NCBI GenBank assembly: GCA_048571215.1
Contig: CP182352.1
Span: forward strand, 1,568,001-1,632,000
Direction of reading: 5' to 3'
Source of the DNA: Halarcobacter sp.
GTDB lineage: Bacteria > Campylobacterota > Campylobacteria > Campylobacterales > Arcobacteraceae
Length of the DNA: 64,000 bases
In this document: one piece after another, positions 1 to 64,000 of the stretch
Numbering within the stretch: the stretch's first letter is position 1
Layout of the letters: each line of letters begins with the position of its first letter
The notes under the pieces: model-generated
What the model saw: the letters and a program-made list of their open reading frames with translations, nothing else
Told to the model about the DNA's origin: nothing
Database searches by the model: none
Program-made: the position numbers and the translations under genes

Positions 1-887
1 CCTTCACTTGGTGTTGTGATTAATCCTACAGCTATTACAGGGATATTTATTTGCTCTTTTATTTTTTTGGCATAAGTGCATTGATAAAGGGGTTCAAGTT
101 TTGGCATATTGTCAACTTTTTCTTGGTTTCCACCTGCTGATACATGAATAGCATCAACCCCTATTTTTTCAAGCTCTTTTGATAAGTAGATAGAATCTTC
201 TATATTCCATCCCTTGTCCATCCACTCCTCTGCACTAATTCGTACAATTAGTGGCAAATCAAGCTCTTTTTTAATCTCTTTTGCAGTTTCTAAAACAATT
301 CTACATCTATTTTTTAAACTGCCACCATATTTGTCATCCCTTTGATTTGAAATAGGAGATAAAAATTCACAAAATAAATATCCATGTGCTGCATGAAGTT
401 CTATGGCATCATATCCAACTTTTTTTGCATTAAGTGCTGTTTTTACAAACTTCTTTTTTATCTTTTCAATATCTTTTTTACTCATTGCTTTTGGGGTTTT
501 AAAAGGTTCATTTGGGCTAAAAGCTATATTAGATGGTGCGATAGGTGTTGTTTCTTTTACTGTTGCTTTTCTTCCTGCATGGGCTATTTGAACTGCAATC
601 TTAGAACCAAACTTATGACTAAGCTCTACAAGTTTTTTATGACCTTTTATTTGAGATTTTTCCCAAAGACCTAAGTCTTTATTTGAGATTCTACCTCTTG
701 GTTCTATTGCCGTTGCTTCTACTATTATTAAGCCAACTTTCCCTAAAGCCCTAGCAGTATAGTGATATTTATGAAACTTTTTAACCTTTCCACTATCATC
801 ACTTTGATACATACACATAGGTGCCATGATAATTTTATTGTCTAGTTCTAGACTTCCTATTTTAGCTTTTTGAAAAATTTGATTCAT
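1..887 (-). CDS. NADH:flavin oxidoreductase / Old Yellow Enzyme family (runs off the window edge)
   Basis: Manual translation from ATG at 887 (RBS AAGGA upstream): MNQIFQKAKIGSLELDNKIIMAPMCMYQS...ELHAAHGYLFCEFLSPISNQRDDKYGGSLKNR; missing from the ORF track because it has no stop in the window. Confidence 0.92.
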   Translation of the reverse strand, partial: MNQIFQKAKIGSLELDNKIIMAPMCMYQSDDSGKVKKFHKYHYTARALGKVGLIIVEATAIEPRGRISNKDLGLWEKSQIKGHKKLVELSHKFGSKIAVQIAHAGRKATVKETTPIAPSNIAFSPNEPFKTPKAMSKKDIEKIKKKFVKTALNAKKVGYDAIELHAAHGYLFCEFLSPISNQRDDKYGGSLKNRCRIVLETAKEIKKELDLPLIVRISAEEWMDKGWNIEDSIYLSKELEKIGVDAIHVSAGGNQEKVDNMPKLEPLYQCTYAKKIKEQINIPVIAVGLITTPSE

Positions 888-901
888 GAAATATATCCTT
901 T

Positions 902-1251
902 AAAATGTCCCATTTTAAAGGGACCTATCATTTTTGTCTTCTTTTTATCATAGGAAATAAATTCCTATTAAAAGAAGCAAAACCCTAAAGAAAGTAACGA
1001 GTTACTTTTATAAATGTCCCATTTTAAAGGGACCTATCATTTTTGTCTTCTTTTTATCATAGAAGATGAACTCCTATTAAAAGAAGCAAAATCCTAAAGA
1101 AAGCAACGAGTTACTTTTATAAATGTCCCATTTTAAAGGGACCTATCTTTTTTCTCTTCTTTTTATCATAGGAAATAAATTCCTATTAAAAGAAGTTTTG
1201 TACTTGTACTCTCTTTGAGAAAACCCTAAAGAAAGCAACAAGTTACTTTTT
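902..1251. repeat. Three tandem ~109-bp intergenic repeats, each with three hairpins
   Basis: GTCCCATTTTAAAGGGAC at 907, 1016 and 1125 (period 109); third copy has a ~20-bp insertion. Confidence 0.93.
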
Positions 1252-1881
1252 TTATTTGATAAACTCAACTACCTCTTCAAAAGGCAATCTAGCTTGTTTA
1301 GATTGAGGATTGATTCTATAGCCAAAAGGTAATACTAATGACAATCTATATTTACTTTTATCAATCTCTAAAACCTCTTCAACTTTTTCTCTATCAAAGC
1401 CTTCGATTGGACAAGAATCTATCCCTTTAACAGCTCCTGCTGTCATCATATTTCCAGCTGCTATAAATGTTTGTTTTGCAGTCCATGCAAAAATATTTTC
1501 ATCAGTGCTTAATGTTTCTTTTAAATGCCCTGCATATAAACCTAAATAAAAATCCAACTTCTCTTTTGGCATCTCTCTTCTAGCAAATCTTTTTTCTGGA
1601 ATACCTGATTCTGGTTTAACATTTTCAATTCCAGTTAAAATAATCACAAGGTGAGAACAAGTGGTAATTTGTGGCTGATCCCAACAAAAAGGTTTAAGTT
1701 TTGCTTTTAACTCTTCATTTGTTATAACTAAAAACTTCCATGCTTCCATACCAAATGAACTAGGTGATTTTCTTCCAGCCTCCAATATAAAGTGCATATC
1801 CTCATCACTTACTTTTTTAGTCTCATCAAAAATCTTACACGCATGTCTAAAATCCATTGCTTCCATAAATGTTTTTTCCAT
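1252..1881 (-). CDS. NAD(P)H-dependent nitroreductase (NfsB-like)
   Basis: RHACKIFD, SPSSFGMEAWKF, GIDSCPIEGF motifs. Confidence 0.9.
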   Translation of the reverse strand: MEKTFMEAMDFRHACKIFDETKKVSDEDMHFILEAGRKSPSSFGMEAWKFLVITNEELKAKLKPFCWDQPQITTCSHLVIILTGIENVKPESGIPEKRFARREMPKEKLDFYLGLYAGHLKETLSTDENIFAWTAKQTFIAAGNMMTAGAVKGIDSCPIEGFDREKVEEVLEIDKSKYRLSLVLPFGYRINPQSKQARLPFEEVVEFIK

Positions 1882-1934
1882 AATCTACTCCTAATATTTA
1901 TATTGATTATTTAAAGTTCTTTCTAATTTACTAT

Positions 1935-1991
1935 CTACACTTTAAATGCATCTTTAACTTTAACCATTGCCACTACTACTATATTATCCAT
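1935..1991 (-). pseudogene. N-terminal remnant of a putative quinol/antibiotic-biosynthesis monooxygenase (ABM family)
   Basis: RBS AAGGAA then MDNIVVVAMVKVKDAFKV*; resembles the first beta-strand of ABM proteins; sits in a quinone-reductase operon. Confidence 0.5.
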
Positions 1992-2003
1992 AATATTTCC
2001 TTT

Positions 2004-2753
2004 TTAATCTTTAAACACAAAACCCTGTTTTGTATAGTTTTCTTCAATTTTTCTAAAATAGATATTTTTATAATAGTTTGCAGTTTGCTCACAATATGAT
2101 TGTAAATAGTTCATATTATTATCAACTCTGAACTTTTTCATCTGCTTTTCATATAATAACACACCATCTTTTACTTTTTTGTCATCATACTTATCTTCAA
2201 AAGCAAAGCTTTCTATTGGAATTCTAGGTTTCAAAGGAGCATTTTTGGCTTCTTTTGTAGGTACTCCAATAGTAGTTCCAACAATTGGAAATGTTTTTGG
2301 TGGAAGTTTTAATAACTCAATCATTTTAGCTGGTTCGTTTCTAACAGCACCAATGGCAGTTGTACCATATCCCAATGATTCTGCACTTATTTGTATCGCA
2401 TTTAACATAATTCCAGCATCAACTGCACCCACAAGTACACCCTCAGCTGATTTATCAATTTGGTGTTCTTCTCCTGCTTGTTCTACTGCAAATATAGTTC
2501 TATTGAAATCTACACAAATAGCTATAAATACTTCAGCAGTTGCAACTTGTTGTTGTCCACCACAAAGTTCAGCTATTTGTTTTATCTTATCTTTATCTCT
2601 TATATATACTAAAGATATTTGTTGTCCATTTATAGAAGTTGGACATCTTTGTGCTGTTTTTATAATGAGTTCAAGGTCTTCTTGGCTGACACTTTCACCT
2701 GTAAATTGTCTTATAGACTTTCTACTACTTAATTGTTTTATAATCTCATTCAT
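2004..2753 (-). CDS. NADPH-dependent nitro/flavin reductase (NfsA/Frp-like)
   Basis: RKSIRQF, PTSINGQ, VGAVDAGI, AESLGYG, KPRIP motifs. Confidence 0.9.
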   Translation of the reverse strand: MNEIIKQLSSRKSIRQFTGESVSQEDLELIIKTAQRCPTSINGQQISLVYIRDKDKIKQIAELCGGQQQVATAEVFIAICVDFNRTIFAVEQAGEEHQIDKSAEGVLVGAVDAGIMLNAIQISAESLGYGTTAIGAVRNEPAKMIELLKLPPKTFPIVGTTIGVPTKEAKNAPLKPRIPIESFAFEDKYDDKKVKDGVLLYEKQMKKFRVDNNMNYLQSYCEQTANYYKNIYFRKIEENYTKQGFVFKD

Positions 2754-2765
2754 AAATTATCCTTT

Positions 2766-3944
2766 TTAATTTGTTTGTGATACTACAACTTTATTATTTA
2801 TCTTATATCCAATAAAAATCAAAAATAAAGATAAAAATACAACCCCTGATGAAAATAAAATAGTTTGAACTAATCCCATATTTGTAACTATTGCTCCACC
2901 TAAAAAAGAAAATAAGGAAATACCAATATTAAAAGCAGAGATATTAAATCCTGATGCTACATCAACTGCATGGGGTTCATTTATTTTAGCTAATTTTACA
3001 ACATTAGCTTGTAATGCAGGAGTACTTCCAAAAGCAAAAATTCCCCATAAGATTATAACAACTATTGTTAAATATTTATTCTCTACAAAGAAATTAAAAA
3101 ATAATAAAACTATACTCAAAGAAAGATATGCTACAAACAATACCTTATTTACTCCAAATATGTCAGCAACTTTGCCACCAACAAAGTTTCCAACTACTGT
3201 TGAGAGACCAAATATCAATAGTATTATAGAGATAAGACTAGGTGAAAATTTTGTAATATCTTGCAAGATAGGTACAAGAAAAGTAAAAGCAATAAAAGCT
3301 CCACCAAAACCAAATATTGTGATTAGATATGCAACAAGAAGTTTAGGATTTCCTAATATTTTTAATTGTTTAAAAAAGTTTGAAGGGCTTATTACTCTTA
3401 CTTCTTTTGGTATAAGAAAAGCAATACCTATAAATGCTAAAGTACCTAAGATTGATATCAACATAAAAGTATCTCTCCAACCAAAATTTTGTCCAATATA
3501 AGTTCCTAGTGGAACTCCTGTCACCATAGCAATTGTTAAGCCTCCAAACATCATAGAAATTGCACTTGCTTCTTTCTCTTTTGGAACTAAACTTGTTGCT
3601 ATTGTTGCACCAATTGAAAAAAACAAACCATGGGTTAATCCTGTAACAATTCTTGCAAATATTAGAGTTAAAAAATTTGGAGCAAAAGTAGCAACAACAT
3701 GACCTAAAGAAAATATAACCATAGCACAAATCAATATATATTTTTTATTATATTTACTTGTAAGTGCTGTTAAAATAGGAGCACCTATGGCAACTCCTAA
3801 AGCATACATTGTTACTAAAAGACCAGTTGAAGGAACAGAGATATTTAAATCACTAGAAATTGTTGGAACTAATCCTACTGTAACAAACTCTGTAGTTCCT
3901 ATAGCAAAGGCACTTAAAGTTAAAGCAAATAAAGCTATTGGCAT
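2766..3944 (-). CDS. MFS transporter (DHA1/AraJ-like)
   Basis: AFAIGTTEF N-terminus, ~12 hydrophobic segments, GVPLGT motif. Confidence 0.9.
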   Translation of the reverse strand: MPIALFALTLSAFAIGTTEFVTVGLVPTISSDLNISVPSTGLLVTMYALGVAIGAPILTALTSKYNKKYILICAMVIFSLGHVVATFAPNFLTLIFARIVTGLTHGLFFSIGATIATSLVPKEKEASAISMMFGGLTIAMVTGVPLGTYIGQNFGWRDTFMLISILGTLAFIGIAFLIPKEVRVISPSNFFKQLKILGNPKLLVAYLITIFGFGGAFIAFTFLVPILQDITKFSPSLISIILLIFGLSTVVGNFVGGKVADIFGVNKVLFVAYLSLSIVLLFFNFFVENKYLTIVVIILWGIFAFGSTPALQANVVKLAKINEPHAVDVASGFNISAFNIGISLFSFLGGAIVTNMGLVQTILFSSGVVFLSLFLIFIGYKINNKVVVSQTN

Positions 3945-3959
3945 ATTTTCCCTTTTATT

Positions 3960-4541
3960 TTATAAAAAATTCTTAGCTAAAACTTTTTCAAATTTATCTA
4001 ACTCTTCTTTTAAATTTAAATCACCTTTGAAGATATCATGCATTGCATAAGTCTCAAGGGGTTCTAAGCCACAAAATTGGAAGGTTTTATGAACTGCAAC
4101 ATGAGCTTGGTCTAAAGACATTCCATCAAATAGGCTGTTTTTATTATTAAAAGCAGACTCAGGACAATTATATGTTAAAGATAACATATATTTTTTGCCT
4201 TTCATTAAGCCACCACTTCCATATAATTTTGAAGCATCATCTCTACTTCTTCCATCACTTGCAAAGTGTCGTCCTTGTGTAAATGTTTCATCTATATATT
4301 TTTTTGCTATCCAAGGAAGACCCATCCAATAAACTGGATATTGAAATAAAATATAATCAGCCCATTCAAACTTTTCTATCTCTTCTTCTTTCTCATAACC
4401 TTTTTCAATATGTGTTTGTTTTACTTCAAATCCATTTTTAGTAAAAAACTCATTTGCTTTATCTATAATATTTTGTGTTAACTCACCCTTTGCAACCACA
4501 TCATAATATTGATGACCATTTAAAATCAGAACTTTTTTCAT
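3960..4541 (-). CDS. mdaB: Flavodoxin-fold NAD(P)H:quinone oxidoreductase (MdaB-like)
   Basis: QYPVYWMGLPWIAKKYIDE and SDGRSR..YGSGGLMKGKKYMLSLT motifs typical of MdaB. Confidence 0.85.
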   Translation of the reverse strand: MKKVLILNGHQYYDVVAKGELTQNIIDKANEFFTKNGFEVKQTHIEKGYEKEEEIEKFEWADYILFQYPVYWMGLPWIAKKYIDETFTQGRHFASDGRSRDDASKLYGSGGLMKGKKYMLSLTYNCPESAFNNKNSLFDGMSLDQAHVAVHKTFQFCGLEPLETYAMHDIFKGDLNLKEELDKFEKVLAKNFL

Positions 4542-5455
4542 AAAATCTCCTTTTGATTTAATTTAACTCTTTGAAATGAATACTTTGTATTAAACAATAC
4601 TACAGCTACAAAAGCTAACAAACATCCAATTACAGTTGATAACATAATATTTTCACCATATACAAAATAACTTGAAACAATAGCACCTATAGGAACTATA
4701 AACATAAAGACACCTGTTTGATGAGCTCCAATTTTGCTAGCAGAAATAAAAAATATAGTCATACTAAAGGTACCTGAAAATAAACCTATAAAAAGGATAT
4801 TCCACCAAAATACTGTATCTAAACTACTAACTTCAAAAGGATGATAAGGCATTGCAAGAAATAGATTTACTATACTTGTTACACCAAATACAACCAAAGT
4901 ATACAACATAGGGTTTGCTCTTTTTGAAGATTTTTGTGCAAAAATTGTAACTACAGACCAAACTAATGCACACTCTAAAAAATATGAACTATTTAGGTTA
5001 AGAAAAGATAATCCATCCATTGGAACCCTTAATAATATCAAAGCACCAAAGATCCCTACACCTAAAGCTATAACTTGTTTTTTATTAACTTTTGTTCCTA
5101 AAACAGCAATAGATAATAAATAAGTCAAAATTGGTACAATTGCAGTAACCATAGTACCACCATATCCCGCATCACCATGAGATAAGCCTAAAAAAAATAA
5201 AAGATTAAATAAAGCACTTAATAATCCAGCTAAAACCATATAAAGCAAACCAATTTTATCTGTTTTTAATGGAATTTTCATGTAAATTATTACTGGAATA
5301 ATAGATATAAAAGATATAGCATATCGCCAAAATGCTGCCACTTCGGCACTTGAATGTTCCATTACTATTTTTCCTGAAGTCCAAGCAATACCCCAAAAAA
5401 TCATAGCAACAATCATCCCTATAAAATATTTTGTTTTATTTTCTGTTCTAGTCAT
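4538..5455 (-). CDS. DMT/EamA family transporter
   Basis: ~10 TM segments, two EamA halves. Confidence 0.85.
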   Translation of the reverse strand: MTRTENKTKYFIGMIVAMIFWGIAWTSGKIVMEHSSAEVAAFWRYAISFISIIPVIIYMKIPLKTDKIGLLYMVLAGLLSALFNLLFFLGLSHGDAGYGGTMVTAIVPILTYLLSIAVLGTKVNKKQVIALGVGIFGALILLRVPMDGLSFLNLNSSYFLECALVWSVVTIFAQKSSKRANPMLYTLVVFGVTSIVNLFLAMPYHPFEVSSLDTVFWWNILFIGLFSGTFSMTIFFISASKIGAHQTGVFMFIVPIGAIVSSYFVYGENIMLSTVIGCLLAFVAVVLFNTKYSFQRVKLNQKEIL

Positions 5456-5515
5456 ATAATTCCTTAATCTTGACGAAATGCTAATAGAATTATAAACTAA
5501 TAAACTTAATTTTCC

Positions 5516-5537
5516 CTTACTTTACTTTAGGTAAGTA
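5516..5537. promoter_or_regulatory. Possible HxlR-family operator in divergent promoter
   Basis: CTTACTTTAC-TTTAG-GTAAGTA near-palindrome between the DMT operon and hxlR-like gene. Confidence 0.4.
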
Positions 5538-5587
5538 TAGGAAATTTATCTTTATTATGATATAATTCGATTATTAAAGGATTTATT

Positions 5588-5962
5588 ATGTATTATATAA
5601 ATGATAAAGAGTATAAATGTTCCGTATCTGTAACCTTAGATGTATTCAATGATAGATGGAAATTAGCAATTATTTGGCATCTACTAGATGGTAATAAAAG
5701 ATTTGGTGAACTACACGATACTATAAGTGAAATCACTCAAAAAACCTTAACAGTAAAATTAAAAGAGTTAGAAGAAAAAAATATTATAAACAGAGAAGTA
5801 TTTCCAGAAGTTCCTCCCAAAGTTGTTTATTCCCTAACTCCTGTAGGAGAAAAACTTAAAGCTGTTCTTGAAGAGATGTACAAATGGGGTATCTTATATA
5901 CTACAAGCCATGGTAAAGTTACCAAAGAAAATTCTTGTGATGTAAATATTAGCGAGAATTAA
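5588..5962 (+). CDS. HxlR/MarR-DUF24 family redox-sensing regulator
   Basis: N-terminal Cys (YKCSV), RWKLAII, RFGEL, VPPKVVYSLT. Confidence 0.9.
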   Translation: MYYINDKEYKCSVSVTLDVFNDRWKLAIIWHLLDGNKRFGELHDTISEITQKTLTVKLKELEEKNIINREVFPEVPPKVVYSLTPVGEKLKAVLEEMYKWGILYTTSHGKVTKENSCDVNISEN

Positions 5963-6858
5963 TGGAAAACTTTATTCTTATACTTTTAGCCATCGCTTTA
6001 GGTTATGGGGTAAATAGATTAAAAATTTTTTCAAAAGATGCTGCAACTACCCTAAACCAGTTTGTAATTTATATCTCACTTCCTGCAATGATTTTATTGC
6101 AAATACCAAAGTTATCCTTTTCTATGGATATGTTAATTCCTATAATCATAGCTTGGAGTGTTATGGCTATAACTGCCATACTTACATTTTATATATCAAA
6201 ACTTTTAGATTTTTCAAAAGAGGTTACAGGATGTTTGATGTTGGTTACTATTTTAACCAACTCTTCATTTTTAGGTATTCCTATACTAAATGCATATATG
6301 GGAGAAGAGGCTTTACCCTATGTTATTGTATATGACCAATTAGGAACTTTTATAGCCTTGGCTACTTATGGTACATTTATAGCTTCATATTATTCAAGTA
6401 AAAGTGAACTAAGTTTTAAAATTATTGTTTATAAAGTTCTTACTTTTCCACCTTTTCTTTCTCTAGTGGTAGCACTATTTTTAATGGGTGTTGAATTTAA
6501 TGAAGTTATCACAAAAGTACTAGCATCTTTAGCAAGTACCATTGTACCTGTTGCTTTAGTAGCAGTTGGTTTACAACTAAAATTAAAACTTGCAAAAGAG
6601 GAGATAAAACCCTTTGCTGTATCTTTAGGTATAAAACTTATACTTGCTCCAGCGATTGCATTTTTAATATGCTTTTTATTCTCTTGGGATAATAAAGTTG
6701 CAACTATATCTATAATGGAAGCGGGAATGGCACCAATGATAACAGCAGGTGCAATTGCATCTATGGCGGGACTTGCACCAAGACTTAGCTCTGCAATTGT
6801 TGGATATGGAATATTGATTTCATTTTTTACAACTTTTGTATTGTTTAATCTTTTATAA
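5962..6858 (+). CDS. AEC (auxin efflux carrier) family transporter
   Basis: LNQFVIYISLPA, NSSFLGIP, multi-TM. Confidence 0.85.
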   Translation: MENFILILLAIALGYGVNRLKIFSKDAATTLNQFVIYISLPAMILLQIPKLSFSMDMLIPIIIAWSVMAITAILTFYISKLLDFSKEVTGCLMLVTILTNSSFLGIPILNAYMGEEALPYVIVYDQLGTFIALATYGTFIASYYSSKSELSFKIIVYKVLTFPPFLSLVVALFLMGVEFNEVITKVLASLASTIVPVALVAVGLQLKLKLAKEEIKPFAVSLGIKLILAPAIAFLICFLFSWDNKVATISIMEAGMAPMITAGAIASMAGLAPRLSSAIVGYGILISFFTTFVLFNLL

Positions 6859-8006
6859 TGAAAAATACTAAAGAGTTTTATAAAAATCTTAATACTATAA
6901 AAGATTTTTCCCAAATCACACAAGAAAATCTTTATAAAAAACTCCCTAGTGATTGGTATATTTTAGTTAGTGACATAAAAAACTCAACAGTAGCAATTGA
7001 AAATGGGATGTACAAACAAATAAATTTTGTAGCCTCACTTGTAATAATAGGTATAGTAAACTTGGAAAAAAACTTGGAGTTGCCTTTTATCTTTGGTGGT
7101 GATGGAGCTAGTGTTTTAATACCCAAATATCTACTTGAAAAATCAAAACAAGTCCTACTAGAAGCTAAAGAAAAAGCAAAAGAGAACTTTGGATTAGAAC
7201 TTAGAGTTGGAATAGTTCCCCTTAATGAAATAGAACAAAAAGGCAAATCAATATATGTAGCTAAATACTCTATCTCAAAAGATCACAGCCAAGCTATAGT
7301 AAGAGGTGAAGGTCTAAGCTTAGCTGAAGAGTTACTAAAAAATGAAGAAGAAAAATATAGTATAAAAGAGAGCTTGATAAACAATAATTTTGCTAATTTT
7401 AGTGGACTTGAATGTAGATGGCAAGATATACCCTCACCAAAAGATGAAACCTTATCTTTATTGGTAAAGGTTATAAATAAAGAGAATAGTTCACAAATAT
7501 ATAAAGAGTTAATATCAAAAATAGAACAAATAGCAGGAGCTTCAACACAAAGACATCCAATCAAATCTATTGATAACCTAAACCTATCTTTTAATCCTAT
7601 GTATCTAAATGCAGAAGCTTCTACTTTCTCATCAAATATATTTTCAAAGAGTTTTGTATTTTTAAAAATATTTGTAGAAAATATTTTAGGTTTATTTCTT
7701 ATGAATAAAAAAACATCCCAATGGGCTGATTACAAAAATAGAATTTTAAGAACAACAGATACAGAAAAATTTGATGATATGCTTAGGATGATTATAAGTA
7801 CTAATAAAACTCAAACAAAAGAGTTATTAGAGTATTTTGAAACAAAATTTAAAAACAAAGAGATAATTTATGGAGTTCATATCTCAAACTCTGCACTTAT
7901 GACTTGTTTGATATTTGAACGACATGGAAAACATATCCACTTTGTAGATGGTTCAAATGGTGGTTATGCATATGCTTCAAAGCATATGAAATCAAAAACA
8001 ATATAA
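6858..8006 (+). CDS. DUF3095-like protein
   Basis: SDIKNSTVAIENG, FIFGGDGAS, FSGLECRW, HIHFVDGSNGGYA motifs. Confidence 0.75.
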   Translation: MKNTKEFYKNLNTIKDFSQITQENLYKKLPSDWYILVSDIKNSTVAIENGMYKQINFVASLVIIGIVNLEKNLELPFIFGGDGASVLIPKYLLEKSKQVLLEAKEKAKENFGLELRVGIVPLNEIEQKGKSIYVAKYSISKDHSQAIVRGEGLSLAEELLKNEEEKYSIKESLINNNFANFSGLECRWQDIPSPKDETLSLLVKVINKENSSQIYKELISKIEQIAGASTQRHPIKSIDNLNLSFNPMYLNAEASTFSSNIFSKSFVFLKIFVENILGLFLMNKKTSQWADYKNRILRTTDTEKFDDMLRMIISTNKTQTKELLEYFETKFKNKEIIYGVHISNSALMTCLIFERHGKHIHFVDGSNGGYAYASKHMKSKTI

Positions 8007-8067
8007 TTGGTTTATTTTCCATTAATCTATTTAAAGTAAAATTACAAAAAAATTATTAGGAACAATT

Positions 8068-8793
8068 ATGATGAAACTATTAAAAACTTCACTTTTAGGG
8101 CTTGCTTTAGTATCAACTTTAAGTGCAAATGAAAATCTATCAACTAAACAAATTGATGAAATTCAAAATTTACAACTATTTAAAATGGCACATGTAAAAG
8201 TAAATAAAGGTGTAGATGTAGGTTCTGTTTATATGTTAAGTGTGACAGTAAAAGGTAAAGGTGATCAAATATACTTAACAAAAGATAAAAAATATCTAAT
8301 CCCAGGTGATATAATAAATACAAAGACTGGTCAACCACTTATCCTACCAGTTGATTTAAAACCAACACTAGGAAAAGAAACTTTCACTTATGGTACAGGG
8401 AAAGATGAATATGTACTTTTTACAGATCCTGAATGTCCATATTGTAAAAAATTTGAATCTTTTTTACCACAAATTAAAGATAAAGTAAAAATTAGAGTTT
8501 TCTATTTCCCTTTAAGTTTTCATAAAAATGCAGAAGATATCGCTATATATATCTTAAGTCAAAAAACAAATAAAGCTAAAGTAGCAGCTATGGAGACCAC
8601 AAAAGATACTCCTGCATTTAAAAATAGAAAATATGAAAAAACTGAACTAGAGAAGTTAGAAAAACAATTAAATGAACAAATTGCTTTAGGAACTTCACTA
8701 GGTGTTAGTGGAACACCTACAATCTTTGATAAAGATGGGAATAAAGTACAATGGCCAAAAATGCTTCAAAAATATGGAGTAATTCTAAAATAG
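8068..8793 (+). CDS. DsbC/DsbG-type periplasmic thiol:disulfide isomerase
   Basis: Signal peptide, FTDPECPYC, GVSGTPT cis-Pro loop. Confidence 0.88.
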   Translation: MMKLLKTSLLGLALVSTLSANENLSTKQIDEIQNLQLFKMAHVKVNKGVDVGSVYMLSVTVKGKGDQIYLTKDKKYLIPGDIINTKTGQPLILPVDLKPTLGKETFTYGTGKDEYVLFTDPECPYCKKFESFLPQIKDKVKIRVFYFPLSFHKNAEDIAIYILSQKTNKAKVAAMETTKDTPAFKNRKYEKTELEKLEKQLNEQIALGTSLGVSGTPTIFDKDGNKVQWPKMLQKYGVILK

Positions 8794-8807
8794 ATTGTGT
8801 AAACAAT

Positions 8808-9647
8808 CTATTTTAATAAGCTTGAAATCTCTTCAATCTCTTTAATACTTAATTCAAAACTATCTAATAGTAAGTCCTCATTCATATGAGTTTTAGAAGT
8901 GGTACCATTCAATGGTACTACTCCTATTTGATTTAAAAACTTATAAAAAACAACCGCTACACTTTTATCATATTTTGATGCTAAGTAGTTTACAAATTTA
9001 TTTGATAATATATGTGGGTTTGCAGTGAGAGACCAAAAACTCTCATATATTATCCCTTTATCTTTACACCAAGCTCTAATCTCTTTGTCATAAGAGCTTT
9101 GGGCATAAAATCTATTTTGTACAATAGATGGCTTAGTATCTACATTTTTATATAAATATTCTAAAACATCCAAATCATAACAATTACTAATACCCAACTG
9201 TCCCACTTCTTTGTTTTTATAAAAACTACTCATAACTTCCCAAGCTTTTAAAAGTTTAGCTCCTGGAAATATTGGTGAGTGTAAAATATAAGAATCTATA
9301 TAATCAAGTTTTAGATTCTTTTTAGAAGTTTCAAAAGACTTTTTTATCTGAACCTCTAAAGAGTCTTCTGCAAGATAGGGCATGTTATTTATATCTTGTC
9401 CATCTATAGGAGTAAATTTTGTTTGAATATATATCTCCTCCCTTTTAAGTCCTTCATTAAAAGCTTTTGCTATCCCCTCACCCACTAAATCCTCTTGATA
9501 ATGTTTTGGTTGACAAGCTGTATCTATCCCTTTAAAGCCAGTTTTTAAAGCCTCATAAACAAAATCTGCTGTTTGCTGTTTTTTCCAAGCAGTTCCATAA
9601 ATCATATTTGGTATTTTAATATTTTGATTTGATAAAAAATAGTTCAT
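8808..9647 (-). CDS. Aldo/keto reductase
   Basis: YGTAWK, GIDTACQPKHY, IQTKF, YILHSP, LGISN motifs. Confidence 0.88.
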   Translation of the reverse strand: MNYFLSNQNIKIPNMIYGTAWKKQQTADFVYEALKTGFKGIDTACQPKHYQEDLVGEGIAKAFNEGLKREEIYIQTKFTPIDGQDINNMPYLAEDSLEVQIKKSFETSKKNLKLDYIDSYILHSPIFPGAKLLKAWEVMSSFYKNKEVGQLGISNCYDLDVLEYLYKNVDTKPSIVQNRFYAQSSYDKEIRAWCKDKGIIYESFWSLTANPHILSNKFVNYLASKYDKSVAVVFYKFLNQIGVVPLNGTTSKTHMNEDLLLDSFELSIKEIEEISSLLK

Positions 9648-9780
9648 AAATAAATCCTTCGTATTTTTTATTATACTAAAGCAAAAATTCTAATTCTAGC
9701 TTATAAATGTCTATTATATAAACATCCTTTTGTAAGATTAAATTTTAAAACACTATATAATTTCAATAAAAAGAGCAAAA

Positions 9781-9999
9781 ATGGCAAAAGAGTTCAACCC
9801 AGATGATTTTTTTAGTGTAAAAACAGTAGAAGAAATCGTACCAAAATTTAAGCACCTATATAATCAAAACTACCAAGAACTAAGTTTAAATGAAGAACTA
9901 GTAAAACTAAACTACGAAATCACTTCACCTGAGTACAAAGACAAAAGCTTTGCAAAGTTAGAAGAGTATTTTAAATATGAAGTTGATACGATAGTCTAA
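9781..9999 (+). CDS. Small acidic hypothetical protein
   Basis: 72-aa ORF, host-like codon use, upstream GAG RBS-like site. Confidence 0.6.
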   Translation: MAKEFNPDDFFSVKTVEEIVPKFKHLYNQNYQELSLNEELVKLNYEITSPEYKDKSFAKLEEYFKYEVDTIV

Positions 10000-10203
10000 A
10001 ATGTTAAAAATTTTAATCCTATTGATTCTTTTGTAGATATAAATTAATCTGTTTGAAAACATACTGTTTTCCTACATAATAATTATAAAAATATTATATC
10101 ACATAAGTTGGTTTTGTTAAAATTTAATTTTTACTTATAAAATTCGGCTCAATGCAAATAAAAAACCATCAAAAATTGCTTATAATTGAATAATAACGAT
10201 AAT

Positions 10204-10770
10204 TTAAGTATCTAATACCTTCTTTATCAAATATGCACTATGTAATCTTTCAATCAATGTAAATTGATTATTAATAGGAGAATGTATTTTATTTTCGAAC
10301 AGTTTTATCTTTTCTAAGCCTACATTTCCATTTGTATAAATTAAAATAGGTATATTTTCATCAACACTTTTCAATAACTTAAACCATTCTTCTAATGTTT
10401 TATCATCTTCTGCAAATAAAATAATTATAGAAAAGTTATTTAATTTAATTTTTTCATTACAATTATTTATGTTCTTCATATTTCTAAATTTAGAAAATAT
10501 AGCCATATTATTAATTTTATTTTTATTATCATTACAAATTAAAATCTTACTTTCTCTAAAATCTTTAATATTTTTTATATCATTTAAATGCTCTAAAATT
10601 TCATTTCTATATCCATCAAACATTGAAGATAATTTATCTTTAATATTAGCATTAAAATAATCAGAAGTTTTTTTATCACATATAGTCTTAATAAGAAAAT
10701 ATATTAATACACCTAAGAATCCAATAATCAAGGCTAAAACTACTTTTGATATCAAACTTTCAAATTCCAT
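10204..10770 (-). CDS. CRISPR-associated membrane-anchored protein (N-terminal TM helix, helical linker, small alpha/beta receiver/Rossmann-like domain); candidate type III effector
   Basis: TM VVLALIIGFLGVLIYFLI; strands KILIC, FSIIILF, IPILIYT; last gene of the cas operon, ATG 2 nt after upstream stop. Confidence 0.6.
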   Translation of the reverse strand: MEFESLISKVVLALIIGFLGVLIYFLIKTICDKKTSDYFNANIKDKLSSMFDGYRNEILEHLNDIKNIKDFRESKILICNDNKNKINNMAIFSKFRNMKNINNCNEKIKLNNFSIIILFAEDDKTLEEWFKLLKSVDENIPILIYTNGNVGLEKIKLFENKIHSPINNQFTLIERLHSAYLIKKVLDT

Positions 10771-10772
10771 TT

Positions 10773-11832
10773 TTATTTTCCTCTTTTTCCATTAGATTTT
10801 TTTCTCTCAATAAAATAACTTGAATAATCATAAGACTCAATTGAATTATCAATTTTATGAAGGATAGAATTTATCTGAGTATAAATACTTTCTAAATCTT
10901 TTATTTCATCCTTCACAATAACTCTATTATGAGCTATTGCATTTCTTATCTTGGATAGTTTTTTCCACTTCACATCAAATAAATTTTGTTTATTTTCTAA
11001 TAAATTGCAAAAATATAATTCCCAATTTGTTTTAGGTAAAAACTTTTCTAAATCATCTATACAAGTTAATTTTCTCTCTAAGTATCTATTAATCAACTCT
11101 TTTTTTTCTTCTTTCGTTAATCTCTCATATGGTATAAACAAAAAATCCCTTATTTCTTTAAAGTCTACATAATACAAAATATCTCCACACTTGTAATCTA
11201 AATTATTATTTTTTCTTTTAACTCCATTTTTAATTTCTGTGGGAATAGTTTTGTCATACCAATTTGCACCCATAAAACGATACATTACCTTTGTTAAAAC
11301 TTTTCGCATCATAAAGCTTTGGATAATATTCATTACATATATATGCCTCATATGAATTAGATAGAACTAAGGGCTTATTTTTAGTTTCATCCATAATTAC
11401 TTTTTCTAGATACTCTTTTATATTTTCAAATAAACTAATTTTTTTTATACTATAAGGTGTATTCTTATAAGATATTTCCGAATCATCAACTTTTGGTTCA
11501 TTTTCATTTGTGCCAGTAATGTCCATTTCTTCTTCATAGAATAAATCACATTTTTTTTCAATATTATCAAATGTAATGGAAAAAATGAATATTCCTTCTT
11601 TTAGCATTTTAAATTGATAATTAAACTTTATTTCTTCATCATCATTAATAAAAAAATATTTACCATCTTTATTTATTTCTATAGATATATCTATTTCTTT
11701 TCCATCAATTTCAAATCTACTAATACTTTCCAAATTTCCTAAAATAATATGATTAAGAAAAAAATCTTCTTCTTTTTTGATTTTTGAAATAGCATTAACA
11801 TCAATTAAATATTCTAATTCGTAATTATTCAT
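10773..11832 (-). pseudogene. HEPN-domain RNase candidate (Swt1/Apea-like) split into two overlapping ORFs (11254-11832, 10773-11351) by a frameshift near 11310
   Basis: C-terminal ORF has RNAIAH (R-x4-H); YYPKLY in frame 1 is followed after one extra base by MRKVLTKVM in frame 2; second ORF lacks an evident RBS. Confidence 0.7.
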
Positions 11833-11834
11833 AA

Positions 11835-12935
11835 CTATTCTTCTATCTCACACAATACCCATCCAAAAGGTAGTAAGGTATCAATACTATCTTCATTCTC
11901 TCCAAAAAGCCATGTAGTTGTTTCTTCTTCTAAGTTTTCCCAAATATTTTTCTTTCGTTTAGGACCGCCACCACTAACTTTTACTTTTATATTTCTTAAA
12001 CCATCTATTGTTACAGTTCTTGCTCCACTATGTTTTCCAATCCGTAATAAAAATTGATTTTTATTTTTAAACTCAAAGTTTAAATACTTTTCATAAAAAT
12101 CTTCTCTAAAATAATCAATTATAAAATCATATTCTAAAGAATCTTTATATAAATTTTTTTGTCTAAACATAGAATCAAATAATTCATAATAATGATCATT
12201 GCATGATTTTATTATCTTTTCAATTGTTATTTGCTCTTTAGAATTATAATCTTTAATTTGTAAAGATGTTTCAAATTCAGATTTTTCACATATAACTTCA
12301 ATTTTTGTTGATGGTCCTTGATTGTCATCTTCAAATCTCTCTTTATTTAAAGAAAAACCTATAAGAGAGGAACTATTTAGTATTTTTGTATCAGATATAG
12401 AAATATTTTTAAAAATACTTTCACTTGGCATTTGAAAAGTTTCTTTCAATTTTGAGTAGTTACTATTTTTGTAAATATATTCTTGATATGCAGTTGAGAT
12501 TGAGCCTTTGATACTACTTCCTGTAATATATGGATTACCAGTTATTTCATCTTTTATTGTTTTTTGAATTTGAAATTGGTTTATTACAGGTTTTTTTATT
12601 CCTGAGCCTTCAAATTTAGATATTATACCTATTCTCCTATTATACTCTTTTTCGATACCCTGGGTAACTTTCACTTTTAAGGTAAAAATATTTTTTACTA
12701 TATCTTTTCGTTTTTTTATAAATTTATTTATAGAAGATAATGCTAAGTTATCTTCTCTTGTTACTAATTCTTCAAATTTTGTTTTATCTTCTTTTGATAA
12801 ACTTTCAAAAAAACTAAATTCATCAAATTCATAAAGGAAACCATTATCTATAACGAAGTTTGTAGGTTCATATGATTCTCCTATGCCAATATGCATAGGA
12901 GTTAAAAGAGTCATTTTTAATTTATAAGTCTTCAT
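11835..12935 (-). CDS. csm5: Type III-A RAMP Csm5
   Basis: LTPMHIG, PYITGSSIKGSI, LRIGKHSG, LPFGWV. Confidence 0.9.
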   Translation of the reverse strand: MKTYKLKMTLLTPMHIGIGESYEPTNFVIDNGFLYEFDEFSFFESLSKEDKTKFEELVTREDNLALSSINKFIKKRKDIVKNIFTLKVKVTQGIEKEYNRRIGIISKFEGSGIKKPVINQFQIQKTIKDEITGNPYITGSSIKGSISTAYQEYIYKNSNYSKLKETFQMPSESIFKNISISDTKILNSSSLIGFSLNKERFEDDNQGPSTKIEVICEKSEFETSLQIKDYNSKEQITIEKIIKSCNDHYYELFDSMFRQKNLYKDSLEYDFIIDYFREDFYEKYLNFEFKNKNQFLLRIGKHSGARTVTIDGLRNIKVKVSGGGPKRKKNIWENLEEETTTWLFGENEDSIDTLLPFGWVLCEIEE

Positions 12936-13831
12936 TTTATTTCCTTTAAAGGAAAGAGTATAGAATACCCTTGATGTATAGCTTTTTCAAATGATGATAT
13001 ACCTTTAATAGCTTTACCATCATAAAATCTCTCTTTAGTGAATTTATATTTAATCACTGTTGAGTTTTTTGCTAAAAGTATAGGTTTTTTAAATGGATTA
13101 TCATTATCTACTTGGCTGGAGTTTTTACCAAATTTTGTTAAAGGAGAATAATATAATTCTTCACACTCTAAATTTTCCAATGAAATAGAAGATAATGTCA
13201 TATACGTTGTTGTTTCATTTTTTAAACTTATTTCTTCAAAATCTTCTTTTTGAAATATAAACCTACCTTTTCCTATAGAAGTTTTTTTGCCATAACCAAA
13301 CTCTGATATAAACTCCATACACTCTAATAATTTTTCTTTTTTAAATTGTTTTGATAATAAAAAATATATATCAAATTCAAAATCTTTTATTGGATATTCT
13401 TCTATACCAAAAGGTGAGAATCTATCTTTTTCGGTCCTAAAAGCAAGATAATTTAATGAGTTTTTCATAACATTTATTTTTTTATTTAAATCAACTCTTC
13501 CCTCTATATTATTGATATTTTTAGCATTTATATAATTTCCATTTTCTAAATCTTTTATTTTCAGCCACAATTTTTTTGAATTATTTTTCTTTTCTTTACT
13601 ATTTTCTTTTAAAAATTTCATAGGCATATTTGGCTTTGGAAGATAACCTTTAGGGAAGCCATCTGAAACAATCAAAAAGGGATTTTTATCATATTCTAAA
13701 AGTAATTCTTCTAACTTATCTTCACCATACTTATTTTTAATTGCCCAACATATTTGACCAAATAGAGTATCTCCTTGCAAAGATGTTGCAAAATTAGAAA
13801 TAGGCTTTATAGTAAGTTTATAAAGTTTCAT
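12932..13831 (-). CDS. csm4: Type III-A RAMP Csm4 (Cas5 group)
   Basis: GDTLFGQICW, VSDGFP..YLPKP, GYGKKTSIGKGRF; start moved to ATG 13831. Confidence 0.9.
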   Translation of the reverse strand: MKLYKLTIKPISNFATSLQGDTLFGQICWAIKNKYGEDKLEELLLEYDKNPFLIVSDGFPKGYLPKPNMPMKFLKENSKEKKNNSKKLWLKIKDLENGNYINAKNINNIEGRVDLNKKINVMKNSLNYLAFRTEKDRFSPFGIEEYPIKDFEFDIYFLLSKQFKKEKLLECMEFISEFGYGKKTSIGKGRFIFQKEDFEEISLKNETTTYMTLSSISLENLECEELYYSPLTKFGKNSSQVDNDNPFKKPILLAKNSTVIKYKFTKERFYDGKAIKGISSFEKAIHQGYSILFPLKEIK

Positions 13832-13833
13832 CA

Positions 13834-14511
13834 CTATTCCCATTTATCTTTATTACTAAAACTCACTCTTCCATAACCTCTTGTACCGTTTCCACCTAAA
13901 TAATCATCTTCAATAAGTTCTAAACCTTTTTTCACTATATCTTTTAATTTATCTTGTTCATCGTCAAATGGTTTATCTTCAATAATTTTTAAAGAAATAA
14001 TATAATTAAACTTTACCCCCCTACATACTCTTTCAGTTTGTCTTGGATGTTTTGCTGTTCCATTTGTTCTATCTATTACATTTTCATATTTTGATTCGGT
14101 AAGATTTTTTATATCTTTTTGTTCAATAAGACTACAATCAGAAAAGCTAAGTCTTGTAACACCATAATTTTCTCTTTTTTCTTCAGAATTCGCATCTCCA
14201 AAAAGTTTTATTAGATTTACTGCTTTCTCTTTTTTTCCCTCTTTTTCAAAAACTACATCAGAAAAATATTTTGAAGAAAAAGGTTTCCCTTTTTCCTTAT
14301 CATCTCTTCCAACATTAACCAATCCAAAATGCCATTCTAGTAAACTTCTCATCTTACCTTTTATACTACTTCCAGGGACATAAGGTTTATCAGTATTTAT
14401 ATCTTTTATAACACTATTACTAACACCTCCAATTTTCATAACATCATCACCAGCACCAATATGTAAACCTGTTAATACTTCTAACTCTCCAACTAATTTT
14501 AATATTTTCAT
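13834..14511 (-). CDS. csm3: Type III-A RAMP Csm3 (Cas7 group), catalytic Asp apparently replaced by Ser
   Basis: TGLHIGAG, PYVPGSSIKGKMRSLLE, PRQTERV, YLGGNGTRGYG; IGGVSNSVIKD in place of IGxxDxxVIKD; start ATG 14511 with GAGGGG RBS. Confidence 0.93.
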   Translation of the reverse strand: MKILKLVGELEVLTGLHIGAGDDVMKIGGVSNSVIKDINTDKPYVPGSSIKGKMRSLLEWHFGLVNVGRDDKEKGKPFSSKYFSDVVFEKEGKKEKAVNLIKLFGDANSEEKRENYGVTRLSFSDCSLIEQKDIKNLTESKYENVIDRTNGTAKHPRQTERVCRGVKFNYIISLKIIEDKPFDDEQDKLKDIVKKGLELIEDDYLGGNGTRGYGRVSFSNKDKWE

Positions 14512-14512
14512 T

Positions 14513-14875
14513 TTAATCTCTCCCCTCAAAAAAACCTAGCACAGCTTCAAAAAAAAGTTTAAAACAAAGCAAAGTATCTTTTATATTTTCTTTTGTAATT
14601 AAACTTACACATTGACTCATCATATCCTGAAATTCTTTTGATACAACACCCCTACTTCTTGCATATGATACTTTTGAATTTAACATTTTTACAAAAGGAA
14701 TAATATTTTCAACATCTTCATTATTTTTATTCAACTTATTTTCTAAATCCATTATATATTCATAAAAATTTCTAAGTTGTGTTTTTTTAGTTTTACCTAT
14801 AGCTAAAGCCCATTCTTGCGCAACTTTATTAAAAAGTTCTTCATTTTTTGTATAATCTAATACTATATTTTGCAT
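14513..14875 (-). CDS. csm2: Type III-A small subunit Csm2 (Cas11)
   Basis: TQLRNFY, SKVSYARSR, FFEAVLGF; position between cas10 and csm3. Confidence 0.9.
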   Translation of the reverse strand: MQNIVLDYTKNEELFNKVAQEWALAIGKTKKTQLRNFYEYIMDLENKLNKNNEDVENIIPFVKMLNSKVSYARSRGVVSKEFQDMMSQCVSLITKENIKDTLLCFKLFFEAVLGFFEGRD

Positions 14876-16441
14876 CTAGTCTCTCCCTTTATAAATAAAT
14901 TCACTTATTACCATCTTTGAAGCTTTTGGATTTTTCTCTATTTGTGTATCTAAGACTTTATATAAATCCTCATAACTTTCTTTTTTCATATTTCTTCTAA
15001 AACTATAATTTAGTTTTGATTTCCACATAGTAGATAAAACATCACCCTCTTTAACTTTTATTGACATTTCTATTAATTCTAAAAGAGAATAAAAAAATGC
15101 ACTTTTTTTATCTTCTTCTTCGATTTTACTAAGCTCATTTTCTAATACTTTTTTTACATCAATATACTCTTGCCACTTTACAGTTTCATCAAAAAGTGTA
15201 ATAGAGTCTTTATCTTGGTTTTCTTTTGATTTTTCAAGTAACTCTTCAATCTTAGAAGACATATAAGATATTGGTACATTTTCTTTACTTAGCATAATTG
15301 CTACACTTAATGTAAGGTTTTCGTTTGAAAAATTTCTAAATTCTTTATATATTTTTTCTGAAAAATCTATTATTTCATTCCATGCACCTATAATAAAAAA
15401 GTCATCTCCACCTGTAAAAACTACATAAGTATTTTTATAGTTTTCTTCTAAAAATTCTGGTACTTTTTGAGTGAAAAAGTTGTTTAAAGTATAAGAAAAA
15501 TAAATATAGTTTTCATAACTATCAAAAGCATTACTCTTATCTTTAATAAATTCTCCTAAACTATCAACATCACCTTTTATTACAGCTAAGTTTTCTGCAC
15601 CTTCTGTATTTTTTGCTAAATCATCAAAACTATAAGCCACACCTTTTTCGTTTGATTTTACATAAGATTTAATTTTCCAAAATTCTTTTAGGCTTTTAAA
15701 TTCATCATTTTCATTTTCTGAAAATGAAACATGGTAGTTATTGAAAATCTTTATACCACTATCATCATTTGAAATTTTCATATAATTTTTACTTGCTAAA
15801 TTTTCACCTAACTTTATAAAATCGTCACAAATTTTACAAACTTCTTTTTCCTCTTGTATTCTTCTTATTCCACAGGTTTTACATAGTGTTTGATTAGTTG
15901 GAACATCAACATAATCCAAAACTGTATTTTGATTTTGTAAATTAAACTTATTAAACTTTGCAAACTCCATCTTTTCGTTTAGTTTTTCTCTGATTTCTCT
16001 AAATTCTTTAGGATTAATTAGATATGATTTTAAAATATCCATGGATACAAGCTTTACCCCTGCTAGGGCAAAAAAGTTTTCTATAAAGTAATTATCTACT
16101 TCTTTTTGAATCTCTTCAATTTTATTTTTGTCAACTCTTGGAGATAGTATTTCTATTTTTCCAGCCTCACTAAAAATAATATTTTCTTCCTCTAGTCCTA
16201 AAACTTTTAGTATATATAGGGATAATACTTTTGTAAATATTTGTACATAAGCTGATTTTGCTCTTAATACTTTATAAGCTTTTGATGATGGTACATTTTC
16301 AAAAATAAAGTTTTGTATTCCATAAAAATCTGCACAAATGATAGTCAACTCATTGTCTTTTAAAATATCATCTATTTTTAAAATATCTTTTTTAAATAAT
16401 TCACTATATTTTTTATTAAATACATTTTTAACTTCTATCAT
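14876..16441 (-). CDS. cas10: Cas10/Csm1, short form lacking HD domain, cyclase motifs intact
   Basis: ADFYGIQNFIF (Palm1) ~35 residues from the start, CxxC..CxxC, KGDVDSLG and TGGDD (Palm2); only ~521 aa. Confidence 0.93.
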   Translation of the reverse strand: MIEVKNVFNKKYSELFKKDILKIDDILKDNELTIICADFYGIQNFIFENVPSSKAYKVLRAKSAYVQIFTKVLSLYILKVLGLEEENIIFSEAGKIEILSPRVDKNKIEEIQKEVDNYFIENFFALAGVKLVSMDILKSYLINPKEFREIREKLNEKMEFAKFNKFNLQNQNTVLDYVDVPTNQTLCKTCGIRRIQEEKEVCKICDDFIKLGENLASKNYMKISNDDSGIKIFNNYHVSFSENENDEFKSLKEFWKIKSYVKSNEKGVAYSFDDLAKNTEGAENLAVIKGDVDSLGEFIKDKSNAFDSYENYIYFSYTLNNFFTQKVPEFLEENYKNTYVVFTGGDDFFIIGAWNEIIDFSEKIYKEFRNFSNENLTLSVAIMLSKENVPISYMSSKIEELLEKSKENQDKDSITLFDETVKWQEYIDVKKVLENELSKIEEEDKKSAFFYSLLELIEMSIKVKEGDVLSTMWKSKLNYSFRRNMKKESYEDLYKVLDTQIEKNPKASKMVISEFIYKGRD

Positions 16442-17259
16442 CAAATCTCCTTAACCTCTATTTTCCCAAGTCCAAAAACTGTTTGTTTTCCTACATTTAA
16501 TAGTTCTGCTATTTTTAGTATTTTATAGTTTTGTTCACTTAAATCTTTTACAACTAAACTTCCCATTACACCATCAAATTTCATTTTTGTTTTTTGGGGA
16601 CTACTATATCTTGTAAGATTTTTTTTATAGAGGTTTTTATTTACTACTTTATACTCTTTTGTTACTTCTAGTTTTGGCGCATTTGGATAGATGTATTCAT
16701 ATCTTTTTCTACTTGAAAGCAAGATATCAAAAAGGTCTAAACTATCATCATATATAAGTTTATTTTCTTTTTTTATTCTTATGGGTGTTAGTATATTTAT
16801 AGCTACGTCTTTTTTTGTTTCACTCTCTTTATACTCTTTTTGTGTAATATTTTTTAAATCAAAGGTTTCGTTTTCATAAACCAAAATATCATTTACATAT
16901 ATTTTAAACTCATTAAAATACTTATTCTCTTTTCCAAGACCAATAGAAGTTAATAACTTATGAAAACTTGAAAGTATAAAAGGAAGTTGTTCACATACCT
17001 CATCAAAAAGATAAAAAGAAAAATCATAAGATTTGTTGCCAAGAGATATATCAAATCTATATTTATGATAATTATCTTCCAAATAAAATGTGTAAAAAAG
17101 ACAATTATCTTTTGCAAAACAATTTTCACATTCGTATGTTGGATTTATGCAAACCACTTTTTTAAGAGCATACCCCAAAGCCCCACGAAGCTGACTTCCA
17201 GTAAAATAAGGAGGCATATACTCTTCATATATTTTTATATCTATTTTGTAATATTTCAT
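16441..17259 (-). CDS. cas6: CRISPR endoribonuclease Cas6
   Basis: GSQLRGALG, Cys cluster, C-terminal VGKQTVFGLG Gly-rich loop. Confidence 0.9.
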   Translation of the reverse strand: MKYYKIDIKIYEEYMPPYFTGSQLRGALGYALKKVVCINPTYECENCFAKDNCLFYTFYLEDNYHKYRFDISLGNKSYDFSFYLFDEVCEQLPFILSSFHKLLTSIGLGKENKYFNEFKIYVNDILVYENETFDLKNITQKEYKESETKKDVAINILTPIRIKKENKLIYDDSLDLFDILLSSRKRYEYIYPNAPKLEVTKEYKVVNKNLYKKNLTRYSSPQKTKMKFDGVMGSLVVKDLSEQNYKILKIAELLNVGKQTVFGLGKIEVKEI

Positions 17260-17262
17260 CAA

Positions 17263-17478
17263 ATAACTTTTAAATATTGTATTTTCTTTTATTATATTAT
17301 AAATTATATTAATCTTTTAAAATAACTTTTTCCAACTAAATTTAAAAAAATCTATGATAAACTACCATAATATCAAAGTTCTTTAAAAACCTATTGTTTT
17401 TAATAAAATGCTTGGAAAAATCCAATCAAATCCCATAAAAAGGGGAAATTAAGATTTTAAAAGCACCTATTTACTTTG
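17263..17478 (+). promoter_or_regulatory. CRISPR leader / divergent promoter region
   Basis: AT-rich non-coding stretch between the cas6 start and first repeat; degenerate repeats are at the opposite end. Confidence 0.65.
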
Positions 17479-19597
17479 GTAGAGACCTGACATATAAGGG
17501 ATTAAAACGACTATCAAGTGCTTTTATATTTTTATTATCTACTGTAGAGACCTGACATATAAGGGATTAAAACTTAAAAACAGACATCTATATTCTCCTT
17601 ATTGTTTGTGTAGAGACCTGACATATAAGGGATTAAAACTTACTAGAGCTGTAAATTTTACAGAGTTACCAGAGTGTAGAGACCTGACATATAAGGGATT
17701 AAAACGAGTTATTATGAATTTTTATTGATTTTGTTAAAAAGTAGAGACCTGACATATAAGGGATTAAAACTATTATTACTTAATATTTTATTTTATAACA
17801 ATTTTTCTGTAGAGACCTGACATATAAGGGATTAAAACTACTATTTAAAGCCATGATATCCCCCTTACTTTTCTGTAGAGACCTGACATATAAGGGATTA
17901 AAACGTAGATAACTAAACATTCTATTATTTTATCAACTTGTAGAGACCTGACATATAAGGGATTAAAACCTGGGTGAAAAACTTGGAGTGGTGGGAAGAA
18001 ATATGTAGAGACCTGACATATAAGGGATTAAAACAAATAAGATAATCCCTCTGCAATAGTATTAAATCCGTAGAGACCTGACATATAAGGGATTAAAACT
18101 GAAAAAGAGAAACACTAGCAGAATGAATATAATTACGTAGAGACCTGACATATAAGGGATTAAAACATTTGTAATTAATCCATATCTTGTAATGCTCCTT
18201 GTAGAGACCTGACATATAAGGGATTAAAACGCATCTTTGTATATGTCTTTCCATATCCAAAAAGCTAGTAGAGACCTGACATATAAGGGATTAAAACATA
18301 ATCACCAATTAGCTTTAAATCTTCTTTTTTATAGGTAGAGACCTGACATATAAGGGATTAAAACCAATTTTACTTAGTTCAAAAAGACTGTAATCTTCAT
18401 TGTAGAGACCTGACATATAAGGGATTAAAACTCCACTAAGTCTTTTTTGGAAGTCTTTAAGTTAAGAGTAGAGACCTGACATATAAGGGATTAAAACATG
18501 ACACTTGAAACTTTTTTTAACACAAACGAAACAGTAGAGACCTGACATATAAGGGATTAAAACTTAAAAGCGTGAAGTTGATCTATTAGTTCTGTACCGT
18601 AGAGACCTGACATATAAGGGATTAAAACTATAGTTCCACATCTTTTGTCTAATACTTATTTTGTAGAGACCTGACATATAAGGGATTAAAACATTAAAGG
18701 TTGAGCTGTATCATAGTTTACTCCTAGTGTAGAGACCTGACATATAAGGGATTAAAACTAGCATATGCTATTTTGTTTTCGACACTAGATAAGTAGAGAC
18801 CTGACATATAAGGGATTAAAACTTTACATAAGTTTCATTTAGTGTTAAATATGCTTCTGTAGAGACCTGACATATAAGGGATTAAAACTTTGAAAATGCA
18901 AAAGGTCTTTTATGTTCCGCATCATTGTAGAGACCTGACATATAAGGGATTAAAATTGAAATAAAATTTATCAAACCAAATAATAAACCTAGTAGAGACC
19001 TGACATATAAGGGATTAAAATGCAGATACAACACAAAAACCATTATCTTTGAATGCTGTAGAGACCTGACATATAAGGGATTTAAAATACCTATGCCTAA
19101 TTGTTGTCTACCTTGTACTTGTAGTAGAGACCTGACATATAAGGGATTAAAATTTCCAAATATGGTGAACAGTAGGTGCAATATCATGTAGAGACCTGAC
19201 ATATAAGGGATTAAAATAATTTTACTGTTGCACTTACACTAGTTGCAGCCATTGTAGAGACCTGACATATAAGGGATTAAAATAATGATGTAAATACTCG
19301 TAATCAGGACAATCAAACTGTAGAGACCTGACATATAAGGGATGTTTTTAATAAATAAGGAATAACGAATAATGAATAATCTTCTTCAACTTTTCATTTT
19401 TCACTTTTCATTATTCATTTATATTGACCTGACATATAAGGAATGTTTTTAATGAATAATGAATAATCTTCTTTAATTTTTCATTTTTCACTTTTCATTA
19501 TTCATTTATATTGACCTGCCATATAAGGGATTAAAACGATACACACATATCAAATTGTTTCTCTTCAAAGCTAGTAGAGACCTGACATATAAGGGAT
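17479..19597 (+). CRISPR. CRISPR array: 30-bp repeat GTAGAGACCTGACATATAAGGGATTAAAAC, 28 full repeats plus disrupted trailer repeats, 29 spacers of ~34-38 bp
   Basis: Repeats counted by eye from 17479 to 19254, partial copies at 19320, 19426, 19513, 19574; 3' end ATTAAAAC resembles the Cas6 8-nt handle. Confidence 0.98.
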
Positions 19598-19677
19598 GTT
19601 TTTAATGAATAAGGAATAACGAATAATGAATAATCTTCTTCAATTTTTCATTTTTCACTTTTCATTATTCATTACTA
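19344..19677. repeat. Three copies of a 68-82-bp heptamer-based inverted-repeat element interleaved with CRISPR repeat fragments
   Basis: GTTTTTAAT(GAATAAT-like)n-CTTCTT-(TTTTCAY)n TATTCATT starting at 19344, 19445, 19598. Confidence 0.88.
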
Positions 19678-19678
19678 T

Positions 19679-20512
19679 CTAATAATCCCTTCCATAAAGC
19701 TCTGAGGCTTCTTGTATTACTAAAAAAGCATCGGGATCGTATATATTTACTATCTCTTTTAGTTTTTGTAGCTTTGGAAAATCAACTATAACCAAGATTA
19801 GGGTTTTAGAACCATTTTGATTTAGATTTACTCCATGTAAGATTGTTCCATGTTCCCCTAAACTATCAAATATATGCGTTGATAATTCATCTACATTATT
19901 TGTTACTATGCTAACAGCTTTTTGTGAAGGATTTCCAGAAAGAAGCATATCAACTATTTTAGATGTAATATATACACCTATAACACTATATAAAGCTTGT
20001 TCAACATCTCCATATACCAAAGCAGCAGCTACCATTGTGGCTCCATCTATTATTAAAATAATTTGTGAAGTTTTAAACTTGGTTTTTGCAGATATGATCT
20101 CTGCAACTATTGTTGTACCACCTGTTGAAGCTCTACCCAATATAATAAGCCCAACCCCTAATCCAATTAATAATCCACCAAATAAAGATGCAAGTATAGT
20201 TTCATGTGTTGCTGCTGGTAGGGATAAGAATTCTTTTAAAAAATCAGTAAATACAGAAATCAGACCTATACTTATCAATGTTTTGATTAAAAAAAATTTT
20301 CCAAAATATTTAAATCCTATAATAATTAAAGGAGTACTAACAATAACAATCCAAGTTCCCAGTGTAAAAATAGGAAATAAAACATGCAAAAGTTGTGCAG
20401 GACCTATTCCACCACCTGTAATAAGATTATTAGGATTTAAAAAAGCTATTGTAGAAAATGCAATACAAAAACATCCAACAACTATAAAAACTAAACTTTT
20501 CATCTCTTTCAT
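19679..20512 (-). CDS. YitT family membrane protein
   Basis: PNNLITGG, ASTGGT, C-terminal DPDAFLVI. Confidence 0.88.
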   Translation of the reverse strand: MKEMKSLVFIVVGCFCIAFSTIAFLNPNNLITGGGIGPAQLLHVLFPIFTLGTWIVIVSTPLIIIGFKYFGKFFLIKTLISIGLISVFTDFLKEFLSLPAATHETILASLFGGLLIGLGVGLIILGRASTGGTTIVAEIISAKTKFKTSQIILIIDGATMVAAALVYGDVEQALYSVIGVYITSKIVDMLLSGNPSQKAVSIVTNNVDELSTHIFDSLGEHGTILHGVNLNQNGSKTLILVIVDFPKLQKLKEIVNIYDPDAFLVIQEASELYGRDY

Positions 20513-21651
20513 TTTTCTCCTTCGATTAACTCTTTAAGCCTTTGTATACCTATTTTTACCTCTTCTTTTGAAGAGTGGGTAAAATTAAATCTTATCTCAT
20601 CACAAATTTCTCTTGTGATATAAAACTCACTTCCAGGTACATAAACAACTTTTTTCTTTAAAGCTTCATAAACTAATTTATATGTATCTATGTTTGGTAA
20701 TTTTCCATAAATAAACATCCCACCTTTTGGTTTCTCGTATTCAAATTGTGGCAATAATTCATCTAAAGCAGAAGCAAAAGTGTGCATTTTGTTTTTGTAC
20801 TCTACCCTTAAGTTTTTTAAATGTTCTTTATACCTTGAACTATCTTTTAAATACTCATCTAAAATGTATTGAGAGATACCACTTGAGTGTAAATCCACTG
20901 TCTCTTTTATAAGTATAAGTTCATTTATAACCTCTTCATTTGCTCTAATCCAACCAATTCTAAGAGCTGGTGATAGAGTTTTTGAGAAAGAACCCAGATG
21001 AAAACTATTGTTAGGCAATCTACTAGTTATACTTCTTGATTTTTCCCCATAAAATAGTTCACTATAAGGTGCATCTTCTATAATATATCCACCATATTTT
21101 TTAACTGTTTTTGCTATTTCAATCCTTTTTTCTTCACTATATAAAGAACCCTTTGGGTTTTGAAAATCTGGAATTAGATATGCCAATTTTACTTTTTCAT
21201 ATTCTTCTTCAAACTCCTTTGTATCTATACCATCATACTCTAAAGTGATTGGTTTCATATTTAGCTTATTCATCCTAAAAATATTTACTGCACCTAAATA
21301 AGATGGTTTTTCCACAAGGATATCTTTTGATTCAAAATATTTTGCAATAATAAAAAGTGCTTGTTGACTCCCTGTTGTTATCAAAATATTATTTGGATTT
21401 GTTTCAATCCCCTCTTCATTGTAAAAAGTTGCTATCTTTTCTCTTAAACTTGATATTCCATTACTTATTGCATATTGGAAATTTTTTTTATTTTTAAATA
21501 TTTTTTCACTTGCCTTTGCTAAATCTTCTATTGGAAATAGATTCTCATCAGGCAAGCCACCTGCAAAAGAGATTGTCTCTTCATCTATTGATTCTAAAAT
21601 TTGTCTTATAAATGATCGTTTAGTATCAAAACTACTATTTTCCTGTTTCAT
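20509..21651 (-). CDS. PLP-dependent aminotransferase (class I/II, MocR-like catalytic domain only)
   Basis: ISFAGGLPD, TGSQQAL, PDFQNPKG, GSFSKTLSPALRIGW. Confidence 0.9.
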   Translation of the reverse strand: MKQENSSFDTKRSFIRQILESIDEETISFAGGLPDENLFPIEDLAKASEKIFKNKKNFQYAISNGISSLREKIATFYNEEGIETNPNNILITTGSQQALFIIAKYFESKDILVEKPSYLGAVNIFRMNKLNMKPITLEYDGIDTKEFEEEYEKVKLAYLIPDFQNPKGSLYSEEKRIEIAKTVKKYGGYIIEDAPYSELFYGEKSRSITSRLPNNSFHLGSFSKTLSPALRIGWIRANEEVINELILIKETVDLHSSGISQYILDEYLKDSSRYKEHLKNLRVEYKNKMHTFASALDELLPQFEYEKPKGGMFIYGKLPNIDTYKLVYEALKKKVVYVPGSEFYITREICDEIRFNFTHSSKEEVKIGIQRLKELIEGEK

Positions 21652-21771
21652 TGTACTTTCCTTTGATTTTGTGAATTATAGAACAATAAAAAATTTTATT
21701 CTTTAATGTTTTTGCTAAAAAAGTTAACTATTTTTGCTCAAAAGTATCATAAATATTGCTATAATACTATT

Positions 21772-22641
21772 ATGAAAAAAAATACTCTGGAAAAACATAC
21801 AAAACTTGCAAATAATATTATGTACTACATATATAAATATATAGATACAGATATAAACCTAGATGAACTTTGCATTGAACTAGATGTTAGTAGATTTCAT
21901 ATGCATAGAATATTCAAAGAGGAGTTTGGACAAAATATTTATGAAACCATAAAATCAATCAGACTTCAAAAAGCTTCCTTACTTCTTCTTACAAATAAAA
22001 ACTCAACCATAACAGATATAGCAAAGATGTGTGGATATGGATCACAAGCAGCTTTCATGAGAGTATTTAAACAAAAATTTGAAATGACACCAAAACAGTG
22101 GAGAAAGGGTGAATATAAAAAATTTACCAATGATATCTTAATAAAATCAGAAAGCGCCTCAAATGCATTGGTTGATTTCTCAAATCTTATGCCAAGCATA
22201 CTTAAAATGTCTCCAATGAAAGCTTATTATATAAGACATAAGGGATATGGAAAAAGCATAAGAAATACTTGGCAGAAACTCCATACTTGGCTTTTATGCA
22301 ATAATATTGAAAACTATACACAACTAGGCTTACACCATGACAATCCAACTATAACACCTCTTGATGAGTGTAGATACAATGCTTGTATTGTTGTAGATGA
22401 TGAATTAAAAAATGAAACTCTTCCTAGCTTTATAATCCCTGGAGGAGTATATGCAAGATTCGATTTTGAAGGGAAATATGGAGATATTTTAAAATTTATG
22501 CATTGGGTATATTTTGAGTGGTTAATAAACAGTGGATATGAAACCACAACAAACCCCTCATATGCCATATATAAAAAAAATCATTTTTTAGATAGTGATG
22601 AAAAGTTTATAGTAAGTTATTATATCCCTATTAGGCTATAA
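21772..22641 (+). CDS. AraC family regulator with GyrI-like ligand domain
   Basis: N-terminal double HTH (SRFHMHRIF, IRLQKA), C-terminal HDNPTITPLDECRY; likely start ATG 21772. Confidence 0.88.
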   Translation: MKKNTLEKHTKLANNIMYYIYKYIDTDINLDELCIELDVSRFHMHRIFKEEFGQNIYETIKSIRLQKASLLLLTNKNSTITDIAKMCGYGSQAAFMRVFKQKFEMTPKQWRKGEYKKFTNDILIKSESASNALVDFSNLMPSILKMSPMKAYYIRHKGYGKSIRNTWQKLHTWLLCNNIENYTQLGLHHDNPTITPLDECRYNACIVVDDELKNETLPSFIIPGGVYARFDFEGKYGDILKFMHWVYFEWLINSGYETTTNPSYAIYKKNHFLDSDEKFIVSYYIPIRL

Positions 22642-22660
22642 AGTAGGCTTTGTCATAAAA

Positions 22661-22676
22661 ATGTCGTAACCGACAT
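22661..22676. promoter_or_regulatory. Palindromic operator upstream of XRE gene
   Basis: ATGTCG-TAAC-CGACAT perfect inverted repeat followed by TATAAT at 22691. Confidence 0.55.
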
Positions 22677-22721
22677 CTTATAAAAATTTGTATAATATTA
22701 AAAAATTTTTGGAGAATTACT

Positions 22722-23096
22722 ATGATAATAAAAAACTTAAGAATAGAAAATGGTTGGTCACAAGAAAAATTAGCTGAAATCACTGGATTGAGTTTAAGAA
22801 CTATACAAAGAGTAGAAAAAGAGGACAAAGCTAGCTTGGAATCTCTAAATCTTTTAGCTAATGCTTTTAGCTTAGATATTAAACAACTACAAGATAAATT
22901 AAAAAATAAACCTTTTAAAACTGAAACTGAAACTAAAAATAATCATAAGAAAATAATCACAATTTTTATTGCTGTAAACTTACTACTTATTACTATAAAT
23001 CTTTTAACAAACTCTAGTCACTTATGGTTTATCTATCCATTATTAGGATGGGGAATTCCACTTTTTTATAAAATATATATAAAAGAAAAGCTTTAA
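22722..23096 (+). CDS. XRE-family HTH protein with C-terminal 2TM domain
   Basis: GWSQEKLAEITGLSLRTIQRVE; WFIYPLLGWG. Confidence 0.88.
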   Translation: MIIKNLRIENGWSQEKLAEITGLSLRTIQRVEKEDKASLESLNLLANAFSLDIKQLQDKLKNKPFKTETETKNNHKKIITIFIAVNLLLITINLLTNSSHLWFIYPLLGWGIPLFYKIYIKEKL

Positions 23097-24337
23097 AATC
23101 TACTATTTTTTATCACTTTTTCTATCTTTTTTTTATCCACTTTAAGATTTTTTGCTTCTTGTTTAAATCTACTTATAAAATACTCTTTTATGTTTTTTAC
23201 TAACTCCTCTATCTCTTTGTCACTTCCTATTGAAAACATCTTTGAAACAGCTTTTATATCCTCTATACTAAAATCATCTCTTTTTCCATTTATACTCATT
23301 TGGTGTTTTGCTGTATAGTCATTGCCTTTATTATATGTGATATCATATAAAGGTGCAGTTTTCCAAACTCCTTTTTCATCCATCAAAAAAGAGAAGTTTT
23401 TTGTATGATCATCTTGATTACAAGTAATTACATTGTATAACATATGGATAAATGCACTCTCCAATTGCTGTCTATCTTTAGTAAGGTATTCAACTACTCT
23501 TAAATACTCTTCGTAAGAGTAAGAACCTGGTATATTAAAATTTGTATGAGTAAGCCCGCATAAAGAGTGCATATGTATTTTTTTATCTTCTATAATATCA
23601 AATCTTTTTACTAAAAGATGACTAAAATCTCTTTCGTGAAAAATCTCTACATCTGCTACGTTTAAATCAAGCTCTTTTGCTATTTTCATATAGATATACT
23701 CAACTTTTCCATAATCTGCTGGAACATAATCTTTTCCAACACCATCAAATTTTATAAGATAGTTCTCAAAACCTTTTTTAAAAGGTAGTCTTCCTGATAC
23801 TATTTCATTTGTAGTTTTATTCCATTGAATAACCGCTTTTGCTCTAGCTCCCCCTGCACTTCCTCCTGATGATATTAGTTCAGGAATTGCAACTGTAATA
23901 TCCCCTTTTATAATCTTTCTAGCATCATCAACCAAAGATTTTATCTCTAAAGATTCTTTTAAAATCTCTGTTGGTTCATTTGGAATATACTCCAAAGCTC
24001 CCATACCAGTTTTTCCTATATATGCTAACTTTTGTATTGATGATAATTCATACTCATTTATCCCTTTTTTTGCATAAAATCTTTTTATAACCTCATTTCC
24101 AAATTTATCAGGTAAAGAATCAAAAAATACTCCAGCTAAACCTTCAAAAAATCTATCATCACTATTGTTATAAACAGCAGTTGTCTCTAAAGGCAATTTT
24201 ATAGGGGATATCTCTAAACCACTATTTTTAAACTCATCTTCATATTCAAAATATATATTATCTTTCTCATCTAAAGATAAAAACCCAACTATTTGCCCAT
24301 AAAGTTGTACAATCAAAGAATCATTATTCGTTTTCAT
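23093..24337 (-). CDS. hipA: HipA-family Ser/Thr kinase toxin
   Basis: DSLPDKFG, GSAGGARAKA P-loop, NQDDHTKNFSF, APLYDIT. Confidence 0.92.
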   Translation of the reverse strand: MKTNNDSLIVQLYGQIVGFLSLDEKDNIYFEYEDEFKNSGLEISPIKLPLETTAVYNNSDDRFFEGLAGVFFDSLPDKFGNEVIKRFYAKKGINEYELSSIQKLAYIGKTGMGALEYIPNEPTEILKESLEIKSLVDDARKIIKGDITVAIPELISSGGSAGGARAKAVIQWNKTTNEIVSGRLPFKKGFENYLIKFDGVGKDYVPADYGKVEYIYMKIAKELDLNVADVEIFHERDFSHLLVKRFDIIEDKKIHMHSLCGLTHTNFNIPGSYSYEEYLRVVEYLTKDRQQLESAFIHMLYNVITCNQDDHTKNFSFLMDEKGVWKTAPLYDITYNKGNDYTAKHQMSINGKRDDFSIEDIKAVSKMFSIGSDKEIEELVKNIKEYFISRFKQEAKNLKVDKKKIEKVIKNSRF

Positions 24338-24722
24338 TTTTTGCCTTTAACTTATCTAACAAAATTCCTATTCTTGTGGGTTTTGATTCATTTTTTGATT
24401 TAGAAGAATCTATTTTTTCTTTTTTGCTTGCTCTTTTTCTTTCAGGTTTTTTTATATTTTTGTTTAATACTTTTTCTTTTGGTGAAAAACTGTTTTTAAT
24501 AAATAGATTGTTTAACTCCATAGTTTTACCCAATGCTTTTGTTATATTAATAAAGTTTTCAAAACTTCCTTTGCCATTTTTTTCAAATATCTTATATGTA
24601 GATAAAGATAAACCTGATTTTAAAGCCATATCCTCTTGAGTAATATTTTGCCTTAATCTTTCATCTTTTATTTTATGTGCAAACTCTTTTGATATCTCTT
24701 GTGTAGTACTAAACTCATTCAT
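24324..24722 (-). CDS. XRE HTH antitoxin (HipB-like)
   Basis: RLRQNITQEDMALKSGLSLSTYKIFE; overlaps hipA start. Confidence 0.82.
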   Translation of the reverse strand: MNEFSTTQEISKEFAHKIKDERLRQNITQEDMALKSGLSLSTYKIFEKNGKGSFENFINITKALGKTMELNNLFIKNSFSPKEKVLNKNIKKPERKRASKKEKIDSSKSKNESKPTRIGILLDKLKAKNENE

Positions 24723-25003
24723 AATATAAGCCTTTATAGTTTAAATTTAAGCTTTTAATTTATATATCTTAATATAATAGATTAAATTTAGACTATTATA
24801 TATAAAATTTTAGATTTTGTCAACTAATAGTTTATATTTAATACTTTAAGTTCTTATTTTTAATTTAACAGCTTATATATAAATCTTTATTATATAAATA
24901 TATCGTAAAACAAAAATAACTATAAATAATATATAATACAATATTTTATTAACTATCAATATTTTATGTGATAGAATTTATCAAACCAATATAAAGGTAA
25001 GCT

Positions 25004-26002
25004 ATGAAAAAGATTAAAAATGTAATTATTGATTCTGATATGGGTTGGGATGATGTATTATCAATTTGTTATTTGATGAAAAACCCATCTATAAATATAC
25101 TAGCTATTACTGTAACTGGATGTGGAGAAACAGATCTTAAATGGGGTTCAATCATAGCAAAAACACTTATGGAACTAGGAGAACAAGTAGATGCAAAAGT
25201 ATCTATTGGAGCAGATAAACCTCTAAAATTTAATCATAAATTTCCCCAATCATTTAAAAATGACATGAATGATATTATGGGTTTAATGGGAAGCTTAAAT
25301 CCAAAAAACACTATTGAATTTGATAAAAGAGATGCTTGGGATTTATTATATGATAGCTTAGAAAATTGTTCTGAAAAAATCACTATACTATCTCTTGGAG
25401 GATTTACAAATATTGCAAAAATGTTAGAAAAATATCCTACTGCAAAAATAGAAAATATAGAACAAATCTATGCAATGGCAGGTGCAGTTTATGTTGATGG
25501 AAATGTGGCTCTTTTGAATAATGCAAAAAAACAGTGGAATCAAGGAGCTATTTATAGTACAAATTATAGTGCCGAATGGAATGTTTTTGTTGACCCCGTT
25601 GCAACAAAAAAAGTTTTTGATTCAACTATTCCTATTACTTTAATTCCTCTTGATGCTTGCAATTATGTTGTATTAAATGCCCAGTATGTAGATACTATAA
25701 CAACAATTGACCCAATAGCTACCCTTGTAAAAAATATTTTTATACAAAAAACAGGAAGCCATGATGAAGGTATTCCAGTACCAATATTTGACCCACTAGC
25801 TACTATGATCATGGCTGGTGATTTGCAATATTATCAATTCCATGAGCAGTATTTAGATGTAAATACAAGCGATACAGAAGTAAATAATCATTGTGGTAAA
25901 ACATATATAACACCAAAAGGAAAAAGAAAAATCACAATTGTTCAAGGTGTATCTCAATTGGAATTTTCAATACAATTTGCAAAAATAATAAACAAAGGAT
26001 AA
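25004..26002 (+). CDS. Inosine/uridine-preferring nucleoside hydrolase family
   Basis: DSDMGWDD (DxDxxxDD), LGGFTNIA, AEWNVFVDP, FDPL. Confidence 0.88.
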   Translation: MKKIKNVIIDSDMGWDDVLSICYLMKNPSINILAITVTGCGETDLKWGSIIAKTLMELGEQVDAKVSIGADKPLKFNHKFPQSFKNDMNDIMGLMGSLNPKNTIEFDKRDAWDLLYDSLENCSEKITILSLGGFTNIAKMLEKYPTAKIENIEQIYAMAGAVYVDGNVALLNNAKKQWNQGAIYSTNYSAEWNVFVDPVATKKVFDSTIPITLIPLDACNYVVLNAQYVDTITTIDPIATLVKNIFIQKTGSHDEGIPVPIFDPLATMIMAGDLQYYQFHEQYLDVNTSDTEVNNHCGKTYITPKGKRKITIVQGVSQLEFSIQFAKIINKG

Positions 26003-26004
26003 TT

Positions 26005-26955
26005 ATGAAAAGGATTTTAGTACTTCTAATATTTAGTTTAATATTTTCAAACTATATATATGCAAAAGCAAATAAGTCTGAAGTTTCAAGCTTCTTAGAA
26101 CTTGATAAAATTGTCAACGATTTAAATAAACATTCAACAACTCTTATTGTTATGGATGATGATGATACTTTAACTATGATGCAGTGTGATAAAACAAAAG
26201 AGGATAAATACTGCCAATATTTAGGTGGTCCTGCATGGTATTCATGGCAAGATCAATTATTGAAAGATTATCAACAAAAGAAAATAGATTCAAAATACAG
26301 GGTAGCTTCAAATGAAGATGAACTACTAAAGATATCTACTTTACTATTTAGTTTAAACAATATGCCTTATACAGATAAAAATATTCCAAATATCCTTTCA
26401 AAACTATCACAAAAAGGGGTTAGACTTATGGTTGAAACAGCTAGAGGAAGTGATAATTTAAGTGCAACAAGCGCACAGTTTTCAAATCTTCAGGCACCAA
26501 ATGGTACATTTTTACAACTTATAAAAGAAAATTCTCTAAAGTTTGGGAAAAATAAAACATCAAGTTTGGCAAGTCCTTTTTTACCTTGTGATATTAAATC
26601 ATCACGAGCAATCTCTTATCAAAATGGAGTGATGTATCTTGCAGGACAAGATAAGGGTAAAATGTTGCAATGCATCTTATCATTATACGAAAATACCCCT
26701 ACTTCAAATAAAATAGATACTATTGTATTTATAGATGATACCTTAGAAAATGTAATCAATATTTATAATGCTTTTAAAACAAATAAAAAATATGATGTTC
26801 ATGCTTTTCATTATACAGCTTTTGAACAACATAAAAACGCTTTAACAAAAGGGAAGAAAAAAGATATTTATCAAGAACAAACATATAAAAGATGGATAGA
26901 AATAAAAAAAGTGATTGAAACAAATCTTCTAGACCCAGCACTAGAAGATAATTGA
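26005..26955 (+). CDS. Exported HAD-superfamily-like protein (DUF2608-like)
   Basis: Signal peptide; VMDDDDTL, ETARG, DKG, VFIDD match HAD motifs I-IV. Confidence 0.7.
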   Translation: MKRILVLLIFSLIFSNYIYAKANKSEVSSFLELDKIVNDLNKHSTTLIVMDDDDTLTMMQCDKTKEDKYCQYLGGPAWYSWQDQLLKDYQQKKIDSKYRVASNEDELLKISTLLFSLNNMPYTDKNIPNILSKLSQKGVRLMVETARGSDNLSATSAQFSNLQAPNGTFLQLIKENSLKFGKNKTSSLASPFLPCDIKSSRAISYQNGVMYLAGQDKGKMLQCILSLYENTPTSNKIDTIVFIDDTLENVINIYNAFKTNKKYDVHAFHYTAFEQHKNALTKGKKKDIYQEQTYKRWIEIKKVIETNLLDPALEDN

Positions 26956-26965
26956 TTTAGATAAC

Positions 26966-26992
26966 TGAGTAAAGGATTATCCCCTTTACTCA
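26966..26992. terminator. Probable bidirectional terminator
   Basis: TGAGTAAAGG-N7-CCTTTACTCA between convergent genes. Confidence 0.7.
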
Positions 26993-26999
26993 TAAAATA

Positions 27000-27347
27000 T
27001 TATGCTTTTTTTACAAACTCTTGTTTTAGTTTAATTGCACCAACACCTGGAACTTTACAGTCTATATTGTGACCATCATTTCCTTCAACAAGTCTAATAC
27101 CTTTGATTTTAGTACCAACTTTAATACCTGATGAGCTACCTTTAACTTTTAAGTCTTTTATAACTGTTACTTCATCCCCATCACTTAAAATTGTACCATT
27201 TGCATCTTTTACTACTAACGTATCTTCATCTTCTGTTGCAACAGCATCTGCTGACCATTCGTGTGCACATTCTGGACAGATAAGAAGAGTTCCATCTTCA
27301 TAAGTATATTCACTATTACATTTAGGACAATTTGGTAATTGACTCAT
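27000..27347 (-). CDS. yjdM: PhnA/YjdM zinc-ribbon protein
   Basis: [38 protein letters not shown]. Confidence 0.92.
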
Positions 27348-27413
27348 TGTTTTCCTTTAAAATTTTTTTGCAATTGTAAGATATTAATTAAATATTGTCA
27401 AATTTTGAAGCTT

Positions 27414-27488
27414 TTAGAAAAAACTCAATATAAATTTCAAACCATTATATCCACCAAAAATCAAGCAAATAAATAAGATAACAATTGG
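27414..27488 (-). pseudogene. Degraded duplicate of the yeiH 3' end
   Basis: Translates ILFICLIFGGYNGLKFILSFF*, versus ILFFWLIIGGYKGLEFILVFSK* at the end of 29521-30537. Confidence 0.75.
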
Positions 27489-27506
27489 TATATTAATTAA
27501 GATTAA

Positions 27507-28322
27507 TTATTTAATTATAAAATTATTTGGACTGTTTGCAAAGAGTTTTTTAAAATTTCTTATAAAATGACTCTGATCATAAAAGCCTGATTTAGAAGCT
27601 ACATAAGATATAGTATTGGTATTGTCTAAGAGTAAGTTTTTAGATCTATTAATTTTTTCATTAACCATAAAGGCATGAGGAGTTAATCCAAATTCTTTTT
27701 TAAAGATTCTACTTATATAAGTACTATTATATCCTGTATATCTAGACAAATCTTCTAAAGATATATTTTCATCTAAATTATCTAATATATACTCTTTCGT
27801 TAAAGATATTAAACTTTTATCAATTTTATTAAATAATTGTTTGCTTTCTTTAGTAATATTTGTTCTAAATAAACTTGAAATAAATTTGGCTATCTCTTTT
27901 TCAAAATTATAAAAGTTGGTACTCTTCTGTATTTTTTCACATATTTTTATAAGAGTTTCATATTTAGATTGATTATTAATCATATTTTTATCAAATAACA
28001 TAAATTGATTGTCTTGGGTTATATTTAACTCTTTTTGCAAATTAATACACCATTTGATATCTAAATAAAGAGTATAGTAACCTACAGTTTTTATCTCACT
28101 CTCTTTTGACCAATGAACCTGATAAGGGTTAAATATTGCAATCTTATTTTTTAGAAGAATCTCTTTAGTGTTTTCTTTTATAAACTCAATATTAACTTTT
28201 CCATTCTCAAGACAAGATATACTTAACATATCATGAAAATGTTTTGAATAATTAGAAAAAAATTTTTTACTATAATTTAATTGAGCAAACGATTTACCGC
28301 TATTTGTAAATAAATGTTTTAT
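27507..28322 (-). CDS. AraC family regulator (cupin + HTH), frame open upstream to an ATA codon
   Basis: HTH FKKEFGLTPH..SGFYDQSHF; frame extends 31 codons above ATG 28229 through YSKHFHD to ATA preceded by AAGGA. Confidence 0.8.
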   Translation of the reverse strand: MKHLFTNSGKSFAQLNYSKKFFSNYSKHFHDMLSISCLENGKVNIEFIKENTKEILLKNKIAIFNPYQVHWSKESEIKTVGYYTLYLDIKWCINLQKELNITQDNQFMLFDKNMINNQSKYETLIKICEKIQKSTNFYNFEKEIAKFISSLFRTNITKESKQLFNKIDKSLISLTKEYILDNLDENISLEDLSRYTGYNSTYISRIFKKEFGLTPHAFMVNEKINRSKNLLLDNTNTISYVASKSGFYDQSHFIRNFKKLFANSPNNFIIK

Positions 28323-28418
28323 TCTTTATCCTTTATTTCGTCAAAAGTTTAACTATTTTTTTATAAAAAGTTGATTTTATACAAGACAAGTTTTTTTATT
28401 TTGTGTAAAATTGTACTT

Positions 28419-29321
28419 ATGAATTATAAAGAAACATTAAATAAATCGCTTCAAAGTGCTTGGATTATTTTAAAGCTTGTAATACCTATATATATCCTTG
28501 CTGATATTTTATACTTTTACAATACTTTATCATATGTATCATTTTTAGTAGAACCATTTACAAGTGTGATTGGACTACCAGCTGAAACTTCACTAGCAAT
28601 CATTAGTGGAATATTTTTAAACCTTTACGCAGCAGTTGCCTTTGCCGCTCCACTAGAGCTTACGCCTTACCAGTGGAGTATTCTAGCAGTATTTCTTGGA
28701 GTTTGTCACTCCTTAGTTGTAGAGAGTGTGATTATGAAAAAAATTGGTATATCAAATATATACTCCTATTTACTTAGATTTATTGGTGGATTGTTTTTAG
28801 CATATATTACATACTTGTTGCCATCTTCTTGGTTTGATGCAACAATTAGCGAAGCAGTATTTGAAAAAACAACTTATGATAATTTTCAAAGTCTGATATA
28901 CGGGTCATTTACAAGTTCTATAGGCTTAAGTATTAAAATTATCATACTTATAACTATTTTGATTTTTATAATGGATTTTATAAAAACAAGAAAATTTATA
29001 CTTGAATCTCAAAAAAATGTAAGTAAAGGTTTTTCACTTACAGTTGGCATATTTTTAGGTATAACTTATGGGGCAGGAATACTTATAAATGAAGCAAAAT
29101 CTGGAAGCATAAGTAAAGAAGATCTTTTTTATATAGGTACATTTTTAATGATATGCCATGCAATTATTGAAGATACACTTCTATTTGTAATATTTGGTGC
29201 AGATTTTACTATGGTTATAGTTATACGAACTATTGGAGCTATAGCTTTATCCTATCTATTACTAAAAATATATCAAAAAAGAACAATAGCAATTAAGTAT
29301 GATGATTCTAGCAAAAAATAA
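28419..29321 (+). CDS. Nucleoside-recognition (Gate) domain membrane protein
   Basis: Two hydrophobic repeats with CHSLVVES and CHAIIEDT, GITYGAG; likely start ATG 28419. Confidence 0.7.
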   Translation: MNYKETLNKSLQSAWIILKLVIPIYILADILYFYNTLSYVSFLVEPFTSVIGLPAETSLAIISGIFLNLYAAVAFAAPLELTPYQWSILAVFLGVCHSLVVESVIMKKIGISNIYSYLLRFIGGLFLAYITYLLPSSWFDATISEAVFEKTTYDNFQSLIYGSFTSSIGLSIKIIILITILIFIMDFIKTRKFILESQKNVSKGFSLTVGIFLGITYGAGILINEAKSGSISKEDLFYIGTFLMICHAIIEDTLLFVIFGADFTMVIVIRTIGAIALSYLLLKIYQKRTIAIKYDDSSKK

Positions 29322-29520
29322 AGATATTAATATACAACAATAACTCTTCTAGGCTTAGAAAAAGTGAAAAAAGAAGCTTATATTATCAATGTAGGAAGAA
29401 GAAAACATCCTTGCTTTCTTCTTAGCTTTTGTCAAATTTAGATTTGTAGCTTTTCTTACATTGATTACTTGTTCAGTATTATTTTGAAAAAACTTTTTTC
29501 ACCTGTTTTAATAGTTTCTT

Positions 29521-30537
29521 TTATTTACTAAATACTAATATAAACTCCAATCCCTTATATCCCCCAATAATAAGCCAAAAAAACAAAATAGTAGCTAGAT
29601 AAAATGGTTTTGCTCCTACACTTTTAAACTTTGAAATATGGGTTTGTAAACCCAAAGCTAACATAGCCATAGTTAATAATAAAGTATCAAAATCATTTAT
29701 TATAAGCAAGCCCTCTTTTGGTATAAAACCAAATGAATTAAATATAATTACAACTATAAATAAAACAGCAAACCAAGGGATTACTACTTTACCTTTTTCC
29801 CCTTGAATCTTATTTTTAAAACCCACAAAAGTTAAAACTAATAAAAAAGGAGCAAGTAAGATTACACGAATCATTTTTTCAATAACTGCACTATTTGCAA
29901 CCTCGCCATTTATAGCATTTCCACCTGCAACCACATGGGCAACTTCATGTAGAGTTCCACCTAAATATATCCCAAAATTGTGTGCACTAATATCAAAAGT
30001 TCCCAAATGATATAAAAATGGATATAACAACATAGAAATAGTTCCAAATATTACAACAGTAGAAACAGCAACAGTACTTTTATAAGCTGGTGATTTCAAA
30101 ACAGATTCTGTAGCTAAAACAGCAGCTGCTCCACAAATTGAACTTCCAATACTAGTAAGTATTGTTATCTCTTTATCCATTTTAAGTATTTTTGTACCTA
30201 TGAAATAACCTATTACAAATGTACTTATAACTATAAATAAAGCAAATATCAACCCTTGGGCACCTACTTCTAAAAGATTTTGTAGAGTTAATCTAAACCC
30301 ATAAAGGATAATACCAAAACGTAAAACTCTTTTTGTACTAAAAGATATAGACTCATGTAAAAATTCCATATAACTATTTTTTAAAACATGGGTCAAAAAT
30401 GTACCCAAAAATATTGCAATAATCAAAGGACTAATACTTAAGTGTTTAACAACTTGAATATTAGCAATTACAATTGCAATTAAACTCAGTATAGTAATAA
30501 AACCAAGTCCAATTAGTAGTTTTTTATCTAATTTCAT
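29521..30537 (-). CDS. yeiH: YeiH family putative sulfate/sulfite exporter
   Basis: LRFGIILYGFRL, GSSICGAAAVLA, GGTLHEVAHVVA. Confidence 0.9.
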   Translation of the reverse strand: MKLDKKLLIGLGFITILSLIAIVIANIQVVKHLSISPLIIAIFLGTFLTHVLKNSYMEFLHESISFSTKRVLRFGIILYGFRLTLQNLLEVGAQGLIFALFIVISTFVIGYFIGTKILKMDKEITILTSIGSSICGAAAVLATESVLKSPAYKSTVAVSTVVIFGTISMLLYPFLYHLGTFDISAHNFGIYLGGTLHEVAHVVAGGNAINGEVANSAVIEKMIRVILLAPFLLVLTFVGFKNKIQGEKGKVVIPWFAVLFIVVIIFNSFGFIPKEGLLIINDFDTLLLTMAMLALGLQTHISKFKSVGAKPFYLATILFFWLIIGGYKGLEFILVFSK

Positions 30538-30637
30538 CTTAATCCTTATTGTTTTTGTTAAGTATAAACTTTTTTGTTTAATTTGTAAAATATATTAAAT
30601 TTAATATAATGATTAATATTTTAAATAAGGAACAAAT

Positions 30638-31531
30638 ATGACACTCAAAGAACTTCACTTTTTTTATAGTTTATGCGATAATCCTCAAGTAACTCAAGTA
30701 GCACAACAGTTAAATATTAGTCAATCAGCTATCTCTTTAGCAATTAAATCTTTAGAAGAAAAGTTAGGAGAATCACTATTTGACCGTTTAGGTAAAAAAC
30801 TTATTCTAAATGAGAGGGGAAGATATTTTAAGGAACAAACATACAAACACTATATAGCTATAAAAGATGCACAAACTATTTTCCAAACCAATAAACTAGC
30901 AGGAAGACTAAAAATAGCAGCAAGTAAAACCGTATCAAACTTTATAATGCCTGATATATATTTTGATTTTTTAAACCTTTATCCTGAAGTTTCTTTTGAT
31001 ATAGATTCTATAAATTCAACACATATTATAGATAAAGTTGTAAATGGAAATCTTGATATTGGGCTTATAGAAACCAATTCAAGTCATTCAAATATCATTA
31101 AAAAACATCTATGTGAAGATGAATTAATAGTTGTAACAAGTGATAAAAACTGCCCTAAAAAAGCCTATATAGATACTATAAATAAACAATGGATTCTAAG
31201 GGAAACAGGATCAGGAACAAGAGAAATATTTATAGATAGATTAGGAACACTAGCAAATGAAATAGATATTTTTATGGAATTACATAGTTTTCAAGAGATA
31301 AAAACAATAGTTTTAAATAATCCAAATACAATAACAGCCATATCCAAAGTGGCAGTAGAAAATGAGCTTAAAAACAAACAACTTTTTGAAATAAAACTTA
31401 TCAATATAGATTTTAAACGAGATTTTTCTTTGATTTATCATAAAAACAAATCACATAATTTATTGTTTGACACCTTTGTTAAATTTATACTAAATAAATT
31501 AAATAATAAAAAGATAAGTTTTCTATGCTAA
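30638..31531 (+). CDS. LysR regulator (YeiE/CysL-like), divergent from yeiH
   Basis: SQSAISLAIKSLE..LFDR; WILRETGSGTRE. Confidence 0.88.
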   Translation: MTLKELHFFYSLCDNPQVTQVAQQLNISQSAISLAIKSLEEKLGESLFDRLGKKLILNERGRYFKEQTYKHYIAIKDAQTIFQTNKLAGRLKIAASKTVSNFIMPDIYFDFLNLYPEVSFDIDSINSTHIIDKVVNGNLDIGLIETNSSHSNIIKKHLCEDELIVVTSDKNCPKKAYIDTINKQWILRETGSGTREIFIDRLGTLANEIDIFMELHSFQEIKTIVLNNPNTITAISKVAVENELKNKQLFEIKLINIDFKRDFSLIYHKNKSHNLLFDTFVKFILNKLNNKKISFLC

Positions 31532-31558
31532 AATAAATGGAGAAAAAAGGAATACATA

Positions 31559-32407
31559 ATGAAAATAAAAATATTACTTATAACTTTATTATTATCTTAT
31601 ATCTCTTTAAATGCTGATGATTTAAGATTACAGATTGACCAGCTTTCAAATAATACAAATCACAAAATTATAGATGTTAGAAAAAAAGAGCTTTATCTTG
31701 AAGGTCATATTAAAAATGCTTTAAACTTTCCCATAGATCTAAGCTATGATAATAAAAAAACAAGTGGTAAATTAGTTGAACTAAATAAAATGCAAAAAAT
31801 TTTAAGAGATCTTGGACTTGATACAAATGATAAAATTGTGATTTATGATGATGGCAATTTTTTTGATGCTGCTAGACTTTTTTGGGCTTTAGAAGTATAT
31901 GGCTTCAAGGATGTAAAACTTCTAAATGGTGGCTTTGATGAATGGGAAACCCTAGGTTTACCCGTATCAAAAGATGTAGTAACTCCCTCAAAGAGTAAAT
32001 ATATAGCTTCAATAGATAATAAAAAACTAGCAACAAAATTTCTAACTCATATAGCTACAAAAAGTCCTTCTAAAATAATAATAGATGCTAGAATTAACAA
32101 TGCCTACATAGGAAAAGAATCAAAAGCAAAAAGATTTGGACACATTCCAAAAGCAATAAATATACCTGCAGATCATAATATCACTACAAATGGTATTCCT
32201 AAATTAAAGGATATAAAAGAGCTTGAAAAAACCTATAAAAATCTTGATAAAAATAAAAATATAATTATATACTGTACTATAGGTAGAGTATCTGCATCAA
32301 ATTATTTTGCACTTAGGCAACTTGGTTATAATGTTTCTAACTATGATGCTTCTTGGAAAGAGTGGGGAAATGATTTTGACCTACCAATAGTAAAAATATT
32401 AGAATAA
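31559..32407 (+). CDS. Exported tandem-domain rhodanese/sulfurtransferase
   Basis: Signal peptide, GHIKNA, AARLFW, GHIPKA, YCTIGRVS active loop, YDASWKEW. Confidence 0.88.
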   Translation: MKIKILLITLLLSYISLNADDLRLQIDQLSNNTNHKIIDVRKKELYLEGHIKNALNFPIDLSYDNKKTSGKLVELNKMQKILRDLGLDTNDKIVIYDDGNFFDAARLFWALEVYGFKDVKLLNGGFDEWETLGLPVSKDVVTPSKSKYIASIDNKKLATKFLTHIATKSPSKIIIDARINNAYIGKESKAKRFGHIPKAINIPADHNITTNGIPKLKDIKELEKTYKNLDKNKNIIIYCTIGRVSASNYFALRQLGYNVSNYDASWKEWGNDFDLPIVKILE

Positions 32408-32415
32408 TAATTTTT

Positions 32416-34404
32416 ATGTGGAATAAATTTAGTATAAAAATTCAACTAACAGTTTTTATGGTTGTGATTATTAGTGTAGTTGAATTATCAACATTATACT
32501 TTGTATATCAATATCAAAAAGAAGAGATAAAAGAAAATTCTCTTTTAGAGATTGATACTATTACAAAATCTTTTAATAACGATCTAATAGAAGTAATTTT
32601 AAATCCAAATGCAGATATGGTTTCAGACATAACCTATAGACTTACTGCATTTAAGGAAATAGAAGGTTTACTTCTACTAGATGGGGATAAAAATAGTATT
32701 TTTAAATACTCAAATATAGATAAAATAAAAGATATGCAGGAAATAATTTTTTCAAAAAATAGTATTTTTTTAAAAAATCAACTTTTGATTAAAAAACTAA
32801 TCATAGCTGAAAACTATACCTTTGGTTATGCTCTTTTTAATATTGATCTAGGTACTTATAAGGAAAAGCAATTAGACACTATTTATACTATTTTGTCTAT
32901 TTTCCCTTTTGCCTTAATCTTTGGTTTAATTCTTAGTTGGTTTTTAAGTAGAAGTTACACAAAACCTTTTATTAAACTTATAGATGCTATGAAAAAAAGT
33001 GATCCAACTAGTGACAAAATCACTAAGGTTGAAACCACTGCAAATAATGAAATAAAAGAGTTATTTGATGGATTCAATACCCAAATGAACCAAATAGTAA
33101 GCTCTTCAAATAAACTACAATTTCAAGCTACCCATGACCAATTAACAAATATTTTTAATAGATTTCATATGGAAAATATAATAAATAATTCTTTGAAAAA
33201 ACAAAATAAATATGGATATAACCTTCTATATTTAGACCTTGACCAATTTAAACTTATAAATGACCAAGCAGGTTATCAAGCAGGAGATGAGCTCTTAAAA
33301 ATGGTTGTATTACACTACCAAAATATTTTACCATCAAATGCAATTTTTGCAAGGGTAGATGGAAATGGTTTCATGGTTTTACTTGAAAACTGTTCTTTTG
33401 AAGATGGAAAAATCTTTTTGCAAAAAAGTTTAGAAAAGCTGCAAGATTTTAGATTTTCACACAATAACGAAACATTTAGTGTATCAGCGTCCATCTCTCT
33501 TATATATTTTAAAGCTTTTGAATATACTGTAAAAGAGCTTCTAAAAGCTAGTTCAGTAGCACTTTTCACTGCCAAAGCAAAAGGTAGAAACAAATCCCAT
33601 ATCTATGATAAAGGGGATGAAACTCTAAAAAGAATATCTTTAGAACAACAAAGTGCAAAACTTATAAAAGAAGCCTTAAAAGATGGACCAAGCAAATTTG
33701 AACTTTTTGCACAAGATATAGTACCACTGCAAACTAAGAGTGATAAGATTAGTTATGAGATACTTATTAGAATGTGGGATCAAGATAACAATTTTATCCC
33801 TCCAAATGACTTTTTGCCAGCAGCTGAGAGATATCAACTTATGAGTGAAATTGATGTATATGTTCTTTGGACATATTTAGAAACTGTTACTAAAGATAAA
33901 AAACATATTGAAAAACTTCATTCAGCTCATATAAATCTTGCTGGTTCTAGTTTAAATAACCCAGATTTTCAAGCAAAAGTAAAAGAGGCAATTGAGCATT
34001 TTGATTTTCCTTGGGAAAAACTTGAACTAGAAATCACAGAGAGTTCTGCAATAGGAAGTTTTAATATGGCAAATGAGTTTATCTCATGGCTAAAAGATAA
34101 AAAAATCGGACTTGCACTTGATGATTTTGGAACAGGTATGGCTTCTTTTGAATACTTAAAAAGTATGCCTTTTGATGTTGTAAAAATAGATGGTAGTTTT
34201 GTAAAAGATATGCATAATGATCCTACTGATAAAGCTGTTATAAAATATATTCAAGAGATAGCAACACTAAAAAACCAAGAAACAGTTGCAGAATATGTTG
34301 AAACAAAAGAGGATGTTGAAGAGTTAACTAAAATAGGTGTTACTTATGGACAAGGATATTACTTAGGTAAGCCAAGAGCACTTAGTAGCTGGCTTAGTAA
34401 GTAA
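32416..34404 (+). CDS. Membrane GGDEF(degenerate)-EAL c-di-GMP phosphodiesterase
   Basis: 2 TM + HAMP-like linker; DGNGF instead of GGDEF; EIL, EITES, DDFGTG, KIDG, QGY intact. Confidence 0.88.
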   Translation: MWNKFSIKIQLTVFMVVIISVVELSTLYFVYQYQKEEIKENSLLEIDTITKSFNNDLIEVILNPNADMVSDITYRLTAFKEIEGLLLLDGDKNSIFKYSNIDKIKDMQEIIFSKNSIFLKNQLLIKKLIIAENYTFGYALFNIDLGTYKEKQLDTIYTILSIFPFALIFGLILSWFLSRSYTKPFIKLIDAMKKSDPTSDKITKVETTANNEIKELFDGFNTQMNQIVSSSNKLQFQATHDQLTNIFNRFHMENIINNSLKKQNKYGYNLLYLDLDQFKLINDQAGYQAGDELLKMVVLHYQNILPSNAIFARVDGNGFMVLLENCSFEDGKIFLQKSLEKLQDFRFSHNNETFSVSASISLIYFKAFEYTVKELLKASSVALFTAKAKGRNKSHIYDKGDETLKRISLEQQSAKLIKEALKDGPSKFELFAQDIVPLQTKSDKISYEILIRMWDQDNNFIPPNDFLPAAERYQLMSEIDVYVLWTYLETVTKDKKHIEKLHSAHINLAGSSLNNPDFQAKVKEAIEHFDFPWEKLELEITESSAIGSFNMANEFISWLKDKKIGLALDDFGTGMASFEYLKSMPFDVVKIDGSFVKDMHNDPTDKAVIKYIQEIATLKNQETVAEYVETKEDVEELTKIGVTYGQGYYLGKPRALSSWLSK

Positions 34405-34420
34405 ATAAACTTATTCAAGT

Positions 34421-35302
34421 CTACTCTTTAGTCAAAAGAATAATAGTTGCAATTGTAGAGATAACAATACCAGCTAAAACCTTTAAACCAATAAACTCAC
34501 CTTCAAAAATAAAAAGTAAAAATGCAATAGCAGCTGGGTTTAGATAAACATAAGCCATAACCTTTTTGGGACCTATACTTATAGCTGCTTGTTGATATAA
34601 ATAAACAGTAAGTAAAGTTGCTCCTATTATCAAATAAAGCATATAATAAAACAAACTACCACTTAGTTTTTCCCATTGTAAAGATATATCCATAATACCA
34701 ACAGCCAAGCCCATCCAAATAATTCCGCTAGTGATAGTGCAATATACTAAAACAATTAACTCATCATCATCTCTGTGTAAAAGCTTTGTACTAATAGAAT
34801 ATAAAGCCATAGAAACAATTGCAAAAAGAAATATAATATCACCTTGGCTTAGTGAAAACTTCAAAAAAAGTTGCAAATCACCTTTAAACACTACAATGCA
34901 AGTTCCAATAATCCCCACAAGATAAGTAATCAACTGAACAAACCCGATCTTTTGTTTTAATAAAAAGATTGCAAAAACTGCAGTAAGAAGAGGAACTAAA
35001 GTGAAAAGTGTACCTGTATTAAGTGCTGTAGTACTCTCTAAAGCCTTAAAAAGTCCAATAAAATACAAAGAGTAAAAAAGCCCTATTATTAAACCTCTTG
35101 GAAATGTCTTTAAAACCTTGTTTCGGTAATTTTTATTAAAAAAAATCACTGGTGCTAAAATAAGTGAAGCAAAAACAAAACGACATAAAGTAAGGGAGAT
35201 GGGATCAATAACTCCTGATAACTTTTGCGAAGCGATAAAGGAACCAGCTATTAAAAATGTAGCTAATACTACTAAAAAATGTGCTTTTATATGTGAAGTC
35301 AA
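34421..35302 (-). CDS. DMT/EamA family transporter
   Basis: ~10 TM segments, AYVYLNP. Confidence 0.85.
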   Translation of the reverse strand: MTSHIKAHFLVVLATFLIAGSFIASQKLSGVIDPISLTLCRFVFASLILAPVIFFNKNYRNKVLKTFPRGLIIGLFYSLYFIGLFKALESTTALNTGTLFTLVPLLTAVFAIFLLKQKIGFVQLITYLVGIIGTCIVVFKGDLQLFLKFSLSQGDIIFLFAIVSMALYSISTKLLHRDDDELIVLVYCTITSGIIWMGLAVGIMDISLQWEKLSGSLFYYMLYLIIGATLLTVYLYQQAAISIGPKKVMAYVYLNPAAIAFLLFIFEGEFIGLKVLAGIVISTIATIILLTKE

Positions 35303-35604
35303 AAAAATCCTTTAGAAAATATTTTAGTATTCTAATAAAAAAAATTTAATTAATCCTTTACATATGTTGATTTAATTTTTAAATTCAGATAGACTCATCC
35401 AATAAACGCGTATTTTACTACTCAAAACTCGCTTCTTAGGTTTGATACCCCGTTACTTATATGAAATTAAATTTTCATATATCTGAAACAGAGCAAAATA
35501 AAATAAACAGACCAATCTTCGAAACTAAAAATTCGTCCACCAAGTCATATTTATTAAGTTTTTCATAAAAGGAAATTTAGATATGAACACATTTAAAAAT
35601 GTAA

Positions 35605-36168
35605 ATGCCTGAATTTATAATTGAATACCCCTATATATTAGCGCTATTTATCTTTTTAGCCAGAGTTGCCGATGTATCTTTAGGAACATTTCGTACTATA
35701 GTTATATTTCGTGGATATAAACTACTTGCATCTTTAATTGGTTTTTTTGAAATCATCATTTGGTTAATAGCTGCTGGTCAAGTTTTCAAAAATCTTGATC
35801 AATGGCATCTTGCCCTTTCATATTCAGCAGGTTTTGCAACAGGAATATACGTTGGAATGTGGATTGAGAATCGTTTTGCAATAGGTAATGAACTTATTCG
35901 TTGCATCTCATTCAATCGTGATATCTTGGCAAAAAAGATAAGAGATGAAGGCTTTAAAGTAGTTTCACTGGATGGAGATATGGGTAAAGATACAGCAGTT
36001 GAAGTTCTATTTATCGTTGAAAAAAGACGTAATATACCAGCACTTATTCGATTGATCAATAATCTTGACCAAAAAGCAGTCTATACTGTATCTGATTTAA
36101 AAAGTGTTTATGATGGTCCAGAATATATAAGCAAAAAAAGTTTTTGGAATATGAGAAGGACTAAATAA
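35605..36168 (+). CDS. DUF2179/UPF0316-like membrane protein
   Basis: ARVADVSLGTFR, GFFEIIIW, GFATGIYVG. Confidence 0.75.
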   Translation: MPEFIIEYPYILALFIFLARVADVSLGTFRTIVIFRGYKLLASLIGFFEIIIWLIAAGQVFKNLDQWHLALSYSAGFATGIYVGMWIENRFAIGNELIRCISFNRDILAKKIRDEGFKVVSLDGDMGKDTAVEVLFIVEKRRNIPALIRLINNLDQKAVYTVSDLKSVYDGPEYISKKSFWNMRRTK

Positions 36169-36194
36169 TGATTCAATTAAAAGGAAATCAAACC

Positions 36195-37373
36195 ATGCAT
36201 AAGTTAAAAGTAGGAGTTATTGGAACTTCAAAGAAAGTAGATGAGAAAAGGCTTCCAATACACCCCAAACATTTAGATCGTATTCCAAAAGAATTAAGAG
36301 AACAACTCATATTTGAAGAGGGTTATGGCTCACCCTTTGGTATTTCAGATGAAGAGATTGCAGCACAAACTGGTGGAATCGACACACGACATAATCTATT
36401 AGCAAATATAGGCACTGTTATTATTAATAAGCCTGTATTATCTGATTTAGAGGAACTAAAAGTTGGGGGAACACTTTGGGGATATGTACATTGTGTACAA
36501 CAAGAAGAGATAACCCAAATAGCAATTAAACGTAAACAAACACTTATTGCTTTTGAAGATATGTTTGTTTGGTCACCAGAAGGACAAATTGGTCGTCATA
36601 CCTTTTATAAAAACAATGAAATGGCTGGATATTGTGCTGTAATACATGCCTTACAACTAAAAGGGATAGATGGACACTATGGAAACCAAAGAAAAATACT
36701 TATTTTTGGTTTTGGTGCAGTTAGTCGTGGTGCAATTTATGCTCTAAAAGCCCATGGTTTTAGAGATATTACTATTTGTATTCAACGACCAGACCATGAG
36801 GTTAGAGAAGAGGTACTTGATTGTCATTATGTAAGAGTTCAAAAAGGAGAGAATAAACAAGCAAGGATGGTAGTAATAGAACATGATGGCTCAATACATC
36901 CACTCTCAGAACTTATTAGCAAAGCAGATATTATTGTAAATGGAGTTTTTCAAGATACACAAAACCCTACAGATTTTATCATAAAAGGAGAAAGCTCTTT
37001 TCTTAGACCTGATAGTTTAATCATAGATATCAGTTGTGATGAAGGGATGGGATTCTTTTTTTCAAAACCCACAACATTTAAAAACCCTATGTTTAAACAT
37101 AAGAGTATAGATTATTATGCTGTTGATCATACACCAAGTTATCTTTGGGAGAGTGCAACCCGCTCAATTTCAGCTGCATTGATTGTATATTTGCCAACGG
37201 TATTAGCAGGTCCTGAAGCTTGGAATAAAGATGAAACTATTAGACAAGCTATAAATATTGATTTGGGTGTTATTTTAAATAAATCTATTTTAACATTTCA
37301 AAACCGTGATGAAAAGTATCCTCATAAATGTTTTACAATAGAAGAAAATGCTGTTGTAAACCATATCGCCTAA
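36195..37373 (+). CDS. N5-(carboxyethyl)ornithine synthase-like / AlaDh-PNT family dehydrogenase
   Basis: EKRLPIHP, FEEGYG, FYKNNEMAGYCAV, GFGAVSRG, YAVDHTPS; RBS AAGGA at 36181 favours ATG 36195. Confidence 0.78.
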   Translation: MHKLKVGVIGTSKKVDEKRLPIHPKHLDRIPKELREQLIFEEGYGSPFGISDEEIAAQTGGIDTRHNLLANIGTVIINKPVLSDLEELKVGGTLWGYVHCVQQEEITQIAIKRKQTLIAFEDMFVWSPEGQIGRHTFYKNNEMAGYCAVIHALQLKGIDGHYGNQRKILIFGFGAVSRGAIYALKAHGFRDITICIQRPDHEVREEVLDCHYVRVQKGENKQARMVVIEHDGSIHPLSELISKADIIVNGVFQDTQNPTDFIIKGESSFLRPDSLIIDISCDEGMGFFFSKPTTFKNPMFKHKSIDYYAVDHTPSYLWESATRSISAALIVYLPTVLAGPEAWNKDETIRQAINIDLGVILNKSILTFQNRDEKYPHKCFTIEENAVVNHIA

Positions 37374-37388
37374 ACAAAAAAAGATAGT

Positions 37389-37988
37389 TTAAACTATCTT
37401 TTTTCTGATTCTACTTAATTGAGTAGGAGTTATACCTAAATGATTAGCTATGTGATGTAAAGCTATTCTTTTTTCTATATTTGGATTATTTTTTAAAAAA
37501 TTTTTATATCTAGTTTGTGCATCATCAAGGATTATTGATATTTCATTTTTTTCTTTTACAATTACCCAGTTTTTTTCCAAATAGTTTATATAGAAATTTT
37601 TAAATTCATCATTTTTATCTACTAGCACTTTATAGGCTTTGAAATCTATAAAAATAAGTATACAATCCTCTAAAGCATCAATACTAAGATAAGAATCCTC
37701 ATTTGTAAGTAAAGAAACCTTTGAAGCTGAAAAATAGTTTTCACTAAATAGATTTTTAGTATAAATAGCGCCCTCTTCGTTTAAAAAATAGGTTCTTAAA
37801 ATACCTTTACAAATAAAATATATATATTTTGCTGGGGAATAAACATCTTGTAAAACTTCCCCTTTTTTTACCTTTTTTATAAAACAAATATCTTTAAAAG
37901 CTAAAAAAGCCTCATCACTAAAATCATGATACTCTTTACATACAACTCTTAGTTGATTATAATAAAACTCTTCATCTATATTATTCAT
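37389..37988 (-). CDS. Crp/Fnr family regulator
   Basis: cNMP-binding beta-roll (KGILRTYF), IANHLGITPTQLSRIR. Confidence 0.88.
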   Translation of the reverse strand: MNNIDEEFYYNQLRVVCKEYHDFSDEAFLAFKDICFIKKVKKGEVLQDVYSPAKYIYFICKGILRTYFLNEEGAIYTKNLFSENYFSASKVSLLTNEDSYLSIDALEDCILIFIDFKAYKVLVDKNDEFKNFYINYLEKNWVIVKEKNEISIILDDAQTRYKNFLKNNPNIEKRIALHHIANHLGITPTQLSRIRKKIV

Positions 37989-38043
37989 TGTTTACTCATG
38001 TGATTTTTTATTTAATACTACGCAAGTTTTACTAAATATAAAA

Positions 38044-40374
38044 CTATTCTAGGGTAGCTATTTCTACTTTTATTTTTCTAGAACTACTTAAACCTTTTTC
38101 ATCAACTACTCTTACTACAAACTCTCCAAGTCTTGGTTTCCAAAAGAAAGGTTTGTTTGATTGGCTAGTACCTACAAAAGATTTATTTACATACCAAAAC
38201 GCCTTATAGGAATCCCCATCTAAAATAGCTGTAAAAGGGATTGTAGTATTTTCTATTTTATCAAGTTCAAGTGTGTATATTAAGCCCTCTGTAGGTGATT
38301 TAATAATTGGTTCTAAACTTTTTTGAGTGTTTTTTGTACATCCACTTTCATATGGAGGTGGACTTATTTTTTCTATTCCAGCCATTTGAAAAATCTCTTT
38401 TATATCACTTGGCCAAAACTCAAAAACTTTCATTTTTGTTTTTCCTTTTTCTGCCTTGCAAGCCCTTAGACCTGATTTTATATTTATTGGAATTTCCCTA
38501 TAAACATTTGAAACTTTTATGGGTGATACTCCTGGAATAAACCAAGACTTTTTAACTTTTGGGCATAATTTACTAGGAAGAGTTCCTGTACTAGAACAAA
38601 TATCTACTTTTTTTATATTAAGTTTTTCAGGGGACTTATCATTTTCAAACACATCTTTTTCATCTAATGCTTTCATTATATTAAAAAACAATGGGGCTGC
38701 AACTTCACGTCCAATAAAGTTTGCATTTGAACTTCCATCAAAATTCCCTATCCATACAACTAAGATGTGTTTATTTCCAAGTCCTACACTTAAAGCATCC
38801 CTATAGGCAAATGATGTTCCAGTTTTCCAAGCATACTTTTGCTCTTTTTTGTGTAATCCAATAAAATCTATTTTATTTACTGCTGGATTTTGGCGAAGCA
38901 TATCAAGGGTTAAGTATGAACTCTCCTTTGAAAGTAGTCTTTTTTTTGTTTGGTTTTTATCATCTTTTACCATTTTGATGTCTTTTAACTCTCCCCCATT
39001 TGCTAAAATACCATAAAGCTTTCCTAACTCAAGTAGTGTAGTTTCCATTCCACCAAGAGCAATAGACATTCCATAATGGGAAGATTCTTTCATCTTTGAT
39101 ATTCCTGCATTTTGTAAAAAGCTATAAAAACTTGGATTTTGAAGTTTTGAAGCTAAACGAACTGCTGGTACATTTCTACTAGTTATAAGTGCCTTTGTTG
39201 CACTAATAGGTCCTAAAAAAACACGATCATAGTTTTCAGGAGTATAGGCTCTTAGATGCAAAGGTGTGTCTTTTAATAAACTATTTGGATGAATAAGACT
39301 TTGATCCATAGCTTGGGCATAAACAAATGGTTTAAGGGTTGAACCTGGTGAACGTTTAGCTGTTACTCCATCAACTTGACCAGATATCTCTTTATTGTAA
39401 AAATCAGCTGATCCAAGCCAAGCTTTGACCTCCATACTATTTTTATCAAGAAGAAGAACAGCAGCGTTTAAAAGCCCTTTTGTTTTATTTTTATTTATCC
39501 ACTTTTTTACCTCTTTTTCAATGATATTTTGTTTATTCATATCTAAAGTTGTTTCAATCACTCCAGATTTAAATCTATCTGCTTCAAGATAATCTATAAA
39601 GTGAGCAGCATAAAAAGGGGTATCATCTCTTGTATATATATTTAAAGCTAGATTCATCCAAATATCACTATTTTCCCTCTCTTTTTTGGTTAATCTCTCT
39701 TTATAAATCTCATATAAATCATCTCTTGCCTTAATCATATTTTTATAGCTACTTTTATTTAGTGGATTTCTTTTTGTGGGATTTTGTGGAATAACAACAA
39801 GGCTTAAAGCTTGTGGAATATTAAGTTGGGATGCTTTTTTATGAAAATAAACTTGACTTGCTGCTTCAATACCTTCAATATTTGCCCCATAAGAAACACT
39901 ATTAAAATAAAACTCTAAAATTTCTTGTTTTGTATAATGATGCTCTAACCATAAAGCATAAAATATCTGTTGTATTTTTCCTGATAACTTATAAGATTGT
40001 AAATTAAAAGCTACCTTTGCAACTTGCATTGTAATAGTTGATGCACCAATACGTCTCTCTTTTGTAATATAAGTTGAAACAAAAGCACGCCAAAGTGCAG
40101 CAAAATTTACTCCAGGATGGGAATAAAAATACTTATCTTCATATAAAAGAGTTGCATCGATTACATGCTTTGATATACTCTTATAAGGGATCCACAATCG
40201 ATACTTTTCATCATCTGAAAGGGTAAGTCTTAGAACCTTACCATTAGCATCTTTGTAAAGTGTTGAGTAAGTATGCCAAGATAGTATTTTTTTATCAGGA
40301 TTTTGGCTAAATTTATATATAAAATATCCTCCAAAAAAAAGGAGGATAAAGAGCGATAAAATTAGTTTTTTCAA
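38044..40374 (-). CDS. pbpC: Penicillin-binding protein 1C
   Basis: EDKYFYSHPG, GASTITMQ transglycosylase motifs; STLK, SRN, KTG transpeptidase motifs; adjacent to a2M. Confidence 0.93.
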   Translation of the reverse strand: MKKLILSLFILLFFGGYFIYKFSQNPDKKILSWHTYSTLYKDANGKVLRLTLSDDEKYRLWIPYKSISKHVIDATLLYEDKYFYSHPGVNFAALWRAFVSTYITKERRIGASTITMQVAKVAFNLQSYKLSGKIQQIFYALWLEHHYTKQEILEFYFNSVSYGANIEGIEAASQVYFHKKASQLNIPQALSLVVIPQNPTKRNPLNKSSYKNMIKARDDLYEIYKERLTKKERENSDIWMNLALNIYTRDDTPFYAAHFIDYLEADRFKSGVIETTLDMNKQNIIEKEVKKWINKNKTKGLLNAAVLLLDKNSMEVKAWLGSADFYNKEISGQVDGVTAKRSPGSTLKPFVYAQAMDQSLIHPNSLLKDTPLHLRAYTPENYDRVFLGPISATKALITSRNVPAVRLASKLQNPSFYSFLQNAGISKMKESSHYGMSIALGGMETTLLELGKLYGILANGGELKDIKMVKDDKNQTKKRLLSKESSYLTLDMLRQNPAVNKIDFIGLHKKEQKYAWKTGTSFAYRDALSVGLGNKHILVVWIGNFDGSSNANFIGREVAAPLFFNIMKALDEKDVFENDKSPEKLNIKKVDICSSTGTLPSKLCPKVKKSWFIPGVSPIKVSNVYREIPINIKSGLRACKAEKGKTKMKVFEFWPSDIKEIFQMAGIEKISPPPYESGCTKNTQKSLEPIIKSPTEGLIYTLELDKIENTTIPFTAILDGDSYKAFWYVNKSFVGTSQSNKPFFWKPRLGEFVVRVVDEKGLSSSRKIKVEIATLE

Positions 40375-40377
40375 ATA

Positions 40378-43300
40378 CTATTTACTTGTAATTACTTTTA
40401 TTTTTGACGCAGCTGTATGTGATACAATATCTGGGTCATACATAGAAACAGCCAAAGCAGATGGAACAGTAAACTCACCAGCAGCAGTAGCTTTAACCTT
40501 ATAACGAAGTTCTGTCATCTTATTAGAAAAGCCAGCATAAAAAACAACACGATCTTCTCGTACATCAACATAATCAGATCTCCAATATGAATTTTTTCTT
40601 GGTACAGATTCTCTAATAACTTCAAATCCACCAGGAAGAAGGTCAATAAGAGCTACATTTGCTATATAAGATTTTTCTGTTGAACGAACCTTTATAATAA
40701 CTTCTATTTCATCACCTTGTTTTACTTCATTTACAATATTTCCTTTTTTATCAACATACTCTTTAAATATCTCAATACCCTTTGAAAATGGTTTTGAATA
40801 AGGAGTTTTATCATAACCTGACTGTACCAATTGATAAAATAAAGGTGATTTTGACTCTATTGTTAATTCTGGTTCATCTAAAGGAATATTTGCTTGCATA
40901 AAAGGTTTAATTTTTGTTTTTGGTAGTGCAATTTTTTTCTTAGCCACAACAAAAAACTCTAACTCATCTTTTCCATATTTATTATCATTTTTATTTGAAT
41001 AAGCACTTAAAGCAAGTGTAGTATAAGAAGCTGAAATAGTATTTAACTTCCCTTCAATAAGAGGTTGTAAAAGAGGCATAATATTCTCATCAACATCTAG
41101 CTCAATATTTGGAAAATGTGTTGCAACTAAATAAATATATTGTGCATTCATGGTTAGATTAGATTGAAAATCTGTGTATCCTGAAGCATATGAAGGATCA
41201 AACTCTTTTATCAATTTATCTGCTATCTTATTTTTTTTCAACAAAATATAAGAAGCTGCCATATATGCAGAAGTGATATCTTTTTCCCAATTTGTTTTGG
41301 TTTTTTGAAGTTCATCATGTAAATCAATAAGATAATTTGTTGCAAGCTCCTCATTTCGGATTAGAAGATAAATAGCTAATGCTCTACGACGAGATTCTTC
41401 TATGGAACTAGTACTTTTTCTTGCAATTTTACGAAGATAATCCATACCACCATCATATAAGTTTTTTGGCATTTTAGATAAAAGTGCATTGTTTTTTAAT
41501 TCTGTTAAAAAATGCATTGCATAAAGGGAAGCAAAATCATTAACATAATCAGAAGATGGCCAGAGAGCAAATCCACCATTGCTTAATTGTCTAGTTTGAA
41601 GCATAGAGATAACCCTATTTACTTTTGAATCAATATTGATATCTTCATATTTTGATGATTTAACTAGTGCTAGCCAAGGAAAGGTTTGAGAAATAATCTG
41701 CTCAGTACATCCATGGGGATAAGAGCTAAGATAATCTGTCAATCCACTAGCTAAAACAAAAGGTGAATTTGATGCGCTAAGTGTTTTGCTTGCCAATTGG
41801 GGATAAAGTGTTCTATCTGATTTTATAATACCAATATCTTTTTTGTATCCTGTTTTAACTATCGTCTCATAATTTTGTGCAGGTCTGATACTCAAAGTTG
41901 CACTTCGTGTTTGGAAATAATTTCCACTTTTAGCCATAAAAGAAATTTTCCCTTCACCTAAAGAGTCTTTAGCTTTAATTTTAAAAGTTACTTTATCTTC
42001 ATCCCCTTCAGAGATATTTTTAGTAATCATTTTTTGTGAAATAAGTTCTAGATTATCACTTAAATCAATAGAGATATCAATAGGAAGCTCTTTGCCACTA
42101 CCTTCTATAGAATTACTTACACCAACAGTTACTTCAAACTCATCATTAGGTGCAGCCATTGTAAGTACATTTAGAGATAAAACAAAAGGACCACGAACTA
42201 AAGTTTTTGTAAAGCTAGAACCCATAGCTTCATTGCTAACTGCCACAGCCATAACTTTTAATGAACCACTAAAGGTGTCAGGAACAATAAAACTTGTCTC
42301 TTTTTCATTGACATTTGCATCCATAATTCCAGACCAATATACAGCTGGTTTATCAAGTGTACGTTGAAAAGGATTTAGATTTGCTCCTAATGCCTCTTCC
42401 ATAGCTTGAGTACCACCACCAATACCTGCTGCTTCAATATAACGACTAAATTCAGGCAAGATAAGATCCAACATCTGATATGTTTGAACATCTAGTGCTC
42501 TTTTTTTTAGAAAATGTTTTAAAGGCTCAGGAAGCTTATATTTTGCCACTTGAAGAATCCCTTCATCAATAGCATAAACAATAATTTTTGATTTTCTATC
42601 TGCTTTATATTTAATATTTAGTTTTTCACCCGGTTTTATGATTTTTGGAGTATTTAAATCTATTTTAATACGACGTTTGTCTTTATTTATATTAAACGGT
42701 ACGATTGCATATGATAAAGGTGAAGTAAATATCTCCTTTGAGTTAATAGAGCGAACAAAGGTTACATTAACATAGGCATTTCCCTCTAAACCTTCAGGAA
42801 GTCTAATCTTTTGAATTGAACTCTTAGTTGTGCTTGTAAACCATTTATGGGCATAAACATCATCACTTTCAATAGTGATAAGTCCTGTTCCAATATATGG
42901 AGAAACTATATTCATCTCAATCATTTCTCCAGTTTTATAAGTCTTTTTATCTAATTTTACAGATAATTCAGCATTTTTTTCTATTGCACCTGTCATATTA
43001 CTTTTTACCGCAATATGATAATCTATACTAGAAAGAAGTTTCCCCTTAGAATCTAAAATATTAAGTGTATAATTACCACCTTTTTGTGTATCTAGTTTAA
43101 TCTTTGTACCACTTACTTCAATAGAAAACTCTTTAGTTGATAAGGTATTCTTTTTGATTACTGTTTCATATCTATATCGACCATCTTTTTGTTTTGTTAA
43201 AACTGATAGATTTTGGTTTTCAAGTAGTTCTAATTTTAAATTTTTTAGATTTATCTTATTTAATTTTGAATCAACAACAATAAAATCAAGAGTTCTATCT

Positions 43301-45963
43301 TGATCTTTTTTAAGATATGATAAATCCCCATCAGCTTTTACTCCTATTATATAATCTGCATCAGAAACTAAAGTTGAAGCATTTGCACTAACACTTCTTC
43401 CCCCATCAGGTTCAAAGCCTTCTGCATTAAAATCAACACGAAACTCCCCTCTTTCATAAGGTAGTTGAACATCAAAAGAGGCATAACCTTTATCATCTGT
43501 TTTTATATCATTGAAGCTTATATTTTTATAATGACGTATTTTTTCATTTAGATGAGCAGGTATAAATTTATACGATTTAAATTTTTCAAAATGAAATGCT
43601 ACTGGGATAATAGTTGCATTTGCACGAATATTTCTATTTTGTGCAGGAAGACCAAATAGATTAGAAAGATTTACTTCTGCTTTCAAATCTTTTATTTTTC
43701 TCCAACCTAAAGTGATATTAGGGGTAAATTTAGTTTTAATCTTCATAGTATCAGGTTGGAACTCTTCAACAGAGAAATTTGTTCCACCTAAATAAATCTC
43801 TTCTTCATATTTTGGTGTTTTTCTAATAGGTAGATATACATTATAAGTATAATATCCAGTTGAACTTACTAAAGAGGTTGCCATATCAATCTCAAAGAAT
43901 CCACTTTTATCTAAAGAAAAATCTTTTTTATATACAAGTTTATTACGAGCATCAAAAACCTTTGCTCTTACTACTGTTCCACTTTCAAGGTTAAAATCAC
44001 CTTGTCGTACGATAGAAGCCACATGAACACTTTCCCCTGGACGATATATACCACGATCACTAAATGCATAGGCAGTTAATTCATGTTGTTTATCGTCATT
44101 GTATGAGCTAACTCCTGCAATATCAAATTTAGAATAATTTATATTTCTTCCAAAACCTTGATAAGGGATAAAAGAGAGGTCATTTCCTTTTCTAGCAACA
44201 ATTACAGTTGGAGCTTGGGCATTTCTAAAACTATCTAAATTAAAAAAACTAAACTTTCCTTCAGATGTTGTATATCCTGAACTAATTGCTTGCCCATTTT
44301 TTCCTAACACACTTACTCTTACATCCTCTACTGGTTTGCCAGAAGAGATTGATTCAATAAAAACATCTCTACTTCCATCACTTGCTCTTTTTACAACTAT
44401 ACCCATATCTGTAACAACAATAAGTCTTTTATCTTGCAAATAATAATCTCTTCTATTTTTTTGAATATTATAATCTTGAACCTTAACAAAAAAGATTCCA
44501 CTACCATTATTATATAAGTATTTAGATAGATCCAATGAAGCAAAATTTTGTTCTGCTGGATCTGTATTTGCCAATGAAATATACTCTTCTAACTGTTTAT
44601 CAGTAATATTTTCAGAATTAAAAGAATAAGTATTAAAAATTGGAGATCTAATATCTCCTCTTGACTGGGAGATAAGATGATTTATCTGTTCATCTTGCAA
44701 TTTTTGTACAGTAACTTTTAAACCTGACAATCCTCTAACTGCAAAACTAAGCTTTTTTTCACCAGGTAAAGCAAGAAGTGAACCTTCACCCATGATTTTT
44801 AACTCAGTAGGATAAGAGGGAATAGTTCTTTTTACTCTAATATCACGACGAAGTTTAAATCCATTGATAGACTTCATACCTTTTTTAAGAGTAAGGTAGA
44901 CACTACCAGCAATAGGTATTTTAGATTTCAAAAAATAATCTTTTGAAGATGTTTTCTCAATAGGCAATATACTTATACCTTTTTCATATATTCTACTATT
45001 GACAGATTTATCCCTTGTTACTACATCTATTGAGATATTGTTTGAAAACTCTTCAAAAGATATGGCATCTGTTAATGATATATGAAATATTTGTTCAGGT
45101 TTATCATCCTTATTTCTAACTATAGAATAATCTGCATTATCAAGTTTTAAAAAACTATAAATATCAGGTATTAGTATTTTATCTTCTTGTGGCTCATGAA
45201 CTAAAGCTTTGCCTAAAGTGGTTTCTACACCTTTTTCTAACATTAGGGTTAAATAATGCTCTTTAGGTGTAATAGAGATTGTATTTGAACGTAAATAAGC
45301 AGTTTTAAGATCTTTTTCATAAGTTAATTCATATGGAATAATTTGGGAATTTGCTTTATCAATAAGTTTAAGATTTTTTGCCAAAGATTCTTTATCTACA
45401 GGATGGGTAAAAGTGATTGTAGAATAAATATTATGTTCTTTTCCACCTGCAACATCTTGTTCTAAATTGATATTTTTAATAGTAGCTTCAAAGGGTGGAG
45501 TTTTCCATTTTAAACTATTATTAGATAATTTTAAAGCGTTTTTATCAAATAAGCTTTGTTGAAAATTGACAACAAAATTTTGATCTGCTGGCCAATCTTG
45601 TTTAGGGACAAAGGTAAGAGTATTTTCACTTGTCCATTTCCAACTACCAGATATAGCAGGTAAAAGAGAGATACCTTTTTTTACCTCTTTACCTATTAAA
45701 TTTATAGGAGCAATTGGCGAATTTATTTGTTTCTTATAATTTTTATTTTTAGTATCAGCTACATTGGAGAAGCTTATACTTAAGTTGTCAGGGGTATTAT
45801 TGTATGTAATAGAGGGAATAGATGTTGAATCAATATTTAAGGATGCTTTTTCATCAGGATAAAAATACTTATAAGCTAAAGCTCCAATAGCAAGAACAAA
45901 AAGTAATCCTAATACAACAAATTTATTTCTAATATTTTTAAATGAAAATTTTTTATCTGACAT
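40378..45963 (-). CDS. Bacterial alpha-2-macroglobulin
   Basis: 1861 aa; DRGIYRPGE, AIDEGILQ, thioester motif YPHGCTEQ, DVREDRV. Confidence 0.93.
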   Translation of the reverse strand: MSDKKFSFKNIRNKFVVLGLLFVLAIGALAYKYFYPDEKASLNIDSTSIPSITYNNTPDNLSISFSNVADTKNKNYKKQINSPIAPINLIGKEVKKGISLLPAISGSWKWTSENTLTFVPKQDWPADQNFVVNFQQSLFDKNALKLSNNSLKWKTPPFEATIKNINLEQDVAGGKEHNIYSTITFTHPVDKESLAKNLKLIDKANSQIIPYELTYEKDLKTAYLRSNTISITPKEHYLTLMLEKGVETTLGKALVHEPQEDKILIPDIYSFLKLDNADYSIVRNKDDKPEQIFHISLTDAISFEEFSNNISIDVVTRDKSVNSRIYEKGISILPIEKTSSKDYFLKSKIPIAGSVYLTLKKGMKSINGFKLRRDIRVKRTIPSYPTELKIMGEGSLLALPGEKKLSFAVRGLSGLKVTVQKLQDEQINHLISQSRGDIRSPIFNTYSFNSENITDKQLEEYISLANTDPAEQNFASLDLSKYLYNNGSGIFFVKVQDYNIQKNRRDYYLQDKRLIVVTDMGIVVKRASDGSRDVFIESISSGKPVEDVRVSVLGKNGQAISSGYTTSEGKFSFFNLDSFRNAQAPTVIVARKGNDLSFIPYQGFGRNINYSKFDIAGVSSYNDDKQHELTAYAFSDRGIYRPGESVHVASIVRQGDFNLESGTVVRAKVFDARNKLVYKKDFSLDKSGFFEIDMATSLVSSTGYYTYNVYLPIRKTPKYEEEIYLGGTNFSVEEFQPDTMKIKTKFTPNITLGWRKIKDLKAEVNLSNLFGLPAQNRNIRANATIIPVAFHFEKFKSYKFIPAHLNEKIRHYKNISFNDIKTDDKGYASFDVQLPYERGEFRVDFNAEGFEPDGGRSVSANASTLVSDADYIIGVKADGDLSYLKKDQDRTLDFIVVDSKLNKINLKNLKLELLENQNLSVLTKQKDGRYRYETVIKKNTLSTKEFSIEVSGTKIKLDTQKGGNYTLNILDSKGKLLSSIDYHIAVKSNMTGAIEKNAELSVKLDKKTYKTGEMIEMNIVSPYIGTGLITIESDDVYAHKWFTSTTKSSIQKIRLPEGLEGNAYVNVTFVRSINSKEIFTSPLSYAIVPFNINKDKRRIKIDLNTPKIIKPGEKLNIKYKADRKSKIIVYAIDEGILQVAKYKLPEPLKHFLKKRALDVQTYQMLDLILPEFSRYIEAAGIGGGTQAMEEALGANLNPFQRTLDKPAVYWSGIMDANVNEKETSFIVPDTFSGSLKVMAVAVSNEAMGSSFTKTLVRGPFVLSLNVLTMAAPNDEFEVTVGVSNSIEGSGKELPIDISIDLSDNLELISQKMITKNISEGDEDKVTFKIKAKDSLGEGKISFMAKSGNYFQTRSATLSIRPAQNYETIVKTGYKKDIGIIKSDRTLYPQLASKTLSASNSPFVLASGLTDYLSSYPHGCTEQIISQTFPWLALVKSSKYEDINIDSKVNRVISMLQTRQLSNGGFALWPSSDYVNDFASLYAMHFLTELKNNALLSKMPKNLYDGGMDYLRKIARKSTSSIEESRRRALAIYLLIRNEELATNYLIDLHDELQKTKTNWEKDITSAYMAASYILLKKNKIADKLIKEFDPSYASGYTDFQSNLTMNAQYIYLVATHFPNIELDVDENIMPLLQPLIEGKLNTISASYTTLALSAYSNKNDNKYGKDELEFFVVAKKKIALPKTKIKPFMQANIPLDEPELTIESKSPLFYQLVQSGYDKTPYSKPFSKGIEIFKEYVDKKGNIVNEVKQGDEIEVIIKVRSTEKSYIANVALIDLLPGGFEVIRESVPRKNSYWRSDYVDVREDRVVFYAGFSNKMTELRYKVKATAAGEFTVPSALAVSMYDPDIVSHTAASKIKVITSK

Positions 45964-46067
45964 AATCTCTCTTTAGTTTTTTTATAAATAATACTATAAA
46001 TTATATGAATAGCACCTAATATCAGCTTAGCTATAATGAAAATATATTAATTCATATTTTTTTAATG

Positions 46068-46349
46068 CTATTCATAAACATGCAAAGTTATATCTGCACC
46101 TTTTTGTCTTATAGAAACTATACTTTGATACTCATTGCTGTTATACCATTGCTTGGCTTTTTCTAAGGTTTCAAACTCTATTGCAACAACTTCAGGGTAT
46201 TTTGTTGTACCAACAAAACTTTCAGTTTTTGTTCCTCTTAGTAATATTTTTGCACCATATGGTTCTAAAGTATTTTTTACTTTATTTTTATATTCTAACC
46301 ATTTTTCCATATTTTTTATACAAATTTGCCCTATTACATAAACTGCCAT
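46068..46349 (-). CDS. DUF1330 family protein
   Basis: YGAKILLRG, IEFETLEKAKQWYNSNEYQ. Confidence 0.85.
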   Translation of the reverse strand: MAVYVIGQICIKNMEKWLEYKNKVKNTLEPYGAKILLRGTKTESFVGTTKYPEVVAIEFETLEKAKQWYNSNEYQSIVSIRQKGADITLHVYE

Positions 46350-46423
46350 TATTAAACCTTTCGATAGAATACCATTTTATAAATATTATCTAATTATTTA
46401 TAAAATATTATTAGGAGAATATT

Positions 46424-46840
46424 ATGAGGACCTTGGAAAATTTTTTATATAGAGTACTTAGTGATAGTGTTGGAAAACTTATCTTAAGACTTATGTTAGG
46501 CTTTTTAATGCTATTTCATGGATATAAAAAAGCTATTGGTGGTATAGAGGGGATTAAAACACTTGTTGTAAATAATGGTTTCCCAGAATTTATTGCTTAT
46601 GGAGTTTATATTGGTGAGATTGTGGTACCTATTTTTATAATAATAGGACTATATACAAGAGTTAGTAGTCTTATTTATGCATTTACTATGGCTGTTGCAA
46701 TTTATTTGGCTCATTCATCACACATATTTGGTTTAACAAAAACTGGTGGATTGATAATTGAAACACCTTTATTGTTTATGTTTAGCGCACTTGCTTTAAT
46801 GTTTCTTGGTTCTGGAAGATATAGTATAGATAAAAGATAA
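46424..46840 (+). CDS. DoxX family membrane protein
   Basis: LRLMLG..HG, GLYTR, GSGRYSID. Confidence 0.88.
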   Translation: MRTLENFLYRVLSDSVGKLILRLMLGFLMLFHGYKKAIGGIEGIKTLVVNNGFPEFIAYGVYIGEIVVPIFIIIGLYTRVSSLIYAFTMAVAIYLAHSSHIFGLTKTGGLIIETPLLFMFSALALMFLGSGRYSIDKR

Positions 46841-46892
46841 TAACAATATAGATAAAATTAAGATACAATGTAAGCTATAAAGGATAATCTAA

Positions 46893-47603
46893 ATGGATAT
46901 AACAAGTACAGATAAACTAGCAGTTTTAATAGATGCTGATAATGCCCAAGCATCTGTTATCACTGAATTATTAGAAGAGATTGCAAAATTTGGAATTACA
47001 AATATAAAAAGAGCATATGGAGACTGGACAACTAGCCAACTTAAAGGTTGGAAAGATCATTTACACACTCATGCTATACAACCTATTCAACAGTTTAGCT
47101 ATACAAATGGGAAAAATGCAACAGACTCTTCACTTATAATTGATGCAATGGATATCTTACATGAAAATAGATTAGATGGTTTTTGTATAGTTTCATCTGA
47201 TAGTGATTTTACAAGATTGGCAACAAGAATCAGAGAATCAGGACTTAAAGTCTATGGCTTTGGTGAACAAAAAACTCCAGAGGCTTTTATCTCAGCTTGT
47301 GATAAATTTGTCTATACAGAGAATTTAAGAGAAATAAAAGAGATACCACAAACAAATAATGAACAAAATAAATTAAAAGAGATTATAACAAAAGCTATTT
47401 CAGCTGTTTCAGATGATGATGATTGGGCAAATCTTTCTGCTGTTGTAATACATATAAATAAAAACTATCCTTCATTTGACCCAAGAACATATGGATTTGA
47501 AAAATATGGTAAACTAATGAAATCTTTAGATTATATTGAAATAATGGAAAAACCATTTAACAAAAATAGAAATGTTCATATTTATATAAAAGTAATTAAT
47601 TAA
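46893..47603 (+). CDS. NYN (PIN-like) domain protein with C-terminal OST-HTH/LOTUS domain
   Basis: LIDADN, RAYGDW, GKNATD, SSDSDF; FDPRTYG. Confidence 0.88.
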   Translation: MDITSTDKLAVLIDADNAQASVITELLEEIAKFGITNIKRAYGDWTTSQLKGWKDHLHTHAIQPIQQFSYTNGKNATDSSLIIDAMDILHENRLDGFCIVSSDSDFTRLATRIRESGLKVYGFGEQKTPEAFISACDKFVYTENLREIKEIPQTNNEQNKLKEIITKAISAVSDDDDWANLSAVVIHINKNYPSFDPRTYGFEKYGKLMKSLDYIEIMEKPFNKNRNVHIYIKVIN

Positions 47604-47625
47604 AATTGAAATCCTATTTCAAATA

Positions 47626-49524
47626 TTATTTTACTTTATCTTCTTCTTGTATAGTATACTCCTCCGAAGGGATTAGAATAGTAAATTCTGCACCTATATA
47701 CTCTTTCTCTTCGTATATGAAAACTTTATTAGCAACAGTAATAGAACCTTTCATATGTTTTTTTATCATCTCATTTGACATATATAAACCAATTCCTGTA
47801 CCCTTATCTTCAGCCTTAGTAGTAAAATAAGCATCAAATACTTTACCTATTATATCTTTAGAGATTCCACCTGCGGTATCATAGATTTTCAACTCTATAC
47901 ATTTACATTTTGAAACATCATTTGAAACTTTTTCACCGCATACTTCGATTTCTCTTGCTTCTATAAATATTATTTTTTCTTCAAACTTAATTTTTTCTAA
48001 TTCATCTATTGAGTTGTTTATAATATTTAATAAAACTTGTATAAATTCATTTTCAAAGCCATATGCTTTTGTTTCCTTTATATCTTTTACTATTTTTATC
48101 AATTTATTTTTAAGTTTTGATTCAACTAATAAAAATACATTATCTACTACTTTCTCTATATCGAAAAATTTTGTTTCCTTATCTGGTCTAAAATAGTTTC
48201 TAAAATCATCAATAGTATTATTTAAGTGCTTCACCATATTTTCTATTCCTATAAGCGTTTCATCTAAAAATTTACTATCTAAACTTTCATAATCATTTTG
48301 TAGTCTAAGTCCAGTAGAACTAGTAAGAATAAAAGATAAAGGCTGTCTCCATTGATGAGCTATATTCTCTAACATTTCACCCATTGAAGCCATTTTAGAC
48401 TGTTGAGCTAGAAGTTTGTCTTTTTGGAATAACTATTCTGCTATTTTTTCTTTTTCAGTTATGTCAATATAAATACCAAGGATTCCTATTATCTCATCTT
48501 TAGTATTTCTCAAAGGAACCTTTGATGTTAAAATTTTTATTACATTACCTTCAGAATCAGTTAGAGTCTCTTCAATTTGCAACTTAGCAACTCCACTATT
48601 CATTACACTTTCATCATCAGCAATATATTTTGTAGCTTCTGATTTTGCCCAAGGCATATCACGATCTGTTTTACCTAATATCTCTTCTTGTTTTTCACAT
48701 CCAATATTATTTAAGAAAAATTTATTTGCACCTAAATATACATTATTTCTATCTTTCCAAAATACAGAAGCAGGAACAGAATCAATTATATTTTGTAATA
48801 ATATTCTAGAGTTTTTAAACTCCAAGATACTATCACTTAAACTCTTTTGTGTCTTAACTAGTTTATTCCCTATTCTTAGAACTTTTTTATTCAAAAAGAA
48901 AATTACAACAATAGTCAAAAATAAAATAAAAACTATAAACAATATTGAATAATATGTTGTGAGAGTTATTTGCTTAGATATATAAGCCTTATCTTTATGA
49001 TCAATTTGTTTAAACTCTTCTAAAATAAATCTTTGATATTGAAATAGAAATTCCATTTTTTTTGTTAAAGAGTCTACAACTAAAAACATTTCACTTCTAT
49101 CTTTTAAAGCAAACATTTCTCCTTTTAACATAAGAAGTGGTTTTTGATGTAAATTTTGAGGTTCTAATACTTTTTGATGTAAAATTGTTGTAATCTCTTT
49201 TATCTCTTTTTTACTTACATACCATAAATTATCAAATCTTTTCTTTTGTGAAGGAGATAAACTCTTAAAGTCCCTATCAAAATTTTCAATAGAACTAAAC
49301 CACAATTTTATTGCTTCAGATAAATCTTTTGTTATTAAAAGATTTTCACTATTTATCTTAACTTCTAAAAAACTATTTTTTGCTTTTGATATTACTGATA
49401 ATTGGTCATTTAATAATTTGATTTTATTTAAAGAGATAAATAGTACTGTACTAGTTAGAAGTAATCCAACAATGAGTACTATAAAACTATAAAAACTAAT
49501 ATCTTTTATCTTTAATTCACTCAT
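47626..49524 (-). pseudogene. PAS sensor histidine kinase interrupted by an in-frame TAG at 48433-48435
   Basis: Same frame reads ..EKEKIAE*LFQKDKLLAQQSKMASMGEMLENIAHQWRQP.., joining ORFs 48433-49524 (TM, PAS) and 47626-48393 (HisKA, HATPase). Confidence 0.88.
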
Positions 49525-50989
49525 TTAGGGATTCCTTATAAAGTTTTATTTGTTTATCAAGTCCAAGTTTTTGAGTAATTTCATTCCACTTTTTAGCTGT
49601 CAAATCAAGAGCTTCTTCTGAAGACAACTCTCTTTTTATTGCTTTAATTAAATATTTATCAAAAGCATCATAATATAAATCTGCACCAGGAATTCTAATA
49701 TCACTAATCGAGTTTTTATTACTTAAAGACTTAGATATTACATCTAAATACTCTTTTGCAGATTCTTTTGAGAAGTCATTTTTTTCCCAAAGTTCTAAAT
49801 TAGTTGTTTGAAGATGTGAATATCTAGAAGGATTTATACCACTTGAACCTATAGGTACATATTTTGATGTCATTTTTTTAGATGTCATATATGCAGCAAA
49901 TTTAAATGCTAATTCTTTATTAACTGCATCTTTATTTACAACTATTACCCAATTTCCACTTATGGAAGAGGGATTATTATACCTTACATCCCAACTCTTT
50001 GTATCACTGTTATAAACACTATTTGAACCTGGAAGTTTTGCATATCCAACTTTATTTTTAACAACACTCTCCTTTGAGTTTTGAGCCATAGCACCTGCAT
50101 CTGCCCAATCCAAAATCATAGCAACATCCCCTCCAATAAAACTTTGTCTTACATCTGTTGGTTCAAAATTGGCAACTTGAGCAGGAGCATATTTCATAAT
50201 ATTTATATATTCTGTTAGTGCTTTTAGAAAAGCTGGATTATTTATCTTAGGATTCATATTTGAATCAAAATAAAACTCCTTTTTATCTGGATATTTTGCA
50301 TAAGCAGCAGCTCTTGCAAAAAATTCAAACATTGTTCCATAACCTTTTTTTCTACTTTCAGCAAAGCCATATTCAATCTTTCCATCATTGTCCCAATCCC
50401 AAGCATTAAAAAATTTAGCTATATCTTTATACTCTTTCCAAGTTTTTGGAGTATCTAAGTCATATCCATACTCATTTTTAAATCTTTTTTTATACTCTTC
50501 ATTTTCAAAAATATCTTTTCTATAATATAAATTAATGCAATCTCCATCATAGGGAAGGAAATAGTATTTTTTATTCCAAGAGAGAACTTGATTTTTATAT
50601 ATGGGCAAAATATCATCCCACTCTATCTCTTTTTTAACCCACTCAGGAATCTCAGCAGCATGTTCATTTGCCAATAAAGAACCACCCCATGATGAAAAAA
50701 TAACAAATACATCGTAATTTATTTTTTTATCACTGAAAGACTCTTTTATTTTTTGAATCATATCATCCCAACTAGGAGATACAACTCTTACCTTAGCACC
50801 CGTTATATCTTCAAATTCTTTAATCTCTTTTCTTATAGGACCAGTTATTGCCTTGTCAAAATTAGGAGCGATAGTTACAATAGTAATGTTTTTATATTTT
50901 GATACTTCATTAGAGTTTTTTTTCTTATCATTGCAAGCAGTAAACAATAGAATAAATAATACAAATAAAATTAAATGAAAACTTTTCAT
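49517..50989 (-). CDS. Extracellular solute-binding lipoprotein (sugar-binding family 1-like)
   Basis: Lipobox FTAC, LPYDGD..LYYRKD, PKTWKEY. Confidence 0.85.
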   Translation of the reverse strand: MKSFHLILFVLFILLFTACNDKKKNSNEVSKYKNITIVTIAPNFDKAITGPIRKEIKEFEDITGAKVRVVSPSWDDMIQKIKESFSDKKINYDVFVIFSSWGGSLLANEHAAEIPEWVKKEIEWDDILPIYKNQVLSWNKKYYFLPYDGDCINLYYRKDIFENEEYKKRFKNEYGYDLDTPKTWKEYKDIAKFFNAWDWDNDGKIEYGFAESRKKGYGTMFEFFARAAAYAKYPDKKEFYFDSNMNPKINNPAFLKALTEYINIMKYAPAQVANFEPTDVRQSFIGGDVAMILDWADAGAMAQNSKESVVKNKVGYAKLPGSNSVYNSDTKSWDVRYNNPSSISGNWVIVVNKDAVNKELAFKFAAYMTSKKMTSKYVPIGSSGINPSRYSHLQTTNLELWEKNDFSKESAKEYLDVISKSLSNKNSISDIRIPGADLYYDAFDKYLIKAIKRELSSEEALDLTAKKWNEITQKLGLDKQIKLYKESLNE

Positions 50990-51082
50990 ATTATTTCCTA
51001 ATGTTTTATTTTTATATAATAATTTTAGCTAAATAATATATAAAGTCAATAAATGGTTTTATAATAAAATTAATAATTTAAT

Positions 51083-51832
51083 CTAACATTTATAAGCCTT
51101 AACTCTTAATCTTACATAATCAGCAATCCAAGCATCTTTTTCCTTATATAGTTTTAGTTTTAATATCTCTTTTACTTCTTCTTTAAATAATATTTTTTGC
51201 TCAGCTGTTAAATTTTTAGTTATACCATTTGCAAATATATCTAACCAGTTTGTGATATCATCAATTGGTGTTGGTCTTGGTATTAGTTCTATATATTCTA
51301 CTCTGAAGCCATTATTTTCCAAAAGCGTTTTATACTCTGTATCACTTAAAAAAGTCCAAGGATTATTAAACTCTCCCCAGGAAGGATTCTTATCAAAAAC
51401 TTCTTCCATAGCATCGGTTAGACTCTTAATATTTCCATAGCCTCCAAATTCAGCTACAAATCTACCCTCTTTTTTTAAAGCTTTATTTATCTTATCAATT
51501 GCAAGTTCACTATTCTTTACCCAATGTAATACTGCATTTGAGAAAACTGCATCAAACTCATTTTCAAAATCCAAATCTGTAGCACTTCCAACACTTGCTA
51601 TTATTCCTTTAGATTTTGTTTTTTCAACCATATCTTCACTTAAATCTATACCAATAACTTCAGCTTTTGATTTTTTTATCTCTAAAGCTAAAGTTCCCTC
51701 TCCACAACCTAAATCCAAAATTCTCTCGCCCTCTTTTGGATTTAATAATTCAACTACCCCTAATGCCAAATTTGATACAAAATTTGCATGTATTTTATAT
51801 TTATTTGCATTCCAACTATTTGATTCTTTCAT
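51083..51832 (-). CDS. Class I SAM-dependent methyltransferase (Tam-like)
   Basis: ILDLGCGEG, FDAVFSNAVLHW, DYVRLR. Confidence 0.9.
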   Translation of the reverse strand: MKESNSWNANKYKIHANFVSNLALGVVELLNPKEGERILDLGCGEGTLALEIKKSKAEVIGIDLSEDMVEKTKSKGIIASVGSATDLDFENEFDAVFSNAVLHWVKNSELAIDKINKALKKEGRFVAEFGGYGNIKSLTDAMEEVFDKNPSWGEFNNPWTFLSDTEYKTLLENNGFRVEYIELIPRPTPIDDITNWLDIFANGITKNLTAEQKILFKEEVKEILKLKLYKEKDAWIADYVRLRVKAYKC

Positions 51833-51896
51833 ATCATTCCTTTTGTAAATCTATAAGTATTTTACAAAAGTTTAAAATATATATGTACAAGAAATC

Positions 51897-52748
51897 TTAG
51901 ATTTTATGTCGGAATTCTTTAGGTGTTTGATTGTAGTATTTTTTAAATTGGGAAATAAACCATGAAACAGTAGAGTATCCACAAGTTGTAGATATATCTG
52001 AGATGCTTTTATTTGTAGTAGTTAAAAGTAAAACTGCTTTTTCTAATCTTTTAGTATCAAGCCATATTTTTGGAGTTTGATTAAACTCTTTTTTAATATA
52101 TCTTCTAATTTTATTTTCTGATAATCTTGTGATTTTACACATATCATCAAGGGTTTGGATAAGATCAATGTTTGATTCTAGTATATATTTGATTCTATCT
52201 TGACTTGTAACTAAAATTGAGTTAAAAAAAGAGTACATTTGCTTTTCATTGTGTTTTATTGCTTGTAGAAATAGCTCTTCAATTTTAAGTTTTAAAAGAT
52301 TTTCATTGAAATCGGCTTTTAAATATTCTTGAAAAGTTTGCACACTATTTTCAAATAATTTATCACTTTTATAACTTGCCTTTACGGTACTCTCTTCATC
52401 TTTTGTATTGATTTGAATATTATATTTATTTAAAAAATCAAAAATAAATTTATCATCAAAATATACTATTAAAGACTTGTATTTAGAATCATTAACCAAT
52501 CTTTCACTCATATAATAATTATTTTGAGTAAGAAAAAATATATCTGTTTTTTGTATATTGATATCTTCATTACTTAGATGAATAACTTTTGAACCTTCAA
52601 GTACTATACCCATACTATGCATTGTTGTTCTAGCATATACATTGGAGTTTTGTGTTTTAGTAATATAATTTAAACACAATAAATCATCTATTTTTAAAAG
52701 ATTATTATATTTATTTTCAATAAAATAATTTGGCACTACATAGGTCAA
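51897..52748 (-). CDS. AraC family regulator
   Basis: C-terminal RLEKA..CGYSTVSWFISQFKKYY. Confidence 0.88.
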   Translation of the reverse strand: MTYVVPNYFIENKYNNLLKIDDLLCLNYITKTQNSNVYARTTMHSMGIVLEGSKVIHLSNEDINIQKTDIFFLTQNNYYMSERLVNDSKYKSLIVYFDDKFIFDFLNKYNIQINTKDEESTVKASYKSDKLFENSVQTFQEYLKADFNENLLKLKIEELFLQAIKHNEKQMYSFFNSILVTSQDRIKYILESNIDLIQTLDDMCKITRLSENKIRRYIKKEFNQTPKIWLDTKRLEKAVLLLTTTNKSISDISTTCGYSTVSWFISQFKKYYNQTPKEFRHKI

Positions 52749-52763
52749 GATGATTTTTCCTTT

Positions 52764-53504
52764 TTAAAATACTATTTTCATCAAATCTTCATGAATAAAT
52801 TTATAGTTTAGTTTTAATACAAGCAAATCGCTCTTTACTATTTTTTTATTGCTTTCATTTTTCCCTGAATCAAAAGTTGGAACAGGTAAACCTGATACTT
52901 TTGCACAATAGGTATAAAACTCTTTTTTTGTGGGATGGGAAGGAGCAGCGCAATTAAAAGTTTCATCAAAAATATCTTGTTTAATTACATTTCCTATTAT
53001 ACTAATACAATCATCCCTATGTATCATATTTACAGGTGTATTTGCATCTTTTACAACTTTTCCGTTTGGGAAAAACTTTGCAGGATTTCTTCCATATCCT
53101 ATAAGTCCTCCAAATCTTAAAATTGTTATTTCAAGATTTGTCTTTTTAAATAGATTTTCTATTTCAATTAAAGGACTTGTTTCATCTTTCAATACTGAGA
53201 TTGAACTAATAAAAACAATTTTTTTAATACTTGAATTTAATATATGTTTTATCAACTCTTTAAATCCATCTATATTTTTTGAAGGAATATTTATAATCAA
53301 AATATCTGAAGATAAAAACTTATCAATCTCCCCACTTAAATTATTTGTATCGACAATAAATGGTGTGATATTTTCATCTTTTAAGTTTTCAAATTTAGAA
53401 GACGAAGTTGTAGATAATTTTATAGAAAACTCTTTTGATAATGTTTGAGCTAATGGGAAACCCAACCAACCACTACCTAAAACAGTAATACTATTCTTTA
53501 TCAT
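52764..53504 (-). CDS. NAD-dependent epimerase/dehydratase-like SDR
   Basis: GSGWLG, FISSISV, LRFGGLIG, VNMIHRDD. Confidence 0.85.
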   Translation of the reverse strand: MIKNSITVLGSGWLGFPLAQTLSKEFSIKLSTTSSSKFENLKDENITPFIVDTNNLSGEIDKFLSSDILIINIPSKNIDGFKELIKHILNSSIKKIVFISSISVLKDETSPLIEIENLFKKTNLEITILRFGGLIGYGRNPAKFFPNGKVVKDANTPVNMIHRDDCISIIGNVIKQDIFDETFNCAAPSHPTKKEFYTYCAKVSGLPVPTFDSGKNESNKKIVKSDLLVLKLNYKFIHEDLMKIVF

Positions 53505-54091
53505 TTTTTATCCACACAGTTTTTAAAAGACAAAATAAATATAGCTAACATATCAATTACATCACTATAATCTTGTACATTTCCAGTAGCTTTTGCTGAA
53601 AGAATTGCACCTTCCAATGTTGAAGCAATATAAAGAGATAATTTATTAGTATCACACTCTTTCATCTCTTTTTTTTCTATTGCCATATCTAAAATATTTT
53701 TTATACTTTTCCTAAAAGTATAATATATCTTTTCCATTATAACTTTAAACTCATCATCAATATTAGACATCTCTTGCACAATATTTGCTATTGGACAGCC
53801 TCTTATAAAATCCCTTTGGGAAGTATCTTTTAATTGTTCAATTAATGCTTCTAAGTAATTGCTATCTAAATTTAAGATTCTTTCATATCTCTCTTCAAAT
53901 TTTGCATAAATCTTCTCTTGAATTGCACATAGTGCCATCTCTTTTTTTGTTGAAAAAAAGTGATACATTGATCCTTTATGAACATTTGCATTTTTTAAAA
54001 TAGTATTTAAAGAAGCACCTTGATAGCCATTTTCATATATTTCATTATATGCCGACTCTATTAATCTATTTTTTGTATTAATTTTTTCCAT
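53501..54091 (-). CDS. TetR family regulator (NemR-like)
   Basis: HKGSMYHFFSTK HTH; RGCPIAN..QEMS; likely start ATG 54091. Confidence 0.88.
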   Translation of the reverse strand: MEKINTKNRLIESAYNEIYENGYQGASLNTILKNANVHKGSMYHFFSTKKEMALCAIQEKIYAKFEERYERILNLDSNYLEALIEQLKDTSQRDFIRGCPIANIVQEMSNIDDEFKVIMEKIYYTFRKSIKNILDMAIEKKEMKECDTNKLSLYIASTLEGAILSAKATGNVQDYSDVIDMLAIFILSFKNCVDKK

Positions 54092-54113
54092 ATATAAGTG
54101 TATCATTTTTTAG

Positions 54114-54163
54114 TTGACAAGCTGGTCTAGTTTTGATATAGTTTTACTAGACCTACTGGTCAA
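54114..54163 (+). promoter_or_regulatory. Sigma70 promoter overlapped by two TAGACC-N4-GGTCTA-like operators
   Basis: TTGACA(54114)-17 bp-TATAGT(54137); boxes TTGACAAGCTGGTCTA (54114) and TAGACCTACTGGTCAA (54148). Confidence 0.75.
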
Positions 54164-54181
54164 CAAACACAAAGGACTAAA

Positions 54182-54940
54182 ATGCCAAATACAACTATTT
54201 ATAAGTTTTTAAATGAAAAAAAATTGATTTTAGATGAAATAGAGATTGCTTATCATCAAGAAGGGGAAGGAGAAGTTATTATTTTACTTCACGGTTGGCC
54301 ACAAACATCATATATGTGGAGAAAGGTAATTCCAATTTTATCAAAAAACTTTAGAGTTATAGCTCTTGATTTACCAGGGTTAGGAAATAGTAGTGATACT
54401 TTAAACTATGATACAAAAAATATTGCAACAATTATTAATGATTTTAGAAGTAAATTAGGTATAAAAAAATTCCATCTAATTGGGCATGACATAGGTGCTT
54501 GGGTTGCCACAAGTTATTCTTTATTTTTTGAAAAGTATTTAAATAGTCTAGTTATTATAGATGCTGGAATTCCAGGCTTAATACCTGATGATTTATTCAA
54601 ATTAGAAAATGCAAATAAAGTTTGGCAATTTTATTTTCATAGTTTAGATTCTATTCCAGAATTTTTAACTAAAGGTAAAGAAAAAGAGTATATTTCATGG
54701 TATTTTGAGAAAAGTGCTCTTCAAAACAAAAAGCAAACTTCTAAAATATCAACAAAAATTTTAGCAATTGGAGGGGAATTTGCTGTTTCTGAGCAAATAA
54801 GTATTGCCATGAAAAAGATTTCAAATAATGTTATAAGTTCAGTTATAAAAGAGTGTGGACATTATGTTCCAGAAGAAAAAGCTGAAGAATTATGTGAAAT
54901 AATAAATTCTTTTATACTATCTGAATTAAAAAAATTATAA
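54182..54940 (+). CDS. Alpha/beta hydrolase (epoxide hydrolase-like), probably with an internal deletion
   Basis: LHGWPQ, GHDIG nucleophile, CGHYVPEE; cap region unusually short. Confidence 0.82.
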   Translation: MPNTTIYKFLNEKKLILDEIEIAYHQEGEGEVIILLHGWPQTSYMWRKVIPILSKNFRVIALDLPGLGNSSDTLNYDTKNIATIINDFRSKLGIKKFHLIGHDIGAWVATSYSLFFEKYLNSLVIIDAGIPGLIPDDLFKLENANKVWQFYFHSLDSIPEFLTKGKEKEYISWYFEKSALQNKKQTSKISTKILAIGGEFAVSEQISIAMKKISNNVISSVIKECGHYVPEEKAEELCEIINSFILSELKKL

Positions 54941-54982
54941 TATCAAATAAAAAAAAATAATAATCAATATAAGGAAATAATC

Positions 54983-55849
54983 TTGAAGAAAAAAAGATTT
55001 TTGGTTGCAGGAGCAACAGGATATTTAGGTCAATATATTGTAAAAGAGTTAAAAAAGCAAGATTACTTTGTAAGAGTATTAATTAGAGAAGAAAAACAAA
55101 AAGAGTTATTTTCAAATGTTGATGAGTTTTTTATAGCAGAAGTTACAAAACCTGAAACATTAAATAATATAGCTAATAATATTGATTATATTTTCTCAAG
55201 TATTGGTATTACTAGACAAAGAGATGGTTTAACTTATATGGATGTGGATTATCAAGGAAATAAAAATTTATTAAATGAAGCTATTAAATCAAATGTAACA
55301 AAATTTGAATATATCTCTGCTATAGATGGAGATAAATTTAAAAATTTAAAAATATTTGAAGCAAAAGAGAAGTTTGTTGAGGAATTAAAAAACTCATCAT
55401 TAAAATATAGTATCATAAGACCAAATGGCTTTTTTTCAGACATGAAAGATTTTTTAAATATGGCAAAAAGTGGAAAAATATATCTATTTTCACATGGGCA
55501 ATATAAACTTAATCCTATACATGGAGAAGATTTAGCAAGATTTTGTGTAAAAAAACTGATTTCAACTGAAAATGAAGAGGAACAAATAGGAGGTCCAGAT
55601 ATACTAACTCAAAATGAAATAGCTAAACTTACACTAAAAGCTTGGAACAAAGAGATTAAAATAGTACATTTGCCTGATTTTATTAGAGTTCTTATTATAA
55701 AACTTCTTAGAATTTTCACTTCATCTAAAGTATATGGACCAATTGAATTTTTTTTAACTCTTTTAGCAAAAGACAATATTGCTTCTACCTATGGAGACAA
55801 AAGATTAGAAGACTTTTTTTTAGAAGAAGTTAGAAAAACCAAAAATTAG
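54983..55849 (+). CDS. Atypical SDR / NAD(P)H-binding oxidoreductase
   Basis: GATGYLG, VDYQGN, IRPNGFF, NPIHGEDLA. Confidence 0.85.
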   Translation: MKKKRFLVAGATGYLGQYIVKELKKQDYFVRVLIREEKQKELFSNVDEFFIAEVTKPETLNNIANNIDYIFSSIGITRQRDGLTYMDVDYQGNKNLLNEAIKSNVTKFEYISAIDGDKFKNLKIFEAKEKFVEELKNSSLKYSIIRPNGFFSDMKDFLNMAKSGKIYLFSHGQYKLNPIHGEDLARFCVKKLISTENEEEQIGGPDILTQNEIAKLTLKAWNKEIKIVHLPDFIRVLIIKLLRIFTSSKVYGPIEFFLTLLAKDNIASTYGDKRLEDFFLEEVRKTKN

Positions 55850-55851
55850 TA

Positions 55852-56151
55852 TTAAATACTAATTTCTGATTTCAAATTTTCATATTCATCTGATGTCATA
55901 CTTGGAACAAATTCTATTATTTCATAATTTGCAACATTTGCAAGTTTAAAAGGGTCTTTTGCAAGTACTTCTTGTAACTTCTCTTTTGAATCAAGTTTTG
56001 AAAGTATCACTCCACCATCTCTTGGAATTTTTCTTCCTGAAGCTATAAAATTTCCTTCTTTATATTGTTCTTTTAAATATTTTACATGTGCTTCAAGATG
56101 AGTATCTACCTCATCTAGTGATTTTATATAAGTTAAGTTTATTATAAACAT
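55852..56151 (-). CDS. YciI family protein
   Basis: HLEAHV, ASGRKIPRDGG, DPF. Confidence 0.85.
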   Translation of the reverse strand: MFIINLTYIKSLDEVDTHLEAHVKYLKEQYKEGNFIASGRKIPRDGGVILSKLDSKEKLQEVLAKDPFKLANVANYEIIEFVPSMTSDEYENLKSEISI

Positions 56152-56241
56152 TTCTAGCCTTTTCGTCTATTTTAAAAATAGATGATACTATAAATTGAAT
56201 TATATAATTTTAATTTAATAAAAAGTATGGAATAATACTTT

Positions 56242-56259
56242 TAACTAAATAGTTAGTTA
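56242..56259. promoter_or_regulatory. TetR-type operator, copy 1
   Basis: TAACTAAATAGTTAGTTA, one mismatch from a perfect 18-bp palindrome. Confidence 0.65.
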
Positions 56260-56268
56260 GGAATATAG

Positions 56269-56874
56269 ATGAAAAAAAGAAATGCAGAACAAACAAAAGA
56301 ACTTATTCTAAACACAGCCATATCTTTGTTTGCAAAAAATGGTTTTGATGGTCTTAGAGTTGATGATTTGGCAATAAAGGCAGGAGTAAATAAGGCTACT
56401 ATTTATTATCACTTCAAAGATAAGAATTTTATTTTTGAAAAAATTTTATTGGATATGTCAAAGTTGATTTTAGAAGAGATTGAAAAAAGAAAAGATACTA
56501 GTGCCCATCCCAAAAAACAGCTTGAATCATTTTTAGATGCAATTATATTTATAATCACAACAAAAAGAGACTTAGCAAAAATCATGATGCAAGAACTAGC
56601 TTTTAATGGAAAGAATCTTTCAGATGAAGCAAAAAAACATTTTTTTAAGATAATTTATATTTTGCAAGTTATTTTAAAAGAAGGAATCAAACAAAAAGTA
56701 TTTAAAGATATTGATCCTTTTTTAATTCATGCAACCACAATTGGTAGTTTAAACTATTATTATACGATGAAAGAAGCAGCAATAAGTGAAGAGAATGAAG
56801 AGTTCAAAGTAGATTTTTGTGAAGATAGTGCAGATAAGATAAAAGAGATGATTTTAAACTATGTATTAATATAG
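56269..56874 (+). CDS. TetR/AcrR family regulator
   Basis: FAKNGFDG..AGVNKATIYYHFKDK. Confidence 0.9.
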   Translation: MKKRNAEQTKELILNTAISLFAKNGFDGLRVDDLAIKAGVNKATIYYHFKDKNFIFEKILLDMSKLILEEIEKRKDTSAHPKKQLESFLDAIIFIITTKRDLAKIMMQELAFNGKNLSDEAKKHFFKIIYILQVILKEGIKQKVFKDIDPFLIHATTIGSLNYYYTMKEAAISEENEEFKVDFCEDSADKIKEMILNYVLI

Positions 56875-56898
56875 TTTAATTTTTTTTAATTTTTAAAT

Positions 56899-56916
56899 TA
56901 ACCAACTAGTTAGTTA
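56899..56916. promoter_or_regulatory. TetR-type operator, copy 2
   Basis: TAACCAACTAGTTAGTTA, one mismatch from the same palindrome. Confidence 0.65.
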
Positions 56917-56935
56917 TATATTACAAGGAGAAAAA

Positions 56936-57244
56936 ATGTTTGAATCAATTATGGAAGCAAAAATAAAAAAATGGGAAGAAGAGAAAAATAAACCAGGCTA
57001 TGTGCCTCCACCACCTGTAAAAAATACCTTTGGAAAACCTATTGAACAAACTTTGATTGATGAGATTGAGGAGTTAGTTATAAAAGCTTCAAAAAGTACA
57101 AATGAGGAAGAGAAACAAGGTTTACTAAAAAAAGTAAGTAGTTTAGAAACACAACTATTACTCTCATTTGAAAATCAGGGACTTTATTTGGTGGCACAAA
57201 AAACACAAAAAAGATTGCAAAAGTTTAGAATGGATAATTTATAA
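56936..57244 (+). CDS. Hypothetical helical protein
   Basis: Strong RBS AAGGAG, 102 aa, PPPP linker. Confidence 0.75.
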   Translation: MFESIMEAKIKKWEEEKNKPGYVPPPPVKNTFGKPIEQTLIDEIEELVIKASKSTNEEEKQGLLKKVSSLETQLLLSFENQGLYLVAQKTQKRLQKFRMDNL

Positions 57245-57258
57245 TAATCCATTCTAAA
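57224..57258. terminator. Probable terminator hairpin between convergent genes
   Basis: TTTAGAATGGAT...ATCCATTCTAAA. Confidence 0.6.
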
Positions 57259-57269
57259 ACACTATTTTT

Positions 57270-58445
57270 TTAATTATCAGTAGCTACTACATTTTTATTC
57301 ATATAAGAATATACTATTATTCCTAAAGAGAGAACTGCTAGAGCTAATAACTGTAATGTTACAAAATTCCAACCACCTTTTTCCCAACACAACACTCCAA
57401 TAAAAGTTCCAATTGAACCACCCACAAACATCGCAGACATATAGGCTGTATTTATTCTACTATGTGCCTTTTCATCTAAACCATAAATTTGTGATAAATT
57501 ATTGATTTGAATTGCTTGAAATCCAATATCTATAAGTAAAGTTGCCACAATAAAAGCATATAAATTCATATCAAATTCTCTAATTATGATTACACTAACT
57601 ATTATCATTAGTGCTGAAAGTAGTTTGATACCATTTGCATTTATCTTATCTGATAGTCCACCAATATAAGGAGCTAACGAGGCACCTACTACTGCTAATA
57701 TTCCAAACAATCCAATAGCATCACTATCATAATTAAAAGGAGCTTCACTTAATTTGAAAGTTAAAGTTGTCCAAAAAGAACAGAAAATTCCAAATGAAGT
57801 TGCAACCAATAAGGTATTTCTTCTAAGTAGTGAAAATCTTTTTAATTGGTAAATTGATGATTTTAAAAGTGAAAAGTAACTATTTTCAAAATGTGATTCC
57901 ATATTTGGTAAAGTTTTTGAAATAAAAATTATCATTACAAATACCAAAATAGCAGAAAAACCAAATATTACATGCCAATTACCAAACAACTCAGTGATAT
58001 ATCCACTTAAAGTTCTTGCTAATAGTATTCCACTTAACAAACCACTAAAAATAGTTCCTACAACCCTACCCTTATCTTTTCCACTCATAGTTGCTGCCAT
58101 TGGAATAACAACTTGAACAGAAACTGCAAATAAACCAGCCATAAGACTTAAAATATATAAAACAAAAATATTGCTTATAAATGCAAGTCCAAGTAAAGAC
58201 AGACCTAATAATACATGTAAAATAATAATTAGTTTTTTTCTATCCATCTTATCACCAAGTGGACTTACAAAAAATAGTCCCAAACCATATCCTACTTGGG
58301 AAAAAGTAGGTAGATTTCCCACTACTAAATGACTTATATCTAAATCTTTTGCTATATCATTTAAAATCGGTTGGTTATAATATATATTTGCAGCACTAAT
58401 TCCTGCTGTTGCTGACATAACAAAGATTTGTTTTTTACTAATCAT
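57270..58445 (-). CDS. MFS transporter
   Basis: ANIYYNQP, PLGDKMDRK, GILLART, SRINTAYM. Confidence 0.9.
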   Translation of the reverse strand: MISKKQIFVMSATAGISAANIYYNQPILNDIAKDLDISHLVVGNLPTFSQVGYGLGLFFVSPLGDKMDRKKLIIILHVLLGLSLLGLAFISNIFVLYILSLMAGLFAVSVQVVIPMAATMSGKDKGRVVGTIFSGLLSGILLARTLSGYITELFGNWHVIFGFSAILVFVMIIFISKTLPNMESHFENSYFSLLKSSIYQLKRFSLLRRNTLLVATSFGIFCSFWTTLTFKLSEAPFNYDSDAIGLFGILAVVGASLAPYIGGLSDKINANGIKLLSALMIIVSVIIIREFDMNLYAFIVATLLIDIGFQAIQINNLSQIYGLDEKAHSRINTAYMSAMFVGGSIGTFIGVLCWEKGGWNFVTLQLLALAVLSLGIIVYSYMNKNVVATDN

Positions 58446-58640
58446 TGTTTTTTACTACCTTATATATATAATTTTTAGAAATTGTATCAAGTAGTAAAAG
58501 ATTTGTCTATACTATATCAAACTAAAAGTTACTCAATTCAAACATTCTTTTTATTTATAAATAAAATTTCTTTTAAATCTTCATACAATCTCCATAATTA
58601 TTCTTTATACTTCCACTATATTAAATTTTAAGGAGAAAAA

Positions 58641-59171
58641 ATGAATAAATTTACTAAAGTATTATTAGTAATAACTTGTTGTGGAGTATTGTTAAATGCT
58701 GCTGATGTATATTTAAGTGATAACTCAAAAGTACCAGATCTAAAGATGAAAAATACTGATTTATTGTTTAAAGATATTGAAGGATACCAAAATTATCAAA
58801 TTGTCTCTTCTCATTTCAGAAAAGATAAAAATGAGATAAGATATATATTGGCAAATCCAGTAGCATACAATGCTCTAAGGGCAAAAAAAATAATTATGCC
58901 ACAAGGTAGTAAATTAGTAAAAATAGGATGGAGTGTAAAAGATATGGATAACTTTCCCTCAGCATTAGAAGCGAATCAAATACAAAGAGTTGAATATATG
59001 ATTCGAGACAAGTCAAAACATACTGAATCTGATGGTTGGGGATATGCAAGATTTGTAAAAAAAGATGGTAAATATAAAGCATGGGAAGGAGATTCTAAGA
59101 GTTGTGTGGCTTGTCATTCTATAGTTAAATCAAATGATGCAGTATTTACAAAATTTCAAGGATTGTTTTAA
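58641..59171 (+). CDS. Cytochrome P460 / c'-beta family periplasmic heme protein
   Basis: Signal peptide, PQGSKLVK, GWGYARF, C-terminal CVACH followed by DAVF. Confidence 0.8.
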   Translation: MNKFTKVLLVITCCGVLLNAADVYLSDNSKVPDLKMKNTDLLFKDIEGYQNYQIVSSHFRKDKNEIRYILANPVAYNALRAKKIIMPQGSKLVKIGWSVKDMDNFPSALEANQIQRVEYMIRDKSKHTESDGWGYARFVKKDGKYKAWEGDSKSCVACHSIVKSNDAVFTKFQGLF

Positions 59172-59174
59172 TAT

Positions 59175-59852
59175 ATGAAAAAGAAAATACTTATTGTTGA
59201 CGATGAAGAACAAATCATCAATCTAATAAGAAACCGATTAGAAAGTAACCTCTACGATGTAGATGTTGCTTTTAATGGTAAAGATGCTATTTTAAAAATA
59301 CTAAAAAAAAATTATGACTTAGTTACCTTAGATATTATGCTTCCATCTCTTGATGGTTTTGAACTATGTAAAACTATCAGAAAAAAAACAAAACAAACAC
59401 TTATTATAATGATTAGTGCAATAGGAACAGAAGAATCAAAAACAAAAGCTTATGAATATGGCTGTGATGACTATCTTAATAAACCTTTTTCCTCAAAAGA
59501 ATTAGCAATAAAAATAAAATCTATATTAAGAAGAAGAGATGAACTAAATAATATAATTAATTTATCTAAATTCACTTTAAATGATGACACAAAAACTATA
59601 AAGATTAATGGCTATAAACTTTTAATTACTCCCAGTGAGTATCTAATATTATCAACTATTATATTAAATCCAAATAGAGTTTTTAGTAGAGCAGAATTTG
59701 CACAACTAATTTATGACAATTATTTAGGAAAAATAGATGATAGAGGGATAGATAGCCATATATATCATATACGACAAAAAATAAAAGAATATGAAACAAA
59801 AGAACTTATAAAAACTGTTAGAGGAATAGGATACATTATAAATGAAAATTAA
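59175..59852 (+). CDS. OmpR family response regulator
   Basis: LIVDDE, LDIMLP, KPF, TVRGIGY. Confidence 0.92.
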   Translation: MKKKILIVDDEEQIINLIRNRLESNLYDVDVAFNGKDAILKILKKNYDLVTLDIMLPSLDGFELCKTIRKKTKQTLIIMISAIGTEESKTKAYEYGCDDYLNKPFSSKELAIKIKSILRRRDELNNIINLSKFTLNDDTKTIKINGYKLLITPSEYLILSTIILNPNRVFSRAEFAQLIYDNYLGKIDDRGIDSHIYHIRQKIKEYETKELIKTVRGIGYIINEN

Positions 59853-60846
59853 ACCATTTCTTATATTACTTTACACTATTGCTGGACTTATTATTTCGAT
59901 TACTACAGCTTTTATGACATTTATGATTATTGGCACAGATATAGGCTCTAAAATGTTTTTACAAATTGTACTTGCAATTATATTTGTTTTACCAATTATA
60001 ATAATTATTAGTTTCTTTCTTGGTAAATATTTATCAATTAAATTTAACTTTATAGAACAAAGACTAGAGAACATTAAGAATGAAAAATTTGAAGATAATA
60101 AAGATAAAAATTTAATAATAGAAATAAAAGAAATTAATGAAAATATGAATTTTTTATCAAATCGTTTAAATATACTTATATGTAATCTCAAACAAAAAAA
60201 TCAAAATTTATCAAACTTACTTATATCTATGGCTCATGATATCAAAACACCAATCACTATATTAAATGGTTACATTGAAGAAATAGAAGATGGCATAATA
60301 AAAAAAGAAAATTTACCAAATGTTTTGATTACCATGAAACAAGAAGTAAACTTTCTTGATGAACTCACTGTTGATATGTTGGAATATATTTCATCCATGC
60401 AAAATTATAAAAAGAAAGAAAAAATAAATTTATATAATTTTATTAATAATGAAATATTTACAATTTTAGAAAAAAAAACAGATGTATTTTTATTCAATAA
60501 TGTAGAAAAGAATTTCAGCGTAACATTCAACAAAATAGACTTAAAAAAAATATTCTTAAATATTTTGATTAATGCATTAAAATTTACAAAAAATGGATAC
60601 ATTAAAGTGGAAGTTTTAAATCAATTAATTATTTTTGAAAATAATGGAGAAAAAATACCAAAGGAATATCAAAAAAAAATCTTTGAACCATTTTTTACAA
60701 TATCAAAAAGTAGAAATAGAAAAACTTCAGGCTTTGGACTGGGTCTTTCTATCGTAGAAAATTTAGCAAAAAACAATGGATATACTTGTTATTTAAAATC
60801 AAGTGACAAAAATAAAACATTGTTTCATTTAGATAAATTAGTTTAA
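59842..60846 (+). CDS. Sensor histidine kinase (two closely spaced TMs)
   Basis: AHDIKTP, NALKFT, FEPFF, GFGLGL. Confidence 0.92.
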   Translation: MKIKPFLILLYTIAGLIISITTAFMTFMIIGTDIGSKMFLQIVLAIIFVLPIIIIISFFLGKYLSIKFNFIEQRLENIKNEKFEDNKDKNLIIEIKEINENMNFLSNRLNILICNLKQKNQNLSNLLISMAHDIKTPITILNGYIEEIEDGIIKKENLPNVLITMKQEVNFLDELTVDMLEYISSMQNYKKKEKINLYNFINNEIFTILEKKTDVFLFNNVEKNFSVTFNKIDLKKIFLNILINALKFTKNGYIKVEVLNQLIIFENNGEKIPKEYQKKIFEPFFTISKSRNRKTSGFGLGLSIVENLAKNNGYTCYLKSSDKNKTLFHLDKLV

Positions 60847-61046
60847 ATTAAACATTTTATAAAGTTCTAATACTGTAAAAATATTCTTTCTGCTTTTTTT
60901 GGCGCATATTCATCTAATAAAAAAAGTTTATTGCCATCTATTTTAAATACAGGGTAATTTTTAATTGCACTAAATTGATAGAAAAACTCTTCTATATTTT
61001 TATGGCTTGCATTATACTAAAAACAGATATAGACTTAATAGTTGAC

Positions 61047-61943
61047 TTAAGCTTGTATTAAACTAGGCTTTCTAAAGGAATAACTTCTATTAAATAAAAT
61101 AACAGCAACTAAAGATAATAAACATCCTACTATTGTAGAAAAGGCAATCTTCTCTCCATAAGCAAAATAACTTGAAACTATTGCACCTAGAGGAACAATA
61201 AACATAAATACGGCTGTATTGTGTGCTCCTATTTTACTAGCACTTACAAAAAATACAGTTGTAGCAAATGTTCCAGATAAAAGCCCAATAAAAATAATAT
61301 TCATCCAAAATACCCAATCATAAAAAGTTATTTCAAAAGGATGGGAAGGTAATGCAAATAACATATTTGTAAATGCAGTTACACCAAAAAGTACTAAAGT
61401 ATAAAACATAGGATCAACTCTTTTTGAAACTTTTTGGGTTATGATTGTAACCAACGCCCAAACAAGAGCACAAACTAAGAAATATATACTATGTAGATTT
61501 AAAAAACCTAAACCTTCCATAGGAATTTTTACACCAAATACTCCAATACCTAAAGCTATCATCTGTATTGATGATATTTTTGTCTTAAATATTATTATTG
61601 ACAAAAAATATGTAATCAAAGGAACAAGTGAAGTAAACATTGTCCCTCCATACCCTGCATCTCCATGGGAAAGACCTGCAAAAAATAGATAACTGAACAA
61701 GGCACTCAATAGCCCACCTAAAACTATATAGATATACCCAAGAATATCAGTTTTTAGTGATTTTTTCATATAAAATATAACAGGAATCATCCCTACAAAA
61801 GATATTGCATATCTCCAAAATGATGCAACTTGTGCATTTGAATGTTCAACTGCTGCTTTTCCTGATGTCCATGCAATACCCCAAAGTAACATTGATATTA
61901 TCATACCAACAATATATATTGTTTTATTCTTTTCTTTATTCAA
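61047..61943 (-). CDS. DMT/EamA family transporter, paralogue of 4538-5455
   Basis: Shared WGIAWTSGK, GLSHGDAGYGGTM, ASKIGAH blocks. Confidence 0.85.
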   Translation of the reverse strand: MNKEKNKTIYIVGMIISMLLWGIAWTSGKAAVEHSNAQVASFWRYAISFVGMIPVIFYMKKSLKTDILGYIYIVLGGLLSALFSYLFFAGLSHGDAGYGGTMFTSLVPLITYFLSIIIFKTKISSIQMIALGIGVFGVKIPMEGLGFLNLHSIYFLVCALVWALVTIITQKVSKRVDPMFYTLVLFGVTAFTNMLFALPSHPFEITFYDWVFWMNIIFIGLLSGTFATTVFFVSASKIGAHNTAVFMFIVPLGAIVSSYFAYGEKIAFSTIVGCLLSLVAVILFNRSYSFRKPSLIQA

Positions 61944-62015
61944 AAAAGCTCCTTTTTTAATTTTGAGTATTATAAATAAATTTAAGATTTTAGAGTATAA
62001 GAAAAGATGATTATC

Positions 62016-62870
62016 TTATAAGTTTTGTTCCCTATAGAGTAAAGGGGTAGTTTTATAATATTTTTTAAACTGAATAATAAACCAAGAGACACTTGAATAT
62101 CCACATGATGTTGCTATTTGAGATACACTTTTTTGAGTATTTTTAAGTAAGGTAACAGCAAAAGAGAGTCTTCTCTCATCTAACCACTCTTTGGGATTTT
62201 GATTATAGAGTCTATTTACCTCTTTTCTTAAGGCTTTTGAGTTAAGCCTAGTAAGTTTACACATATCATCAATATTATTTATGATATCAAGATTCTCTTC
62301 TAAGATATATTTTATCCGTGAAGATTTAGTTTGTAGTATCTTATTTAAAAAAGCTGTAAATTTTTCTTTATCTTTTGAAAGGGAGTATAAAAAAATTTCA
62401 TCAAGCTTTAACTTTACTAAGTCAAGACTGTTTTTTATATTTGTTAAAAAATATTGATTAATTGTTTGAACACAATTATTTATGAAGTCATCTCTTTTAA
62501 AAGATAAAATTCCATTTTGTGCAAGTGTATCAATAGTAATATTGTATCTTTTTATAAAATTAAAAACATATTCATCATCAAAATATATTAATATAGCTTC
62601 AAAGTTATTTTTATCTCCAAGGACTTCACCCATAAAATAGTTACCTTGGGATAAAAAAAGTATATCACTGGTGTCTATAGATATATCATCATCTTCAAGA
62701 TGTAAGATTTTCCCACCACTTACTAACAAAATAGCTAAATGCATACTATTTCTTAAAGAGATTTTATCTTTTTTATATGTTGATGATTTTGCTACTATAA
62801 CACTATCGTCATTTATAATTTGATATGACTCTTTATTTTCAAAGATGTAATGGGGTAAGGTAATAATCAT
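62016..62870 (-). CDS. AraC family regulator, paralogue of 51897-52748
   Basis: Shared YFDD, RIKYILE, CGYSxVSWFIxQFKKYY blocks. Confidence 0.88.
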   Translation of the reverse strand: MIITLPHYIFENKESYQIINDDSVIVAKSSTYKKDKISLRNSMHLAILLVSGGKILHLEDDDISIDTSDILFLSQGNYFMGEVLGDKNNFEAILIYFDDEYVFNFIKRYNITIDTLAQNGILSFKRDDFINNCVQTINQYFLTNIKNSLDLVKLKLDEIFLYSLSKDKEKFTAFLNKILQTKSSRIKYILEENLDIINNIDDMCKLTRLNSKALRKEVNRLYNQNPKEWLDERRLSFAVTLLKNTQKSVSQIATSCGYSSVSWFIIQFKKYYKTTPLLYREQNL

Positions 62871-62917
62871 GATTAATTATACTTTTATTTTCATAAAAAT
62901 ATTTACTCCTATTTTGT

Positions 62918-63928
62918 TTAGCACTTGCTATATTTCTCTTCTAAAAGTGCAGTATCTTTAAAAAATCTATAACTTAGAAGTTTTCCATCTTTTATGGTTA
63001 CATGTGCCATCCAAAATGTATCATAAATAGAATCATTTCTTTTTATCTTATATTTCAAATACCCTTTTATAAACGCTTCATTTTTATTTGAAGCAAAACT
63101 ATCTACTCTAAAATCTTCTGTGATGTAAAAATCACTCAGATGCTTAAAAAAATCAGTTAATTGATTTTTACCACGATATGTTCCATAAAGTTCAGGGTAA
63201 GTTTCACTTGTATCTTTTACAGCTATATACTCAATATTATCATCTACTAAAGTTAAAGCCTCTTTTATATCACCAGTTGATAAAGCCTTGTAATAATCAA
63301 GTACTATTTCATGTGCAAGTTTTTTATAATGTAAATCTAGAAACTCTTTTGTATCTAAAAGTGCCCCAAAATGAGGTACAATATTTAGCTCAAAAAACTC
63401 TTTTTGTTCTTTGGTAAAGGCACTTGTAGCATCACTTATAACATAAGTATTATATCCTTTATCGTGGGCTTCTCTAAATGTTGACTCCACACAAACATTT
63501 GTAGCATATCCTATTAAAAATATATTCTCAATGCCATTATTTCTTAATATTTCATTTAGATTTGAACCTGCAAACCCACTTACACCAAGCCTTCCAGATA
63601 CTATAAACTCATCTTCTTTTGGCAAAAAATCATTATGGAAATCTTTACTTTTTCCTTGCCAAGTATTAACCTTTTGGATAACTGCCCTAAGACCTAATTT
63701 CGCTTTTTCTTTTCCAAACTCTTTATAATCATTACTTACTATAAAAGGTACATGAATAATACTCATACCAATTTTACGCCCATGCTCTAAAACTTTTTTA
63801 GAGTTTATATTAGACTCTTCAAATTGTTTTTTATCCTTCATTAGGTGTTCTAATTTTGAATCTTCGTCCAACCACTCATTTTGATACTCTATTAATACCA
63901 AGGCACTTTTTTTAATATCAATTTTCAT
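62918..63928 (-). CDS. Isochorismatase-family cysteine hydrolase fused to a SnoaL/NTF2-like domain
   Basis: LVLIEYQNE, GYATNVCVESTFREAHDKGY; C-terminal GTYRGK, IKDGKL..YRFFKDT; likely start ATG 63928. Confidence 0.8.
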   Translation of the reverse strand: MKIDIKKSALVLIEYQNEWLDEDSKLEHLMKDKKQFEESNINSKKVLEHGRKIGMSIIHVPFIVSNDYKEFGKEKAKLGLRAVIQKVNTWQGKSKDFHNDFLPKEDEFIVSGRLGVSGFAGSNLNEILRNNGIENIFLIGYATNVCVESTFREAHDKGYNTYVISDATSAFTKEQKEFFELNIVPHFGALLDTKEFLDLHYKKLAHEIVLDYYKALSTGDIKEALTLVDDNIEYIAVKDTSETYPELYGTYRGKNQLTDFFKHLSDFYITEDFRVDSFASNKNEAFIKGYLKYKIKRNDSIYDTFWMAHVTIKDGKLLSYRFFKDTALLEEKYSKC

Positions 63929-64000
63929 TAAATACCTCTTTTGCAGCAAATAGAGCATTTAAAGCACAAGGAAAACCTCCATAAACTGCCATTTGCATAA
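63918..64000 (-). CDS. C-terminus of a carboxymuconolactone decarboxylase (CMD/AhpD-like) protein, partial
   Basis: Manual translation ..MQMAVYGGFPCALNALFAAKEVFNEN*. Confidence 0.7.
   Translation of the reverse strand, partial: MQMAVYGGFPCALNALFAAKEVFNEN

Follow-up and report, generated by a model that had tools for sequence, protein, structure and literature searches.

The type III-A CRISPR locus described here seems, judging by its predicted proteins, to be a stripped-down system from which both intrinsic nucleases have apparently been lost and in which the cyclase motifs of Cas10 are kept. We consider it probable that the system has been reduced to an RNA-triggered signal generator acting via ORF9, a small protein with a single transmembrane (TM) helix and a domain resembling the receiver (REC) fold, encoded at the end of the operon.

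Operon and CRISPR array

The cas operon lies on the minus strand of the window (the whole stretch of 64,000 nucleotides that was analysed) and comprises nine genes, all of them intact open frames, in the order cas6, cas10, csm2, csm3, csm4, csm5, ORF7, ORF8 and ORF9. The first of these, cas6 (16441..17262, 273 aa), matches PADLOC Cas6 (1.9e-42) and Pfam CRISPR_Cas6, and is followed by cas10/csm1 (14876..16444, 522 aa; TIGR02578, 2e-110), csm2 (14513..14875, 120 aa; found by profile searches of NCBIfam, Pfam and PADLOC), csm3 (13834..14529, 231 aa; TIGR02582, 1.4e-57), csm4 (12932..13843, 303 aa; PADLOC Csm4, 1.2e-81) and csm5 (11835..12935, 366 aa; PADLOC Csm5, 1.3e-28, with TIGR01899 above its cut-off). 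Typing as III-A rests on a complete csm1-csm5 set, each protein scoring above its NCBIfam cut-off (bits, with the cut-off in brackets: TIGR02578 370.6 (170), TIGR01870 58.2 (30.6), TIGR02582 194.9 (90), TIGR01903 102.5 (55) and TIGR01899 41.0 (38.3)); the locus also has cas6 and an array beside it, as expected of this type. Three genes follow csm5 on the same strand, separated by 2-nt gaps or overlapping: ORF7 (11254..11832, 192 aa), ORF8 (10773..11351) and ORF9 (10204..10770, 188 aa). The first-pass annotation had counted two, overlooking ORF7. It had also reported no CARF, SAVED, Csx1 or Csm6 gene in the operon, and profile searches with NCBIfam, Pfam and PADLOC agree, since none of these models rose above noise among the operon proteins.

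On the plus strand, the CRISPR array (17479..19349; repeats and spacers read from the sequence) holds 28 full 30-nt repeats, of which 22 are identical to the consensus and six carry one or two changes towards the far end; a last, degenerate repeat stands at 19320, and the 28 spacers measure 34-38 nt (29 spacers counting a remnant one). On the plus strand the repeat finishes with ATTAAAAC, and the degenerate copies are those near 19.3 kb; both points place the leader beside cas6, so that the array is read outwards from the cas genes. The presumed leader is the AT-rich stretch (17263..17478) that separates the divergent cas6 and array, and it contains promoter-like sites for the cas operon, such as 17320-17291 on the minus strand, a consensus match only, at 10 of 12 positions. 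Further out, an array remnant of two degenerate repeats and one spacer (19508..19603, plus strand) sits in a duplication whose copies, 19320-19424 and 19574-19678, are 96% identical. The interval originally annotated, 10204..19597, also takes in the array and part of this remnant, which reaches 19603. None of the spacers matched phages, plasmids or the organism's own genome, and their targets thus give no inference on activity. No cas1 or cas2 adjoins the III-A locus. Spacers are probably supplied by a distant type I-B locus of the same genome, which carries cas1, cas2 and cas4 and whose repeat is similar, having 20 of 30 positions in common with the III-A repeat (counted by eye).

Loss of nuclease signatures and retention of the cyclase

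The match of Cas10 to TIGR02578 is confined to profile positions 225-750 of 753, and its alignment with the Cas10 of L. lactis (6xn3_A) covers chain residues 243-700. Because both alignments begin past the HD domain, that DNase domain is absent, and as cas6 abuts the start of cas10 there is no room for it. Palm1 is kept, as are the cysteines of the zinc finger and the GDVD and GGDD motifs; the latter two, in the form KGDVDSLG and FTGGDDF, line up with their counterparts in 6xn3_A, which bears out the HD-less, cyclase-bearing Cas10 of the first-pass annotation. Two related genomes, G148 and G060, encode Cas10 proteins of 527 and 534 aa; across genera, identity to these is 69% and all cyclase motifs are invariant.

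The serine previously noted at the catalytic position of Csm3 is likewise confirmed, residue alignment to S. epidermidis Csm3 (7uzw_A) placing Ser37 at the position of catalytic Asp32. The substitution is real here but not group-wide: among nine Csm3 proteins of the same bacterial family, two from different genera (the present genome and G148) have Ser and seven have Asp, so that loss of RNA cleavage is not required for an ORF9-type effector; the Asp is kept in two of the four loci that carry an ORF9-type gene. Csm3 with Ser37 might itself retain some activity. Taken together, the absent HD domain, the replaced Asp and the intact cyclase motifs suggest that immunity would proceed via a signal read by another component. 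In comparison, the Csm systems of S. epidermidis, S. thermophilus and L. lactis (7uzw, 6ifn and 6xn3) have the same cas6-cas10-csm2-5 set and Palm/GGDD cyclase, but also an HD domain of ~220 residues, the Csm3 active-site Asp and a CARF-HEPN Csm6, all three of which are missing from the present locus. Within the same bacterial family, four further III-A loci were examined, with Csx1/Csm6 in three and a full-length Cas10 in two.

A membrane-anchored protein with a REC-like domain

ORF9 consists of a TM helix (residues 10-28, mean hydropathy 2.68), a long juxtamembrane helix (to residue ~66) and, from 68 to 188, an alpha/beta domain of REC-like fold; its AlphaFold2 model has a mean pLDDT of 85.9 and shows helix over residues 2-66. 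When residues 68-188 were compared with known structures in a wide VIA-align search, all of the best 50 matches listed were REC domains (Z 10.1-11.9, rmsd 2.5-4.1 Å over 102-137 residues), and 3lua_A was among the structural matches with a Z of 10.4. Foldseek returned weak generic matches only, and Pfam a sub-threshold match to FleQ only. The CARF profiles of Pfam, NCBIfam and PADLOC did not match ORF9, and CARF chains were absent from the structural matches listed by Foldseek and VIA-align, although unlisted families may still match. The REC/flavodoxin-like fold is a common one, and likeness of fold alone shows no function.

Modelled as a trimer, ORF9 scored 0.68, against 0.00 for the best of three controls. 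Of 30 proteins solved as same-chain pairs, 20 attain the mark for this score, against 1 of 23 solved as single chains, a calibration that applies to two copies, not three; a custom alignment was used. At least 88% of contacts agreed between runs, with a partner pLDDT of at least 76, and residues 23-65 and 162-188 make up the interface. The most conserved residues of the ORF9 family, D81 and the N..FTL.ERL stretch at 168-176, fall at the modelled subunit interface. The trimer model thus supports binding between ORF9 subunits, short of demonstrating it.

Relatives of ORF9 are few. A search of 1.84 billion proteins gave 16 representatives at E<=1e-3, and each of the 16 full-length family members has a single N-terminal hydrophobic 19-mer with a mean hydropathy of at least 1.81. 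Within the bacterial family, matches occur in 7 of 184 genomes (E<=0.001), four of them strong and full-length (G000, G148, G151 and G060). In all three related genomes examined, the ORF9-type gene stands directly after csm5 of an HD-less III-A operon, with no gene in between; ORF7 and ORF8 are absent from these loci, and neither SAVED nor Csx1/Csm6 models matched in any of the three genomes. The first-pass annotation had placed two linked proteins downstream of the csm genes; of these, the TM protein is indeed tied to csm5 at three of three related loci, but the HEPN gene is absent there. One of the three, G151, has its cas10 split into two frames, and some loci of this type are therefore decaying.

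The linkage of the family extends beyond CRISPR. In a metagenome locus (L023), an ORF9 homologue (45% identical) has a CD-NTase (6.2e-74) immediately downstream, with an E2 protein (8e-54) as well, and hence stands where a CBASS operon encodes its effector, much as CBASS membrane effectors do; PADLOC models of CBASS effectors matched neither ORF9 nor this homologue. Thus the family appears to be common to CBASS and type III CRISPR, on a base of five members with known genomic context (the window, G148, G151, G060 and L023), one of which is in a CBASS setting. NucC and TIR-SAVED are described as effectors common to both kinds of system in the passages on them in PMC11229360.

Comparison with described membrane effectors

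The closest published counterpart is Cam2, set out in passages of Hoikkala, Graham and White (NAR 2024, PMC11229360) as a candidate type III effector combining a TM segment and a REC-like domain, found in loci where Cas10 lacks HD but retains the cyclase and where known effectors are missing. There it is proposed, by prediction only, as a cA3 sensor, compared with PDB 3lua and modelled as a trimer. ORF9 resembles it in its N-terminal TM helix and C-terminal REC-like domain, in its setting, which agrees with this description in the window and at the three related loci, in its structural match to 3lua_A and in a trimer model that passes its controls. It therefore fits a Cam2-like candidate effector, likened by published description and fold, not by sequence, so that the effector is not undescribed, as the first-pass annotation had supposed of the pairing. 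The CBASS context, the loss of the Csm3 Asp and the HEPN companion go unmentioned in the Cam2 passages concerned. A literature search found no experimental characterisation of Cam2.

Two other membrane effectors invite comparison. Cam1, as its published descriptions have it, joins a TM segment to a CARF domain, is activated by cA4 and depolarises the membrane (PMC10808066; PMC11229360). Like Cam1, ORF9 is small, is anchored in the membrane, has a Rossmann-like domain on the cytoplasmic side, adjoins type III genes and, by analogy, may perturb the membrane and arrest growth; unlike Cam1, its candidate sensor domain matches REC rather than CARF. Csx23 is described as pairing a TM segment with a novel cA4-binding domain (PMC11014256), and ORF9 shares with it a small size, a type III association, an N-terminal TM helix and an oligomeric soluble domain (modelled in ORF9), but differs in fold family. 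The PADLOC Csx23 models PDLC01550 and PDLC01072, which match Csx23 genes of related genomes at 1e-24 to 2.3e-20, give no match to ORF9, and its identity as Csx23 is rejected.

ORF7 and ORF8

ORF7 begins 2 nt past the csm5 stop codon, belongs to no family found in NCBIfam, Pfam or PADLOC, and both of its structural models are unusable. ORF8 overlaps it by 98 nt in a different frame and has an internal ATG at 11333, with GAGG 10 nt before it. Its HEPN motif (R-x4-6-H) takes the form R-x4-H, as R136-N-A-I-A-H141. The match to Pfam HEPN_Swt1 (E 0.0026, 18.4 bits) is below the cut-off of 27.5, and those to the PADLOC CARF_HEPN and Csx1/Csm6 models (3.9e-4 and 1.4e-3) are weak and limited to the HEPN part. 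The Atlas model of ORF8 (pLDDT 0.68) has Swt1-like HEPN clusters as neighbours. Homologues were undetectable among proteins of near or greater length and in 400 further genomes from its class, and ORF8 is accordingly annotated as a putative stand-alone Swt1-like HEPN protein, an orphan at the sequence level. ORF7 and ORF8 as a split Csm6/Csx1 was considered and rejected, there being no CARF plus HEPN homology to Csx1 of related genomes: in hhalign comparisons with three Csx1 proteins of the same family, ORF8 aligned over 19 columns around the catalytic motif only (E 0.052) and ORF7 gave nothing (E 0.32). No sensor domain is recognisable in either.

Proposed mechanism and alternatives

In the mechanism that we favour, the Csm-crRNA complex would bind a complementary invader transcript, whereupon the HD-less Cas10, through its intact Palm/GGDD, would make an oligoadenylate-type messenger, for which cA3 is the published guess in the Cam2 passages of PMC11229360. 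ORF9, as a single-pass membrane protein with an oligomerising cytoplasmic REC-like domain, would read this messenger; binding of the ligand would be relayed through its juxtamembrane helix into the membrane helices, which would disturb the membrane and halt growth in a form of abortive infection. Where Csm3 carries Ser, in the present genome and G148, target RNA is probably left uncut, so signalling would last while the transcript stays bound. ORF7 and ORF8 would be a lineage-specific addition, probably an RNase module.

Three other accounts deserve weighing. ORF8, the HEPN protein, could be the main effector in this genome, perhaps paired with ORF7 acting as a new sensor or inhibitor; it would be an RNase activated by the Cas10 signal like Csm6/Csx1, though through another kind of sensor, with ORF9 secondary; the R-x4-H motif, the weak profile matches, the Swt1-like structural neighbours and the 2-nt spacing within the operon are in keeping with this. 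We judge it unlikely, given that three related loci keep ORF9 and lack both genes, that the searches above gave no homologues of ORF8 and neither a family nor a usable model for ORF7, and that the Csx1 comparisons gave 19 columns for one and nothing for the other, with no recognisable sensor domain. An effector elsewhere might instead act in trans. The first-pass annotation had made its reading depend on the genome holding no canonical effector at another locus, and this stood in part: the genome encodes one Cas10, and models of CARF-containing effectors found no match in it (control searches did match), but a 2TM-SAVED effector lies at 2.21 Mb (Pfam SAVED, 1.7e-25; PADLOC 2TM effector, 6.1e-49). 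It may have lost its own signal source, since the CD-NTase of its CBASS operon is broken into two frames, which match profile positions 2-221 and 220-508 of 509, and signalling between loci is discussed in passages of Hoikkala et al. (PMC11229360). That this protein reads the Cas10 signal, the linked small genes not being effectors, nevertheless strikes us as very unlikely: some 640 kb separate it from the CRISPR locus, it belongs to an operon of its own, SAVED is found in none of the three other genomes with the same CRISPR type, and what is conserved is the linkage of ORF9, whose candidate sensor domain is not SAVED, to csm5.

The locus may, finally, be a type III system in decay or turned to another use, without immune output, the losses of HD and Asp reflecting erosion and ORF9 an unrelated passenger. 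The missing cas1 and cas2, the lack of spacer targets, the split cas10 of G151 and the duplicated, degenerate array end all lean this way. Set against them are nine intact frames, 22 identical repeats, a Cas10 conserved across genera with invariant cyclase motifs, the same Ser in two genera, and ORF9 relatives that also accompany a CBASS cyclase, a pairing not easily accounted for if the gene were a passenger; erosion is, in our view, improbable.

A bolder extension of signalling through ORF9 can be put forward tentatively, as a possibility that we rather doubt: that a nuclease-free type III complex has become a pure RNA-triggered cyclase without a built-in off-switch, signalling to REC-fold membrane effectors shared with CBASS, with ORF7 and ORF8 as a new sensor-RNase pair responding to the same signal. 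If true, the receiver domain would join CARF and SAVED as a third class of sensor for cyclic oligonucleotides in immunity.

A reduced type III-A operon

Nine closely packed minus-strand genes, running from 17262 down to 10204, make up the CRISPR-associated operon of this Halarcobacter genome, which is complete (3.61 Mb, 28.5% G+C) and encodes one Cas10. Profile searches identify the first six as cas6, cas10/csm1, csm2, csm3, csm4 and csm5; all five genes from cas10 through csm5 exceed their NCBIfam cut-offs, and PADLOC concurs. Where the first-pass annotation had counted two genes after csm5 there are actually three, here called ORF7, ORF8 and ORF9. A scan of 9600-17600 turned up no terminator-like site, and the promoter scan was noisy in this AT-rich DNA. 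Divergent from the operon, on the plus strand, the CRISPR array (17479-19349) holds 28 full repeats of 30 nt, 22 of them identical, and degenerates toward 19.3 kb. On the plus strand ATTAAAAC stands at the end of the repeat, so the leader would be the AT-rich stretch adjoining cas6. A duplication affects the far end of the array: 19320-19424 and 19574-19678 share 96% identity and enclose two degenerate repeats (a remnant reaching 19603).

The first-pass annotation had read a Cas10 without an HD domain that retained its cyclase motifs, and a serine at the catalytic position of Csm3; both readings are borne out by alignment. At 522 aa, Cas10 begins its match to TIGR02578 at profile position 225 of 753 and aligns to Lactococcus lactis Cas10 (6xn3_A) from residue 243 onward, and because the end of cas6 is the start of cas10 the HD domain is truly absent, not overlooked. 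The alignment to 6xn3_A also matches up Palm1, the cysteine pairs, GDVD and GGDD, and two related genomes, whose Cas10 proteins are 527 and 534 aa long, keep all of these unchanged. The locus is a real, intact HD-less type III-A signalling system, as predicted from its sequence. Such systems are common, to judge from the passage of Hoikkala, Graham & White (NAR 2024, PMC11229360) that places an HD domain in 65% of III-A loci.

In Csm3, residue alignment sets Ser37 opposite Asp32 of the Staphylococcus epidermidis protein (7uzw_A). Csm3 was detected in 9 of 184 genomes of the bacterial family (E<=1e-10). Two of the nine carry Ser, namely this genome and G148, a related genome from another genus, and seven carry Asp, including the related genomes G151 and G060, both of which have an ORF9-type gene; the Ser change is thus derived, and the ORF9-type candidate effector does not need it. 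A literature search, not exhaustive, for natural loss of the Csm3 Asp returned nothing relevant, and the probable loss of catalysis by Csm3 in a system lacking HD goes beyond what is described.

Four further III-A loci, from genomes G179, G056, G109 and G006, were compared. Cas10 is full length in G179 (750 aa) and G056 (781 aa) and measures 695 aa in G109. A CARF-HEPN Csx1/Csm6 is present in G056 and G109 and does not show up within the 14 kb retrieved for G179; Csx23 and Csx20 occur in G179 and G056 and were not seen in G109. G006 combines an HD-less Cas10 of 516 aa with a CARF-HEPN Csx1/Csm6, Csx23 and Csx20. No other system of the series is as reduced as that of the window. The loci of G179, G056 and G006 (L045, L046 and L048) have a csx20-csx23 pair ahead of cas6, as well as a WYL regulator.

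A receiver-like protein downstream of csm5

ORF9 (10204-10770, minus strand), the candidate effector, belongs to no Pfam, NCBIfam or PADLOC family and gives chance-level matches only against PDB sequences. A word-based search of 5.8 billion returned 5 related proteins, and 16 representatives were found at E<=1e-3 among 1.84 billion proteins, of which one was dropped (repetitive, 820 aa) and five remaining ones are fragments. Seven of the 184 genomes from the window's bacterial family have a match at E<=0.001, which is strong and full-length in this genome, G148 (Malaciobacter canalis), G151 and G060, and weak and partial in G112, G119 and G004. At class level 3 of 401 genomes match, one weakly and partially. 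Searches for further contexts in genome contigs yielded only Malaciobacter canalis (the same G148), four family queries (A1, P0010, P0017 and P0015) had no match in viral contigs, and tblastn against plasmids and phages found none.

In all three relatives examined (G148, G151 and G060) the ORF9-type gene stands immediately 3' of csm5 in an HD-less III-A operon. The supposed linkage of the accessory genes to the system therefore stands for ORF9 and fails for the HEPN gene ORF8, which is absent there; ORF9 is, by its gene order, the conserved partner of the III-A operon. In G151, cas10 (retrieved locus L012, 7416-8999) is split into 109-aa and 344-aa frames with a gap and is probably a pseudogene; the ORF9-type gene downstream is intact.

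An AF2 model of ORF9 from 21 sequences (mean pLDDT 85.9) consists of a single long helix, residues 2-66, followed by a five-stranded alpha/beta domain. The helix is strongly hydrophobic over residues 10-28, and a comparable N-terminal segment is found in 16/16 full-length relatives. Foldseek against the PDB gave generic Rossmann/receiver matches only, 1 at E<=0.001; in an exhaustive VIA-align comparison with 48,161 chains the best 50 matches listed were all REC/receiver (Z 10.1-11.9, rmsd 2.5-4.1 A over 102-137 residues), and 3lua_A gave Z 10.4. Receivers carry a phospho-acceptor after strand 3. A conserved acidic residue is absent there in the ORF9 family, going by the strand positions of the model rather than a residue-level receiver alignment. 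Conservation reaches at least 90% at just three positions of the family alignment: D81, which follows strand 1, and T171 and L172, both part of a conserved N..FTL.ERL stretch that follows strand 5.

Modelled in three copies, with an alignment assembled in this analysis, ORF9 scored 0.68 and the best of 3 controls 0.00; the mark for this score, calibrated on two copies, not three, is reached by 20/30 proteins solved as one-chain pairs and 1/23 solved as single chains. The runs agreed in at least 88% of contacts, with partner pLDDT of at least 76, and the interface is formed by the long helix (23-65) together with residues 162-188, which include the conserved N..FTL.ERL stretch. The models support, and do not show, that ORF9 trimerises.

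Hoikkala, Graham & White (PMC11229360), in the passages that deal with type III loci that have no known effector and whose HD-less Cas10 is cyclase-positive, name Cam2, a protein of 26 loci with an N-terminal TM part and a REC-like domain, which was compared with PDB 3lua, modelled as a trimer and predicted to sense cA3. ORF9 shares every architectural feature of Cam2, compared by description, not sequence, and as a conserved effector candidate it fits this published predicted class. The initial view that the effector was undescribed must accordingly be given up, since the Cam2 passages already describe such a TM and REC-like protein, as a prediction. A literature search for Cam2 in type III CRISPR found nothing besides that paper.

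An ORF9 homologue in a CBASS layout

A metagenome contig (L023) carries an ORF9 homologue with 45% identity (E 2e-51); a CD-NTase (Pfam SMODS 8.8e-15, PADLOC cyclase 6.2e-74) and then an E2 protein (8e-54) come directly after it, within 2 nt, with a WYL regulator upstream of the operon and a type I restriction system downstream. This is, from its gene content, the layout of a putative CBASS operon with the homologue in the effector slot, in a single example. The literature search, not exhaustive, found no TM and REC-domain CBASS effector apart from the Cam2 paper (PMC11229360), and the CBASS context of an ORF9-family member is beyond what is described. That one example is new evidence for the predicted reading of a nucleotide signal by ORF9, and an ORF9-type protein in the slot of a CBASS effector is an independent argument that a receiver domain may read immune nucleotide messengers. 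In the restriction system of the same contig (L023 11114-17662), hsdM and hsdS are separated by a nucleotidyltransferase-substrate-binding (HEPN-like) gene, and hsdS has a Pol-beta nucleotidyltransferase domain fused N-terminally.

Two orphan genes within the operon

Between csm5 and ORF9 lie ORF7 (11254-11832, minus strand), which has no family, and ORF8 (10773-11351, minus strand), which overlaps it by 98 nt in another frame. Since nothing separates csm5 from the ORF9-type gene in the three related loci examined, the pair is an insertion peculiar to this genome. ORF8 bears the motif R-N-A-I-A-H and has weak matches to HEPN_Swt1 (below cut-off), to the HEPN ends of CARF_HEPN models and to PDC-M34B; its Atlas neighbours are Swt1-like HEPN clusters. 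Against PDB sequences both proteins give chance-level matches only. Homologue searches with ORF8 found itself alone among near-length proteins and none among longer ones; 14 of 401 genomes match in the class sample, all but this genome at chance level (E 0.002-0.008). Models of ORF7 were unusable (Atlas pLDDT 0.35; AF2 without an alignment, pLDDT 36.5).

That the two are one frameshifted gene is not supported, there being no longer homologues and nothing found that favours a fusion; GAGG stands 10 nt ahead of the ATG at 11333, so independent translation of ORF8 would be possible. Nor is a decayed Csx1 supported: ORF7 has neither a PADLOC match nor an hhalign match to the Csx1 of related genomes, and the resemblance of ORF8 to these is limited to 19 columns at the catalytic motif. 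A putative orphan HEPN pair inserted in the operon is beyond what is described.

Effectors elsewhere, spacers and neighbourhood

A canonical effector elsewhere in the genome had been allowed for, and a whole-genome profile search found none of the CARF/Csx1 type and one with SAVED, within a CBASS operon. Csx1_HEPN, the Csx1/Csm6 model, Cas02710 and Card1 had no match while their controls rang; PF09651 and PF09659 were uninformative, their controls being silent. The CBASS operon, about 640 kb away (G000:C1:2210798-2213378; L027 6798-9378), comprises a CD-NTase broken into two frames that overlap (they match profile positions 2-221 and 220-508 of 509), then a 2TM-SAVED effector. The CRISPR signal may cross-talk with this distant protein, but SAVED and Csx1/Csm6 models each matched in 0/3 other genomes with the same CRISPR type. 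Upstream of the CBASS operon, at a distance of 2.4 kb, is a PDC-S01 gene (5.5e-139).

The only cas1 of the genome is in a type I-B locus at 3.25 Mb (G000:C1:3244975-3257874; L002 8975-17963 and L003), ordered cas6b-cas8b-cas7-cas5-cas3-(PDC-S13)-cas4-cas1-cas2, whose array has at least 53 repeats. Its repeat and that of the III-A array are alike at 20/30 positions, counted by eye, and we infer that the type I-B module could plausibly supply the III-A array with spacers in trans. The 270-aa gene between cas3 and cas4 matches PADLOC candidate PDC-S13 (3.2e-137). The whole III-A array had no match among phage and plasmid records, and its 29 spacers had no target in their own genome (best 27 nt, 3 mismatches, E 0.066).

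Elsewhere in the window, a HipA-like kinase (HipA_C 1.9e-43) and the HTH protein upstream of it (23093-24722) look like a hipBA-type toxin-antitoxin pair and are adjoined by an HTH-2TM protein (22722-23096); 38044-45963 holds a bacterial alpha-2-macroglobulin (1861 aa) adjoining a PBP1c-type penicillin-binding protein.

Implications

The receiver domain is the most common bacterial signalling domain. Cam2-type proteins were flagged as a priority in 2024, as they would show that this domain can read immune nucleotide messengers, and the locus and its relatives form a compact, complete test system of seven or nine genes plus an array. A Csm3 with Ser for Asp, in a system without HD, would be a natural experiment that could reveal what follows if a type III complex is unable to cut its target, with a bearing on the way signalling is turned off and on the use of these complexes for RNA sensing.

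Follow-up and report, generated by a model that had tools for sequence, protein, structure and literature searches.

The last gene of a type III-A CRISPR operon in Halarcobacter sp. encodes a small membrane-anchored protein with a degenerate receiver (REC) domain, here called TM-REC, which quite probably acts as a membrane effector gated by a cyclic nucleotide. The narrower reading, in which the ligand is cA3 and the same effector is also used by CBASS, is the one we favor, at slightly better than even chances. The gene (P0001; positions 10204..10770, minus strand; 188 aa) lies in a window of 64,000 nucleotides, the whole stretch of DNA analyzed here, and represents a Cam2-like candidate effector. 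We infer ligand binding by the pseudo-receiver, oligomerization, and membrane damage.

The type III-A locus and its genomic setting

The locus is a type III-A operon in the order CRISPR array, cas6 (16441..17262), cas10 (14876..16444), csm2 (14513..14875), csm3 (13834..14529), csm4 (12932..13843), csm5 (11835..12935), a broken HEPN gene, and P0001, with all of these genes on the minus strand. The 522-aa Cas10 has an intact GGDD motif and no HD domain; its alignment to solved Csm1 proteins starts only behind their HD region. In the array (17479..19279), a 26-nt repeat core occurs 27 times without a mismatch; the genome has no further copies of that core outside the array, and degenerate copies continue to about 19600. 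At its leader-distal end (19300-19680), degenerate repeats are interspersed with three copies of an inverted-repeat element of ~60 bases. The only cas1 of the genome sits, together with cas4, cas2, and a separate array, in a type I-like cas operon (G000:C1:3244975-3258000), so the type III-A array must depend on that operon for new spacers. Additionally, a HipA-like kinase and its HTH partner are encoded close to the CRISPR locus (23093-24722), and a similar gene adjoins two other type III loci (L042 and L043).

The gene preceding P0001 encodes a Swt1-like HEPN protein and is broken. Its 3' piece (10773..11351, minus strand) carries an RNAIAH motif, with true similarity to intact relatives beginning at ORF residue 13-15, and is 31% identical to an intact protein of 386 aa, starting at residue 128 of the latter. 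The putative 5' piece (11254..11832, minus strand) alone gave no significant match to intact relatives. By eye, the first HEPN-helix motif, which two intact plasmid relatives carry undivided, is distributed over two reading frames around 11305-11315 in the window and has lost a few residues. The same break occurs in four DNA runs, which may themselves be the source of this DNA, with identical letters in the X1 and X2 contigs. Because the gene is broken, because its intact relatives lie outside CRISPR loci (one within a BREX operon), and because it is absent from the four other type III loci with a TM-REC gene, the HEPN gene is a passenger at this locus.

The first-pass annotation had singled out P0001 as the only intact candidate effector. 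This holds at the locus, where the HEPN reading frame is disrupted. Elsewhere in the genome, a separate CBASS locus (G000:C1:2210798-2213378) encodes a TM-SAVED effector. There, the TM-SAVED gene follows a cyclase represented by two overlapping ORFs (245 and 292 aa), and its product might respond to the Cas10 product. The genome has one Cas10 and no match to the Csx1 CARF, Csx1 HEPN, or Card1 profiles; a search for NucC also returned no match, nor did the positive controls of that search.

Architecture and fold of TM-REC

P0001 is a genuine gene rather than a chance ORF, because conserved homologues exist. Its start lies 2 nt beyond the HEPN ORF's stop codon (10773) and is preceded by a GAGGA element, and the neighboring ORF (9781-9999) is convergent, which bears out the earlier description of a gene that adjoins the HEPN gene and ends the cas operon. 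The described 188-aa ORF and all of its quoted motifs are likewise present, on the minus strand. A promoter scan scored at chance level.

The protein comprises a TM helix (about residues 7-28), a helical stalk to residue 73, and a pseudo-receiver domain (74-188). The single N-terminal TM helix proposed earlier corresponds to the only hydrophobic segment (residues 9-28; top 19-residue Kyte-Doolittle mean 2.68) and agrees with an AF2 model built from a 14-row alignment (pLDDT 85), in which one helix (2-73) links the TM segment to a five-strand, five-helix domain (75-187). Fragments P0008-P0010, P0020, and P0021 were excluded from the family alignment (A2). Monomer prediction and fold search also supported the suggestion of a receiver-like domain: the fold matches listed were receivers, with CARF absent among them, and a CARF profile search gave no match.

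The domain retains the REC fold without the phospho-acceptor Asp and without the Lys, which we take to lie canonically at the end of strand 3 and after strand 5, respectively. When strand ends were mapped with the model and alignment, an Asp at the end of strand 3 was found in 1 of 14 family rows at position 119 and in none at position 120, and the Lys after strand 5 was absent, with Asn in its place in 12 of 14 rows. N80-D81 occupies the acidic-pair position of REC domains, and T146 is present in half of the rows (7/14). On the model, the conserved residues (N80-D81, Y145, and N167-x-x-x-T171-L172-x-E174-R/K175) map to the ends of strands, on the side that holds the active site in REC domains. 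Pfam receiver models gave no match above cut-off, PADLOC models did not match P0001 itself, and PDB sequences compared with alignment A2 yielded nothing below E 0.4. ESM Atlas feature matches for the family reached at most 0.81 and serve as leads at most.

Distribution of the TM-REC family

The family is small. One sequence search recovered five homologues, P0001 included, and 16 representatives were found among 1.84 billion sequences, one of them a spurious repeat protein; P0011 was rejected as a repeat artefact. Within the bacterial family, 9 of 184 genomes have a Cas10 match. The TM-REC gene follows csm5 in all four genomes (G000, G148, G151, and G060) of a subclade with 66-100% Cas10 identity, and no credible copy was found in the remaining 180. 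The five other Cas10-bearing genomes are without the gene; these sister loci carry Csx1, Csx23, and Csx20 in various sets (four of the five genomes, with one cut contig, plus one plasmid locus whose Cas10 is similar). Across 401 genomes of the phylum, credible matches were restricted to G000 and G151. Weak matches in G112, G119, G004, G431, and G469 were unrelated ORFs and were dropped. No relatives were found in viral contigs or plasmids, and none of 8000 candidates scored was a longer or fused form, which is weak evidence against such forms.

A metagenome scan identified four TM-REC loci (L016, L017, L018, and L019) from 72 candidate stretches, and L019 is a further type III-A locus. Locus L022 was not counted apart, as it may duplicate another counted locus. 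Genomic context is known for eight loci: five are type III, two are CBASS, and one is neither. The last (L018) is a copy with 35% identity that is flanked by housekeeping genes on a 3.9-kb contig lacking a cyclase. In all four related type III loci, TM-REC is the sole non-core gene, and no kinase gene was seen in the TM-REC type III loci.

The five type III loci represent two lineages. L010, L011, and L019, which are 85-91% identical, form the second CRISPR-linked lineage, with 28-30% TM-REC identity to P0001. The Cas10 proteins of L009, L011, and L019 are 93-95% identical, yet they precede two different cassettes of csm2-csm5 plus TM-REC, one in L009 and the window and the other in L010, L011, and L019, between which Csm5 is 27% and TM-REC 28-30% identical. 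Judging from these comparisons, the downstream half of the operon appears to have been exchanged as a unit. In L010 (4107-6500), cas6 is truncated and a stop codon breaks cas10, whereas csm2-csm5, TM-REC, and the array appear intact. The L019 protein (5872-6432) is without ~13 stalk residues relative to L010 and L011, with the frame kept.

A tree of 19 family rows, 11 of them with no known context, gives no direction of exchange between type III and CBASS. The split between the two is one weak branch (43/49), and a topology that unites the five type III rows, apart from the three non-type III rows of known context, was not rejected (p-AU 0.2). Strong topology rejections were forced by rows without context and were discarded.

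The CBASS link and the signal nucleotide

Two metagenomic relatives, with 45% identity to P0001 and 51% to each other, belong to short type II CBASS operons (L016:8992-11049; L017:3-1859, on a 1.9-kb contig with both ends cut). In each operon, the TM-REC gene is directly followed by, and translationally coupled to, a CD-NTase gene (PDLC00803; cyclases 61% identical), and then by an E2 gene. TM-REC is the only recognized effector candidate in both operons, and the L016 protein matches none of the PADLOC CBASS effector models. The L016 operon is flanked upstream by a WYL regulator and a 304-aa membrane gene without assignment, and downstream by type I restriction genes. P0001 is thus closer to the CBASS copies (45%) than to the second CRISPR-linked lineage (28-30%).

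The kinship with CBASS suggests that TM-REC senses a ring of three adenine nucleotides. The L016 cyclase has a single PDB match, E. coli CdnC (E 1e-9), whose product we take to be cA3. It also has 23 plasmid relatives with 28-32% identity, and in five of the six loci opened, a NucC-type gene lies directly downstream (absent in the sixth; NucC identity was checked for two of the five). Four plasmid cyclases were scanned, and their best PADLOC model was the same as that of the L016 and L017 cyclases. NucC is activated by cA3, according to PMC11229360. At 28-32% sequence identity, the transfer of this product to the L016 cyclase is uncertain. Cyclases of this type were not found in viral contigs. 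The 401 genomes of the phylum gave no match at 1e-30, but neither did the controls of that search. A single-sequence fold of the L016 cyclase (pLDDT 40) was not used.

On the type III side, the window Cas10 has Arg152/Asn156 in helix 17 at the positions where cA6-making enzymes carry Trp/Ser. In PMC11734703, cA6-making activity is marked by Trp371/Ser375, and a cA3/cA4 enzyme has Arg at the first of these two positions; our mapping presumes this enzyme to be chain 9g9a, with a 19-residue offset. Since these positions are occupied by Arg152/Asn156, the predicted product is cA3 or cA4 and not cA6. Arg in helix 17 is also present in neighboring cA4-effector systems, so helix 17 does not separate cA3 from cA4.

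The same mechanism gated by cA4, the tetramer to which Cam1 and Csx23 respond, or by some other cyclic nucleotide is unlikely, though it deserves to be taken seriously: cA4 is described in the literature as the commonest type III signal, helix 17 is compatible with it, and the sister Cas10 proteins (42-47% identity) serve Csx1, Csx23, and Csx20. Against it stand the pairing of the CBASS-linked cyclase family with NucC and, weakly, the lack of a ring-nuclease gene in the ORF lists of the five TM-REC type III loci versus the presence of Csx20 in three of four fully seen sister loci. This lack fits a non-cA4 signal weakly, because only 34% of Csx1 loci have a ring-nuclease gene. Our best guess for the TM-REC signal is cA3, with cA4 as its main rival.

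Proposed mechanism and alternative explanations

Both Cas10 and CD-NTases make cyclic oligonucleotides upon infection, and in type III systems the binding of target RNA switches on the Cas10 cyclase. In the cA3-gated reading, Cas10 of the type III-A complex, once on target RNA, would make a cyclic oligoadenylate, most likely cA3, which would bind the cytoplasmic pseudo-receiver domains of a TM-REC homo-oligomer, with the conserved N80-D81, Y145, and N167-R/K175 face as the candidate ligand site. The long helix may then relay binding to the TM helices, one per subunit. By analogy with Cam1 and Csx23, these would depolarize or permeabilize the inner membrane, thereby halting the infected cell. 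The same family would be the effector of short type II CBASS (cyclase plus E2). We consider the chances evenly balanced that a degenerate receiver was turned into a cA3 sensor and that the TM-REC module moves between CBASS and type III as NucC does.

Several observations weigh against the cA3-gated reading: the lone L018 copy without a cyclase and the 11 of 19 tree rows without context, the intact L010 gene beside a broken cas6 and cas10, the reduction of five type III loci to two lineages, the low identity of the NucC-linked cyclases and the one of six loci without NucC, the lack of specificity of the helix-17 Arg for cA3 over cA4, and the failure of P0001 to match any PADLOC model.

It is rather improbable, a little more so than a different ligand, that TM-REC binds a nucleotide without being toxic, as a membrane-anchored sponge, an off-switch, or a relay to a partner encoded elsewhere, such as the TM-SAVED protein of the same genome or a host protein. 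REC folds normally act through protein contacts, and the single TM helix joined to a REC fold, the TM-SAVED gene elsewhere in the genome, and the adjoining HEPN gene in the window would suit such a role. However, TM-REC is the only non-core gene in the four related type III loci and the sole cyclase-coupled effector candidate in L016 and L017, and single-TM Cam1 and Csx23 act alone (PMC11229360).

Slightly less probable again is a nucleotide-independent accessory, either a membrane tether for the complex, a role that Shmakov et al. (10.1101/270033) suggested for proteins of this kind, or a stand-alone defence gene drifting into defence loci. The stand-alone copy in L018 and the intact gene next to the broken cas10 in L010 favor it, but a Csm tether would be pointless next to a CD-NTase, the common feature of the contexts is cyclic oligonucleotide synthesis, and the HD-less Cas10 would be left without output besides RNA cleavage by Csm3. 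It is very improbable that TM-REC is a conventional phospho-receiver belonging to an orphan two-component system: the REC fold, the acidic-pair position of N80-D81, and T146 recall one, but the strand-3-end Asp is largely and the Lys wholly lost, no Pfam receiver model matches above cut-off, and no kinase gene was seen in the type III loci.

The CBASS context and the NucC-linked cyclase family provide independent evidence for nucleotide sensing and for cA3, and the new element is the existence of CBASS-coupled TM-REC relatives closer to P0001 than the other CRISPR-linked lineage. Searches of the literature, largely without subscription papers, turned up neither a CBASS context of TM-REC nor a REC-type sensor in CBASS. 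Burroughs and Aravind (2020) reportedly described nucleotide-linked Rossmannoid domains (NARF), possibly already including the TM-REC family in CBASS; the name NARF did not appear in that literature. If the cA3-gated reading is true, CBASS gains an effector class, and the L016-type operon would represent a CBASS whose kind of effector is absent from the libraries and literature searched. Its three-gene system would allow the Cam2 prediction to be tested without rebuilding a Csm complex, and REC, among the commonest signalling folds, would be added to CARF, SAVED, and STING among the sensors of immune second messengers. The Cam2 paper names a REC domain sensing cyclic oligonucleotides as a priority for study (PMC11229360), and we found no experimental follow-up on Cam2 or a REC-type effector in the literature searched.

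Comparison with known systems

Like Cam1 and Csx23, as described in PMC11229360, P0001 has a lone N-terminal TM segment and a cytoplasmic sensor, with membrane damage as its presumed sole output. The sensor probably differs, being REC in P0001, CARF in Cam1, and a domain of its own in Csx23. Of the parallel with Cam1 and Cam2 drawn in the first-pass annotation, the REC fold and the Cam2 features stood; for a Cam1-like sensor, no CARF appeared among the profile matches or the listed fold matches. Kinship with Csx23 found no support, as Csx23 profiles matched none of the 14 family rows and scored E 1e-13 to 1e-24 against sister-locus Csx23. With CBASS TM effectors (such as Cap15 and the TM-SAVED protein Cap14), TM-REC shares the coupling of the effector gene to a CD-NTase, whereas the L016 protein is matched by no PADLOC CBASS effector model; with NucC, it shares occurrence in both CBASS and type III CRISPR.

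C3a55 (Shah et al., PMC6546367) and PADLOC Mem_02 and Mem_03, which may be defined in the supplements of 10.1101/270033, are also type III-linked membrane proteins of unknown function. C3a55 carries the label of an ABC permease, and Mem_03 is annotated as possibly a diverged CARF. Their profiles gave weak matches in 4, 2, and 3 of 14 family rows, respectively (best E 3.5e-5 to 2.7e-4), and none for P0001. Because the C3a55 model also matches in 2 of 14 control genomes, these weak matches are a lead only.

The closest description is that of Cam2, a proposed family with a predicted cA3 effector function and a predicted trimer (Hoikkala, Graham & White 2024, PMC11229360). Its cA3 prediction rested on three neighboring-gene cases. 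Of the three SAVED-CHAT loci in its supplement, two are cyanobacterial, and C3a55 is represented in Nostoc, so C3a55 may overlap with Cam2. Both Cam2 and P0001 combine an N-terminal TM segment with a C-terminal REC-like domain that matches 3lua, and both occur in type III loci with a cyclase-positive, HD-less Cas10 and no histidine kinase. The Cam2 paper places the family only in CRISPR loci, whereas close relatives of P0001 belong to CBASS operons. P0001 fits the published definition of Cam2, which makes membership probable, and it is probably either Cam2 itself or a sister group. On a comparison with the description of Cam2 rather than its sequences, P0001 is best filed as a new member of the proposed Cam2 family.

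Follow-up and report, generated by a model that had tools for sequence, protein, structure and literature searches.

Gene content of the locus

The 64,000-nucleotide stretch of DNA analysed here (the window) carries on its minus strand an operon with the gene order cas6, cas10, csm2, csm3, csm4 and csm5, which encodes an intact type III-A (Csm) CRISPR system that has apparently lost both of its intrinsic nucleases, the HD DNase of Cas10 and the RNase of Csm3 (Table 1). A gene for a small membrane protein, the candidate effector, is found after csm5 and two extra open reading frames (ORFs), and the CRISPR array lies upstream of cas6 in divergent orientation to the operon. A related locus, without the two extra ORFs, was recovered from Malaciobacter canalis ADH2-947 (locus L005) in a scan of one genome per species; in neither locus is any of the six cas genes or the effector gene interrupted.

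Table 1. Features of the type III-A locus, in window positions.
Feature	Positions	Strand	Length	Evidence and remarks
Membrane protein, candidate signalling effector (Cam2-like)	10204..10770	-	188 aa	AlphaFold2 model and fold matches
Swt1-like HEPN protein	10773..11351	-		weak PF18731; probable start at residue 27
Orphan ORF	11254..11832	-	192 aa	Atlas model, pLDDT 0.35
csm5	11835..12935	-	366 aa	TIGR01899, 41 bits (cut-off 38.3)
csm4 (Cas5)	12932..13843	-	303 aa	TIGR01903, 102.5 bits (cut-off 55)
csm3 (Cas7 backbone subunit)	13834..14511	-	225 aa from ATG	TIGR02582, 195 bits (cut-off 90)
Ser31 codon AGT, at the catalytic Asp position	14419..14421	-		structure and homologue alignments
csm2, small subunit (Cas11)	14513..14875	-	120 aa	TIGR01870, 58.2 bits (cut-off 30.6)
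cas10/csm1, without HD nuclease domain, GGDD intact	14876..16444	-	522 aa	TIGR02578, 370.6 bits
cas6	16441..17262	-	273 aa	PF10040 CRISPR_Cas6, 40.8 bits (cut-off 25); TIGR01877, 43.5 bits, below cut-off of 58.65
CRISPR array	17479..19603	+		31 repeat copies allowing up to 6 mismatches, 22 perfect

The window Cas10 covers only positions 225-750 of the 753 positions of the TIGR02578 profile, and its residue 29 aligns with residue 243 of the 756-aa Cas10 of L. lactis. Its palm domain was matched by PF22335 (106 bits) and its FTGGDDFF motif lies over the GGDD of the L. lactis protein, whilst a Pfam search of the window Cas10 returned no HD domain (PF01966).

Within three mismatches, 28 repeat copies were counted in the array, with spacers of 34-38 nt and with degenerate copies at the far end; the M. 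canalis array holds about 40 copies of a related repeat. No further copies of the III-A repeat were found elsewhere in the genome. None of 29 spacers had a near-full match elsewhere in the genome, where no identity exceeded 24 bases, and a megablast search of a phage collection returned no match for the array. The III-A locus itself contains neither cas1 nor cas2. The only cas1 of the genome is carried by a type I-B locus (cas6, cas7, cas5, cas3, cas4, cas1 and cas2) situated approximately 1.67 Mb away (L059, G000:C1:3243000-3262900), the array of which has a 30-nt repeat identical to the III-A repeat at 20 of its 30 bases; this module may supply spacers to the III-A array.

Two other parts of the window deserve mention. 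A DUF3095 protein (428 bits) is encoded on the plus strand at 6858-8006, about 2 kb beyond the effector gene, and no link of DUF3095 to CRISPR was seen in M. canalis. At 22722-24337, on the minus strand, a HipA-like kinase (PF07804, 149 bits) adjoins a divergent gene for a protein with HTH_3 and two transmembrane segments; the pair resembles a HipBA toxin-antitoxin module, its partner being unusual in its membrane anchor.

Serine at the catalytic position of Csm3

The csm3 gene sits between csm2 and csm4 in the cas10 operon. Its ATG at 14511 (MKILKL...), from which residue numbers are counted here, is preceded by a Shine-Dalgarno-like purine-rich run (GAGGGGAGAG), and an alternative TTG start would add six residues. 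From 14445 to 14401 the minus strand reads DVMKIGGVSNSVIKD, with GGT GTT AGT AAT AGT GTT at its centre. The claim from which this analysis set out, that the catalytic aspartate of Csm3 is here a serine at residue 31, was confirmed by HMMER alignments to solved structures, in which the window motif IGGVSNSV falls without gaps over IGAIDSPV of S. epidermidis Csm3 (7uzw), placing Ser31 opposite the aspartate. The best solved relative, Serratia Csm3 (9zs2, chain 9zs2_E; E = 1.1e-39), presents IGGIASAV at the same place, with Ser31 opposite an alanine; this alanine is reported to be the engineered D34A substitution of 'dCsm3', D34 being called the catalytic residue (PMC13060164). As the overlay is ungapped both on the natural aspartate and on the engineered D34A position, Ser31 occupies the catalytic position. 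The catalytic aspartate of Csm3, which lies in the loop that follows the first strand (D32 in S. epidermidis, D34 in Serratia), is absent from the window protein and its column is filled by Ser31.

Two ways in which the RNase could have been retained despite the substitution were considered, and both appear unlikely. A second Cas7 that could supply it in trans was not found, a search of the genome for Csm3/Cmr4-like genes having given a single match. Neighbouring aspartates had also been put forward as possible substitutes; the earlier note had numbered the serine correctly and these aspartates as 23 and 24, whilst they are D22 and D23. Both are invariant in all 116 Asp-type relatives as well and so do not represent compensation, and the Serratia protein, which by HMMER alignment has an aspartate at the position equivalent to D22, is nonetheless described as RNase-dead when D34 is changed to alanine (PMC13060164).

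Distribution and phylogeny of the serine

A search of a 5.8-billion-protein collection with the window Csm3 gave 5110 matches at E <= 1e-10, and the best 120 of these 5110 were aligned with MAFFT. The catalytic column held aspartate in 116 of the best 120 and serine in four, of which one was the window protein and the others were three clusters with 70-75% identity. The Csm3 of M. canalis (76% identity) likewise has serine, encoded by the identical AGT codon. Another 34 genomic loci were then added, their sources being 401 genomes of the order that were searched, the first search for relatives, one metagenome contig and a related genome designated G205. When all sequences were pooled, serine was found in 5/5 members of one clade and aspartate in 150/150 sequences outside it. 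The clade members are 70-97% identical to one another, and genomic context was in hand for two of the five (the window and M. canalis).

In a FastTree phylogeny the serine clade was monophyletic with a support of 1.0, on a stem 0.37 substitutions per site long; an Asp-type protein is its sister, and its nearest Asp-type neighbours are metagenome proteins. A metagenome scan yielded Asp-type loci only, and the system was present in none of 24 other genomes of the same genus that were searched. Assembled contigs from four Logan sequencing runs span csm3 and show no differing letter at the Ser31 codon; the runs represent two samples of a single study and, as they probably come from the source of the window DNA, are not independent. 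The substitution, D31S, is accordingly a feature of a lineage and not a quirk of one strain, which settles the question that the earlier note had left between the two. Among the sequences collected, the serine type is confined to a small group of marine Campylobacterota of the Malaciobacter-type lineage.

The HD-less form of Cas10 has a different distribution. It was found in M. canalis (527 aa) and also in five Asp-type loci (502-533 aa; one genus accounts for three of the five), and 24/24 of the next-best Cas10 homologues after the relatives from the serine clade were proteins of 480-544 aa without PF01966. A strict linkage between the serine and loss of the HD domain is ruled out by these five loci and 24 homologues. 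Judged from the sequences compared, the HD loss is older and wider than D31S and common to a large Campylobacterota Cas10 lineage.

Loci of Asp-type relatives showed some further variation. Three HD-less, Asp-type III-A loci from one genus (L039, L045 and L047) carry an RT-Cas1 fusion; PADLOC recognized no effector among their submitted flanking ORFs, and family-less proteins of 816, 182 and 125 aa encoded in the flanks are candidate effectors. In another Asp-type locus (L037, G077:C1:1290000-1309900), both cas10 and cas6 are broken into two ORFs apiece whilst the csm genes, csx1, csx20 and csx23 are still open, and its effector module appears to be partly decayed.

Maintenance of the serine-type proteins

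A total of 64 columns were invariant in the 116 Asp-type Csm3 proteins, and the four Ser-type database proteins all have the same residue at 61 of these. Another of the 64 was altered in a single Ser-type protein, and only two were altered in all four, namely D31S and S210T, the latter being a conservative change in a glycine-rich loop. No acidic residue had been gained at a conserved Csm3 column in the serine clade. Aspartate or glutamate shared throughout the clade and uncommon elsewhere occurred only at position 9, where other relatives often have glutamate, and within two insertions particular to the lineage, one near position 73 and one near 111.

Between the window and M. canalis, dN/dS (Nei-Gojobori) was 0.21 for csm3 and ranged from 0.19 to 0.35 over all seven shared genes, ratios that are rough owing to the high synonymous divergence in this AT-rich DNA. 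The operon is under purifying selection. The conserved arginine and lysine columns of Csm2 were retained, with residue 117 and Q92 the only near-invariant Csm2 columns to be altered; retention of these basic residues would fit RNA binding and equally well retained catalysis. At residue 117 of Csm2, lysine is present in 13 of 14 Asp-type proteins and glutamate in both Ser-type loci (window and M. canalis).

A REC-fold membrane protein as candidate effector

Downstream of csm5, the two Ser-type loci of known context have as their last conserved gene one for a protein of 183-188 aa (57% identity between the two), which follows csm5 directly in M. canalis and is separated from it by the two extra ORFs in the window. 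No match that would give this family a name was obtained from NCBIfam, Pfam or PADLOC. The window protein is laid out as an N-terminal transmembrane helix, a long helix and a C-terminal REC-fold domain. Its one hydrophobic segment comprises residues 10-28 (Kyte-Doolittle mean over 19 residues, 2.68), and each of eight family members checked has a single N-terminal hydrophobic 19-mer scoring above 1.6. An AlphaFold2 model built from five sequences (pLDDT 78.5) shows a helix from residue 2 to 64 followed by an alpha/beta domain; in an all-against-representatives structure search, residues 70-188 or thereabouts matched REC domains with Z scores of 10-12 over about 115 residues, the REC domain of AmiR aligning in VIA-align with Z 11.9 and an rmsd of 3.0 over 119 residues. 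The best Foldseek matches were also REC domains, at E values of only about 5e-3. The family is small, numbering five close members and, at E <= 0.001, 16 cluster representatives; one of the latter, a repetitive protein of 820 aa, is probably spurious.

A type III effector with this architecture has been named previously. Cam2 is described by Hoikkala et al. (2024) as an uncharacterised protein with transmembrane and REC parts, a predicted cA3 sensor found in 26 type III loci (PMC11229360). By architecture and modelled fold, the window protein is probably Cam2-like. Cam1, which combines transmembrane and CARF parts, was rejected as an identification, as the fold search gave REC domains and not CARF.

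The Asp-type relatives have other accessory genes. From 14 of their loci, 54 of 104 candidate flanking ORFs were run through PADLOC, which recognized Csx1/Csm6-type CARF-HEPN proteins in 9/14 loci, Csx20 in 5/14, WYL proteins in 4/14, Csx23 in 2/14 and CARF-RelE in 1/14; a profile of the REC-effector family gave no match to the ORFs of the same 14 loci. A strict linkage between the serine and the REC effector is nevertheless ruled out, since in G205 an effector of this kind occurs together with an Asp-type Csm3. This locus (L057, G205:C1:680600-700500, positions 4007-10320) is a second III-A system with a transmembrane and REC gene after csm5. Its cas10 is, by eye, closely similar to that of M. 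canalis and is interrupted by an in-frame TAA, and its Csm3 (317 aa) is divergent, contains a large insertion and has kept the aspartate, a combination that looks like an exchange of the csm2-5 module under one Cas10 lineage.

Both extra ORFs of the window are absent from the M. canalis locus. The orphan ORF belongs to no NCBIfam or PADLOC family and matched Pfam only below threshold (Lipin_N, 19.6 bits against a cut-off of 25), and its membership in the III-A system is uncertain. The HEPN protein has an R-x4-H motif, an Atlas feature score of 0.93 and structural TM scores of up to 0.77 to HEPN clusters, and in PADLOC it weakly matched Csx1/Csm6 at their HEPN end. This protein may act as a further effector or have been inserted without relation to the system, and the two ORFs together (10773-11832) may constitute another pair of effectors or a toxin-like module that was inserted.

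Proposed function and alternative explanations

The conserved Cas7 aspartate is reported to coordinate Mg2+ at the scissile phosphate, such that its mutation abolishes each cut (PMC10168453), and the synthesis of cyclic oligoadenylates (cOA) is described as being switched on when the target is bound and off as the cleaved target leaves (PMC6053304). We therefore regard the locus as probably encoding a natural Csm complex that binds its target and does not cut it, the only output of which would be cyclic-nucleotide signalling to a membrane effector, with dormancy or abortive infection as the result. On this proposal, the Ser31 complex would assemble on crRNA and bind complementary transcripts, and target binding would activate the Cas10 cyclase, the GGDD motif of which is intact. 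The bound RNA would be cut very slowly or not at all, and the complex would not release itself by cutting, so that signalling would last for as long as the target stays bound. The REC-fold protein encoded after csm5 would probably read the signal, presumably a cyclic nucleotide, and the ensuing damage to the membrane would lead to dormancy or abortive infection rather than to clearance. That a non-cutting backbone would hold target RNA and keep Cas10 active, as the earlier note proposed, agrees with the behaviour of engineered aspartate mutants, and a reading in which signalling is the only output is strengthened by the presence at the locus of a Cas10 without HD domain and of a Cam2-like membrane protein.

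The main rival to this bind-but-do-not-cut reading is that Ser31 Csm3 still cuts, more slowly or by a different chemistry, for instance through a water-bridged metal or through catalysis by RNA and arginines, in which case the locus would be an HD-less III-A system with a tuned off-switch. Type III active sites have been characterised as protein-assisted ribozymes to which RNA geometry and arginines also contribute (PMC10168453), for which reason a change from aspartate to serine might lower the rate rather than abolish cleavage, and natural variation in rate does exist: after 60 min, approximately 50% of the target remains uncut by the HD-less Cmr complex of V. metoecus, in which the catalytic aspartate is kept (PMC8682760). 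The remainder of the active-site neighbourhood of Csm3 is also conserved in the serine clade, as are the basic residues of Csm2. Set against these points, aspartate is invariant in 150/150 relatives outside the clade, and the serine, which required a change of two bases, has been retained through 25-30% protein divergence. The side chain of serine, furthermore, offers no carboxylate for Mg2+. Mutants with alanine in place of the aspartate were reported without detectable cleavage in Serratia, in V. metoecus Cmr and in III-Dv (PMC13060164, PMC8682760, PMC10168453). On balance, we consider continued cutting unlikely, though worth keeping in view.

A second alternative, that the locus is a decaying or domesticated remnant in which D31S is one of several inactivating lesions and which confers no working immunity, is improbable. 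The nonsense codon in cas10 of the related G205 locus indicates that the lineage can decay, and the lack of cas1 and cas2 at the III-A locus, of phage-collection matches for the array and of the system in 24 other genomes of the genus could be read in the same way. Such a remnant would hardly be expected to keep six cas genes and an effector gene open in two loci at dN/dS of 0.19-0.35 with 61/64 invariant Csm3 columns intact; the arrays are long (22 perfect repeats in the window, about 40 repeats in M. canalis), and the genome also carries an adaptation module of type I-B with a partly shared repeat. A sequencing or assembly artefact, which had been judged unlikely at the outset given that GAT to AGT needs two changes, can be dismissed in view of the same AGT in the independently sequenced M. 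canalis genome, the serine in three further database clusters and the four-run contigs.

The bind-but-do-not-cut reading can be extended to that of a nuclease-free RNA sensor, the sole output of which is a nucleotide signal to a Cam2-like effector and the off-switch of which has moved away from Csm3, to dissociation of the target, to host RNases or to the death or dormancy of the cell; the evidence leaves this fuller version evenly balanced. A complex that never cuts might be costly, given that an engineered RNase-dead Cmr4 in S. islandicus was reported to cause autoimmunity, with dormancy or death that required the CRISPR arrays as well as Cas10 activities (PMC9368842). Indications that the system is active are present in the array of at least 28 repeats in the window and of about 40 in M. 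canalis, and in 29 spacers without a near-full self-match.

Cleavage of target RNA by Cas7 is regarded as the built-in timer of type III signalling, and a lineage that has the cyclase and lacks both this timer and the HD nuclease raises the questions of how signalling is switched off and how autoimmunity is avoided. The Cas7 aspartate has been reported as conserved wherever the cyclase is active, with natural losses only in the non-signalling III-G, III-H and type VII systems, and RNA cleavage in other variants has been argued from its conservation (PMC12669027). A full-text search of a library of open-access papers and preprints found no paper on a naturally occurring type III system that has a competent cyclase and lacks the Cas7 aspartate, and by term counts the main text of a large type III survey mentions none of Csm3, Cmr4 or Cas7 (PMC11229360). 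The M. canalis locus, with seven genes and an array, would be a compact setting in which to test a Cam2-type membrane effector.

Comparison with known systems

The window locus shares its gene order with the canonical III-A Csm systems of S. epidermidis, S. thermophilus, L. lactis and Serratia (7uzw, 6ifk, 6xn3, 9zs2), as well as the GGDD motif, the adjacent array and the same protein families, cas6 being recognized in the window through PF10040. It departs from them in the serine that replaces the catalytic aspartate of Csm3, in a Cas10 without the HD domain of roughly 220 residues, and in a putative effector that is a small REC-fold membrane protein instead of Csm6 or NucC. With Cam2, this protein has in common an N-terminal transmembrane helix, a C-terminal REC fold, a type III locus and no histidine kinase beside it, a likeness of architecture and fold.

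The III-G, III-H and type VII systems resemble the window in that the catalytic aspartates of Cas7 are not conserved, although in these the Cas10 cyclase is inactivated or Cas10 has been replaced, and cleavage is attributed to the HD domain or to Cas14 (PMC12669027). The window has an intact cyclase motif and no replacement nuclease in the conserved core of the locus; where III-G and III-H combine an inactivated cyclase with an active HD domain, the GGDD is intact here and the HD domain is absent.

The Cmr system of V. metoecus is, like the window, naturally HD-less, and the cleavage of its target is described as unusually slow, from which its authors proposed a prolonged activation of the cyclase leading to dormancy or abortive infection (PMC8682760). 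That system differs in belonging to subtype III-B, in having kept its catalytic aspartate with which it still cuts, and in using a DNase effector (PMC8682760).

The nearest experimental model is provided by engineered RNase-dead complexes (Csm3 D32A, D33A or D34A, and Cmr4 D26A), which have had removed the same residue that is missing from the window Csm3 and were reported to show no target cleavage together with more or longer cOA synthesis. These carry an alanine introduced in the laboratory, whilst the window carries a natural serine that has been kept by selection throughout a clade and that occurs together with a Cas10 also lacking its HD nuclease. The Ser-type Csm would in this respect be a natural counterpart of the dCsm3 scaffolds that have been engineered for RNA detection.
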